DNA of 64,000 nt from Octopus vulgaris (taxonomy: Eukaryota), in the NCBI GenBank assembly GCA_951406725.2, contig OX597819.1, positions 310,001-374,000 on the forward strand, read 5' to 3'. Below, piece after piece: positions 1 through 64,000 of the stretch; the first letter of the stretch is position 1, and every line of letters begins with the position of its first letter. The position numbers were made by a program, and so were the translations under genes. The notes under the pieces are model-generated. The model was not told the origin of the DNA. It did not search any database and saw nothing but the letters and a program-made list of their open reading frames with translations.

Positions 1-984
1 GGTAATGACTAGTGACCGAAACCTTTGGTAATATGCTGTGCCTGAGAAGACCCATCAAGCTAAGTGAAATCATGATCGATGCCAGGGTCACGTAATTAGC
101 ACCCATGCTGGTGGCGCGTAAAAAGCACTTTTTGAGCACAGAGCCTCATGGAGGCAATCTGTTTGATGCTAGTGTCATATAACTAGCACCTGTGCCAGTG
201 GTATGTAAAAGTACCCATTACATTCTTGGAGTGGTTGGTGCTAGGAAGGGTGTCTAGCCATAGAAACCATGCCAAATCAGACTGGAGTCTGGTGCAGCCC
301 CTCAGCTTACCAGCCCTAGTCAAACTGTCCAACCCATGACAGCATGGACAACGGACGTTAAATGATGATGATGATGATATGTATAAATATATATATATAT
401 ATATATCAAATAACAAAGGCAGCTATACACAATATAAAACCAAAAAGGAAAATTGTCGCAAATTGTGGCCGAGGGTGCCGAGTAGCATATATATTGCTAG
501 AAATACAAGCTAAAACCCTTAGAGCCACAAGAAAGCACATATACTGACAGAGGAGATAACCACCACACAGCAAGCGCGATCATTATACTAGTCTACTTTT
601 GCTTGAAAATCATAAGCTCAAGTGACAAATTCACCACTGGATGGTTTTACTAAATCCTGACTGTCAGCATATATATACATATTTACTATATGAATCTATG
701 GCTGATTCAGCAAAATGCAAATGTGAAAATTATAAAATAGCGAAGGCAGCTATATGCAATATAAAACCAAAGAGGACAAATTCAGTTGTCACTAATTGTG
801 ACTGAGTGGAGGGAGAGAGATACACACACACATAAATATATATATCTATATACATACTTACAAACATACATACACACACACAAGCACACACATATATAGT
901 TGAAATTTACAGAAAAACAAAAGAAGACAAGTGTATAAACAACAAGCCGGTGTATTAGTTTAATGCTCGGGAAGGTGAGAACAC

Positions 985-1020
985 CTTTTACATTTCGAGC
1001 CTGTGCTCTTCAACAGAAAG
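985..1020 (-). ncRNA. Variant minimal hammerhead-like motif
   Basis: cttt CTGTTGA A GAGC aca(g) GCTC GAAA TG TA aaag; stems I and II pair, but the core reads CUGUUGA rather than CUGANGA. Confidence 0.5.
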
Positions 1021-1119
1021 GAATAAGAGGAAATAAACAGAGAGAGAATAAAAAAAAATCTTATGGATTTAGTGGTCAGTAATATATATACACGCACGCA
1101 CGCACTCACACACACACTC

Positions 1120-1533
1120 TTTACTCTTTCTCTCTTTTACTTGTTTCAGTCATTTGACTGCGGCCATGCTGGAGCACCACCTTTAGTCGAGCAAATTGAA
1201 CCCGGGACTTATTCTTTGTAAGCCCAGTACTTATTCTATCGGTCTCTTTTGCCGAACCACTAAGTGACAGGGACGTAAACACACCAGCATCGGTTGTCAA
1301 GCAATGCTAGAGAGACAAACACAAACATATACACACACATACACATATATATATATATATATACATATATACGACAGGCTTCTTTCAGTTTCCGTCTACC
1401 AAATCCACTCACAAGGCTTTGGTCGGCCCAAGGCTATAGCAGAAGACACTTGCCCAAGATGCCACACAGTGGGACTGAACCCGGAACCATGTGGTTGGTT
1501 AGCAAGCTACTTACCACATAGGCACTCCTGCGC
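1120..1533 (-). mobile_element. tRNA-derived SINE (young copy)
   Basis: Head ggagtgcctatgtggtaagtagcttg...gggttcagtccc (A/B boxes) with a central (TA)/(TG) tract; near reverse complement of 19407-19799. Confidence 0.85.
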
Positions 1534-2436
1534 CTATACTTATAAATTTGACATGGCCGATTCTTTCTTGCCTTGGAATTCAGTCAAATGGCTGGGTGGA
1601 ATTATGCGAAAAGTTACACAGGTGTGTAGAATGATCCAGTGGTGTTGCTGGGCTTTGTATTTTTTCCATAGCTCCCATGGTTACCGAGATAATCTACTAT
1701 AATAATACTCTTGTGTTTATGAATGAGAAAGGAAAGGGTGATGGATGAATAAGGAAGAAAGGGATGATGTCATACTTGGTAGCTGGATGATGAAAATTGT
1801 ACGCTGAAAAAATAAATCAAAAAGCTTTTCAACTCTATGCATGTACACAGGGGTGGGTATGTGAATGTGTGCGCGCGTGCACAATGGAAGTGGTATGGTT
1901 CATCTTTGCTTGCTTAGTTTTGGGGTTTATTTTTTTATTTTGTTGAATCTTGGTTGTTTTTCTGTTTGTTGGTCAGTTATTTTTTAGCATTTTTATAGAA
2001 AAAAGTAATTCTAAAATTGTTTTTTAATTTGTGTCCAAACAAGTTGAATGCTTACACAGAGCAGGCTTTACAGCCACATCATCAAAACTGACCAGGTGAA
2101 AGCGGGTTTAGCTGCTAGTATATACATGTATATGTATATGTATATATATATACATATATAAATATATATACATCATCATCATCGTTTAACATCTGCTTTC
2201 CATGCTAGCATGGGCTGGATGGTTTGACTGAGGAATAGCAAGCCAGAAGGCTGAACAAAGCTCCAGTTTGATCTGGCAAGGTTTCTACAGCTGGATGCTC
2301 TTCATAACACCAACTATTCTGAGAGTATAGTGGGTGCTTCTTACATGCCACTGGCATGAGGGCCAGTCAGGCGGCACTAGCAACGATCTTGCTTGGATGG
2401 TGCTTTTTATGTGCCACCTGCACAGACCAGTATATA

Positions 2437-4275
2437 TCATCATCATCATCATCATCATCATCGTTTAACGTCCGTTCTCCATGCTAGCATGGGTTTGACG
2501 GTTTGACCAGGGATCTGGGAAGCCAGAAGGCTGCACCAGGCTCCAGTCTTATCTGGCAATGTTTCTACAGCTGGATTCCCTTCCTAATGCCAACCACTCC
2601 GTGAGTGTAGTGGGTGCTTTTTACGTGCCACCTGCACAGGTGCCAGGCGAGGCTGGCAACGGCCACGGTCGGATTGGTGTATTTTACGTGCCACCGGCAC
2701 GGAAGCCAGTCGAGGCGGCGCTGGCATCGGCCACGAGTCGGATAGTGCTTTTTACGTACCACCAGACCAGGTTCAATTCGATTTCGATTTCGCTTGCCCC
2801 AACATGTCTTCGCAAGCAAAGGGGGTTGGCATGGGTGCCTGTCGTCGGATGAGGTTCTATATCGACTTCGCTTGCCTCAACAGGTCTTTGTGTCCAAGGG
2901 AGGAAAGGCATGCATAAGTGGGCTGGGCTCACTTGTCCTGCCTGGTCTTCTCACGTACAGCATATTTCCAAAGGTCATTTCCTCAGTGAGGCCTAAAGTT
3001 TGAAGGTCGTGCTTCACCACCTCGTCCCAGGTTTTCCTGGGTCTACCTCTTCCACGGGTTCCCTCAACTGCTAGGGATTGGCACTTTCTCACACACCTAT
3101 CTTCATCCATTCTCGCCACATGACCATATCAGCGCAATCGTCTCTCTTGCACACCACAACTAATGCTTCTTAGGTACAACATTTCTCTCAAGGTACTAAC
3201 GCTTTGTCGAGTATGTACACTGCACTGACATTACACATCCATCGGAGCATACTGGCTTCATTCCTCACGAGCTTACGCATGTCCTCAGCAGTCACGGCTC
3301 ATGTTTCACTGCCATGTAGCATGGCTGTTCGTACACATGCATCATACAGTCTGCCTTTTACTCTGAGCGAGAGGCCTTTAGTCACCAGCAGAGATAAGAG
3401 CTCCCTAAACTTTGCCCAGGCTATTCTTATTCTAGCAGTTACACTTTCAGCGCACCCACCCCCACTACTGACTTCTAGTTTTTCCCCCTGGATAGTGACG
3501 GAAGTTGTTTTCTGCAGATTTTCGGGGGTCAATGCTCCCGAGCATCTGCCACATACAAAAACTATCTTCCCAGTTAGCCTACCTTTGAGATTGCTGCACC
3601 TCTTATGTGTCCATAGCTTACACTGGGTACATCTTATAGAGTTTCTACCTACACCTTTTCTACAGATCGAGCAGGGCCATCTTCCTGAAGACATTTGTGG
3701 ATTGTCTACCTTCCTACTTATTAGTACTTTGGTTTTAGCTAGGCCTCTAAGGCCCCTCGATTCTAAACCCTCCTTCCACACCTGGAACTTCTCCTCCAGT
3801 TCTGATAGTGACTCAGCAATTAGAGCAAGGTCGTCAGCATAGAGGAGCTCCCAGGGGCAACCTGTCTTGAATTCCTCCGTAATTGCCTGGAGGACTATGA
3901 TAAATAGGAGGGGGCTGAGTACTGAACCCTGGTGGACCCCAACCTCTACTTTGAATTCTTCTGTGTACATGTTGCCAACCCTAACCTTACTTACGGCATC
4001 TCTGTACATGGCTTGCACAGCCCTCACCAGCCATTCATCTATCCCTAGTTTCCTCATTGACCACCAGATGAGGGATCGGGGGACCCTATCAAAGGCTTTC
4101 TCCATGTTAACGAAAGCCAGGTACAGGGGCTTATCTTTGGCTAGGTATTTCTCCTGCAGCTGCCTTACCAGGAATATAGCATCGGTGGTACTTTTCCCTG
4201 GCACGAACCCAAACTGCATCTCATCTAAACTAACTCTCTCTCTCTCTAATTAGTTGGGCTATGACCCTCTCCGTA
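2437..4275 (-). mobile_element. Second, shorter and disrupted copy of the same RTE family
   Basis: ORFs 3299-4219 and 2877-3119 are nearly identical in protein to the 41581-44334 ORF; (GAT)n tail; small deletions and frameshifts. Confidence 0.93.
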
Positions 4276-4624
4276 TATATATGCATACGTGCACACACAC
4301 ACATACACAGTCAGATGGATGGATATTCATACTCATATACAATGGGCTTATATACAGTCTCCTCCATCAAGTAAATTTCAATCCTAGGGCAGTGGTCAAC
4401 CTGAAGTACATTACAATAGTTATGGTGTAAATATGGTAGATTAATGACCTCTTGAGCAGGAGTTCAAGTATTTTTGCATTCATTGTGTAAATGTTCTTCA
4501 ACATTGATTATATTTGCTTCCATCTATCCATCAACTACAAAATAAGCCTGATCACTTCTTTTTCGTGAGGGAGTGTTTAACAACAAGGATGCCTAGCTGT
4601 AAAAACTGATGCTCCAAGAAGGTA

Positions 4625-5502
4625 TGAGATGCATTCCAGAAGTTTTGAAACATCTTTTTTGGAAAATCAGTTATAATTGTTCTAAATTTGTGTAATTTTA
4701 ATATGTTATTACAATACATCTAATAAGCTGTTCTTTCAACTTTTGTTATTCTAGATTGAAGAAAATGGCTGTAATAGCATTTTGAACGCACCCAACAAAA
4801 CACTGCTTGTCACAGCTGACTAATTTGCAAAATGTTGTTGGTATGTGAACGCAATTTAGAAGCTCGTTATGCTGTAAAGTTTTGTGTTAAACTGTACAAA
4901 AATGCCACAAACTCTTATGAAATGCCCTAGATTGCTTATGGATTAACTTGTATGAATTGTGCCTGATTTTTGCAGGTAGAAAAGAACCAGGTAAAGTAAG
5001 TCCACTGGGAAGCTCAAAATGCTCCTCTTTTTCAGCAGTGAGGGCATCATCTATATCCACTGCATTCTCTCTGGCCAGATGGTCAACTAAAAGTACTTTG
5101 TGAAGATCTTCAGTGAGTGCAGGAAGAGATTTTGTCGCAAATGACCAGAGCTCTTCGACTTGGATTGATGGCACCTGCACCAGGACAATGCACCAATTCA
5201 CAACTCCATCCTGGTAATCAACTGCTTGACAGAGATGAGCATCAGAACTGTCCCTTACTCACCCAAGAGACCAAACCTTGCCCCCCAGAGACTTTTGGCT
5301 GTTCTCCAAGTTAAAAGAGAATTTCAGGGGTACTCATTTTGGAGACATTGAGAAGATGAAGGAGGCTATGGACATCTTCACTTAGAAGGACTTCCATGGG
5401 GCCTTTACTAAGTGGCCAGAATTTTACAATTGCATTGAAGTTAAGGGATCCTACTATCAGTTTACTACTGAAAAAGTCTCAAAACTTCTGGAATGCATCT
5501 TG
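4625..5502 (+). mobile_element. Internally deleted mariner transposon
   Basis: ~27-bp TIRs (tgagatgcattccagaagttttgaaac / gtctcaaaacttctggaatgcatcttg) flanked by TA; transposase remnants WHLHQDNAPIH and LAP.DFWLFSKLKE. Confidence 0.88.
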
Positions 5503-6259
5503 TATAATGCAAGTGTCCAAATTTCCAAACACTGTCCCTTTCCCATGCATATCTGATTTTCATTTATTTAATTTTATGATACTGAATCATTAAGAAAAGA
5601 AAAACAATTCCCATAACCCCTTTTTAGGGTCACTGAGACTGCTAGGGAAAAGAAAAGAAGTTAACCTCAGACTGGGGATCTGATCTGAATACTTGCAACA
5701 GAGTGTACTCTGCTAAAGACATATATCCCAGGACCAGCTGGGAGTGTACAACTCAGTGGCAACGAAGTGGACTCAGCAAAAGATATCCAAGGACCAGTTG
5801 AAGGTTTTAAACTGAGTGATAACAGAATGAATAACACTAGATATGCTTTCTGAGCCAGATGGTGGTGTTAAACTGGGTGAGAGATTAAATTTACCATCCA
5901 AGAAAACGGATGTAAAATAAATAGAAAATAGCTGAGTTTCATAAAATAATTTGACCAAAACTATTATTGTTTTTCAGAAAGATCAAATTTACATACATAA
6001 CAAAACTAAATATAAAAATATATAAATGTATTTCTCTGTTTTTATGCATGCAGTAATTCAAATACAAATATATTTTTAATTTTTTCAATTCATAAACTTA
6101 TAACCATTGTTCAAGATGTGATTTTTACACAAGACACTGCTACAGTGCAGAAATGTATGATATATCTGATGAAAATAAAATGTCATGAGATATTCTTTGT
6201 TCTGGTGAGAACATTAGTGTGAACATATTGTTTTTTTCCCTGCTTTCTGTTTATTTTAC

Positions 6260-7101
6260 TCAACTTTTCCATTTCTTAAGTACATCTAAAAAGCTATAGA
6301 AAGCTTTCATTTTTTCCTCATGCATTTTACGCATTTCCAGGCGGTCTTCTTCTTGTTGGCGTTTTTCTTCTTCTTTGTTTGCTTTAAGCCAGTTCAAAAT
6401 GTCCATAGTACTGCATTCTGAAGAACGCGGTCGTTTTGGCTTAAAGCGTCGAACCTTTTCTGTGGAACTCTCAAGAATTTCAGTTGCAGAGTTAGATGAT
6501 GTACTAGCCAAACTAATTGAAATCACATTTGATTGTCCAAGAATCTCTGAGATTTCATCATAGAAGCTACACTTTCGTTTTAATCCTGAGTTTCTATTAT
6601 ATTCTTCAACTTTTTTGAAAGAGAGTTTTAGTGATTTCCATTTGTTTTCACATTGACGAGCACTAATTTCAAACCCATACTCAAGCATTTTTTTAGAAAT
6701 TTCTTCCCAAAGATTCTTTTTTTTAATGTTAGGTTGCAAAAAAAGTTCATGATAATGCTTATAAAGTTCTATGAAGAGCCTTGTTGACTGTTCATTCCAT
6801 TGGTATGCATCTTTCTTGAAATCAGCTATATTGATGCCATTCTTTGATGTGAAAGAAGATTCTTCTGGAAGTTGGACAGACTCTGAAGCTATTGGGGTGC
6901 TGCCATTAGTTGTACTTCCAATACTAACTGTCGAAGGTGGATTAGACCAGACTGGAGGAAGAGGTAAAGCAGGAGAGGCAACATCTATTGGTGATGCAGA
7001 AGCTACTGAAATAGCTGGTTGGGTAACAGATGTTACAACAGGCACATCAGAGTTAATATCCTTTGCAGAATTCTTTATTGCTTTGACATCCTTTCCTCCA
7101 T
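6260..7101 (-). CDS. Terminal exon: Myb/SANT-like DNA-binding domain (Myb_DNA-bind_4/trihelix type) + coiled coil
   Basis: Acceptor ctttttcAG at 7103-7102; W(NEQSTRLFIELY)...LWEEISKKM...ARQCENKWKSLK...FYDEISEILG pattern; basic KVRRFKPKRPR; EEEKRQQEEDRLEMRKMHEEKM tail; 280 uninterrupted codons. Confidence 0.85.
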
Positions 7102-10100
7102 CTGAAAAAGTCAGCAAAATAATGCAACAATTATAGAAGACATTTTGTAAATCATCTGGCAATTTAGACAACTTCTAAATATTCCCAAAACCAACAATTT
7201 TTTTTCCCTAATTGTTTTCTGGAAAAACAGGTAATGTATCATCCAATTCTAAATAAATTTTTGGTGCTCAACAGTGGGTCCTTCATAGGGGTAGCCAGCA
7301 GCATCATAGGCCCCAGGGGAAATCAATGCACTGAGCCCAATAGTATTAATTTGACAGCAAAACAGAGCAAGACATGGATTAGATTTGAGTTCCTAAACCT
7401 ATGAAGCATCCAGGCAACTACCAAGTGTGCCTTAAGACAGTACTGGGGGCAGCTCAAAAGGGAGCTGCTATGTTGCTGCTCAAATAAAGAACACATTAGA
7501 TGGTGTTGTGTAAGATACTAGTAAAAATAGCAACAATAACTTTCCATGTACTAAAGTAATAATATTTGAATTTAGAGAAGCAAAAATGTTTAAATTATTG
7601 GTACCTATTTTTTGAGTGAATGCCATTACAAGACAAGATATAAATGTATATATGTGTTGGTCTTTCTGTTTCCATCTACCAAATCCACTCACAAGGCTTT
7701 AGTTGTCTTGGGCTACAGTAGAAGATACCTGCCCAAGATCAAGCAAGCTGCTTGATTACATGACCATACCTGCACTTGACAGCTGTGTCTGCATGCCTCA
7801 CAGTCATACCTGCATCTCACTGCCACATATGTGTACAGTCATACACACACATATATAAAAACACATATGCATATATACGGGCCCACACCCACACATACAT
7901 GTGTGCATGTGGGTGTCTGTAGGTGTGTTCTGTGTGTCTTTCTTTTACATTGTGCAATAAAAGTTTTCAAAATGTAGTATCTATGGTCAATACTAAAGAC
8001 AGAAAAGCAATATAGGTCTGGAATTACTTCCATAAAAGAATCTCTTCCCATGACATACACTTTCATCAATCAAAGTAATCAGAAGGAAGGGAGTGAAATG
8101 GTTGACCATATAAAAGGAAGGGCACACAACAATAATTACATGGTGCTGACATTTGCAAAAAATTACCCAAACTCTACACCATGTGGTCGACAGGTTAAGA
8201 AGGACCTCTCAGATTCCTGAAGGTGCACGATTCTCTCTCATGACAGCAGTAAACTGAGCATCTGGCCAAAGAAGGTACTGCTGGTGGTCCAGCTAGCAGG
8301 AGATAGCAAAGATCCAGAAAAGATATATATTAAACTACACCAACATCTATCCATCCACTTTTTCCTCCCAATTTTCCTGGACGCCTCACATCATACCCTA
8401 TCAGAAGCAACCCTCATTACATTTCATGGCCAGATTCCCAAGTGTGACCAACTGAGATTATGGACATTACCCAACCAACTCACTCATGGGTCCGCCCCTA
8501 TGTCTTGTGCCAACTGGCAGAATTTAAAGAATCTCTCTTGTGATTCCTTCCTATGACATTCGATTCACATGCTGGTAGTACAAGAGCTGTTGCATCTCAA
8601 CATCTCGACTCAAAATTAAGAGAATTATTAATCAATCAAGAAATAAAATGAACACAATGTTGAACATAGTATCTTAAATGAATAAATATTACTATAAATA
8701 TTACTATAATTACATGGGTAAATTCCTTACATCCTTCATTTGCTGAATGCCATCGTTCATCAGATTCTAACAGAACAAATACTGTATCATTAGGAAGAAG
8801 AGCAAAATAATCTTCATCATCTACATCAGTTCCATCAGCTTCCAAAACTAATCGAATATCTGTCCCAGTGGTTAACCCAAGTTTAAGTTTTCCTACAATA
8901 AAAGAGATCAATAAATAATATTAATTTTATCCTTAAGTAGAAGGCCAAAATTGTTAATGAATGCAAGAAGTATAAATGAAATGGAGTACAGCATATTACC
9001 GGGATTTCTCAACCACAAAGTCAAACTTTGAAAGAATGAAAATGAAATGTAAGAATAAGAGTAAATACTGCATGTTCTACAATTTTTGCAGTCACTTTCT
9101 TCATTCTGTGTTGTATCAACATTGTCATTTAGTTTATGGGATTTGATATATTTCAAAATGAAATCATATTCTTTGTCATGAGCTTCAGTGATGCTTCAAC
9201 AGGTTGCTGCTGTTGTTTAACCACAAAATCGATCAGAATTAGGATCAAAGGCTTTCCAATCAATAACATCTCTTTTTTTTCAGAAACTATATATATATGT
9301 ACACATTATCCAACATGTCCTTCACTTTTGGTTTTTAATGATAACATGTGATAAGAGGGGCATTTTGTTGTCATTTCTAGTAGGTGAACTAAATACTTAG
9401 AGGTTCCTTCATTGTTTTAATTGTGATCTATGCTGGCATAAGTTGGACTGTCTAGGAAGAGAATTTTCTGTCAGGACTATTTCCTTAGCAGAAAGTCTTC
9501 TCCATGTCCAAATGCATTCAAATGTATTAAATATAATTTTACACAAAAATATTTTATCCAATGCTGCTTAGTGTGACATTATTTATCTAATTTTAGTCTC
9601 ACCAAGCTTTACACACTTCAACAAATGTACCATATATGGTTTTGATAAGAATGATTTTTTACTGATTGAGCTGTGAATGACAGATTTGGCATTCATAGCT
9701 GAGAAAGTGGAATGACATAAACACATGTGTCCTATCAACCAATGACGCCATTCACTGTGCAGGAGGAGAATTTCTTCTTGTGTCTGTTTCCACAACAACA
9801 GATTTTCTTATATCCAAATGTACCGTAATATGTTAAATATGACTTCACACAAATGTCTTTACATGTATTTTGATACGATAACCATTGATTGTATTTTGAA
9901 GATTTCTTCAATATCTTTGGCTTTTATGGTTATCTTTCTTTTTGTTAACCAATATGACAGGGTCAATAGATTATATCTATATTTATCATGCAGCATCACC
10001 AAGGCTAGGTCTTAGCAAGACCCGGGTCCATCTTCACACAATATCAATATTGTTTCAAGAAATAATGTTTGTTGTACTTTCATTTTGTTCAAAGGTTTGG

Positions 10101-10582
10101 TGTGAAGAAAGGGGACTGTGTCCATGGTCCTCATAAATTTTGCAAGAAGTTGAAGTTTACATGACTGATATTCTTGATCAACTCATAGTTTGTGGTTGCA
10201 GGAATAAATTAACAAGAACAAAATTTTATTCTGAGGAAGAAGGACAAGTTTATGTAAATATTTAGCAAAGGAATTAATAAGAACCAATCTAAGATATTTT
10301 TTTAAAATTTGTGTTATAAATACAATAAAATCAGCTACTCTTATGTTTTCTAAGTTTGCAATTTTAACAATTAGAAATATGTAGTTATGTATTTTCACCT
10401 CAGATCTTGCTTAATTATTGATTTTATATTGTAATAAATTACTGAATACAAAACAATTACAAAAATATTTTACCCTTTAAAACTAAATCTTGCAGATTAC
10501 TTGCTACAACAGGTTTTTTCGTAGTTCTTTCGCTGTTCCATATTTTAAAGGCCTTGGCATTTTGGTTAGGAGTTTGGCTCAT
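6260..10582 (-). CDS. Spliced gene, 370 aa: CIDE-N domain (DFFA/ICAD-like) + Ser/Pro/Thr-rich linker + Myb/SANT-like (trihelix) DNA-binding domain + C-terminal coiled coil. Coding exons 10582-10474, 8892-8731, 7101-6260
   Basis: Exons of 109+162+842 = 1113 nt join in frame across two phase-1 GT-AG introns. An in-frame TGA lies upstream of the ATG. Translation MSQTPNQNAKAFKIWNSERTTKKPVVASNLQDLVLKG|KLKLGLTTGTDIRLVLEADGTDVDDEDYFALLPNDTVFVLLESDERW is a typical CIDE-N domain. AATAAA at 6250-6255 (minus) just after the stop. Confidence 0.85.
8731..8892 (-). CDS. Second coding exon of the CIDE-N gene (162 nt)
   Basis: Acceptor tttattgtAG, donor T|GTAAGG; LVLEADGTDVDDEDYFALLPNDTVFVLL is the CIDE-N signature (LVL..DGT.VD.E.YF..L..NT). 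Confidence 0.9.
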
Positions 10583-10614
10583 GTTTGAAGTAAAACACCT
10601 ACATCAAGCAACCT
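10474..10614 (-). CDS. First coding exon of the CIDE-N gene (32 nt of 5'UTR, ATG at 10582)
   Basis: Acceptor tttcAG at 10616-10615; donor G|GTAAAA at 10473; encodes FKIW..R..KK.VVAS.L..L..K, the CIDE-N N-terminal half. Not in the ORF track (too short). The acceptor implies a further upstream non-coding exon. Confidence 0.85.
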
Positions 10615-13503
10615 CTGAAAGACAAAGGAAACAAAAATTTAATATTTAACCCTTTTATTGACATTTCTAGTAGAGGTGCTCAAAACCAAGTTCTAAAGTT
10701 AGGTGGAGTGAGCACATAAAAGAAGGCGCCAAGACACATACCAAATAGTTTTTTTTACCCATTTCCCTTATATTATGTGAAATCTTTCATTAGTTATAAT
10801 ATACATAATTGTATTCTACATTCATTAATTTTATGATTCAGTAATAATGTCATTATATATGAAACTTACAACTACTAATATAGGTGTGATGTGAAAAAGA
10901 TGTAACTCTACAGGATTGTCCAGTGTTGAGAGGTTAAGACAACAGGGTTTGTTTTGGTTTTTCAGATGTCAGTAGCCACCAACACATCACAGGATATTGA
11001 GCAGATAGTTCAAAAACACAGGAGGTCAGTCAAATAAAGTAATGACTCTAGAAAGTACTTTGAAGGCCATGAAATTAACAAAAAAAAAGAGGATCAACTT
11101 TTATCACACAAGCGAATTAAAGAGGTAAAAACAATTGTTGAAAGGTCACCAATTTTGAAAAATGTACTCTTTTATTAGCTACACCAATGGAAAACAGATA
11201 TATCCACTAGGACTTTTATCATCCTAAACTGCAGAAAGTAGTTTTATATACCACTCCATTTTTGTTGAGGAACATCATGTTTGAAACTATTTTCTGTTGA
11301 GAATATGTAAAGTTTATTGAGGCAACATAACTTGCAGAAAATACCGATTCTATTTTTTGGTAGATATCTAACCTCATTGTTAGAGTCATCATCATCATCA
11401 TTTAACATCTGCTTTCCATGGGTTGGATGGTTTGACATGGAGTTGGCTAGCAGGGAGCTGTCCAGACTCCAGCTGGTATGGTTTCTATGACTGGATGCCC
11501 TTCCTAACACTTAACAGAGTGTGCTGGGAGCTTTTTTTATGTGCAACTGGCATGGGTGTGTGCATCCAGCACCTGAAAGGACAATCCTGTATGTGTAGAA
11601 GACAGTGATATTACTTAGCTTGATGTATCTTACCAAGGACAGCAAATCCCCACATCTCCCAGTCCCTTGTCATTTCTTCAATGAGGCCCAGTGTCTGAAG
11701 ATCCTTTCTCACCACTTCATCCCATGTCTTCCTGGGTCTACATTCCTTCCACAGATACCCTCCACAATTAGAGCTCGCACTTCTTTGTGCAGCTGTCCAC
11801 ATCCAAATGCATCACATGACCAAACCAGTGCAATCTTCTCTCTTACACATAACATCTGAATAACCATGAAATTTAATTCTTAAAGTAAAAAAGTTAAAAC
11901 ATTATCATTTTTTTTGTCCTCCACCCTTAATTTATTAGCTTACAACTATTTTTTCTTACTTAAATCACAAAAGAATATTAATAAATGATGATGGTTGTTG
12001 CTGGCGTTTGTTTTTGGAATACTTTCATCATCTTAGATTCAGTATTGTCTTTGGTCATCTTTAGGTGACACTCCTGAGCTGAGCTAGAGTCCTACCCTAC
12101 AATCTTCCTTTAATCCTTCAGCATTCAGATCAGTCTCTCAAGTGCAATGCTTATTTATTCAGGTTGTTTTCAATTATTCATACAATATTTCATACTTTCA
12201 AGATTTCAATGATGTGATTGTTTAGTTCTAGTATGATATTGTAGAGTAAGGTCAGACAGGCCAGATCTGGCCAGTTTGAGAATAAAACACGTACAATATT
12301 TTGGCTGGATATGGCCACTTTAAATATTAATGGATTAAATACTAGATCTTTTACTCTAACCGATCTAACAGCCAATCATTGTCAGAAACAGTGTTGTCAT
12401 TTTGATGTACAAAATATATACTCAAGTAATATTTGATCTTGCCAAAAAGTCAACCTAAAATTTATTAGGTCTGACTCAGCATATGAATAAAGTGAATCAT
12501 TACATACATGTTTTGGCAGCCTAACAGATCCAGAGACAGAGGAAAGAACTAAAGAAACATTTTAGTTACACCAGCCTTCTGGAATGTATCACTACATGTT
12601 ATTACTTAAAAATATTGGCCATGGTAATGATTTATTAATGTGGGTTTTATAGCACAACATGTGATGATGTGTATTACTATAAGTAAATTTCCATAAATCT
12701 TCATATTTTTGTTTTGCAATGATTTACACAAACTAGGCTTTTGCCAACAAAAATTACAATGCAAATTTAACACGAAATTCAATCCTAGGAAAAGAAGCAT
12801 CTACATGATAGTCAACCCTTTAAATTCAGCCTTAAAAAATGGTCTGCAAAACTCAACTTTTACTTGGGTATATACGGTATTTAAGCATTTGTCATAATAT
12901 TTGTTCAAATACTAACTCTTTGCCTTTTCCTTCAATTAATCATATGAAAGCATTACAGATGGGTTAAGTAACAGAGAAAAAGACTTAGTTTAAAAAAATT
13001 ACACATTTCACTCCCCACCATCTCTCCCCTTCCTCCTTCCCCCTTCAACTAATCGTGTGGAAACATTACGGATGGGTTAAGTAACAGTGGAACAAGCAGA
13101 ATTATTATAAGATACAAAAGGGTTAAGGTAATTGATGTTTAGTTTTGATAGTTGTAAACTGATTTCAGTAAAATAAATGTGGGGAGAGAAGCTCCCATAC
13201 CATATTGTCTTGCAGCAGGCTTCCATGGGAAATTTTATTGCATTAATACCCTCTGATAATCAGCATTTATATTTTAAGTTTGGTACTTATTCTATTGATC
13301 TCTTTTGCTAAACTGTGAAGTTATAAAGCAGCATTGGTTGTCAGGTGGTGGTGGTAGTGGGAGGTAAGCATACACACATACGACAGGCTTCCACACAATT
13401 TCTATCAACCAAATTGTTTCACAAGGCATTGGTCAGCCTGAAGCTATAGTAAAAGACACTAGTGCAAGGTGCCACACAGCAACACTGAACTTAAATCCAC
13501 ATT

Positions 13504-13848
13504 TAACACCCGTGGACATATTTACAAAGTCAGAAAACAGCACAGCTCCCATGACTTCAGGAAACATTTTTTCACGCTGAGAGTTGCTGAAGCATGGAAC
13601 AAACTGCCGGCATCAGTTGTTAGTTGTCGGAACACTGCATCCTTCAAAACTTCCATGCTTTCTGAGATTCGCCAACACTACACCTGATTTTCTCCCCTCC
13701 ATACACACACAAGCTTGTATCTGACTCATGCATTGTTCGCTTTCCAGACATTTGTACATTACTGCATATACTTTATACGCACTTTCTGACAAGTTGTGGT
13801 GCACCTGAGCACTGTATGCAATAACTTCATTATTATCATTATTATTAT
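13504..13848 (+). mobile_element. 3' fragment of the same CR1 family nested inside a SINE
   Basis: Matches the reverse complement of ~26040-26380; (ATT)n tail; SINE sequence resumes on both sides. Confidence 0.88.
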
Positions 13849-14276
13849 TTGCAAAGCAAGCATCTTAACCACACAAACATGCCTGCACACACACACACAC
13901 ATACATGTGTGTGTGTGAGTAAAAGGGATTACAGTCTGAGCTGTTATCATGAAGCATGTCTGCAAATCTCAAATCTCAGCTGTCAACTATTTGTAGATAT
14001 TTTATGTTTATGAAGAAAACTATTCATACAAGTTGAAATTCCTTGTCCAGTATATTAGCCACAGAGTATGTATATATTGAAACAAAGATTGGAATTTATG
14101 GTATTATTTTTAATTCTGTAGTTACAATTGTTTCATTACAACATGATAAATACATTTTATGGACATAAATGTTAATATTAATAATTATATGATTATAATG
14201 AATTTATAATATTATAATGCATAGACAGACATTATTTAGCACTTATGTGCAATTCATTAGACATACATACACACAA

Positions 14277-14322
<46 letters not shown>

Positions 14323-15049
14323 ATACGTGTGTATGAATATATACATATAAAAGCAGGAAAGCATAAATTTCACATATAATTCATACTTTAATTGTGCTCA
14401 GCTTTAGTTTCATTAAGATAAACACCAAACAAACGCATAATTACATAATTGTGATACATAATTAATTTAAATTGAATTAATTTACTACAATGAAATAAGG
14501 TTTGAGTTTAACAACCTGTTATTAATTGAGCTCTTAATTGCCATGGATTTATTGTTTGATGTTTATATGTGAATTTGCTACATGGATATCCATTACAAAA
14601 ACTGTGAGAAATTCAGCTACTCAGGGTTTCCTGGGAGGAATATGAAATTTATTTCACTATTTTTCACATTAGTAATGTCAGTATGGTGGGTAGTAACTCT
14701 GTTTGATTTAAGAGAAGTTTAAATAAGACCATGTAGTTTGAAAAAGACAAAGTGATGAAAGGTAGATAATTCAATGAACATCTATCTAATAAAGATAGGT
14801 TCTTACAGGGGGTGAACATTTCATAAACCAAGCAGAAAGGAAAAACAAAAAGTGGAAAGGTTGTTGGAATAATAGAAGTTACAAGAGTTATCAGTGTTCA
14901 CACATTTGTGGTGTATAAACAGGATATCCCACTGCACAAATGATGGTACAGGTGGTATATATTCACTGATTGGAGCTCCATAGAATTGCAACCAAATTAA
15001 TAGGTTGCGCTCTGCCTGCTGGTTTATATTTAATTCCTACTAAAATATA

Positions 15050-15830
15050 CAATGGTAAGTGTGGACATGAAACAATTTCATTCTTGGTATTTATACAGTC
15101 CCAGGAGGTTTATAAGTTCATCAAAATGATAAAGTATAATAAGCGAGCCAACAGAACAACTTTCTGATCCATTAATACATGATCTGGTCCTAGAATCTCC
15201 CAGCTGACGTTGTAGGATGCCTGTGTCCTTAATCTTCAAGATAAATGCTGAGATGATTGTGGTATGTCTCTTCTTGAAGTACCTAAAGGAAAATGGTTGT
15301 ATTTGAATTTAAATTTTCCTTCCACAGATCCTTTATAGTGCTTGGTTTCTGTCCAGCTGGTGTTGTTGTTTGCTGTTACTTGTGCCTTGTAAACAATGGA
15401 GGACATATCAACAACCTATCCTAGAGGACACGTAGATTTATCTCTGCATGTGCACCCAGGACTAGTTTAAGGCATTTGTTAAATTGTTGATATAGGCTTT
15501 TACATTAGGGAAACAGAAATAAGTAATGTTAACTGAATTTGTTAAATATTTTGTTATGACTTTGGTTGTGGGGAAAGTGTTTCTTTAATAAAAGTAAGAA
15601 TTTTATATCTATATTTGACATATCATTTAGAGAGAAAAGCAGGGTGAACCATATAAAGGTTGCAGGACCTATTCCTATATCTATATGGTTGAGAAGGAGG
15701 ATGGTTATAAAAGAATTTATCAATAAAACCACTATCCTGTAAAGCGTTAAGACATGGGCTGCCTTTACAAATAATTAATCTACATATGATTCTATAGCTA
15801 AATTTAAAAATTAGCTATAGACTGATCTGT
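15050..15830 (-). pseudogene. Penelope-like element GIY-YIG endonuclease relic
   Basis: FIWF...IKFLLLLKKHFP..KIFNK, CTCRDKSTCPL, SIVYKAQV, YKGS.EGKFK, SWEIL motifs typical of the Penelope C-terminus. Confidence 0.75.
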
Positions 15831-16393
15831 CATAAATGATGTCATATTATTCTGGCTATGGACCAGTAAGGTAGACAAACCTAATATTCTCAATTTGGTT
15901 TGCAATAACTTTGACATCTGATGTGTGGAACACTGTGCACTTGTACAGACAATGTTGATTTGATAGAAGAAGTGAGCACAAATATTTTATCATTATAAAC
16001 AAATCATCTGTATGGGTTGTTCAGCAAACTGGTGGCTCACTATGATCTTGGGTTCTTGGTTGCAGAATGAAACCCTTATCTGTCATTATGATAGGAGAGC
16101 CCATCACCACCACCATCATCGTCATCACCATTTAACGTCCGTTTTCCATGCTGGCATGGGTTGGGTGGCCTGATAGGGGTTACATAAGGTTCCAGAGTCT
16201 ATTTTGGTTTGGTTTCTACAGCTGGATGCTCTTCCTAATGCCAACTGCTTTTCATGTAGCACTATCACCAGTGCTTTTTATGTGGCATCAGCACCAACAC
16301 CGATGTTTTTTACATGGCACCTTGGTCTCAGGATATCAATTCTGTTGTGGTGGGCAGGTCTTCCTGAGTACAGCAATGCGTCACATATATAGA

Positions 16394-16740
16394 GAATACC
16401 AAACGAGTTCCCTATGGATACCGTATTTATTACAACGAGTGGCTTGTAAATATATCTAACGAGCGAAAGCGAGTTAGATACGTTTACAAGCCACGAGTTG
16501 TAATAAATACGGTATCCATAAGGAATGAGTTTGGTATTTTATTTATTACACACGAATAAACGACCATATTTTATTAACCCAATAACTAAATTCTTCATGT
16601 TTAGTTGTAACTTATGAATGACAAAAGTAGTGCCGTCACCGTGACCTCAGGTCATCACCATGGATTGACCAATCAGAGGCAGCGCTGTCACCGTGACCTC
16701 GGGTCATCACCATGGATTGACCAATCAGAAGCAGCGCTCG
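16394..16740. mobile_element. Palindromic element (~65-bp arms around gagcgaaagcgag) followed by a 52-bp tandem duplication with CCAAT boxes, inserted in an RTE relic
   Basis: 16394-16540 is self-complementary; gtcaccgtgacctc.ggtcatcaccatggattgaccaatcaga.gcagcgct occurs twice. Confidence 0.7.
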
Positions 16741-17161
16741 CAGTATCTGACATATGTTAGATACCAAAAATACCTCAAAGTGTTCTCACTCACATGTGTG
16801 TAATAACTTGGTCTTCTGTCATCTTCATAAAGGTGAGCATTTTGAGATCAACCTTCAGTATTTCATCCCATATCTCCCAGGGACTCCCTCTTTCACAACT
16901 TCCTTCCACTTTAAGTGATGAGCACTTATCTATGCAACTGTCCTCATCCATCCACATCACATAACCAAACCTGTGCAGTCTCGTCTCTTCCACACTGCAT
17001 ATAATCTTCTTATGCCTATCTTTCCTCTCAATACACTAGTGCTCCATTACATGTGTACACTGATATTGCACATCCAACAAAGCACACCAACTTTATTCCT
17101 CTCTAGTCTTCGCACATCCTCTGCATTCAGGGCCCATGTATACACACGCACACACACACAT

Positions 17162-17212
<51 letters not shown>

Positions 17213-17417
17213 TCAATGTGAGTTCAAAAATGTTAAAATTACAGATTGATGGTTAGTACTAACCTGATATTTCAATATTTCAGGGTTCGGATTCCTTCTT
17301 CAGGAAATTTACTGAGAAAAAATTGTTTATAGCTGACTTCTCTGAGAGTAGAGGTCAGTCATTGACCTGTAATTATTTTCTTTTAACTTGTATAGATTGG
17401 ACTTTAAAAATATTTAA

Positions 17418-18850
17418 TCTATATAGATAAAATTCTTTGCCTGTCTGTCTGTTCCCAATGCATTCTCAAATGGCTCAACCAAATCAAATCAAATTGTACA
17501 TGGTAATAGTATCAGACCCCATAAGTGTCAACATGCAATTTTTTTTCATCGGGATTAAAACAATACAACATTGGCACTGGTTCGGTATTACATGTCAAAA
17601 GTGAAAGAATAGCATCTATATTGTAACGTACTATAATATTGTTTCACTTTTAATTCTAATTATATCTTAATGTGAACAACATTACACATCGGCAACTCTC
17701 TGTCTTTACGGCCACGACAGCAGGATGGTGTGTCAGTGTGTGTGTGTGTTGACTGACATAATGAACAACTGGACATAAAAACAATGAAACGGCAGGTCCA
17801 AACTATACACATTTACCATTCAATTATTAGTTAATAATTATCACAGCAGTTGCAAATTTACTGTTAAATTATCAGTTCATACATGTGCTTCTATTTGGTT
17901 ATTTTATACTGCAAACAAAAATAAAGACATACTACATACATACAACTGCTTACAATAATAGAGATTACTGCATAATTCCTTCTATGTTCATAGTTTTTGG
18001 TTTACAATATTGAAACAAATATGCCACTAAAGAAAAGATGTAATCTCTCCGGAAACAAGAATAAGGCAAGGAGGATTGTAAAAAATTGAAGGCAAGAGTC
18101 TTAATACAGAAAGGAGATGAGACTTTCTCAAAATCAGTAAACACATGCTTCAGCACATCAAATGGAGTCTCAAGAAAGAAGGGAGATGAGACTTTCCCAA
18201 GATCAGCAAAGGAATGCTGCAGCATGTCAGATGGGCTCTCAATACAGATGAGACTTTCCCAAGATCAGCAAAGGAATGCTGCAGCATGTCAGATGGGCTC
18301 TCAATACAGATGAGACTTTCCCAAGATCAGCAAAGGAATGCTGCAGCACTTAATGCTGAATCATTGAAACAGTGTTTTAATGAGAAGTTTTAATGATTAG
18401 ACAGCAGTCCAATAGAATAGCTCTCAGAAACAGACTATGTACAAATTTGTTCTTCACAATTCCTGGATCCATCCCATTCTTATAAAAATAATAATTTTGT
18501 CCAAATTGGTGTGCTAAACTAAAATTGTCATTTGTGCAAAGCTTTAAAATTTCCAAATGAAACTAATGGCATGCGCTGCTCAGGCAAGATTATCAGCACT
18601 ACCAGTTCCTCCTCAACCCTTTCTGGAAGGCATTTCCGTCCAGTCTCAAAGGATTTTCTGAACAATATCAGACAATACAACTCTGCATTTCAAATGACAT
18701 CGTTTGGTGCATGGATTTATGCCAACATTCAAAATTCAAGAGCAAGTCAATCACCTCAATGGTTCCCAGTTACCCACAAATGAACAACCACAGTTCCTCC
18801 AAATTTTCTTTATGAGTGATGTAAGACAACAAACCGGAAAGAGGTGTCAA
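17418..18850 (+). mobile_element. 5' part of a degraded autonomous Helitron
   Basis: TC start with a ctgtctgtctgt motif; CKALKFPNETNGM.CSGK, FLNNIRQYNSAFQMTSFGA, FMPTFKIQ, PQFLQIFF are Helitron RepHel N-terminal motifs. Confidence 0.8.
18185..18347 (+). repeat. ~62-bp tandem repeat (~2.6 copies) within the Helitron relic
   Basis: agatgagactttcccaagatcagcaaaggaatgctgcagcatgtcagatgggctctcaatac repeated. Confidence 0.9.
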
Positions 18851-19045
18851 AACTTCAGATGATGGGTCATGTTAGATGCAGCACTAAATTCCGCTGCAAT
18901 GGAGAATATATCCACTGACAACTTTTCAGTGCATTCAAAAATCACATACCCCCACCACACACACCAATTTTCCATGACTCCAAACAGACGAATGACAAGT
19001 CACTTAGTTGAATTAGCCCATCGTTTACTCCACAAATCTTCTGTC

Positions 19046-19306
19046 CATTATTTATATTATTTACAATTGACAGATATTTGTCTTCTCTTGTTTGTTGTTA
19101 TCACAACGTTTCGGCTGTTATACCCTCCAGCCTTCATCAGGTGTCTTGGGGAAATTTCTAATCTGGGTTCTCATTCCTAAGGTATTTTTCGATGTTGTTG
19201 TTGTTATTATTATTATTGTTATTATTCAGATCACTGCCTGGAATCGAACTCAAAATCTTGGGGTTAGTAGCCCGTACTCTTCACCACTATGCCAAATATA
19301 AAACTG
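19046..19306 (-). mobile_element. Short element with a tRNA-like head and an internal hammerhead ribozyme motif
   Basis: Minus strand: TGGCATAGTGG (A box) ... GAGTTCGATTCC (B box), then CTGATGA-a-GGCTG..CAGCC-GAAA-CG-TT; flanked by aaatcttctgtc (19034-19045) and aaatcttttgtc (19307-19318). Confidence 0.75.
19100..19145 (-). ncRNA. Minimal type I hammerhead ribozyme motif
   Basis: gacac CTGATGA A GGCTG gagggtataa CAGCC GAAA CG TT gtg: intact core boxes, 5-bp stem II, palindromic ACGT in place of stem III, cac/gtg stem I. Confidence 0.75.
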
Positions 19307-19406
19307 AAATCTTTTGTCATCAATGCTGCACTTTCCTGTATCACCTGTTCCTAATCTCAAGTGATGCCAGGTATCTCTGCTTGTACATATATATATATAT
19401 ATATAT

Positions 19407-19799
19407 GGAGTGGCTGTGTGGTAAGTAGCTTGCTTACCAACCACATGGTTCTGGGTTCAGTCACACTGCGTGGCATCTTGGGCAAGTGTCTTCTGCTATA
19501 GCCTCGGGCCGACCAATGCCTTGTGAGTGGATTTGGTAGACGGAAACTGAAAGAAGCCTGTCGTATATATGTATATATATATATATATGTGTGTGTTTGT
19601 GTGTCTGTGTTTGTCCCCCTAGCATTGCTTGACAACCGATGCTGGTGTGTTTACGTCCCTGTCACTTAGCGGTTCGGCAAAAAAGAGACCGATAGAATAA
19701 GTACTGGGCTTACAAAGAATAAGTCCCGGGGTTGATTTGCTCGACTAAAGGCGGTGCTCCAGCATGGCCGCAGTAAAATGACTGAAACAAGTAAAAGAG
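19407..19799 (+). mobile_element. tRNA-derived SINE, same family
   Basis: ggagtggctgtgtggtaagtagc...gggttcagtc; older copies near 7650, 13280, 32900, 38370, 47327, 55165 and 62447. Confidence 0.85.
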
Positions 19800-19999
19800 T
19801 ATATACACACACACACACGCAAGATGACAATCTCATTGTGCTTCTGTTTATTTTGCCCCTATCACACTGTCATTTCTTTCATGAAAGATGGTTATGTCTT
19901 AGGTTGCAAAACTGTAAAAGACACTTGTATCACTCATAAATAGTATGTTGACAGTCTAAAGATCTTTATTTGAAATATTTACAATTCTGAAACATAGCT

Positions 20000-22030
20000 A
20001 GATTTAGCACTTTCATAACTCTTTCCACTGATACAAAGATGTAGTCTGAACAAAAGAAATGTTCAAATTTAAAAAGTGAATGTAGAAAGACTATTTCCTT
20101 AAACCAAAATCTTTGCATGAATGGTGCTATCAATACCCAGATATTAATGACAATATATCATTCAAAGGTACTGTGAAGAAGGACAGAGTAATCAAAGAAT
20201 GATAAACTAGACTAAAGATATGGCAGTCAGTGCTTTCCGCCTGTACTGATACCAACTTTTGAATATGCAGTTGACCTATACAGAAAATCTACCCAACAGA
20301 CATTAAAATATGCAAATCTTGACGTAAACTGCAAATTTCCATAGAAACAGTGATATGGACAGATTCTAGCACAGAAGAAAAGCGGGAAGAAGCTTAAGAG
20401 TACAGACTGCCTCTGAGTGCTGTATGAAATAACTCAGACAGTATCTGCTGAACAATAGCAGCGAAAACAAATAGACCAGCCAAGCATTTGAAAATGAAAT
20501 GAATAACATCCTGTGGTAGTGAATTCCTCAGGAAATACTTCCTGATAACTTCTCATTCAAATCCAAAAGTGCAAGGCTATCATGTCTCAGAGAAGACCTG
20601 GAAGGGAATCACTCAACATAAAAGGTTATGCACATACATGTTTCCTGTAACATAGAAGAGGATGATAATATCAATATGGAGTAAGGCAACAAGCTGGCAG
20701 AATTGTTAGCACGCCAGGTGAAATGCTGAGTTCAAATTCTGCCAAAACTGACTTTACCGTTCTTCCTTTCGGAGTTGATAAAATAAGTACCAGTTGAGTA
20801 CAGGGGTCGATGTAATTGACTTACCCCTCCCAGCGAATTGCTGGCCTTGTGCCAAAATTTGAAATCAGTATTGATATGGAGTGACTGTTACATCATGTTA
20901 CATCTTGAAAGCTATGGTTTTGCAAGCCAAAAGTAGGAGATAGCTACAAAATATCTCATGAATAAACAGGATAGAAAAGTCCTTAAACTCCCATGACAGG
21001 ATCTATATAAAATGGAGGGGTGGAGGAAGATGCATAATAGGATCAGGCCTTTGAATGCTGCATCATATCACTTAGGCAACACTATTGAGCAGTAAAGAAA
21101 GGAGTACTTTTAGTGTGTACTCAATAGCGAAGGTGTAACATCATAAGATTAAATGAAAAACTCCTGAATAGGTACTCTGATCCATGCGAACTAAGGCTGG
21201 CTGAGCTGACCGACTTAAACAGAGGCTTGGAGGAGAAATACTCACCATGTCAACAATAAGTTATGTGAGGGTATATATCATTCAAGTTAGAGAACGCCAA
21301 ACAGGATTACTAGGAATAGTAGCCTCTCCTGGACCTGTAACAAGTACATTACATCTCACCTAGAAAGCTATGCTTTTCCTATCCAAGACCAGGAGATAAA
21401 AATTTGATCAACAAAAGAGATAAGCAAGTCCCTCTAGACCCCACCACCATACTGAGATAGTAAGGGTCATGTCTTACTAGTGTGGAAAATATCACCTACA
21501 TTAACAGCAGTTGTCCAAAAATGTCTGCAAAGTACTACCTTCACATGAGATGTCAGATTGTTGTTAAGACCATCTGCAATGCTATACATAGGAAGGATAG
21601 TCCTGACAACTATTATAAAGCGCACCAGAACAAGAAAGTATTCACAACTTTAAAAATAAAGAATACTGATGGAACATTCCAATTAAAACAACAACCTGGT
21701 GTAAGCTCAACAGGCCAGATATTGTTGGAAAGAAACTCTCATGCACTAATAGTTGCCCAATAGATGCAAATCTCTCACTAAAAATTAGAGAAAAGTACAT
21801 CTATGAAGAAATCATAAGAAACCTACAGCTTTTATATCCAGGCTATAAATTTTCATTTGTTACTATTATCATAAGTACATTGAGTTATGTAACAAGAGAT
21901 CTGCATAAAACCTGGAAATGATGGATTCTCCAAAAAGAACAAAGCAGACTGATTCACATTCTCTACATACAATCGATTAGAGACACAGCAAAAATTTGTA
22001 AAACATTTCAGGGATTTTCCATTTGAGGTT
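20000..22030 (+). pseudogene. Degraded R4/Dong-like non-LTR element (restriction-like endonuclease type)
   Basis: ENITYINSSCPKMSAKYYLHMR (zinc-knuckle remnant), WNIPIKT, NRPDI and YEEIIRNLQLLYPGYK across frames; boundaries approximate; interrupted by a SINE at ~20683-20870. Confidence 0.6.
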
Positions 22031-22676
22031 CCTACTTAAATACATGCCCACAATCACATATACATACGGAATATATATGCACGCACAAACTTACGTACGT
22101 ACATGACACGCACATTCACAACATGAGTGTAAGCTTATCTGCATGCACTGCACACGCACGTGGTGGACAAGCACACACATTTATGTCCACACCAACGAAT
22201 TCAGATAACCACAAATCCCAAGAGCTGTCTTGACTTAAACAAAAGAGCCACTTTGCTAGTGACCGGCTCGAATTCTGCAATGTAAGTCAAAAAAAAAAGA
22301 ATCCCAAAGCAACATACATAATCACACACATTCGACCTTCATGTTTTATTAAAAAAAAGATTTTTTACTCTGACTTCGAAAAACAAATTGAACATAACTT
22401 TGTAAAATGTTATCTCTCGAACTGGCTTGAAATTTGGGATTATGGAGTTTAGTTTATTTTGCTGAAAATGTTCAAAGAACATTTTTCAATAGCTTGTTAA
22501 AAGTTTGCACTGCAAAAAGTTAAGAGAGCAACAGAAATAATCATAAAGAAATACACTAAAAAATTTAAAAAATAAACATTAATCTTATTTGCCTTTTGTC
22601 AAAACAAAAAATACACAAAAATTACTATAATACATGTTCTTTTATATTAATAACTATATATTAAGTATAATTCTAG

Positions 22677-22730
<54 letters not shown>

Positions 22731-22839
22731 CATGGTAAAAATATATATATGTAAATTTTTATATATAACACTAAAACGATTTTTAAAAATGATACAAAAA
22801 ATGTTACTTAAAAAAATTACACAAAAAAAAATGGCCAGA

Positions 22840-23420
22840 TTTCTACGATAAAAAGTAAATTAAACGAACTAGTCGAGGAGAATGAAGCTCCAACCTTTAT
22901 AATCAGAATGAAGTAAAAGATATCTCGGTTTGGTGGAATCCAAAATTCCAGAACCGTGGAATCAGGTCGACAGGAATATACAGCTTTGGTTATAACTCCT
23001 TTATTCTTCTATTCAGTTACTTTTGTTACACTGGCAGGGAAAAACAGTTATTCCGTTGTAAGAAGACTAGGATAGCATGAACGAATCGCTTCTACTTGAA
23101 ATTCGCAATCGGCAGTAAGGAGTGGTAGTGGTAGAAGTATGTCTCATAGAAGTGGTTGCACTAACAAGCGGCAGTAGTATCAGTATGAATAACAATATTT
23201 TGAATGGATGTCGCTGTCGTTTTCTAACATTTTTCTGACTTTTGAAAATAAGAAATTGGGACATTTGATTGAAATTACAAAATATGCTTAGAAAATGCAA
23301 AAAAATCAAATCCTGATGAAATAACAAGTAATTTTTAATATAATTCGGTCGTGTTAATTTCCCATCTGACGACATGTTTGAATATACGAACGTTGCGTAT
23401 CGATGGAAGCTTTGTAATAA
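22840..23420. promoter_or_regulatory. Second CpG-retaining promoter-like segment, candidate TSS region of the CIDE-N gene
   Basis: Unique sequence with clustered CpGs (gtcgag, gtcgac, acgaatcgc, ttcggtcgtg, acgaacgttgcgtatcgat) between AT-rich flanks, upstream of the minus-strand gene. Confidence 0.4.
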
Positions 23421-25640
23421 TATATCAGAATAAGAGAATAAGCAACACAAGGAATATTTAATCCTAAATTCTTGATTTTCCTGCAGAATATTGTGTTAGT
23501 TTTTGCATCTTGTAACTTCAATTTTCAGATGCACCAGATTGCCAATTTTTTGTACAGAAATAAAAACTACTAATGAGTTTTTATTTTATTTTATTTTTTT
23601 AGGTAATTGGAAGTTTTTTTTTTATATATATATGATTAACGAAACGGAATATTTTTGAACATAAGAACCATGAAATGCAAAAATTATCATTAACATTTAT
23701 TATAAATAACTAATTTCATTTGGTCAGGACTTTTACATTTTACTTGTTTATCAGAGTTGGTATTTACTTTGCAGAGAGTTAAAAAAAAAGTAAACAGAAA
23801 AAAAAGATTTTTCTTCTTTTCAATCTAAGATGCAGTGCAAGACTTAATATTCTAGAAAGGGCACTTAGAGATAAAAGCCACAGATACCATTGCTTGGGGA
23901 TAGGAACAGTTGTTTTTACTTGAGCTGACTTCTTGACACATATAAGTGATAAAAGATTAAAATTTAAACTGAATATGCATTCGATAGTTCCCTATCTTTA
24001 TCTTGTTCCAATATTTAGAATATAAAAACATTGTGATTATTTTCACCCTTTGGGATTTAAAGAGGCCATATCCGGCTTAAATATTCTAATATAAAAATGT
24101 TCAAACCAGCTACATTTGGTTCCTCACACATACCCTACAGTGTTATCCTAAAAAGAATCAATCATATTGAAATTTTAAAGTTACAAGATAATGCCAGATT
24201 AATTCCAAACAATGTGAATAAATAAACATCCCATTTGACAGAATGATCTGAATGCTAAAGGGTTAAACTGGTTTGTGAGCTTACTGAGTCTTTTTAAAAT
24301 AAAAACGTGGTTGCTATAGTAACCTGGTTGATTGTTTCATCATTTAACGTCCATTTTCCATGCTAGCATGGGTTGGACGGTTTTCACTGAGGGCTGGCGA
24401 ACCAGATGGCTGCACCAGGCCCCAGTCTTGATCTGCTTTCTATACTGGCATGAGTTGGACAGCTTGACTGAGGACTGGTGAGCCAGAGGCTGCACCAGGC
24501 TCCAATCTTGATCTGGCAAAGTTTCTACAGCTGGATGCCCTTCCTAATGCCAACCACTCCGAGAGTGTAGTAGGTGCTTTTATGTGCCACCGGCACCAGG
24601 GCCAGTCAGGCAGTTCTGGCAACAACCACGCTCAAAAGTGTGCTATCTGCACACTTTTACGTGCTACCTGCATGGGAGCCAATTCAGCAGCACTGGCAAT
24701 GACTACATTCAAATGTTTTTCACGTGCCACTGGCACGTGTGCCAGTAAGGTGACGCTGGCAGTGATCATGCTCGAATGGTGCTTTTCATGTGTCACTAGC
24801 ATAGGAGCCAATCCATGGCCCTGGCAATGATCACGCTCGGATATGCTTGTTACATTCCACTGGCACAAGTGCCAATTCAGGCAGTACTGTCATCGGCCAC
24901 ATCAGCAATTTTGATTTGTTTACACTTGCCTCAATAGGTCTTCGCAAGCAAAGTTCATTGTCCAATGAATGAGGGATACTCATAAGTGGGCTGGTTACAC
25001 TCCATGTTCGGATGTACTTTTAACGTTCCACTGGCACAAGTACCAATCAGGCCACGTCAGCAATTATCTGGCTGGGTAACCATGTACCTCCTCCACAGCA
25101 AAACATCTATTTCTGTCTCTCTGTCACACATGAACCTTTCATCATCTGACACAAGATCACCTCCTCCATTGCCCCCTCCCCTCCCAAAATTCCTTGTCTT
25201 GCAAGTTACTTGGTAACCCTGCCAGTGTCCAGTGCCACTTAAAAAGCATCCAGTTAACATTGTAAAGTGGTTGGCATTTGAAAGAGCATCCAGGTGTAAA
25301 AATCATGCCAAAACAGACCTCGCCTGTGCTGGTGTCACATAAAAAGTACTCAGTCCACTCTGTGGGGTGGTTGGTGTTAAGAAGGGCATACAACTGTTAA
25401 AACCTTGCCAAACCAGACACAGAAGTATGGCGCAGGCTTCTGCCTGGCCAGCTCCTGTGAAATCGTCCAACTCATACCAGCATGGAAGGAGGACAAGCAC
25501 ATAAATGCGAAGCAAGGTGGAAAAAATAGTACTCGAATACCAGAGGTAGAGTAATATGCTTTATTAAAAAGCACCAAAAATATCACAAAATCTGTTACTG
25601 AGAGTTTCACATTCCTGTTTCTCGGACAGTTTTGCTTAGA

Positions 25641-25666
<26 letters not shown>

Positions 25667-25671
<5 letters not shown>

Positions 25672-25862
25672 AATCAAGGAACGGCCATAATAGGCCATTC
25701 ACCCACTAGAAATAACAGCCAAAAGCTTTAACCGCAAAATAACATTAATACCGTAAACCAGGTTTCTCCTGGTTTACGGTATTAATGTTATTTTGCGGTT
25801 AAACTTTTGGCTGTTATTTCTAGTGGGTGAATGGCCTATTATGGCCGTTCCTTGATTGTGAT
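25667..25862. repeat. Near-perfect palindrome, 95/96-bp arms with a 5-nt loop
   Basis: 25667-25762 is the reverse complement of 25768-25862 with a single 1-nt indel. Confidence 0.95.
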
Positions 25863-26029
25863 GTTGAACGTAAAAATAGTTTATGACTATTTAATTTTTT
25901 TCCTACTAGGCCGCTGGTGGCAAAAGAATTCTACAAAATTTTTTTGCCACCCTATATTGATTAATTATATATATATATATATATATATACTATATTTACA
26001 TTTATATACATGATTATTTTATTTTTTCT

Positions 26030-29000
26030 TTGCTCATTATAATATTAATAATGAAATTATTGTATACAGTGCTCAGGTGCACCACAACTTGTCAGAAAGT
26101 GCATATAAAGTACATGCAGTAATGTAAAAGTGTCTGGAAAGCGAACAATGTATGAGTCAGATACATGCTTGTGTGTGTATGGAGGGGAGAAAATCAGGTG
26201 TAGTGTTGGCGAATCTCAGGAAGCATGGAAGTTTTGAAGGATGCAGTGCTCCGACAACTAACAACTGATGCCGGCAGTTTGTTCCATGCTTCAGCAACTC
26301 TCAGCGTGAAAAAATGTTTCCTGAAGTCATGGGAGCTGTGCTGTTTTCTGACTTTGTAAATATGTCCACGGGTGTTAGATGGGTGGAGTTTGAAAAGGTG
26401 CTCAGAGTTATTGTTTGTACGATGGTTGATAATTTTATGGGTGTCTGCCAAGTCAGCTGCCAGACATTGGAGTTTCAATGTGTCCATGCCCAGGGAAGTA
26501 AGGCGTTCAGGATATGGCAAATGCCTGATGGAGGGTATTCTTTTGGTTGCACGTCGCTGAACAGCTTCCAGACGATTGATATCCTGGGCAAAATAGGGGT
26601 TCCAGACCGGTGATGCAAATTCCAAATGAGGTTTTACCATAGCTATATAAAGCCGCAGATAGATAGCCGGAGAGCGGCTCACAAAGGACTTGGTGAGTGA
26701 TGCCAAACACCCTCAGCCTTCTTGACAATTTTAGCGATGTGTTTTGTCCAACGCAAATCACTGTCAACAATAACACCCAGGTCACGTTCACATGAAGACT
26801 TTTTGAGACTAGTGTTGTGGAGGGAGTAAGTAGACGCTGGGTTTCTCCTCCCAAAATGCATTTGTCCACAGCCAGCTTGAGTTGCCACTCCATGATCCAC
26901 TGCTGCATTGTGTCCAGGTCTGCTTGCAATAGAGATCTATAGTGTACAGGATCTGTCCTCTTTATTTCGAGGTACAGCTTGATGTCATCTGCATATTTCA
27001 GTACTGTGGCTTTCTTTAAGTTGGCATCTATGTCATTAACATATGCAACAAATAAAAGGGGGCCAAGAACAGATCCCTGTGTTACACCAGATGTCATCTC
27101 ATAGGGTGAAGAGTGCTGTCCTAGAACTGTGACAACCTCTTTTTGGCCGAAAATAAAGGACTTCAACCAGTTATAGAGATCATCTCTTAAACCCGATGCA
27201 GAGAGTTTCACCATAAGTCTTTTGTGTGGCACAGAGTTAAAAGCCTTAGCAAAGTCCAGGTAAACAACATCCACCCAGGATCCGCGATCAGTGATTTGGG
27301 TAACGTCCTCAAGAAACTCGATGAGTTGATTACGGCAGCTGGAGTTAGGAATAAATCTGAATTGTGACGGCTGGATGAGGCTGTGAGACTTCCAGAAGTT
27401 CCAGAGGGTTTCTCTGATACAGGATTCCATCAGTTTGGCGATGCAGCTAGTAAGACTGACGGGGCGATAGTTGACAGGCGATGTGCGGTCACCTTTTTTG
27501 AACAGAGGGATGACACTGGCAGTTTTCCACTGTTCTGGAGTAACACCATTGTCAAGACAGAATTGGAAGAATAGAAAAAGTTGGCTTAGAAGGAAGTACC
27601 CACCGCGTTTGAGAAGTAGGTATGTAACACCATCGAGACCAGGAGAGGCATAATTGCGTTTATTTTTAAGGTGGTGTTGCAGCATTGCTGGTGTAAATTG
27701 CATAGTAGATATAGAGTCCAATGTCAGTGGTGATGAAGATGGAACATTTTGGTCTTCGACAGTAAAGATGCTGGCATAGCATCCAGCAATGATTTCTGCA
27801 CATTCTTCGGGATTGCCAGAAATCTGTCCTGTGTGGGGATTGCGAAGGGGACCAACAGGAGAGTGGGGTCTCTGCTTTGAGTGCACATACTTCCAGAACA
27901 CTTTGCTGTCAGGGTTAGCTGCAATGCGTTGTTCAAATTCAAGCACTGCCTTTTTTGTCACCTGCTTGAGGTGGTTGGCTGACCTATTGCGCTTTTTCCT
28001 GTTGCTCTCTGATTTGTGCAATTTGTATTCCTGTTCAGCATTACGGCGTTCTTTCCTGGCAAGTAGGACTGCTACAGTCTCCCAAATTGCACTATTGGGT
28101 GGTTTTTTGTGCTTGCGTGGTACTGATGCTGCACATGCTGCCCATATTGAATTCAGAATGTTCTGGAGTATAGTGTCCACATCTCCAGAGGCATAAAATT
28201 TGTGCCAGTTTGGGCGTTGCAGCTCAGTACAATAAGAGCTCCAGTTTGCTTTATTCCAGTCAAAGCGGGCAGTCTGAAGATGGTTGTGTTTTTTGTTACA
28301 ACCAATCAGAGACAAGTCGGCCATGATCATGGAATGATCAGAGTCACCTAAAGGTTCTTCGGTAGTGACACTAATGATTGTTTCAGGAGAAGCGGTAAGT
28401 AGCAGATCCAAAGTGTTGTTACCACTTGTGGGGGAGGTAACAACTTGGGACCAATTTGAATTCAGCACCAGTTCAAGGAAATCGTCTGCACTTTGCGGCC
28501 AACGGAAGGCCTCCCAGTCAATCTCAGGGAAATTGAAGTTGCCCGCAATATACACATATGTGGCTGTTTTCATGGCAGCAGCTCTGAGGATATCAAAAAG
28601 CTGTGCGTCTTGGCGATAATTTGGGGGACGGCAAACGACTCTGAGCAGAAGTGTTGACATGGTCATGTGTATATTGCAGAAAAATACCTCCTGCTGAGAT
28701 TGGTTCAAATCATCACAGGGGATTGCCGATAGATTTGATCGAACATAATTCATCACACCCCCTCCACGGCGATTAATGCGGTCTTTGCGGAACAGGTTGT
28801 AGCCGGCTATGCTGAAAACTCCATCACAGAGTGCAGAGTGTGCCCATGTTTCCGTGACTGTGATGAAATCTGGGTTGATACTTTTGACGTAGGAGACAAA
28901 AAGATGCACCTTGTTGCATAAACTACGGGCATTCAAGGACAGCAGTTTATATCTGGATTTCAGATGATGATATACAGGGGATGGCTGATTGTTCTTGGTT

Positions 29001-29542
29001 AGTTTCCCAAGATTTTTGCATTGCCAGTTGTTGTTGTGGGTGTAGTCTGCTCAGTCCAACTGGCATCCCTTATCCACGACTCACCAGACTTGACAAATTT
29101 CCAGATCTGCCCATCATCGCAGAGGCTAAAACTCTCCTGTGGCACAGAGTTGCGATTTAGGGAAGCTACATATCTTAGCTTTGGGCGTACATCGGGTGGT
29201 AGGCCAGGACGTGTTCTAAAGTTGATAATGTTGTCATGCCGAGCTCTATCAGCAGCCAGATGGAATGTCCCCGCCTCAGTAGAGCCCATAAACAACAGCC
29301 TGATCAGCCTGGGTTTGGATCCCGGTCGGCCAAGGTGGGAAGCACTTTTTGGAGGGACACAGCTGAGATCCCTAGCTGTGTTTCCAATGAATGCCTGCAG
29401 ATCTACCACATCTTCCGGCACTCCGATGGCTATTAATTCATGAGTGGCTGGTTCAGCAACTCCCTCAATGTGTTGAGGTTCTGTACAAGCTACAGGTAAG
29501 TTGCTGTGCAGGGCACTCCGATATGACCCTTCGCTGTGAGTT
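26030..29542 (-). mobile_element. Near full-length CR1-clade LINE (ORF1 + frameshifted APE-RT ORF2)
   Basis: ORF1-like 28999-29421 (LGRPGSKPRLIRLLF); ORF2 NARSL..VTETW..GNFNFP, YLDFAKAFNSV, GVTQGSVLGPLLF, YADD, CR1-type tail FFTLRVAEAWNKLP; AT-rich 3' tail at ~26035. Confidence 0.92.
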
Positions 29543-29593
29543 TTATATCAAAGGGATCGGAAAACCTCTCCACACACTAGACATAGACACAGG

Positions 29594-31340
29594 AAGAGAG
29601 CAGTAAGTATTTTTTTTACTTTTAGCTCAAAATTGGTCCAATACACAATTAATTGGAAAATTGTATCTATTATTTTTCATTTGCCCATTTACAACCTGTG
29701 CTACAGGAGATATAAGGTGGTTTTTAGTGCCATTTAGCATCTATGTCAAGTGTGTGGAGAGGTTTTCCGATCCCTTTGATATAATTATGTATATAAATAT
29801 AGTATATAGAAATTACCTGTGAGGTTTTTATTACATGCTGGACACTTGATGAAATCATTGAAGTGATTTTATCCTTAAGCATATAAAGAATTGAAATAAT
29901 TCCGTAGCGTACATTCTAGTGAAATTCTTCTCTCTCCTTTATTATATTTACATGCATTTGAACATAGCAAGTAACAGCTAGCCCTTGGCTGCTATTTGGA
30001 CCCCATTATGTCCATTACTCTGATTGGTTGGTATTGGTGCAATTTGTCTCTTACTCTGTTGCGCCAATTTGCAGTGTATAACCAATCGGAGCCTCTAAAT
30101 AAAATCACGTGAGACAGTTTGTTCTCAGTCCAGATTTGAGCCTACAGCTTTTCCCCCATCTCGACGTCTTTGGTTTCAGACCTTTTAAGGTCTAGCCTCT
30201 GACCACACAAGACACAGCCAGTTCCAGCGATGACACCACAGCCATGTTGAGACTTACCAACTTCATCCAACAGTAGCATTATGGTGATCTCTTTCTTCAT
30301 CGCCACCATCATCTTCATAACATCGTCAACATCATCTCTCTATATACACAAGTCAACAAGCAACTCGCCCAGGTTCCAATACCTCATTGTTCATGAATCA
30401 ACACCATAGATCAACAGCAAATATACAACTTATGAGAACTCCTGTACCAAGTGACTCAGGCAGCATCATTGTAGCCACAACTTCATGTATGACATCTATC
30501 ACAACCAGCTCAGCATTATGGCTGCAACTTCTTGATACAGTATTTTTCAACTACTGTGTACGATTGACTATGAGCTCGTATTCTCATTCTTCTAACTTCT
30601 CATTATAAACTTTTCATTGTCTTCTTCTTCATTGCTATTCTTATGTGTCCTTAACACACGTGCACATATCCATGCCTATACACACATACACTTACTCATG
30701 ATGTCCTGTCTATTATTCTGTATACACGACACACACAGACACACATGTTAGCATATCAATAAATCTTCTCTTAAACATTCTACTTGGTTGAGTCTCTCTT
30801 TTTCCCTTTGGCATATATATGTATCATTCTTTTATATTTATTGTAAGGGCTGTGTGATGTACCTGAAACTCATTCTCATTACCTGGCATCACACGGGCTT
30901 TTACACTGCTAATCAAAATCACATTTGCTGCGACATTATTTTGATAAATAGCATGTGGTTGAAATGGAAAATGTAAATTCAACTTTCACTAGTATATATG
31001 TGCAAGTTTATGTATATGGTTATGTGGCTTTAATGTTTGTATGAGTATGTATACATATTTGTACTTATATGCGTCAGAATATTTGTGCTGAAGAGAGCAG
31101 TAAGTATTTTATTACTTTCAGCTCGAAATTGGTCCAATACACAATTAGTTGGAAAATTGTATTTATCATTTTTCATTTGCCCATTTACAACCTGCGCTAC
31201 AGGAGATATAAGGTGGCTTTTAGTGCCATTTGGCATCTATGTCGAGTGTGTGGAGAGGTTTTCCGATCCCTTTGATATAATTATGTATATAATTGTAAAT
31301 ATAGTATATAGAAATTACCTATGAGGTTTTTATTACATGC
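29594..31340 (+). repeat. Pair of ~245-bp direct repeats (29594-29838 and 31091-31340), resembling Penelope terminal repeats
   Basis: Two visibly aligned copies aagagagcagtaagtat...gaggtttttattacatgc; a partial inverted copy lies at 29543-29587. Confidence 0.85.
31082..31142 (+). ncRNA. Hammerhead ribozyme motif at the start of a ~245-bp direct repeat
   Basis: CTGAAGA (31088-31094) GAGC agtaa..ttact..GCTC GAAA (31125-31128) ttgg TC; stem I imperfect. Confidence 0.65.
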
Positions 31341-32889
31341 AAATCAACCTCCTCTCAATAAATAAATGAATATTTGTTCAAAGCCAGTTGTTTTCCCACT
31401 GACTGTTGGCAACACCTATCTGCACACATTCTGTTAAAATAAATTGGATCTCAGCAGACGCTAACAAATGGTGCCCATTTTTGTGATTGGGCAACATTTT
31501 CACTGTCACAAATTATTGGGCAAGTATAATAAAAATGATGACTGAGTCAGAACAAAGATTTATTTCATTCAACAGTAAAGGCTTAAGAAAAAATTATTCA
31601 TAAAGGATTTAACGGTAAACCTAATAATATGTTTGAATGAAAATAATCATGGGATTATGATGTCATACAGCTCTTAATGTTTGATCCTCCACATGTAATA
31701 ACCTTCCTTACATGCTGATCCTTGAATTCGTCAAGGTGATAATACCTTCTTGTGTCATGCTTTGAGCAACAGCATCCCAGAGGGAAACTTTACTTGAAAA
31801 CTGCCATCATCTTGGTAAACACGCCACTCCAGTACACTCCACAGCTTCTCAATCAGATTCAAGTCAGAGAAACAAGGTGGCCACTCCATCAAACGACCTC
31901 CAGAGAAGCCTATTTGCTGCAGGTGTTTCTTAGAATTCTTTGCTGCATGAGATGGGGCATTAGCTTGCATGTAGACCAGCTTTCTCTTGAATGAAAGAGT
32001 TTGCTTTCTGAACCATAGTTGGAAATAGTTCTTTAAGAAGGTAACATATGTTTTCAATGTCATTTTAATGCCATCTGGGACTTTCCATGGCCTGGCCATC
32101 ATCCACCAATGATGCCAGTTCGAAACATGACCCAACCTCCTCCTGCTGTAGTCTCAAACGATGAGGGCGGTTTCTGCTAATTGATACCCATCCTTTACTC
32201 CAGCCATCAAAGGTAGCATGGCATTCGTCAGTGAACAGAACTGTTGAAAAATCTATCTTAATGTATTCTTCAGTCCATTTCAGTCTCTTCTGCTTATGAA
32301 CAGCCTTCAGAGGGAGGCCTTGTAACAGGTTTAACATTCTTGGCTGCCTGCTTCAAGAGGAGACACCTGGTAATTTTCGATACATCTTCCCTGCCACAAT
32401 GTTTGAAGACTTCTCTATCTGTCAGACATGGGTTCTGCACAACTTCCCTTTTCACATGTGACAAAGTATGATTCAAAGCAACCCTTGACTTACCCTTATC
32501 TGCCCTTGACTGAACGGAAAATAAAAGACTGCACAAATTTCATCACAGTTCGGTGATCTCTTTCCAGTATTTTTTATATTCTTATAGTTGTTTTTCTTTT
32601 CCAAGCTCTGACACGATGGTAGACTTCTCATTCGAAATAAGATCACATTTCTGACCCATAATGATACTTAAGTTGGGCACCTGCCTAATAATTTGGGACA
32701 GCAGAAAAGTTGCTGTAACACAATAATGGCTGCCATTTGTTTTCGTTTGCCAGATCTGATTTATTTTAACAGAATGTGTACAGACAGGTGTCACCAACAG
32801 TCAGTGGGAAAACAACTGGTTTTGAATGAATACACATTTATTTATCTATAGAGAGAAGATTGATTTGCCTAATAATGCAGGACGTACTG
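31339..32889 (-). mobile_element. Tc1-family transposon with ~190-bp TIRs and a frameshifted transposase
   Basis: 31339-31525 is an inverted match to ~32680-32868; right end ...actg|ta; ORF pieces VLFTDE, MQANAPSHAA, MEWPPCFSDLNLIEKLWS. The outer end of the left TIR is missing. Confidence 0.9.
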
Positions 32890-33522
32890 TATATATATAA
32901 TGGGTTTCTATCAAATCCACTCATAAGGCTTTGATCAGTTTGGGGCAACCATAGAAGACACTTGCCTAAGATGCCATGCAGTGGGGCTGAACTTGGAACC
33001 ATGTGGTTGGGAAGCAAGCTTCTTGCCACACAGCCATGCCTGCTTCAGTTAATTAGTGTTCAGATGTATCCGGGTGCTTTTCACAGGGCAGTGCTATTGA
33101 ACAACTAGTTGGACTGAACAAACTGTACCATTTGCCTGTCAAGATGATATCTCAGTTTGATTATTTTTGTTATATTGTATAGGTACTTTCTCTCTCTAAG
33201 CATGCATATGAAAATTATATTAAAAAGTAGGCACAGGCAATTTTTTATATTTTGAGAAGCAGGCTGCACAAGATATGACTTATCATCAGGTGAATGCACT
33301 ACTTAAAAAATTCAAGTAATTTTTCATTAGGCACCACATTCAGAACGTCCCTTGGGTTGCAGTTTGTCCATAACTAATATAAAGTGTGCTATGCCTTGTC
33401 TGTTGTTTAAGAGATTGAATACCCAGACAAAATAAACGAGTAATTATCATCCATGGCATGTCAGCCAGTATTGTTGTATTCTCTTATACTCTTATTATGT
33501 GGTTTCTGTGAGTTTATGATTA

Positions 33523-36444
33523 TTACACACTGGGAGAGGATTACTGCTCTGAGTTTACCGCAAGCTATTGGTACGGCAACATGTGGCTTTCCCAGCATAT
33601 TTGAAAACAAGTGTACTATGTTTGTGGTAACAGCTGTTCTTGGTCACCTGTCTGAGCTCTCTGATGTAACAAGAATGGAGAGAAATATTGTCCAGTAGCC
33701 TCAACGTTCTGCCTGGCAAGAGGTGAGATGTGTGAATGAGCTGGCAGCTTTCAATACTCTGCAAAAAGGATAGTTGCCAAAAGCAGCATTTTATAGGGTA
33801 CAAAAAAAAATATTCTAGAAGAGTAGATCATGCAACAGCTTGACATTAATTGGTTGCTTATTATGCTGATCATGTGGTTCAGTCATAATGGTTTGGTTTC
33901 AAATAACTGGTAAAATTACTCTTCTCCCAGTTCTTTACATGAAATGTAAGAGAATGAAACAATAAAAAGAGGATTTACTTAAAAAGAGAATAGTGCATGT
34001 AGACTTAAGTGAAGTCCAAATTTGTGGTAGCTGTAGAAGGGGTAGACCCAGGAAGACATGGGACAAAGTGATGAGAAAGGATCTTTGGCTGGTTGGCCTC
34101 ACTGAAGAAATGACAAGGGACTGGGAGATGGGGTGATTTGCTGTAAAATCAGTCTTCCACATGTACAGGCTTGTCCTTTCAGGTGCTGGTGCCACATAAA
34201 AACTAACCATTCTGATGCTGCATTAACACACCCATGCTGGTGCTGTGTAGATGCACCCATGCCAGTGGCATGTAAAAAGCACCCAGTACACTCTCCTAAG
34301 TGGTTGGCATTTGGAAGGGCATCCAGCCATAGAAACCATGCCACAACAGACAACTGGAGTCTGGCCAGTTCCATGTCAAACTATCCAACCCATACCAGCA
34401 TGGAAAGCAGACATTAAATGATGATGATGAGGATGATGAACTATCAATACAACAAATAAGTCAAATATTGAAATACAAAATACAAATTCAAAAAGGTGGA
34501 AGCAAATAAAATGTCCGTTGCTCAGAGTTCAAATATGCAAAATTGTGTTGAGATGCAAAACACATGCAAATAGAGAAAATATTTCTTAGAAATGAAAGTT
34601 ATGAGAACACTGAATAAAAGTGATGCACAGATGATGTTTTATTGCTCTGGAATATGGAATACCATGGAATATGCAGGCATGTGTGGAATTGACTACAATT
34701 GAAATCTGCAAAAATAATTGTTAACTTTGGACATGTCTGCTGCAAGGATATAAAAGTGTTTGTGAATGAAGGATGTTTACAGGACAAGCCTATTTTATTT
34801 ACTTTTTTAAAAAGTAAACAAAAACATGCACAGAAAATGGATCTTTTCGGTTTGAATGGCAGTTTTTTCTTGCAGTGTCATATGAAATTGTCACCCATAA
34901 TTATGACCCTAGAATCGATCTATTGCATTTCAATCTGTTTTAGGGTTAGGGTTAGGGGTGGGGGGAAGGGTATTTTTCTTCTTCACAAATGTAAATAAAC
35001 CCAATCTGTTTCTTAAACGAGGGACATATTCATACGGCACAAAATGCTTTTTAACTCAAAAGATGTCACTGATTGGTTGAAATTGCAGAAATTGAAGAAA
35101 AAAAACAACAAATATCTTACAAACTATGGAATTTTCTCAATAAAGCCAAGAGAAAAAGATGTTTTATAAACACATTCTACCAGTATATGAAGTTTTAAAT
35201 TTTCTAGTTACCTAAAAATTATGTTAAAAACTGCCATTCAAACCGAAAAGATCCCAGAAAATTTCTAGAAAGACTCTTTTTAAACGTCATGTGTGCAAAA
35301 TAGTTTGGTTGTAATTTGTTGTTCTACTGGGCTGGGAAATATGACTGTTTGGGCCATGTTAGCTGTTATTTCTGGAGAAATCTTTCAGTACCCTTGATAT
35401 GCCATGTACTCACAATAAACTGTGAAATATAATAAAAGTATTTGCTGAGTCTACGCCATCTTGTATTCATTCATGTCAGATTATAATGCATTGGTCATTA
35501 GTTGGAGCATGGTGTACATGATGAAGTGTCTTCCTTTTTAGAACAGTGTGAGTTATTGACAAAAGAAGGCTGATGAGTCCCTGCATCTAAGCAGCTAATT
35601 TGTAAAGGCATAGTTCAATGTGTTGAATGAACAACTCGAAGGCTCCCAGCCATGAGAACTGAGCACACAAAATAATGAGGAAAGAGCCAACACACTGGTC
35701 TATCAGTGACTGAAAGTCTTTGATCATCTTATGAAAAATTGCAATTCAGAGGAAATGTAAGAGATGAAAATAAGAGCATAAACTTCTGTGTAAGAAGAAT
35801 TTGAAGAGGAAATATCCTTAATATCATGTAAAGTTGCCATATTTAAAATGAAAGAATTTGAAAAGATTAAATATTGGCCGTTAGAGTGAACCTAGGAAGT
35901 CCTGAATAAACTTTACTCTGGAATCATATTTGGGAGAAGAAGAGACTTTCCTCAAATCCAAAGGGTAGATTTGAATGCTATTTCAAGCAAGGGTCTTCTC
36001 AATGACATAGCTTGTTGAGGTAAGGATTGCTGTAAGAATTGTATATGTGATGGCCTTTTCCCCCTTTAACCTTTTCTTTTTGTTGTGGTTGTTAGGATGA
36101 GTTGATGTTCTGGCACTTAACGAATCAGGTCTCTTCTAACAGCTCTTGCTGGATATTTCTCAGTTGAATATTACCAAATGTTGAGGAGATGAATGTCCGT
36201 TGTCACCAATGATCAGAATGTTGTTTGGCTGTGCCATAGTTGTTGCAGACAGTGTCATTGAATGTCACTAGTATATTGTAGCAGTTCATCAATGCTGCTG
36301 TGGTAGGGGGTTGAATTAATGAATGAAAAAGGTTTCTTGGACTACCTGAAGAAGTAAATGAACAATACTCACAAACATTCATCAGAATTTCTTATTGCAC
36401 ATAAAGATACCTTTTACAGTTAACAACAGTAATAATTACATACT

Positions 36445-36523
<79 letters not shown>

Positions 36524-36905
36524 CTCTGAATTTACAGCATGTTATTGGTATGGCAACATATGGCTTTCCTAATATATATGAAAACAGTTGTGCTATCGTC
36601 TTGGTGATGGTGGTTCTTGATCATCTATTTGAGTTGGTGGACATAACAAAAATGGAGATGTATATCCCTCAGCTACCTCAATATTCTGCCTGGCAAGAAG
36701 TGAGATGTGTGAATGAGTCAGCTGCTCTCAAAACTCTGCAAGGAGTCTAGATGTCAAAAGCAGCATTTCATAAGGTACAAGAAGATTCTAGAGGATTAAA
36801 TCACATGATGGCTTGACAGTGATTGGTTGCTTACAAAACTGGTCATGTGAAACTATTGTGGTTCAGTCTTGGTGTCTGACTGCTTACCTAGTGGTTTGGT
36901 CTCAA
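33523..36905 (+). repeat. Two diverged direct copies of an unclassified ~400-bp repeat (33523-33905 and 36436-36905)
   Basis: Shared blocks such as ttctgcctggcaaga.gtgagatgtgtgaatgag and aaaagcagcattt; the second copy has an expanded (GA)n. Confidence 0.75.
34839..35254. mobile_element. MITE with ~29-bp TIRs, 8-bp TSD and internal TTAGGG repeats
   Basis: TIR ggatcttttcggtttgaatggcagttttt at both ends; identical cagaaaat on both flanks; (TTAGGG)3 at ~34940. Confidence 0.9.
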
Positions 36906-37721
36906 ATCATCGCTGCAAAGGTAACTACTTTTTTTTTTCTTTGTAGAGCTTTGAGAAAGTATTAATATTGTTAAAATCAGCTGGTTTTCAGGCTTAAAAG
37001 GAAACTAACAAACTGTAAGTAAAACAAATGAAAGGAAAATTTATCAAATGTTAAAAGGGAGAATGATGAAAAGCACATAAACTAATGGCCTTCATTCCAT
37101 TTCACTTGGTCCTGCTAAGGAAATAACTTTCAGCAAAACCCATATCTTGTTAATGGCTACTTATGGTTTGTTGCAAGAATTTGTCATTATAAACAGATGC
37201 AGTTTCCCCAAAGAAAACTACTTTTGTGCAAGCCATCAGTCTCTTCTTCTATTGGGGACATTTTATTGGGCTATATTAGGATCATTATAGGCCCCTGGTC
37301 AAATCAATGCACTAGGCCCTATAGTACTCTTATTGACAACAAACCACATCCTACATGGATTAGAATTAGGTTCCTAGGCAACTTCCCAGTGTGCCCTGAT
37401 AGAAAAACGTATTTGGTGGTTGCTGTTGTTTAGCCCACAGTTCAGCTCTAGTTCTCCTTGTAACTTTCCTATCTTTTCGCCAGGCAAGGTTTGGCACTAT
37501 TTAATGTCTCCTTTTATTTAAACTGGTAGGATTTGATTTGAGGGAGATTTGACTGATATACTGAACATTAAAATAGTACCTCATTTTAATTCTTGATGTG
37601 GAAAACGAATTCTTTTGATAACATAGATACTTACATTGTATCATGATCTTGGAAACAAAGAAGCGTCCTTCTTTCTATCTGTCTATATATTTCCTGATGT
37701 ACAGGTTTACATTTAATATAT

Positions 37722-38219
37722 AGGTCTCACTTGTCCTGCCGGGTCTTTTCGCGCACAGCATACTTCCAAAGGTCTGACTAGTGACCGAGACCTTTGGAAG
37801 TATGCTGTGCGTGGGAGGATCCGGCAGGTGGGTGAGACCATGACCTGTGGCCTCTGTCTGGGATGTAGCCAGTCCACTTATGCATACCTTTCCTTCTTGG
37901 GACACAAAACTCTACTTGTGAAGACCTGTTGAGGCAAGTGAAAACGAAATCGATCAAAATAAATGGAAATTGTAGTTGTGATACCAGTGCCAGTGGCACG
38001 TAAGAGAACCAAAGAGAACCATCCAAATGTAGCCGTTGCCAGCCTCGTCTGGCACCTGTGCCAGTGGCACGTAAAAAGCACCCACTACACTCACTCAGCT
38101 GAAGAAACACTGCCAGATCAGACTGGGCCTGATGCAGCCTCCTGGCTTCCCAGACCCCAGTTGAACCGTCCAACCCATGCCAGCAAGGAAAGCGGACGTT
38201 AAACAATGATGATGATGAT
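37722..38219 (+). mobile_element. RTE 3' fragment with a short inverted piece at its 5' end
   Basis: RTE C-terminus and 3'UTR ending (GAT)n; 37724-37775 is an approximate reverse complement of the adjacent RTE segment. Similar RTE 3' ends occur near 1-380, 2170-2430, 11390-11860, 24340-25040, 33990-34440, 45990-46705 and 48030-48240. Confidence 0.8.
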
Positions 38220-38499
38220 CTAAAAGTGAAGACGTTTTAATATTATTCTCTGTATCGCTGGGATCATTCTTTCATTTTGTACCTATTGCTCACTAAAATA
38301 AATTAAGCAGACTCCATAAATGTGAGGCCTTTTGCCTCACATCTATAGAAATGCATAATCACCAATATTCGAAGAAATTATTGATTAGAAGTTTGCTTCT
38401 CGACCATATGGTTCCGGGTTCAGTCCCACTGTGACACTTTATGCTTTCTACTTTAGCCCTGGGCCGACCAACGCCTTGTTAATGAAGGATGTGGTAGAC

Positions 38500-40300
38500 G
38501 GAAACTAAAAAAAGCCCTTCGCGCGCACGCACTTTTGCGTTTGTGCTTCTGCTTCACGACTGGTGTTGGTTTGTTTACGTTCTTAAAAGAAGTAGTGGGG
38601 TCGATACGTTCGATTAAAAACCTTCACTGCGGAACCCCAGCATAGCCGCAGACGAACGACTGATACAAATAAAAGTCTAGGTATCGACAAAATATAGTTC
38701 AGCAAAAAGGTAAATATTGGCACAGAGCCAGCAAGTTCGGTGGAGGGGCAAGTGAATTACTCCAATGCTCAACTGGTACTTATTTTATCAACAACCCCGA
38801 AGGGATGAAAGGCAAAATCGACCGCGGTGGAATTTGAATTCAGAGCGTTAAGACGGACGAAATGTCGCTTAACATTTTGTCCGGAGTGCTAACGATTCTG
38901 CTAGCTCGCCTCCTAATGTTTAGGTAAATATTGGTCTTTTAAACATAAAAACACGAAATGAGAGCAAGGGAGGTAACTAGTTGCCTGTGGAAACACGTGT
39001 TCGTTAATACATTTCATGCACCTGAGTTGATTGACATGTAAACAACAACCGGTGGAAGATAATGGCTGAGGAGGAGGATATCGATAACCAGGCATGTTTG
39101 TTTGTATCATACTAAATCTACTGAAGAACTAGTCTTACTAAAACAATTGTTAGTCAATAGAATATTTTAAAAATCGTCTAGAGAACTCATGTAGTTATTG
39201 ATATTGTGTCTCTAAATCACTACGAAATTCAATGTTTAATATTAATCTTAACGCACTTCAGTTTTTTTTAAACACTACACCTTACAGGTCCCCAGTAAAC
39301 GCATGTTATGCATGGGTATGCAGATGTGTGTGCTTATATATAATTCGTTGAAGTTGTTCAAGTCGAAGTGCAAATGTGTAATAACACTTTCTCTCGTTTC
39401 TTATATATGTGAGGAGAGAGAATAATGTTGTTCTGCGTCATTAAAAAAGAAATTTATTTCTTAATTAGCTATAGCATATTGTTTAAATACCTTTATTATA
39501 TTATTAGGAGACAGAATAGTTTAGGCAAAATTTAATAATAATCCACTGTAGAAAGTTATTTCTTCGTTCAACGTTTGTTTTAAATTTACATAATAATCAG
39601 CTGAGACAAACTCCCTTTGTTCTTCATTTCATGTGTTCTAGTTTTTTGTATCTACACTTGTTTTACTGGACAATCTCTATGTTTCGCTGAACCTGTGAGA
39701 AACAGTCAAATCTCCCTCAAATCAAATCCTACCAGTTTAAATAAAAGGAGACATTAAATAATGTCAAACCTTGCCTGACGAAAAGATAGGAAGGTCACAA
39801 GGAGAACTAGAGCTGAACTGTGGGCTAAACAACAGCAACCACTAAATACGCTTCTATAATTGTAAAAAATAGGAATGCATCTTAGAATTAAATTATTAAT
39901 CTTACATAAATTACATTTCTTTGTTATTTGAACGTGAACTTCTCGAGCTTTACGTTCACTTATAAAAAATAAAGATCGCTCCAATTTAGTATAGAACCCT
40001 ACTTAACCGTAGAAAGTTAACACTCGTTTGTTTCATGCAATACAAAATAGGAGTTCCCTTGAAATGATTTAAAAAATGTAGTATGCCTTGTAATGATCTA
40101 TGTCATTGAACTACGCTCGTGTTAAGTCACTATATCGATCTCAGTATTCATTGCAAACATTTATTTCATCGATGCCTGTTTCTAAGTTAGGCTGGGAACA
40201 ACATAACCCAGAGTTTTACACTGTGTAAACATAAACATGCGCGCGCGAACACACACATTGGAAAAATTTTTCGGGTGTGTATGAGAGAGATATAGTTAAA
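38500..40300. promoter_or_regulatory. CpG-retaining promoter-like region
   Basis: Visibly more CpG than the CpG-depleted flanks, even inside old SINE copies (gcgcgcacgc, accgcggtgg, gcgcgcgcgaac); contains the candidate ATG exon. Confidence 0.45.
39062..39091 (+). CDS. Candidate short first coding exon (MAEEEDIDNQ), possibly of the PEX14-like gene
   Basis: gataATGG context inside a CpG-retaining non-repeat segment, followed by CAG|gcatgt (a GC donor) or a GT 4 nt later. No homology support. Confidence 0.35.
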
Positions 40301-40977
40301 TGCAGGCTATATACTTAAGGTTGACTACATTTTTAATCAATTAAAGAAATTAAAATATATTTTCTTTTCACAAAATTATGATAACCTGCTTTTAACTATG
40401 TCTCTTTCATACTGAAGGCACCCTTGGCAGTTATTTTTTCCATAGAATCCGTTGGCAACAATGACTATGTTAAGGAGGTTTAATAAGACCAAAACATCTA
40501 GAGCTTTGTGACAATAGTTACCACCACCTAGTATATATTTTCCACATAATTCCTTTCGGAATATTATCTTCATTTAGTTCCTGATAATTTGACGGTTTGA
40601 GAGTTATCACCCTTGACTCTTTTGAAATTAATCTTCACTAACGCTAGACGTTTCTCATTGCAGTTATACTTTCATTCGATTAAGAATTATTTTCAGTTTA
40701 ACACGTAAAGAATTGTAGCGTGCATTTAACTACATAGGACACACATACATATTTATTAATTATAAAATATGACGACATCTCTGACAGCTGTTTTGATTCA
40801 ATATTTTATAATTAATAAATAATATTTTATTAATTACCTTTCCATTTCTCCTTATTCACTAAATATATGAACCATGGTTCATATGGTTACCTTATGTTGA
40901 ACTCTCTATGGATTGGTAACTAACCAGTATTTTCTGTGGATTTTATAACCTTTACTTGAATGTATATATGCATATGT

Positions 40978-43900
40978 ATCATCATCATCATTTAGCGTCC
41001 GTTTTCCATGCTAGCATGGGTTGGACGGTTCTGCTGGGGTCTGTGAAGCCTGAAGGCTTCATCAGGCCCAGTCAAATCTGGCAGTGTTTCTACGGCTGGA
41101 TGCCCTTCCTAACGCCAACCACTCCGTGAGTGTAGTGGGTGCTTTTTACGTGCCACCCGCACTGGTGCCAGCCAGAGCTGGCAAACGGCCACGAACGGAT
41201 GGTGTTTTTTATGTGCCACCGGCACGAGGGCCAGGCGAGGCTGGCAACGAACACGAAACGGGGCGGTGCTGGCAACGGTCGCGAAACGGAAGGTTCTCTT
41301 ACATGCCACCGGCACTGGTAACACATCTGCAATTTCCATTGATCGATTTCCATTGATCGATTTCGATTCTGATCCTCACTTGCCTCAATGGGTCTTCACA
41401 AGCAGAGTTTCGACATGCCACCGGCACTGGTAGCACATCCGCAATTTCCATTGATCGATTTCGATTCTGATCCTCACTTGCCTCAACACGTCTTCACAAG
41501 TAGAGTTTTGTGTCCCAAGAAGGGAAGGTATGCATACGTAGGCTGGCTCCATCCCATGTAGAAGGCCACGGGTTGTGGACTCACTTGTCCTGCCGGGTCT
41601 TCTCGCGCACAGCACACTTCCAGAGGTCTCGGTCTCTAGTCATTTCCTCGGTGAGACCTAAAGTTCGAAGGTCGTGCTTCACCACCTCGTCCCAGGTTTT
41701 CCTGGGTCTGCCTCTTCCACAGGTTCCCTCAACCGCTAGGGTGTGGCACTTTTTCACACAACTATCTTCATCCATTCTCGCCACATGACCATACCAGCGC
41801 AAACGTCTCTCTTGCACACCACAACTGATGCTTCTTAGGTCCAGCTTTTCTCTCAAGGTACTTACACTCTGCCGAGTGTGAGTACTGGCATTACACATCC
41901 ATCGGAGCATACTGGCTTCATTTCTAGCGAGCTTACGCATATCCTCAGCAGTCACGGCCCATGTTTCACTGCCATGTAGCATGGCTGTTCGTACACACGC
42001 ATCATACAGTCTGCCTTTCACTCTGTGCGAGAGGCCTTTTGTCACCAGCAGAGGTAAGAGCTCTCTGAACTTTGCCCAAGCTATTCTTACTCTAGCAGTT
42101 ACACTTTCAGCACACCCGCCCCCGCTGCTGACTTGGTCACCTAGGTAACGGAAACTATCAACTATTTCTAGTTTTTCTCCCTGGAAAGTGACAGAAGTTG
42201 GTCTCAGAGCATTTTCAGTGTTTATTGTTCCTGAGCATCTGCCACATACAAAAACCATCTTCCTAGTTAGCCTTCCTTTGACATTGCTGCATCTCTTATG
42301 TGTCCATAGCTTACACTTGGTGCATCTTATAGAGTTTCTACCTACACCTTTTCTACAGATCGAGCAGGGCCATCTACCTGAAGGTGTTTGTGATTTGTCT
42401 ACCTTCCTACTGATTACGACTTTGGTTTTAGCTAGATTGACTCTGAGGCCCTTCGATTCTAATCCTTGTTTCCACACCTGAAACTTCTCCTCCAGTTCTG
42501 ATAGCGACTCAGCAATTAGAGCAAGGTCATCAGCATAGAGGAGCTCCCAAGGGCATCCTGTCTTGAATTCCTCCGTTATTGCCTGGAGGACTATGATAAA
42601 TAGGAGGGGGCTGAGTACTGAGCCTTGGTGGACCCCTACCTCTACCCGGAATTCTTCACTGTACTCATTTCCAACCCTCACCCTACTAGCGGCGTCCCTA
42701 TACATGGCCCGCACAGCTCTCACTAACCATTCATCTATCCCTAGTTTTCTCATTGCCCACCAGATAAGGGATCGGGGGACCCTGTCGAAGGCTTTCTCCA
42801 TGTCAACAAAAGCCAGGTACAGGGGCTTATCTTTGGCTAGGTATTTCTCCTGCAGCTGCCTTACCAGGAATATAGCATCAGTAGTACTTTTCCCTGGCAC
42901 AAACCCAAACTGCATCTCATCTAAACTAACTCTCTCTCTAATTAGTTGGGCTATGACCCTCTCCGTAACCTTCATCACCTGGTCCAACAGCTTGATACCT
43001 CTGTAGTTGTTTGTATCTAGGGCATCACCTTTACCTTTGTAGCAGTTGACTATTATACTGCTACACCAGTCATTGGGTATGACCCCTTTGTGTATCACCT
43101 GATTAACTATATGGGTGACTAGGCTATAGCCGACACTACCAGACATTTTGAGCATCTCTGCAGTGATTCCTGATGGGCCTGGGGCTTTCCCTGTCTTCAT
43201 GCTTCTAATTGCCTTAGCTACCACAGAACTATCAACTCGGATAGCTGGTCCCTCTGTTGGGTCAACATTCGGCAGACTCTCTTTATCCCATTCATTTTCT
43301 TCATTCAGCAACCTTTCATAGTGGCATCTCCAAACCTCTCTCTTTGCATCCTCATTTAGCGCAAGTGAACCATCTTCCATGCGAACACACTTCTCTCCTA
43401 CCACATCACGATTCTCTCTCACACACTGTCTTGCAACACGAAACACCTCCAGTCTTTGGTCCTCACGGCGCAGAACATTGGCAAATTTTTTCTTATCTGC
43501 TTCCCCTCTGGCTAAATAAACCTGTCTCCTAGCTTCTCTTTTGGCAGTCTGATACAATTCCCTGCTACCCCCATTTTTCCAGACCTTCCAAGCCTGTCTC
43601 TTTTCTCTAATAGCCCTGTCTACAATATTGTTCCACCACCACGTTATTCTAGGTCGAGAGGGGACTTTGCACCAGCCACAGATCTGGTCAGTGGCTCTCA
43701 GCAGGTTGTCCCTTAGAAACGTCCAGCTGTCTTCTACCCCCTGTGATGCTCTATCCCCTTCTACTTCGTCAGAGGCTTCAAGTAATATGTCCCTAAATCT
43801 CTGTCCATTTGCAGGATCTTTAAGCTTCCAGATCCTTCTTCTCCATATTTGTCGTCTTCTGGTTGTCCTCCTAGTCCTGATCCTAAAGTCACTAACTACC

Positions 43901-44380
43901 AGTCTATGTTGTGGGGTACATTCTTCACCTGGGAAGGTTTTGGCATTTATAAGCAGCCATCTCTCCCTTTGCCTTGTAAGGATGTAGTCAATTTGGCTGG
44001 TATGTTGGCCCGATTGGTAAGTGACTAGGTGGCTGGTAGGTTTCCTGAAGTTAGTGTTGCAAATCATAAGATTATTTGCATCGCAGAACTCCAGCAGCCT
44101 GGTTCCCTCCTCGTTGCGGGAGCCATAGCCGTAGCCTCCATGTACGCCATGGAAGCCCCCAGCATGTCGTCCAACGTGACCATTGAAGTCACCAGCCACA
44201 AAGATAAGGTCTCTGTCGTTCGTCAATGAGGTAGTCTGCAGTAGAGTGTCATAGAATCGGTCTTTCTGTCCATCGGGTAGCCCCGACTGAGGAGCATAGG
44301 CTGATATAATGGTTGCTAAACTATGATGAAGCACTAATCTAATCTTAAGTATTCTGTCACTTACTCTGATTACCTCAATT

Positions 44381-44385
<5 letters not shown>
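40978..44385 (-). mobile_element. Young 5'-truncated RTE-clade LINE
   Basis: Open 917-aa APE+RT frame (GDFNGHVG, QFGF, YADD), RGRPRKTW C-terminus, long 3'UTR with (GAT)n tail at ~40978; the 5' end abuts a (TA)n tract. Confidence 0.95.
41581..44334 (-). CDS. RTE ORF: partial AP endonuclease, reverse transcriptase, PHD-like Cys/His finger
   Basis: ORF track 917 aa with no stops; SQIDYIL endonuclease motif, LAFVDMEKAFDRV, GVHQGSVLSPLLF, LLYADD. Confidence 0.93.
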   Translation of the reverse strand: MLHHSLATIISAYAPQSGLPDGQKDRFYDTLLQTTSLTNDRDLIFVAGDFNGHVGRHAGGFHGVHGGYGYGSRNEEGTRLLEFCDANNLMICNTNFRKPTSHLVTYQSGQHTSQIDYILTRQRERWLLINAKTFPGEECTPQHRLVVSDFRIRTRRTTRRRQIWRRRIWKLKDPANGQRFRDILLEASDEVEGDRASQGVEDSWTFLRDNLLRATDQICGWCKVPSRPRITWWWNNIVDRAIREKRQAWKVWKNGGSRELYQTAKREARRQVYLARGEADKKKFANVLRREDQRLEVFRVARQCVRENRDVVGEKCVRMEDGSLALNEDAKREVWRCHYERLLNEENEWDKESLPNVDPTEGPAIRVDSSVVAKAIRSMKTGKAPGPSGITAEMLKMSGSVGYSLVTHIVNQVIHKGVIPNDWCSSIIVNCYKGKGDALDTNNYRGIKLLDQVMKVTERVIAQLIRERVSLDEMQFGFVPGKSTTDAIFLVRQLQEKYLAKDKPLYLAFVDMEKAFDRVPRSLIWWAMRKLGIDEWLVRAVRAMYRDAASRVRVGNEYSEEFRVEVGVHQGSVLSPLLFIIVLQAITEEFKTGCPWELLYADDLALIAESLSELEEKFQVWKQGLESKGLRVNLAKTKVVISRKVDKSQTPSGRWPCSICRKGVGRNSIRCTKCKLWTHKRCSNVKGRLTRKMVFVCGRCSGTINTENALRPTSVTFQGEKLEIVDSFRYLGDQVSSGGGCAESVTARVRIAWAKFRELLPLLVTKGLSHRVKGRLYDACVRTAMLHGSETWAVTAEDMRKLARNEASMLRWMCNASTHTRQSVSTLREKLDLRSISCGVQERRLRWYGHVARMDEDSCVKKCHTLAVEGTCGRGRPRKTWDEVVKHDLRTLGLTEEMTRDRDLWKCAVREKTRQDK

Positions 44386-44437
<52 letters not shown>

Positions 44438-44997
44438 CAAATATTACAGTGTTATAGATCTATCAAAGCCAATCTTACCAAGTAGTTTGCACTGGATACT
44501 AGATAACACCATAGTTAAGTAATACCATGTACTCGTGTATATGCATATGTATGTATGTGTCTACCAACATGGAAAATGGATCTAAATAGTGATGATAATA
44601 TACTAATCCTTTTAATGTCCATTTCTCCATGCTTGCTCTCATAAGTCAGATTGAATTCTTTGAGGTAGATTTTCTATGGCTGGATGCCATTCCTATTGCC
44701 AACCCTCACCTGTTTCCAAGTAAGGTAATATTGACATGTTTTCAAAGAAGATTGGAAACAAATAACACTGCTTGTATGCTGGTGACACTTGTTTACAACT
44801 ATCACATGATGTCAAGACAAAGAGACATAAACACATGTACACACCTGTACATGCACACACACATGACGAGCTTCTTTCACTTCACTTACCATCTTTCAAA
44901 TCCTCTTAAGGTTTTGTGGTGGCTTTATGCTATAGGTGCCATGTGTGTGTATACATGTTTATATGTGTGTGTGTGTGTGTGTATATATACATGTTTA

Positions 44998-45029
<32 letters not shown>

Positions 45030-48000
45030 CATATTTATGTGTTTGTGTGCGCGCATGCATATACATAAATATCATTTGTACCCGCTTTCCATGCTGGCAT
45101 GGATTGGATGGGCTCTCACGATCTAAGTCAGTTCTTGTTTGTATTACTGCCTTCTTCAGTGTGGCTAGAGAACCACACCTCTTTCATTATTTTCACTTGT
45201 CATTGTTTCTAAAGCTCAATACCATTCCTAATGTTAAGAATTTTACAGTGTGTACTTGGGCATATTGTTGTAGCACCAACACTGGTGAGGCTATGTTCTT
45301 GAATTTTATGTGTTTCTGCAGAGAATGGACTGGTGAGAGAGAGAGAGAGAGAGAGAAAGTAATGACTGGTAATGAGAATATGTAAAGAGAGACAGAGAGA
45401 GAGAAAGATAGATAATAGTAGCATAGGGAAATAGCTTCTGCATAACTTCTGTATATCAAATTTCACTCACAAAGTGTTGGTCAATCTGAGACTATAGAAT
45501 ATGCTGGGCTCATTTTTTTATGCTACTAGGATTGGAGTGGTTGTCGTGTCCCTGCCAAGATGTCACAGTTTGTTCATCCGCCACTTTACTAAATGCATCA
45601 GTTGTACTTTATTGTGATGCCAGTGCTTGTGAGGTTGTCTTGTCCCAAGATCCTCACTACTCTAATCCAGTAGCATTCAGATTACTCTGGCAAATGTAAT
45701 GCTTATTTATTTAAATTGTTTTGAATTAATTATGCATTATCTTGTAGCTTCGAGATTTCCATGATGTGATTTGCTTTTGGGATGACATTGTATGAAAGGT
45801 GTGAGAGACTGGATATGGCTGGTTTGAACATAGAACAGGTATAATATTTCGGTTAGACACAGCCAGTTTAAATGACAGAGTGCTAAGATGTCTCTGTTTA
45901 TTTTGGATAATATGAGGGGATGATTGCAGAGAATAGACTGGTGTGAGAGGGAGAGGAGGGTATTGGAAGAAGAGGGAGAGAGAAAATAATGAATCATCAT
46001 CATCATCATCGTTTAATGTCCGCTTTCCATGCTAGCATGGGTTGGACGATTTGACTGAGGTCTGGCGAACCAGATGGCTGCACCAGGCTCCAGTCTGATC
46101 TAGCAGAATGTCTACAGCTGGATGCCCTCCTAACACCAACCACTCTGAGAGTATAGTGGGTGCTTTTACGTGCTGCCAGCATGAAGGCCAGTCAGGCAGT
46201 ACTGGCAACAGCCACACTCAAATGGTGTTTTTTACATGCTGCCTGCACAGGAGCCAGTCCAGCAGCACTGACAACGACCTCACTCTAATGTTTTTCACAT
46301 GCCACCAACACAAGTGCCAGTAAGGCGACGCTGGTAACGATCATGCTTGAATGGTGCTTTTTATGTGCCACCGGGACACGAAAGCCAGTTAGCTGCTCTG
46401 GCAACGATCACACTCAGATGGTGCTCTTAGAGCTCCACTAGCATGGATGCCCCAGTCATCGAATTTGATTTCAATTTCAATTTCACTTGCCTCGACAGGT
46501 CTTCGCAAGTAGAGTTTAGTGTCCAATGAAGGAAAAGTACACATAAGTGGGCTGGTTACACTCCTGGCATAGGCCACGAGGTTATGGTCTCATTTGGCTT
46601 GCCGGGTCTTCTCAAGCACAGCATATTGCCAAAGGTCTCAGTCACTAGTCATTGCCTCGGTGAGGCCTAATGTTCGAAGGTTGTGTTTCACCACTTCATC
46701 CCAGGTGGTAATGAGAATATGTAAAGAGAGAGAGAGAGAGCTAGATAATAGTAGCATAGGGAAGTGGCTTCTGCATAGTTTCTGTCTATCAAATTTCACT
46801 CACAAAGTGTTGGTCAACCTGAGGCTATAGAAGACATTTACCTAAGTTGCTGGATAGAGAAATTGAAACTAAAGTAAACTTAAAACTTTGCAGAGTATAA
46901 ATGAAGTTCATTTAATATATCTTTGTGATGCTCTATCAAACTTCAATTGGGTCTGTTTATCTTATCTAGACAGCTAAAAATAATATCAGCAAATATTTTA
47001 CCATAGCCATCCTCATTTGCCCAGGTTTTGTGTCTAAGTAACGAATTATTTTCTCATAAGATGATTCAGAAAAAAATTTAAAAACTAATCAAGGAAAATT
47101 ATACTCCACTTCCAGTGATATGTGCTAATTGGTAATGCAATCTTGTCTAATGTTAATTTAGCCTGGAAGACAATATTTGAAACAAAATCTTTTTTTATCT
47201 ATACAAACATGCTATGTTATTTGAGTTTCTGAATGTTACAAAATAACATGTCCTGTGCTTGATTATATAAACATGTTTAGAATTTCTAAACATTTGTGGA
47301 CATAATAAATAAATACACTGGTTGGTGTAGGTGTGGCTGTGTGGTAAAAAGTTTGTTTCTCAACCACATAGTTCTGAGTTCAGTCCCACTGCATAGCACC
47401 TTGGGCAAGTGTCTTCTGCTTTAAGTCCCTGGCTGACCAATGGTTTGTGAGTGGATTTGGTTGACAGGAACTAAAAGAGCCTCATGTGTGTGTGTGTTGA
47501 CATCAAATGGTAGTTGTAAACGAGTGTCATCATGAAAATATGTTTGCTCATGGGGAAAGATTATCTTGGAGACAGGTGAGGGTTGGCATCAAAAAGAACA
47601 TTTGGTTAAAAAAACTCTGCCCTACATTGCAGCTTTGGCCAACTTGTATAATTCTTACATGTAGAGTACTCAGGATCACAACATCTGATTTTTCCTGAAA
47701 CACTATAATGATGGGATTATGATTGAAAATATGAAATAAAGAAAGGTTTCCAATCAAGTAAATTGGAAGATGGTTTGTTTTTTGCAATATACTCTAGGAA
47801 ACCAGTGATTGGAGGAAGTGTGCACAATATTAGATGTGCCAGTTGAGGAATTTGGAATATTATACACATTTGCTGAGAGCTGAAGTGTTTCGATTGTTCA
47901 AAGAACAAATCAAATCTTGTTGTGCTTTTTATAATCTTCAAGATACTAAATTTCTAGAGAAGGTCACCTGAAACCAGGAGTTTTTGTCATGTCTAGTGAT

Positions 48001-48886
48001 TAAGATCTTTTTTATTGTTAGTTGTGGCTGATGCTGATGTCATGTCACTGGCACCTGTGCCAGTGACAGGTAAAAAGGACCCATTGCACACTTGGAGTGT
48101 TTGGTATTAGGAAGGACGTCCAGCCGTATATATTATGCCAAATCAGATTGGAACCTGATGCAGCTCTCCAGCTTACCAGTTTCAGTCAAACCATCTAACC
48201 CATACCAGCATGGAAAGTAGATGCTAAATGATGACGATGATGTGGCATACAAAATCTTGTGCTGCTATATATTGATATTTCATAAACACCTTCCTACTAC
48301 CTTCATTACGAATGGACTTAATTTAAAATTTCTCAGTAAATTGAGCAAAACTAAATGTTAGTTAAGAGATAGTTGCTTAAAATTTTTTATGCTGGGCATT
48401 TTAATACCAATTTAAAGTTAATTTACTTTAATTTCATTATTGATACAGGAAACATCATATCTGTTAATGTATGGTATAATTTGATTGATTAAAACATAGA
48501 TTTTTTTCATTTTACTAAAAGATGTGATGACATTTGGAAACTTTCATATTAATTATTGGTTTCAAATTTTGGTACAAAGCCAGCAAATTTGAGAGAGGGA
48601 GTAACTCAATTACATCAATCCAATGCTCAACTGGTACTTATTTTATCGACTTCAAAAGGATGAATGACAAAGCGATCTCTGCAGAATTTGAATTTAGAAT
48701 GTAAAGACAGACAAAATGACACCAAGCATATTGATTCTGCCAGCCTCTCTCTGCCTTAGCTTACATATTAATTATTGGAGCAGGCGTTGATTGAACAGAC
48801 TTATCATCAAAAGCAGTTGTACCATGGCCTTTCCATCTGTTTGTATATCTGGGACATTGTCCATGTGTTCTTCCTCTGTTATATCC

Positions 48887-49325
48887 ATTATTTACAATGG
48901 ATGGATTGTTGTCCTCACAGCATTTCAGCTTCATCAGGTGTTCTCATGGAATTTCAAACCCAACCCTTTACTTGACTAATGGGGTACACTGTTCTCATTC
49001 TTAAGGTATGGTTGCTGATGTTATTTTCCTTTTGATATTATTTTTCATGTCCCTGCCTAGGATCGAACTTAGAATCTGAGGGTTAGTAGCCCATGCTCTT
49101 ATCCACTACACTATATGCCCACAGGCAGGGACTTGAAAAATAATATCAACAGAAAAATAACACCAGCAACATACCTTAGGAATGAGAACAGTGTACCCCA
49201 TTAGTCAAATAAAGGGTTGGGTTTGAAATTCCATCAGAACACTAGATGAAGGTTGGAAAGTACATCAGCCGAAACGTGATAACAACAAACAAGGTGAGGA
49301 CACCTATCCACCCATTGTAAATAAT
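48887..49325. repeat. Foldback of two head-to-head copies of the tRNA-head/hammerhead family sharing one tRNA-like centre
   Basis: 48887-49058 is inverted relative to 49123-49325; the centre has A/B-box-like motifs on the minus strand; related to 19046-19306. Confidence 0.8.
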
Positions 49326-51474
49326 CACATTTCGTGTACAAACATCATTTAATCCATATTTCATTTGAAGAGAGAATCCCTTTTGTTACCAGTGGAAGTA
49401 ATAGCTCCCTAGACTTTTCCCATCCTATTTTTATTCTGGTCATTATGTTTGTGAAACACTCTCCTCTACTGCTAATTTGTTCACCTAGGTAAGAGGACAT
49501 ACCAATTACTTCCAGCATGTGACCTTGCCAGGCACCATCACCTAAAGTTCTATCAGTTCTAAAATAAAGTAGATCTAAATATCAGCTAATTTTAAACTTC
49601 AAAGGGTTTCTTTCTGCCATGTCCCTCTTATGTAAACTACAATCCTGTTTTTCTCAGAAATGCAAATTTCTCCTTCCCTGTCATGAACCCATCTCTATTG
49701 CCCAGGATACTTACTCATTCAAATTTTACTCCCAAGGATTATGTTTCTGAATATGTAGATCCCTAGATTTCATTAATAATAATTTTCAGCTTCTGTGGCT
49801 CAGGGTTTCCTTCCTTCATTCTCCTAAATACATCTGCTCCCTCTATTGCTATCTAAGTTCCTCAAACCACAAGCAATTCTTTGACCATTTCTTCTGCATT
49901 GTCAATATCTGTCTTAACTCTCCTCATTCCAAAGTCATTGTCTTCAGCAAGGCTGTGGAGTCAAAATAAAAAACTTTGACTCTGACTTCGACTCATCTAC
50001 TATTGGTACCTCCAACTCGTCTTTATGTAATTAAGTGATGTTGGTCTACATAACTCATAAAGCATATGCATACACTTGTACTCTGAGTCGGCCTCTACGT
50101 TGTAACTGGTTTATATTCAAGAATAAAGATATCATGAGTTGGAGTTGGTATAGTTTTACCGACCCGGACTACCCCTTAATTGTTTCCAACTCTGACTCCA
50201 CAGCCCAAGTCTTCAGTGACTTCAATGCTCACAACTACCAACTATTCTTACACTAATCCTGCACTGATGCTTCTGGTGCAGAAACCAGATCATTTGCTTT
50301 TCTCAGCTCTTCACACCTTGTTTTATCTCCTATTCACATTCCAGATCGATGTACAGACATTCCAGATACCTTCAATCGCTTTCACATTAGGTAAGAAGGA
50401 GATCAAGAGTATCAACTCTTTTGATCTGTAATCATCTCTGTACTTATCAGGTCATCCAACCACTGCCTTATCAGAAATGTCCAACACACAGGCACATACT
50501 ACATAGTACACCCTGCCCACCCCCAGACCCTTAAAAATGTCAAAGGATCTGCTCTTTTCCCTCCCTCTGTCCACTTTCAGAGACTCTGAAAGATGTCATA
50601 GGAATTGCCCTTCCTTCCCCAGCTGATCTGCTAAACAAAAACTAATTACAATTTACTTTTCCTTTCAAAGTATTTTCTACTTTGTTTTACCTTTTTTTTT
50701 GTCTTCTTTAATTTACTTATATTCCTTTTCTAATTTTGGCACAACGCCAGCAATTTTATGGGGAGGGGAAGTTGATTACATTGACCTCAGTGCTCAAGTA
50801 GTACTTATTTTACTGATTTCAGTAAAATTTGAATTTAGCATAATTAGACAAATGAAATGTTGCTAAGCATTTTGTCTGGCATTGTAAAAATTCTGCCAGC
50901 TCACTGCCTTTCAACTTGCTTTAATTAGAAACAACCCTGATCTGTCTAATTGATCCCCAAATCTCATGCTTCATTGCAGAGAAACGACTAAAGTTTCCTT
51001 CAGACTTTGTTGCAGTAGAATGTTGATTTCTAGAAAACTTCAATGTTTGATCATTTTCTTAATTTTAGAATGTCTCATAAAATATCTCTGAAGGTTGGTG
51101 AAATGATTCACAGGATTTTGTTTATGGATTTTCTGTTTACTAATCTGTTATGCACATGTTTGAAGCCATGGAAATGTGAGAACTGTGAGAGTGACACAAT
51201 ATACCTTGTAATATATAGATAAGGCCTGTTACATTCTAAGTTTAAATCATGCTGAGGTCATCTTTATATCCCTTTCACAACAAGAAAAAAGTGGCTTTGC
51301 AGCTGCGGTAGACCTCAATATATTATACATATTTTAAATGTATATCATACAAGTGTTGTAGTTCGCTTGAAACATTGTAATATTGAAGAAGGGATAAAGG
51401 GAAAATAGGAAAGCTTCTGACAATGTGGCAAGTTTAACAGAACCTGTATAACTAGACTTTTCCCAGATTGTTTT

Positions 51475-51512
51475 TCTTCTGAGGATGGGTCTTTGTGTCT
51501 GAAATATAAAGG
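51475..51512 (+). ncRNA. Degenerate minimal hammerhead-like motif inside a foldback
   Basis: tctt CTGAGGA tgggtctttgtgtct GAAA TA TA aagg; stem II is weak (wobble pairs). Confidence 0.45.
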
Positions 51513-52619
51513 TTTTCTTAAACTTTCCGCATTGCTAGAAGCTTTCCTATTTTCCCTTTTTCCGTCTGTATATTATACACATTTTAAATCAATGCATTAT
51601 GCATACAGGAAAGCTTGTCCAATTGATGCAGATTTTGTTTTGAAAGTATTCTTTATTCAAAACCAAGAGTTATCTGTACACTATATGACAACTCTACTAA
51701 CCAGATTTCAATAAGCAAATTTGTAACTTTTTCTTTTGTTGTTGACATATTTCTTTATCTCAAAGTAAAAGTTCTATTTATTGATCAACTTGTTTTTATA
51801 GCCTTTTGCTCTCATTTTGACACTGTTTACTTATTATCTTTACACTGATTGCTAAGGTGAGCTGGCAGAATCATTAGCATGCTGGGCAAAATGTTTGTAG
51901 CATTTCATCTTTACATTCTGATTTCAAATTTCACCAAAGTCAACTTGCCTTTCATCCAGTTGAGCATTGAGCTTAATGCAACAGACTAGTGCCTTCCTCT
52001 AAAAAATTTTAGGCCTTGTGTCTATGGAAAAAACTATTACACAGATTGCTATTTCAGACACCTATTATATTCTGCTGTTAAACCATCCATAGATAATTCA
52101 TGATTTCTCAAAATTTTTCTTTTAATCACAAACTTTATTTTCACTGTATATTTCATTTGTCTGTTAACTCCTTATACAAGTTTGTTATTGTTAGAAGCAG
52201 TAAAAAATTCTTCTTCTTCTCCCTACTGTCATAAGCATCAGTTAATGCCTCTCAGAATCCATGGCCCTTTCAACTTTTGGGCCTTCATCCACCAAATCAT
52301 CTTTGTCACTGAATTAGAGCAGCCTTTGTTTTGAGGTTGCTTACATTGGAAGGATTTGGCATTTACAGTCTTTCTTACTTTTTGGGGGGGTTTCTATATT
52401 TCTTGCCTTTTGATGAGAATAAAGTCTATCTGGCTTGTATGTTCACTGAGGTGCTTCCTGAAGTTCATATTGAAAATCATGAGGTCATTTGCATTACAGA
52501 ACCCATTGTCAGTTATCAAGATAGTCTGCATAAGGGACTCATAAAAACAGCCTTTCTGTTACTCTATCAGCCCTGACTGTGATACAGATGCTGATAATTG
52601 TTACAATTGTTTTACTTGG

Positions 52620-52859
52620 GAGCAAAACAAGTTTTATAAGTCATGAGTAAAACAAGTTTTATAAGTCATGAGTAAAACAAGTTTTATAAGTCATGAGTAA
52701 AACAAGTTTTATAAGTCATGAGCAAAACAAGTTTTATAAGTCATGAGCAAAACAAGTTTTATAAGTCATGAGTAAAACAAGTTTTATAAGTCATGAGTAA
52801 ACAAGTTTTATAAGTCATGAGTAAAACAAGTTTTATAAGTCATGAGTAAAACAAGTTTT
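52620..52859 (+). repeat. 25-bp minisatellite (~9.5 copies) running into the assembly gap
   Basis: aaaacaagttttataagtcatgag(t/c) repeated. Confidence 0.95.
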
Positions 52860-52959
52860 NNNNNNNNNNNNNNNNNNNNNNNNNNNNNNNNNNNNNNNNN
52901 NNNNNNNNNNNNNNNNNNNNNNNNNNNNNNNNNNNNNNNNNNNNNNNNNNNNNNNNNNN
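52860..52959. other. Assembly gap (100 N, true size unknown)
   Basis: Run of N. Confidence 1.
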
Positions 52960-53136
52960 CGATATTAATTTAATAATACCATTAATTTAACACCGAGTGG
53001 CTTAGCACAAAAAACTACGGAGAAAATACAAATTTATACATAAATTATTAGAGAGTTAACCACTATGTGGATAATTTATGTATATGGATATGGATAATTT
53101 ATGTAATAATTTATGTGTATACATATATATATATAT

Positions 53137-53952
53137 GAGAGCAGCTCACAAAGGACTTGGTGAGTGATGCCAAAACACCCTCAGCCTTCTTGGCAATTTT
53201 AGCGATGTGTTTTGTCCAACGCAAATCACTGTCAACAGTAACACCCAGGTCACGTTCACATGAAGACTTTTTGAGACTAGTGTTGTGGAGGGAGTAAGTA
53301 GACGCTGGGTTTCTCCTCACAAAATCCATTTGTCCACAGCCAGCTTCAGTTGCCACTCCATGATCCACTGCTGCATTGTGTCCAGGTCTGCTTGCAATAG
53401 AGATCTATCGTGTACAGGGTCTGTCCTCTTTATTTCGAGGTACAACTTGATGTCATCTGCATATTTCAGTACTGTGGCTTTCTTTAAGTTGGCATCTATG
53501 TCATTAACATATGCAACAAATAAAAGGGGGCCAAGAACAGATCCCTGTGGTACACCAGATGTCATCTCATAGGGCGAAGAGTGCTGTCCTAGAACTGTGA
53601 CAACCTCTTTTCGGACGATAATGAAGGACTTCAACCAGTTATAGAGATCATCTCTTACACCCATTGCAGTGAGTTTCACCATAAGTCTTTTGTGTGGAAC
53701 AGAATTAAAAGCCTTTGCAAAGTCTAGGTAAACAACATCCACCCAGGATCTGCGATCAGTGATTCGGGTAATGTCCTCAAGAAACACGATGAGTTGATTA
53801 CTGCAGCTGGAGTTAGGAATAAATCCAAATTGTGATGGGTGGATGTCGCTGTGAGACTTCCAGAAGTTCCAGAGGGTTTCTCTGACACAGGGTTCCATCA
53901 GTTTGGCGATGCAGCTAGTAAGACTAATGGGGCGATAGTTGACAGGCGATGT
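53137..53952 (-). mobile_element. Internal RT fragment of the same CR1 family
   Basis: ORFs 53317-53994 and 53111-53368 are nearly identical to the 26680-27490 region. Confidence 0.9.
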
Positions 53953-54971
53953 TTGTTTAGATATCTCCCTAAGAGAAGGAAACTTTGTATCCAATGATGT
54001 AGACTACTTCTTTTGGGGCAAATGCATACATTACTTAGAGAATGGGATATATACATGCACACATACATACTCTCATACGCACATTTGTATGCATGCATGT
54101 GTATATATGTATGTATATGTGTACACACACACACACACACACACACACATTCACACACACACACACACGTTGTGGAACCAGGTTTCCAGGTGATTTCTGT
54201 AAGGCTTGAGTAATTGTATAGTTTCTGGAGAATGGTGAAAGAATGAATGAGATTTATGAGGCTGTCTATGTTTTGTGGAAGTGTGGTAAGGTCATGTAGA
54301 CATAGGTTGGAAAATGTGGGTGAAAGAATGAAAATCCTGTAGGACTTTATTCTGGCAATTGCCATTTCTGAAGTGTAATTCTTATCCATTACAAAGGTCT
54401 GGGAATCTGATGGATAGTTTGATAGTCAGCATTTTGTGTTATTTTTTGTATGAGTGGATAGCAAGGAATGGAGTTGAAACTATCGTTGCTGATGTCAATA
54501 ATAGTTACAGTAACATATGTGGGACTTGTTGTTTTGTTACTGGAGTCATCATGTAATTTCTGTGATAGGTTTGTGGTCGTATGGTGGTCAAATGAAACCA
54601 CGTTATGAAATGGAGTACAAGATATATGGGATAGAAATGTCAAGGTTTAGTCTTTGAATTTTTGAATGTGTGTGCATAGGAGGCTGATGGGTCTGCATCA
54701 TGTTAATTCACTTATACTTTTGTTTACCTTTTGAATTTTTGTAGTTTTATTCAGTTTCCAGATTCTGGGAATTTGACAATTTTACTTCTAGTAGTTGTAG
54801 ATGATGAATGCATTGATTTCCTTAAGCCTAAAGTGTTTAGGTATTTCTCTTTGATTTTGTTTGGTTTTAAAGCTTTTGAATTTTTAGATATCCCTTTTGC
54901 TAATTTTGGGTGGCTTATGGAAGAAAGGGGGCAAAATTATATCTCTATAGTGTTTTAATACAAGTTTTTGG

Positions 54972-55019
<48 letters not shown>

Positions 55020-55500
55020 TCATCATAATGAGTAAGATGATTTGACTGGAGTTGGCCATGTAGAAGACTGCACCAGCCTTCTGTGTCTGTTTTGGCTGGT
55101 TTTTACAGCTGGATGCCCTTCCTAACACCATCCACCCTACAGAATAGACTACATATATATATAGGCACAGGTATGGCTTTGTGGTTAAGAAACATCCTTT
55201 GCAACAACATGGTTTGGGGTTCAGTCCCACTGCACAGCACCTTGGGCAAGTGTCTTCTACCATAGCACTGGGTTAACTGATACTTTGTGAGTGGATCTGG
55301 CAGATGGAAATTCTGTGAAAGCCTGTCATAAATATGCATATCTTTTGTATATTTGTGTTTGTCCCCATAACTTATAAATTTGGCAAAAGGGTCTGCTAGA
55401 ATAAGTATCAAAATTTTAAAAAATAAATGCTGGAGTTGGTCCGTTTGACTAAAACTCTTCAAGGCAGTGCTCCTGCATGGCCAGAGTCCAGTGATTGAAA

Positions 55501-55890
55501 CAAGTGAAAGATACATGTTTATATGGCATTCCGTTAGTTACAACAGGGGTTCTAGTTGATCTGATCAATAAAACAGCATGCTTGTGAAATTAATGTGCAA
55601 GTAGCTGAGCGCTCCACAGACTTGTGTACTCTTAACATAGTTTTCAGGGATATTCAGCGTGACACAGAATGTGACAATGTTGGCCCTTTGAATGACAAGT
55701 GAAAGATACATGTTTATATGGCATTCCGTTAGTTACAACAGGGGTTCTAGTTGATCTGATCAATAAAACAGCATGCTTGTGAAATTAATGTGCAAGTAGC
55801 TGAGCGCTCCACAGACTTGTGTACTCTTAACATAGTTTTCAGGGAGATTCAGCGTGACACAGAATGTGACAATGTTGGCCCTTTGAATGA
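55501..55890 (+). repeat. Recent 195-bp tandem duplication of a SINE-like segment
   Basis: 55501-55695 and 55696-55890 are nearly identical. Confidence 0.92.
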
Positions 55891-56730
55891 CAGGTACTAC
55901 TCATTTTTCCAGCTAAGTGGACTGGCACCATATGAAATAAAGTATCTTGCTCAAGGACACAACGCATTGCTAGGAATTGAACTCATGACCTTACAATAGT
56001 AAGCCAAATACCCTAACCACTAAGCCATGCGCCTTCACAAGATACATGTATACATAAATAATTTATAAAAGGAGAGGAGATTGGTAATAATTTAGTGATA
56101 AAATTGCAGCTGTTGTTTATGGTAACCAAGTTAAACAGAAAAGGAGTTGAAAAATGTTGATAGAAAATGCTTAGATGGAAGTATGTGTGAAAGCGTGCGA
56201 GAGAGAGAGAGGGGGGGGTAGAGTGTATGCTTGTGTGTGGGGAGAAAGAAAGAACAAATATGCATTGTGTGTGTCTGATCTTGTGTCTGATTGTGTATGG
56301 CTGTGTATGTGTGATTATGTGTTTATGAAAGAATGTGTGTGTGTGTGCATGAGAAAGAAAGGATGTGTGAGGTATTTTGTGAGTATGTATGTTTGTATTT
56401 ACTAATGCTCTTTAGTCTTCAGTCAGTTGTAATTCTGTTTTGGTCTTGTGATATAACATTTCTGCATTGGGGCTGAAGGAAACCAGCTTATCATGTCTCA
56501 TAGAAATTGTGCAAGTCTAGGCATGTGGATGATGATTGCGTGGGAAGTTAAGGGTGGTATCATTTGTATCAATAGAAGTACATCATTGGTATAGAGAATG
56601 AAACTTGTAGCAGACATAAAACTGGACTTAGGTGAACATAACAGTTGATAGAAATGAGGTGGAGTGAACACCTTTGATATATTCTGCAATGCAATTGTTT
56701 GGCAGGGAATTTCATCTTCAAGAAAGAAGA

Positions 56731-56837
56731 AACAAATGTAGACCAACAGATGTAGCCCCTAACAAATGTAGACCAACAGATGTAGCCCCTAACAAATGTA
56801 GACCAACAGATGTAGCCCCTAACAAATGTAGACCAAC
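56731..56837 (+). repeat. 30-bp tandem repeat (~3.5 copies)
   Basis: aacaaatgtagaccaacagatgtagcccct repeated. Confidence 0.95.
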
Positions 56838-57039
56838 TTAGATAAAATTTTCTCGTACCAGGTAGAGTTGAAGGTTTTATTCGTGTCAAAATCAGCAATA
56901 TTGGAATTGCTGTAATTCTCAATAGAGAAATACCTTTGGTGAGTGAAGTAAGACAACAAATTTTTAGTTGATATGTTACTTTGGAAACTTAAAGTCACTG
57001 AAGATGATGGAGGAGGGTATATTTTGTTGCTATTTCTAG

Positions 57040-58400
57040 CTCAAACAAATACTGCCCTGTTAGTCTTCTGTCAGTTGTTAGCAAGCTTTTTGAATGGCTC
57101 ATCAACAACAGGTTAATTAAGTTTCTTGAAAGCTCAGGACACTTTGTTGATGTTCAGTATGGCTTTCTTTGCTCTCATTTCTACTGTTGATCTTCTGACT
57201 GTTTCTACAGACTGTATCAACTAATTCATGGATAAATTAGAAGAGGGCTCTGCTCTAGTTCTTGATATATTCAAAGACTTTGATAGAGTTTGGCATGCTG
57301 GTTTACTCTAAATCTCTCTACCTATAGTGTATGTGGAAGAGTCTTTGACATTATTAGGTCATTCCTTTCTGGTAGTTGTGTATATGTGACTCTGAACAGT
57401 ATAATTTCTTCTGAGTATTCTATCAATGTTGGTGTTCCTCAAGACTCTATTCTTGGTCCAACTCTATTTCTCCTCTACATCAATGATCTTCCTGCCAATG
57501 TTCTTCACTTCATCAATATTTATGCTGATGACATTACTCTTTATTTTGGTTTTCCCAGCAATCCCTCTCTCTTGAAATGGTTGGAACTTACCAGTAGTCC
57601 TCAGGTGTATTTACAGGTTGTTAAGAAATGAGGCAAGAAGTGATTAGTAGCTTTCAACCGTGACAAGACCAAACTCATGTTTATCAGTGGAAAGTGGGAT
57701 TCTTACCTTCCTTGTATTTATATGAGTTATAGGTCTGAGGTGAGAGAGTCAAACCACTTGAGGAAAGATCTCATTTGAAATTGCTTGGTCTTACTTTTTC
57801 ACCTTATCTTTCTTGGGGTCTAACGTACAATCAATTGGTAGGTCTACTTCCCATAAGACTAGGTCATTGTATAAATCAAAGGACTACCTCACATCTGAGG
57901 CCATTTTATATCTTTACAAGTCCAGAATTCATCCTAGTATGGAATACTGTTGTCGTATTTGGGTAGATGCACCATCTTGTTTCTTGGATCTCATTGACTG
58001 GGTTTAGAAGTGAGTTTCTAATTTGACTCTTTTCTCTCTTGCTTCAACTCTGTAATCCATGTCAACATAACATCACCAGTCTTAGTCTTTTCTATTGTTG
58101 ATACAAAAGGTGGTGTCCTGATGAATATTCTCTTTTAATTCCAGATCACTTTATACCATCTCACCTGACTTGAAACTCACAGCATCTTTTTGTCCAAATG
58201 CTATTGTGTTTCCATGGAATCTTTCTACTCTCATAGCCTCTTTCCTTGAACAACCAGACTTTGGAACTCTCTTCCACCTCATTGTTTTCCTCTTATGATC
58301 TGAACTCTTTCGAGTCTAAACTAAATTCATTCCTTATGTCTTAACTTCTTGTTCATAGTCCCTTACACTAAATGGCTTGTTGCCTTATTTAGGACTAAGA
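57040..58400 (+). pseudogene. Degraded CR1/L2/Jockey-group RT relic
   Basis: PVSLLSVVSKLFE, QYGF, DFDRVWHAGL, GVPQDSILGPTLFLLYINDLP, YADD spread over several frames. Confidence 0.85.
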
Positions 58401-59864
58401 AGTATTAAACAAAATTTCACATCTCTTTTCACTGTCACTGATGGAAAGAGCACCACTGTTGTTCCAGACACCTCCTCAATGATTCATACAGATGCACTGC
58501 TTTCCAATTTAGAATACTCCATACCTCTACCTCATGCTGAAGAACATTATCAAATCTATATTCAGCTTCTTTCTTAGTTAAATATACCCTGTTATCATTT
58601 CTTGCTATCTGTATTCTGCTACTTCCAGGTCTTTCACCATTTATAATTCTACTTTATTTATTCCACAACTATGTGTCACCTGTTGTTTATCTGAGATCCT
58701 GTTCCACCCACAGAATTGGTCAATGTCTTGAAACTGAGTGTTTACCAGGAATTTCATCTGTTCTCTGTATTATAGTTCGCTATTACCCCAACCCTCTACT
58801 GTAGTAGATGGCATCTTGTGCATTTTGCAAGTTTCTCTTAACATAGATATCTTTTAACTTCCATCCCTTCCTTCTTTCTTGCTTCCAATTCTTCTGAAGG
58901 TTACTAAGTTGACAATATAATAGATTGGTACAAACTATCAATCTATATTAATGACCCTTAAATAGCAGACATCATCAGTTGGTGCTTCAAAAGTTTTACA
59001 TGTATAAGACCATCATCCATTGATGCCCATGTGTTTACTTCATCAAACACACCCAAGTGTAAGTGGCCTTTATTGCTAGAAGAAATCTCTTATTATAAAA
59101 GGCAGATTTTATCTGCCTCCCTTTGTCAGTTATAGAAATCTACAATATAGGACTTCTTCAATTACAATTTACCTAGCATTTTTAAGAGTAGAATGCATCG
59201 GGTTTTGCCAGGTCCAGTTTTTAAAATTTAAACTCCAATTAAGCAAAATTTACAGAAAACTCACATTCTGGTGTGTATGTCAAATGCTTTTCTTAGTCTG
59301 GTTTACAGCACACGCAAACGCACACACACAGTGTGCAACGAATAAAGTGAAACTAGATGTAATATTTGTTTCTGTCTATCACGCTGATAGATACATGAGT
59401 AAAATGTATGGCAAGCTAACAGATAAGAGTGAGTGAAAATGTTCTTGGAAGAGAGTAAATAGCGACAGAGTGATTTGAGGAAGACTAAACTGAAAGTATG
59501 AAACAGTGTTTATGTATAAACAGACGACACTTATATAAACCCTTTCGTTACCAAACCGCCCGAATTTACCTATTCATATTTAAATGAGAATATCAGAGTA
59601 AATCTCTTTAGTACATTCGTGAAAACACGTATTATACTTCGTAAACACTTCAAATACAGTTTTGTACAAAAATCGAAGTGTAATTTTAATTCCGTGAATT
59701 ATGGGAGATTTTTTTCCGAAATTTGTTCCTATTGTGTTTTCAAAATTTGTAATTCTGACAAAAAATGGATACGAATTTCATTATATCAAGCAGCGAGTCA
59801 GAATTCGAAGGATTTTCTACTGAAGACCTTCATAAATCTAACTCTATGACTGAAAAAAAAAGCA

Positions 59865-60258
59865 TCTTTATATAAGAGTGAAGTTGTGTGTCTGTCTCCT
59901 ACGATTTAGATTCGTAACTACTCCCACATTTTGCGGTGCAGTTTAACCAAAAGCGGGTATCTTATAGTCGTGATTCATATCGAGCCCTTCTGGGTATTAG
60001 CGCGCGTCTACGATGAGTCTACGATTTAAAAAAATTTACCATCATATTTTTCCATTTTAATGCATTTTTTTCGCTTTTATATAAGGGAAGTAACTCTCTA
60101 AAAATATCTACGATGTGTCAACGATTTAAAAAAAAATTTACCTTAATTTTTTTTCAATTTTTAATGCATTTTTTTGCTATTTTTTGGCTATAACTCTCTA
60201 AAAATGCTTATATAGTTATTTCCCTTACAACCCGAGCAACGCCGGGCGATACTGCTAG
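59865..60258 (+). mobile_element. Non-autonomous Helitron
   Basis: A|TC start, 3' hairpin cccgagcaacgccggg followed by CTAG|T. Confidence 0.85.
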
Positions 60259-60628
60259 TCTCTCTATATATAAACAGCAAAATGTCTGCGTGTGCGTGCG
60301 TGTCCTTTATACAAATCCACAATTTTTCAGTTAGAGGGCTCACACTTTCTATGGTCATTCAAAACCGTCCAAGGGTGGTTGTGCACATCTTTACATTTCC
60401 CCAGTCACCCCGTAAAGCCATTAAAAAATCAATAGAAGTGACTTTTTTGTGAATTTTCTATCCAAAACCCAATCAAAATGCCTGAAATTTGATACGCCAA
60501 TTGAATGCCAGCTAGCTGTATGTGATTAGTCGAAGATTTGGACAGTACTCGCACGTATGTGCGCACGCACGCAGCTGTATATGCTTGCATTAGCACTATG
60601 ACCCAGCATTGCCGGGTCATAGTGCTAG
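60259..60628 (+). mobile_element. Second non-autonomous Helitron, directly in tandem
   Basis: TC start immediately after the first CTAG; 3' hairpin ctatgacccagcattgccgggtcatag followed by CTAG|T. Confidence 0.85.
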
Positions 60629-61108
60629 TCAAGTCTTAAATGGAAGATTTATACAGCAATGAAGAAGTTTTTCCTTACTGTTGTTGTCGTCGTTGCCACC
60701 ACCATCACTGGATGATGATGATGATGATGTTGTTGTAGATAGCATAGAACAACATTGTGCTCCAACTAGTTCTTGATCAAAAAGGTGCACTGATTTTTCT
60801 CAAGTTACATTCATTTGACAAAAACAATGCACGAATCTCAAATGAATTTATGTTCATGCTGAATAATTTAGGGTACTTTTCGATAAGGAAATTGTAAATT
60901 ACTATACTTTCTGTACTTATTTAAAGTGAATTTATAAAGATGTAAAAATTACCCTTAAGATAAACAGATATTTGTTTGTTGCCTTTTTGACACCTTGATG
61001 TAATTTTTTCCTGTTGTTTAAAGGTTAAAAATGTTCAGTCTATTTCTCATCTGTTTTTCTGTCTTGCCAATTTAGTAGTTTCTTATGGATGTTGATCTGT
61101 TCTGTGTG

Positions 61109-61617
61109 CCGTAAATCTTCAAGTATAATCTGCACTTTTTTCCCAAAATTTAAAGGTCAAAATCCCTAGTGCGTACTATATACGAGGTTAAAAATGAAAA
61201 ATATTTTCTAAGCAATGTCCGAGTCTCTATTTGCTGTCCGGCAATGTTTATTCAGACGCATTTTGTGATGTTGGGCATGAAAATACCTTAAGCTAGCCTG
61301 AAAGCAATGAAGAATCATCTATAACTTGCAGTAAGCAACATTTATTAAAATAAAAGTATTCAGAACACAGAATAACATGTAACAAAAGCAATTTGCAAAC
61401 ATATTTACATTCCCATATAACAGTTAAGAACATCATTATTGTATTACACATGCACGGAAGTGTTTGTTTGACTAGGTGCTGCTGGTTTAATTACACACAA
61501 TTCAAGTTAGAGAAGGGGTGCGTATTATACACAAGGTTTAGGTTTTTCAGAGGTACAACCGCCTAAAAATCCCCTGCATATTATACTCAAGGGCGGACTA
61601 TACTCGAGGATTTACGG
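61109..61617. mobile_element. Tc1/pogo-like MITE
   Basis: TIRs ccgtaaatcttcaagtataatctgc / gcggactatactcgaggatttacgg; TA on the right flank. Confidence 0.8.
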
Positions 61618-61683
61618 TAATCTGATGTTCTTAGTTTTGTCTTTAGAAGTAATAATTTGTATCATTTGTATTTTGTCTTCCAG

Positions 61684-61857
61684 GAGTATATTTCACCTTA
61701 CTTTGGCATCAAATCAGCAAGTGAAAGAAGAATGGAAATAATTGAGAACAGTGTTTTAGAGATGCAGAACAATATGGTGGAGACCATGAAGAAAGTCCAA
61801 GATGTTGTTGATACTATACAACAGCAGCAGCTATTATTAAATGAAGAACTTCTCAAG
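61684..61857 (+). CDS. PEX14: Internal exon, probably peroxisomal membrane protein PEX14 (post-transmembrane coiled-coil region)
   Basis: Acceptor ttttgtcttccAG, donor AAG|GTAGCC, 174 nt, phase 0/0. EYISPYFGIKSASERRMEIIENSVLEMQNNMVETMKKVQDVVDTIQQQQLLLNEELLK resembles, from memory, human PEX14 KYLLPLILGG..LERMEAGLSELSGSVAQTV..QQQQ..ELAAAK. The conserved PEX14 N-domain exons were not found in the window and may lie in the gap. Confidence 0.7.
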
Positions 61858-62000
61858 GTAGCCAGTTATAAGTATTGTTGTATCAACTTAGAGAAGTTCA
61901 TAAATTATTATCAAGTATACATAGTTATTTGTTACTGGACAATGTCAGATGTGTGTGTGTGGGTCTGGGTGGGTGTTTGTGTATATACACACACACACAG

Positions 62001-62217
62001 AAGGCGGCGAGCTGGCAGAAACGTTAGCACGCCGGGCGAAATGCGTAGCCATATTTCGTCTGCCATTACATTCCAAGTTCAAATTCCGCCGAGGTCAACT
62101 TTGCCTTTCATCCTTCCAGGGTCGATAAATTAAGTACCAGTTACGCACTGGGGTCGATGTAATCGACTTAATCCGTTTGTCTCCTCTGTGTTTAGCCCCT
62201 TGTGGGTAGTAAAGAAA
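62001..62217 (+). mobile_element. Second tRNA-derived SINE family (gcctttcatcctt..ggtcgataaa core)
   Basis: aggcggcgagctggcagaa...gttcaaattccgcc head; further copies near 20683, 38720, 48555, 50730 and 51853. Confidence 0.8.
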
Positions 62218-63199
62218 TATATATATACACACACACATACATACACGTGTGTATGCACACACACACACATAGATACCTGCTCTGCATGTCAAGTAAAAAT
62301 ATATCTGAAAAAGGCATAACCATGACTCTATGGTCAACAAGTTCACTATGCAACTACACGGTTTTAGCAAATGCCTTCTAATACAGCCCCACACCAACAT
62401 TGAGAGTGAATTTGGTAGATAGGAGCTACATGGAAACCTACCATATAGGTGCAGATGTGGCTGTGTTGTAAGAAGATTGTTTCCCGGCTACGTGCTTTCC
62501 TATTCAGTCCACTGCATGGCACCTTGGGCAAGTGTCTTCTACTATAGTCTCAGGCTGACTAAATGTTTTCTCTTATTGTTCCTATCGTGGGAATATTATA
62601 TATTTCCCATACTTTTGTATGTTAAATGCATTTTCAAAATGTAGTTATTTCATTGATTTTTAATAGACTTATTGCGTCATATATTAAAAAAATTTAATTT
62701 AAATTATGAGGTAAATCTACCATTTAGTAATACAATAATAAAATAAAATGAATAAAATAAGTACTTTCTGGGAATTTAATAATTCATTTAAGAACTGACT
62801 ATTACTACCTAGATTAATATGTTTACAGTAGAAGTAAGCTTTTGTTAAACCAAGTCTATAAGCTAATTCTATTTCACTAAATTTGCCTTGCTAAAATTTA
62901 CATGTGAATTTTACAAACATCCCTAATGATCTAATGTAGGTGTTTCTATAGAGTCATTCAAACTGCTAGAAATACCAAAGAAATCTTCAGATCGCACCCA
63001 ACCATCATTAAAACAAAGGTGGCACAGTTTCTCTAAAACTACATTATCCATTGTCTGAAATTAGAACACAGAACTTTAATGAAAATATCGTTTTTTAATT
63101 GAATGTCTGTGTAAATTGATGTGAAACAGTCTTGTGGAATCAATGAGTCGGGTTTTAAATCACAAAATAATGTAAGAATCTGTCATGCATCATCTAAAT

Positions 63200-63519
63200 C
63201 AGTGGTTCTCAACCAGATCCATATGACCCCAGGGGCTCCATATAAGATTTTGGGAATCTACACAAGTAAAATTAGGAATCCACAGTGAAATACTTCTGTC
63301 CATGGGAAAATAATTTTGCTTTAGATTTATCTATTGTAAAGAGCAGCTAGATTTCTTTCTCAAATATGTTACATAGTTCAATCTACACAAGTCAATGTGT
63401 GGAAAAAGAAATAGGAATTTTAGAAGTATTTATAACACTAGTTCTTAAACATAAAAAGGCTGTGGGGCTCCATCATAGTAAAACTGTCTATAGGTAAAAA
63501 AAATGGTTGAGAACCATTG
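63200..63519. mobile_element. hAT (Charlie-like) MITE
   Basis: TIRs cagtggttctcaacc / ggttgagaaccattg; 8-bp TSD atctaaat/atctaagt. Confidence 0.85.
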
Positions 63520-64000
63520 ATCTAAGTAATTTTTTTCTTCCTAAGTTGATTTTAAAATAGAAAAAGAAAAATCATTTGATTAATTTAAACTTATCTTTTA
63601 CTAAATGTGAAAGTGTGTGGCTTAGTGGCTAGGGTGTTGCATTCAGAATTGCAAGGTCATTGTTTCAATTCCTAGTCTAAGCAGTGCATTGCGTTCTTAA
63701 GCAAAACACTTCATTTTACATTGCTTCAGTCCACTCAGCTGTAAATGAGTAAATCTGAAATGGACTTGCATCCTGTTCAAGAGGAATGTTGTGATCTTGG
63801 TTACTTACATGGCATGGAAACTGGGTAACTGGGTCTATGAGCCATAGCACTTGAGACAGTTATCTGTCTCAAGTAATCTTGAGACAGTAATAATTACATT
63901 TTGACTATTGGAATTCCCTATGATCTTGTCTTCATCCTTATACATTTACCATAGAATAATTGTTTTTAAATGTTGATTTGGTGTGTGATTATATGATAAT

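Follow-up and report, generated by a model that had tools for sequence, protein, structure and literature searches.

A cephalopod gene joining DFFA-type CIDE-N exons to a Harbinger-derived Myb/SANT exon

A 64,000-nt stretch of Octopus vulgaris DNA (contig OX597819.1, positions 310,001 to 374,000; hereafter the window) carries a three-exon gene that, judged from exon layout and alignment, fuses a CIDE-N domain derived from DFFA to a Myb/SANT exon derived from the second open reading frame (ORF2) of a Harbinger transposon. With moderate confidence, we explain the gene as a whole by one transposon insertion, and by a present role as a DNA-binding, CIDE-N-stacking chromatin regulator that would work with a disabled transposase from the same element.

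Structure and transcription of the fusion gene

The gene occupies the minus strand and comprises three coding exons of together 1113 nt, which encode a 370-aa protein with no internal stop; both introns are of the GT..AG type and in phase 1. Its parts, in window positions, are as follows.

10583..10614, minus strand: 5′ UTR within the first coding exon, behind an acceptor AG at 10616-10615
10474..10582, minus strand: coding exon 1 (109 nt), residues 1-36, first half of CIDE-N with basic face K13, K23, K36; phase-1 end
8731..8892, minus strand: coding exon 2 (162 nt), residues 37-90, second half of CIDE-N; phase-1 end
7102..8730, minus strand: intron 2, GT..AG, phase 1, border of DFFA-derived and transposon-derived sequence
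6260..7101, minus strand: terminal coding exon (842 nt), residues 91-370, single copy in the genome
6839..7101, minus strand: Ser/Pro/Thr-rich linker, residues 91-178, fast-evolving, free of DxxD
6542..6802, minus strand: Myb/SANT trihelix (PF13837), residues 191-277, kin of Harbinger ORF2 and plant GT-1
6425..6457, minus strand: basic patch, residues 306-316, candidate nuclear localisation signal
6266..6409, minus strand: C-terminal helix, residues 322-369, with a counterpart at the C-terminus of Harbinger ORF2 proteins
5968..6259, minus strand: 3′ UTR to the limit of the RNA-type contigs (ends 5968, 6034, 6104)

Three runs from three studies, whose RNA status is presumed from an automatic label with intron-free contigs as the evidence, each yielded one contig spanning both junctions. 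In all three, the spliced contigs covered 10616-10473, 8891-8731 and 7101 to about 6000, with consecutive record coordinates. A fourth run, genomic by size and coverage, gave a contig that was unspliced across 8565-10818. The exons, in-frame splicing and 370-aa product read from the letters alone in the initial annotation were thus borne out, and the two junctions that it had proposed, 10474/8892 and 8731/7101, were crossed in each of the three studies. The spliced product was identical, letter for letter, to the database protein CAI9723676.1 (P0001). At least eight differences were listed in exon 3, of which four were silent and four were replacements, the latter all falling in the linker. 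An in-frame stop lies seven codons upstream of the ATG within the transcribed exon, and the 5′ UTR continues for another 149-265 nt outside positions 4400-14200, as seen in the contigs of the presumed-RNA runs.

Pfam placed CIDE-N (PF02017) at residues 10-85 of the whole protein (E = 4.7e-25) and, by exon, divided between exons 1 and 2 (E = 4.6e-5 and 2.2e-15). Myb_DNA-bind_4 was detected in exon 3 (E = 1.2e-19) and at residues 191-277 of the whole protein (E = 2e-19). These matches, together with the patch at 306-316, agree with the CIDE-N, linker, Myb/SANT and basic patch described initially. For the coiled coil described with them, AlphaFold, run on four sequences and giving a poor whole model (mean pLDDT 44), predicted a continuous helix at 322-369 with pLDDT 64-81 in blocks. 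DFF-C (PF09033) had no Pfam match in the fusion protein. The linker, as had been claimed, contains no caspase-3 DxxD site, all DxxD motifs of the protein lying within CIDE-N; a caspase-type DxxD behind CIDE-N was absent from all eight fusion-type sequences, whereas all nine DFFA-type proteins checked had one.

Exon 2 encodes K40 and an acidic face (D56, D59, D61, D62, D64). The DREP3 filament interface is formed by K122, K132, K145 and K149 and by D162, D165, D167, D168 and E170 (PMC8647176). When these residues were mapped by spacing and a gap-free DREP2 alignment, all nine equivalent positions kept their charge in each of the seven sequences that cover them. By this mapping, the CIDE-N of the fusion bears opposite basic and acidic faces, as do filament-forming CIDE domains such as those of Drep2/3/4 and DFF40; assembly of the fusion itself would be a prediction from this.

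Origin of exons 1 and 2

Away from the fusion locus, the genome also carries DFFB and two complete DFFA-type genes. The C-terminal exons of these two are classed as DFFA-type by exon layout, by tree and by tblastn matches to the DFFA of cuttlefish and chiton (E = 1.7e-4, 7e-5). Both DFFA-type genes have the same two phase-1 junctions as exons 1 and 2 of the fusion, and the exon equivalent to the 162-nt exon 2 measures 159 nt in each; the intron phases of vertebrate Dffa are 1-1-0-1-0 (PMC2426694). These shared junctions uphold the DFFA origin first proposed for exons 1 and 2, which are, as far as exon structure tells, DFFA-derived.

The proposal of a DFFA-locus gene or isoform did not survive. 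No DFF-C-type exon was found in the 184 kb around the fusion (best score 4.3 bits, with a DFFA C-terminal profile), nor any DFF-C-type alternative 3′ end for the window gene; since two complete DFFA-type genes and DFFB lie elsewhere as well, the fusion is a separate paralogue, neither the DFFA gene nor its isoform. A genome search with the DFF-C family gave no match and was also silent on controls, and octopus DFFA C-terminal exons alone had no Pfam DFF-C match. The CIDE-N tree suggested at the outset was computed along with a whole-DFFA tree, and in them the CIDE-N of the fusion grouped with neither octopus DFFA. A second CIDE-N–Myb fusion at the 34.9-Mb locus was ruled out, as this locus holds a complete DFFA and no Myb remnant. 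Database entries name the fusion DFFA-like, and its status as a paralogue corrects such names.

Origin and conservation of exon 3

Residues 191-367 aligned continuously with ORF2 of the Harbinger element L157 (29% identity, E = 7e-19), a complete element of 4.2 kb whose terminal inverted repeats measure 35 bp. In L158 and L160, which are related to it, the target duplications are 3 bp long, and the transposases of all three elements retain D, D and E. This end-to-end alignment, by which exon 3 derives from Harbinger ORF2, substantiates the PIF/Harbinger second-ORF origin given for the Myb exon in the initial annotation. Among 80 loci with related transposases, a profile made from the cephalopod exon only found a Myb frame in 16, and in every one of these it lay downstream of the transposase on the opposite strand. 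The closest solved structure to the Myb domain was plant GT-1 (2JMW, E = 3.5e-11); an Atlas search returned only Myb clusters, with scores <0.9.

Exon 3 is not an active Harbinger: it is single-copy, has no adjacent DDE transposase and is not enclosed by inverted repeats, judged from the 25 longest of 109 inverted pairs. Its only DNA match in the genome was itself, and the next-best protein match reached 27%. The fusion gene is present in three Octopus species, in Argonauta and in one cuttlefish-type record (P0009). Between octopus and P0009, identity was 66/76 in CIDE-N, 28/88 in the linker, 97/104 in the Myb region and 44/51 in the C-terminal helix. The single genomic match and this domain-wise conservation speak against a multicopy neutral transposon ORF, the outcome that the initial annotation had named as fatal to its reading. 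The octopus DFFAs were identical to the cuttlefish-type DFFA P0055 at only 65/186 and 62/197 positions (31-35%); on these comparisons, the fusion is far more constrained than DFFA itself. The named cuttlefish model has the fusion N-terminus without the Myb part (13/104 identical), the complete cuttlefish-type fusion being P0009. The octopod/decapodiform split has been dated to the Late Carboniferous or Permian (PMC5360930), and the species distribution indicates that the fusion gene dates at least to that split.

A dead transposase in DFFA intron 2

A Harbinger transposase gene (G000:C6:34916531-34921655, plus strand, 407 aa) lies antisense within intron 2 of an intact DFFA gene (34925248-34915334, minus strand), the same intron in which the fusion gene switches to its Myb exon. 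In an element of this orientation, an ORF2 running convergently with the transposase would share the strand of DFFA and follow exon 2 directly. In each of the five cephalopod copies checked, other residues stand at all three catalytic positions. This dead transposase is conserved in the same animals as the fusion, with 267/406 residues identical between octopus and cuttlefish. The 2.8-Gb genome contains 12 transposase-family matches, including the one in the DFFA intron; two more transposase-derived genes, which are candidates besides the nested one, lie on C11 and C25. According to database records and accession numbers, rather than DNA, the cuttlefish genes for the fusion N-terminus (CAE1322973), DFFA (CAE1322975) and the transposase (CAE1322978) appear linked, all three listing a contig of 3,537,254 bp, and in Argonauta DFFA (GAB1598371) and the transposase (GAB1598372) are consecutive records. 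We consider it likely that the dead transposase and the Myb exon of the fusion came from the same insertion.

An unlikely but substantial alternative dissociates the origin of the fusion from the nested transposase: the front end of a duplicated DFFA would have been shuffled onto an already domesticated Myb/SANT gene (or joined through another insertion). The product would then act by itself as a transcription factor, with oligomerisation as the sole task of CIDE-N, and the transposase would pair with the product of another Myb gene, e.g. one on C3 that belongs to the same subfamily and scores as well as the fusion's Myb against the transposon ORF2 set. Consistent with this account, 34.6 Mb separate the fusion, at C6:0.32 Mb of the octopus assembly, from the DFFA gene that hosts the transposase, at C6:34.9 Mb, and in Argonauta the fusion and DFFA are on different scaffolds (48.4 vs 34.5 Mb). 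The Myb exon of other Myb/SANT genes of the genome likewise starts at a predicted phase-1 acceptor, the acceptor phase of transposon Myb exons being mixed. Neither the CIDE-N and DFFA trees nor the Myb and transposase trees, which omit L158 because it duplicates L157, gave parentage or pairing, the fusion Myb not being paired with this transposase. Two coincidences would be needed, however: a transposase, one of 12 family matches in 2.8 Gb, in exactly DFFA intron 2 and in the predicted orientation, and near-consecutive records of the fusion, DFFA and the transposase in cuttlefish.

A Myb remnant was looked for in DFFA intron 2 and a transposase remnant near the fusion, and neither was found. 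One assembly gap lies at window positions 52860-52959, starting at C6:362,860, and another, at C6:34,933,606, precedes the DFFA ATG by 4.6 kb; among the matches listed, no join of contig ends pointed to a scaffolding flip behind the 34.6-Mb separation. The 5′ exons of an interrupted plus-strand gene were absent from the window and from C6:34.68-35.19 Mb, and Pfam, PDB and Atlas gave no support for identifying that gene as PEX14.

Proposed origin and function

In the single-insertion account that we prefer, a Harbinger element would have inserted into DFFA intron 2 before the octopod/decapodiform split, so oriented that the Myb gene lay immediately behind exon 2 on the same strand as DFFA. DFFA exon 2 would then have been spliced into the Myb gene, and a local duplication would have parted the fusion (exons 1 and 2 plus Myb) from DFFA with the transposase. 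Both transposon genes would thus have been kept by the host, the Myb gene taking over the first two exons of DFFA. Given the nested transposase, we infer that this succession of insertion, splicing and local duplication is quite probable.

As to function, the likeliest role by analogy appears to be that of a chromatin regulator that associates with itself and pairs with the dead transposase. By comparison with HARBI1-NAIF1, ALP1-ALP2 and HDP1-HDP2, the trihelix would bind DNA, and the C-terminal helix would bind the dead transposase and bring it into the nucleus, where the transposase would act as a scaffold and not as a nuclease. A complex prediction of transposase residues 55-407 (P0162) with fusion residues 305-370, run without alignments, scored 0.00, which weighs on neither side of the binding question. 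With both charged faces intact, CIDE-N may form head-to-tail oligomers and so raise DNA avidity, by comparison with the Drep2/Drep3 structures. DFFA/ICAD binds, chaperones and inhibits DFFB; the fusion, having neither the caspase site nor the DFF-C of DFFA, would not be released by caspase and would not chaperone DFFB.

It seems improbable that a gene of the same origin serves mainly to control DNA fragmentation in apoptosis. In this reading, which takes up the CAD tether of the initial annotation, CIDE-N would dock through its acidic face on the basic face of DFFB/CAD, as a caspase-proof filament cap or Myb-guided nuclease tether. The genome does have a DFFB gene, the acidic face of the fusion is invariant, and the acidic faces of DREP1/DREP3 bind the basic faces of DREP2/DREP4 (PMC5730196); the missing DxxD behind CIDE-N and the strong divergence of the octopus DFFAs, a possible opening for a substitute, point the same way. 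By contrast, two complete DFFA-type genes remain, the fusion has no DFF-C region, its basic and acidic faces are invariant to the same degree, which fits self-assembly, and the well-kept Harbinger-type C-terminal helix has a conserved dead transposase available as partner. The nesting of that transposase in DFFA intron 2 makes a co-domesticated pair likelier than a CAD tether.

A combination of both roles is a decidedly tentative idea: an ancestral coleoid CIDE-domain transcription factor would polymerise head to tail on Myb-read DNA sites, loading the dead transposase at its tail and DFFB at its head. If true, this would allow sequence-guided, caspase-independent placing or restraint of DNA cutting in the cephalopod genome. 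Finally, an accidental in-frame fusion between a piece of DFFA and a transposon reading frame, as artefact or neutral passenger, is barely credible and already largely refuted, for although the RNA label is only presumed and the named cuttlefish model has no Myb part, three studies gave intron-free contigs and the genomic run an unspliced one, and the gene is single-copy and conserved domain by domain across octopods and cuttlefish.

Under the single-insertion account, the locus would be a well-preserved record of gene birth, in which one transposon appears to have given the host both genes: one appears to have usurped the initial exons of a gene for cell death, and its partner still sits in the landing intron. 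CIDE-N, known from apoptosis, lipid droplets and synapses, is predicted to serve here in a new role, as the oligomerisation module of a DNA-binding protein. Given its age and a constraint above that of DFFA, the fusion is a candidate cephalopod-specific regulator.

Comparison with known systems

The architecture was new to the initial annotation, and CIDE-N with Myb/SANT was indeed found nowhere else in the databases searched. Neither this gene, nor CIDE-N with a Myb SANT domain, nor five gene or protein ids were found in the literature searched, the scope of which excluded most subscription journals and supplements. PMC10027918 excludes MADF-type genes and does not contain 'CIDE', and PMC9068888 contains no relevant term.

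In the excerpts of PMC5339849, PMC9710019 and PMC9392472, HARBI1-NAIF1, ALP1-ALP2, HDP1-HDP2, the insect PLG-PM pairs and vertebrate MSANTD1-4 resemble the fusion in their ORF2-derived Myb/SANT domain and C-terminal helix, single copy and conservation. The excerpts also describe HDP1 as lacking the DDE triad, like the octopus transposase-derived gene, show HDP1-HDP2 pairing through the C-terminus of the Myb protein (PMC5339849) and review the pairing of HARBI1-NAIF1 and ALP1-ALP2 (PMC9710019). Unlike in these co-domesticated pairs, the Myb gene is here fused to a host cell-death domain, in an independent, cephalopod-limited event, and binding between the two proteins would follow by analogy; MSANTD1-4, in the same excerpts, are described with the Myb-like domain alone.

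Host-transposase fusions, KRABINER among others (Cosby et al., bioRxiv 10.1101/2020.05.07.082677), likewise began with insertion into a host gene, after which host exons were spliced to a DNA-binding exon of the transposon and the product was fixed. They differ in that the part captured here is the Harbinger helper ORF2 and not a transposase domain, and that the host contributes CIDE-N; the main text of that study mentions neither Harbinger nor PIF, Myb or CIDE. Plant GT-1, structurally closest to the Myb domain, is a plant protein with another domain order and no CIDE-N; a GT-1-like Atlas cluster pairs the same Myb domain with a ubiquitin-like domain (score 0.76, a lead only).

CIDEA/B/C and Drep2/Drep3 are also new genes made of a duplicated DFFA CIDE-N and a new C-terminus (PMC2426694), with filament-forming CIDE domains (PMC8647176). 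Their C-termini serve lipid droplets or synapses, not DNA, and the fusion is without CIDE-C. DFFA/ICAD/DFF45 and fly Drep1 share with the fusion the CIDE-N on exons 1 and 2, the two phase-1 introns and both charged faces; unlike DFFA/ICAD, the fusion has no DFF-C and no DxxD after CIDE-N, and carries a DNA-binding exon instead.

Structure and splicing of the window gene

The minus-strand window gene (10582-6260) consists of three exons separated by two phase-1 GT..AG introns, and its 370-aa ORF is free of stop codons. Pfam assigned CIDE-N to exons 1-2 and Myb_DNA-bind_4 to exon 3, in full agreement with the model and positions of the initial annotation. Splicing was examined in 4 of the 24 sequencing runs available, three of which are presumed RNA and come from three studies. 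In each of these three, a single intron-free contig spans 10616-10473, 8891-8731 and 7101-~6000 with consecutive record coordinates, indicating that both predicted junctions, and hence the fusion gene, are real. In the fourth run, the contig is unspliced across intron 1 and reaches into intron 2. The product (P0001) is identical to CAI9723676.1, 'DNA fragmentation factor subunit alpha-like [Octopus vulgaris]'; the gene model was thus already on file, and its CIDE-N–Myb nature was not found described in the literature searched.

A strong in-frame phase-1 acceptor at window 6951 (minus strand), within exon 3 and 49 codons upstream of the Myb domain, may serve this exon as an alternative acceptor or be an older one; its use was not seen among the displayed RNA-type contig pieces. 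A CpG-richer stretch at window 22800-23250 may represent the gene's promoter together with its first untranslated exon.

Relation of the fusion to DFFA and DFFB

The octopus genome contains four CIDE-N loci, namely the window gene, DFFB on contig C16 (with DFF40 exons 35 kb farther on) and, at 28.0 and 34.9 Mb of C6, two DFFA-type genes, both with four exons and intron phases 1-1-0:

C6:27974441-27981484, minus strand: DFFA-type gene, complete, strongly diverged
C6:34914131-34928984, minus strand: DFFA-type gene, complete, strongly diverged

Their proteins, of about 203 and 193 aa, are identical at 64/186 positions and cluster together in the tree, which suggests a duplication within octopods. 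The first two junctions of both genes coincide with those of the window gene, and vertebrate Dffa intron phases are reported to start 1-1 likewise (PMC2426694). A DxxD motif shortly after CIDE-N was present in 9/9 DFFA-type proteins checked (on exon 3 in the two octopus genes) versus 0/8 fusion rows, confirming that the fusion linker has lost the caspase site. By contrast, the proposal that the window gene is itself a DFFA gene or isoform did not hold, as two complete DFFA-type genes lie elsewhere and no DFFA C-terminal exon was found in the 184 kb surrounding it. In the trees, the fusion's CIDE-N formed its own well-supported clade, and a DFFA source was not indicated. Two other proteins, P0077 (CIDE-N plus C2H2 zinc fingers) and P0061 (zf-CW plus CIDE-N), hint that CIDE-N has been joined to chromatin domains more than once.

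Range, constraint and copy number

Full-length two-domain orthologues were found in O. sinensis, O. bimaculoides and Argonauta hians, and as records P0003, P0004 and P0009, the last a complete cuttlefish-type protein. Throughout CIDE-N and the linker, P0009 is identical to CAE1322973, a named cuttlefish model whose match to the fusion is lost beyond the linker. Between P0009 and P0001, identical positions number 66/76 for CIDE-N, 97/104 for the Myb region and 44/51 for the C-terminal helix, against 28/88 for the linker; the octopus DFFA proteins match cuttlefish-type DFFA (P0055) at only 65/186 and 62/197 positions. The pattern suggests strong purifying selection.

When 1.84 billion representatives were searched with a profile, 2284 matched at E <= 0.001, and the top 150 of these were listed. 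CIDE-N and Myb co-occurred in 7 of the 159 proteins examined, all within this orthologue group. Among the best 150 of 2284 matches, the architecture therefore looks confined to coleoids, because a second two-domain family would sum both scores and rank near the top. The sole DNA match of exon 3 in the octopus genome is exon 3 itself, and its next-best protein match is 27% identical; the concern that it might be a multicopy transposon ORF is thereby answered. Of 448 candidates, 150 were scored against Myb_DNA-bind_4, yielding at least 43 matches; apart from the fusion, these comprise four host-like genes and an unrelated, multicopy repeat frame. Further loci of note are:

L067:6591-7871, minus strand (C3): single-copy Myb/SANT gene
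L069:5815-7851, plus strand (C20): single-copy Myb/SANT gene
L017/L018 (C26): single-copy Myb/SANT genes
L047 (C25) and L048 (C11): transposase-derived genes with altered catalytic motifs
Window 41581-44436, 26507-29050, 3299-4249 and 53317-54003, minus strand: LINE-type retrotransposon reverse transcriptase frames, including a stop-free one of 951 aa

Quick trees grouped the C25 transposase and a C26 Myb gene with the same two elements (L172 and L207), making a second co-domesticated pair possible. In a multicopy repeat family (L020-L044), the first frame opens with a Myb-like domain, behind which Cys/His-rich motifs lie, and one copy continues into reverse-transcriptase-like sequence.

Exon 3 and Harbinger ORF2

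Of 461 confirmed metagenome loci, reached from relatives of the transposase in DFFA intron 2 (see below), the best 80 were surveyed. A Myb frame was present in 16/80, as scored with a profile from the cephalopod exon only and on contigs of which many were too short and several near-duplicates; in 16/16 this frame lay downstream of, and on the strand opposite to, the transposase. Of these 16 loci, 5 also carry the C-terminal helix, as do 5 further loci. Inverted repeats were sought in eight loci; three of a single family, L157, L158 and L160, proved to be 4.2-kb elements that end in terminal repeats of 31-35 bp and whose transposases retain D, D and E; 3-bp target duplications flank L158 and L160, not L157 and L137. 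Fusion residues 191-367 align continuously with L157 ORF2 (29%, E 7e-19). On this homology exon 3 is a Harbinger ORF2, as the suspected transposon origin implied.

A dead transposase in DFFA intron 2

Twelve matches were obtained when the octopus genome was searched for the Harbinger transposase domain, including:

C6:34916531-34921655, plus strand: dead Harbinger transposase (L056/L046), two exons, 407 codons

It is nested, antisense, within intron 2 of the 34.9-Mb DFFA, the same intron at which the window gene departs from DFFA sequence. With the convergent layout in 16/16 elements as a guide, an insertion of this kind would be expected to place its Myb gene on the DFFA strand, right behind exon 2. 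All three catalytic residues are lost in 5/5 cephalopod copies checked, and the octopus and cuttlefish proteins are identical at 267/406 positions; close relatives are 65-99% identical, with a sharp fall to <=42% outside that group. The cuttlefish records CAE1322973 (fusion front), CAE1322975 (DFFA) and CAE1322978 (transposase) all give a 3,537,254-bp contig, and in Argonauta DFFA and transposase are consecutive records. Fusion and transposase are 34.6 Mb apart in the octopus assembly and on separate scaffolds in Argonauta. No remnants tying the fusion locus to the 34.9-Mb DFFA locus were found, and the trees did not pair the fusion's Myb with the intron-2 transposase. These null results would suit a stand-alone factor of separate origin, a rather unlikely reading that leaves the shared intron to coincidence. 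Alternatives to the pairing are the C3 Myb gene and the transposase-derived genes on C11 and C25. Co-domesticated pairs that separated later are described in insects (PMC9710019).

The surroundings of the two loci include:

Window 61684-61857 and C6:402238-402550, plus strand: exons of a plus-strand gene
Window 52860-52959: scaffold gap, after a 25-bp tandem repeat
C6:34933606-34933705: scaffold gap, before an inverted duplication of about 50 kb
C6:34990147, plus strand: RNF34/RFFL-type exon
C6:35008307-35027224, minus strand: PGD (6-phosphogluconate dehydrogenase) exons, 80-100 kb from the 34.9-Mb DFFA, beyond the scaffold gap

The block between the two gaps may be misplaced or flipped. The plus-strand exons presumably resemble PEX14, a name that no tool confirmed; neither the window nor the vicinity of the 34.9-Mb locus yielded 5′ exons of this gene. 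The proximity of PGD to DFFA echoes the human order PGD-APITD1-CORT-DFFA-PEX14 (PMC554762).

Possible function and comparison with known systems

By analogy with known pairs, the Myb domain would bind DNA and the C-terminal part a transposase-derived protein, as in HDP2-HDP1, reported within a histone acetyltransferase complex (PMC5339849), and the likewise described NAIF1-HARBI1 and ALP2-ALP1 (PMC9710019, PMC9392472). CIDE domains are reported to polymerise head to tail, basic face to acidic face (PMC8647176, PMC5730196). All nine face-equivalent positions of CIDE-N are charge-preserved in every orthologue covering them, and the fusion may polymerise in the same manner. Considering its domains, their conservation, the known Harbinger pairs and the charged faces kept, we somewhat favor an oligomerising, DNA-binding chromatin regulator partnered with the dead transposase. 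A caspase-proof cap or tether of DFFB, compatible with the missing DxxD, is unlikely; the readings may partly overlap, as binding to DFFB or DFFA is possible for any intact CIDE-N.

Gene birth by the joining of host exons with a transposon exon through splicing has been described (Cosby et al., bioRxiv 10.1101/2020.05.07.082677), and co-domestication of a Harbinger pair is likewise already known. The fusion has the sequence features of a domesticated Harbinger ORF2; it is not an active transposon, nor, without DFF-C and the caspase site, a DFFA. As far as the literature searched extends (supplements and subscription journals lay outside its scope), what is new is the CIDE-N plus Myb/SANT architecture, the capture by a cell-death gene of ORF2 rather than the transposase, and the preservation of the putative partner transposase in what is probably the original intron.
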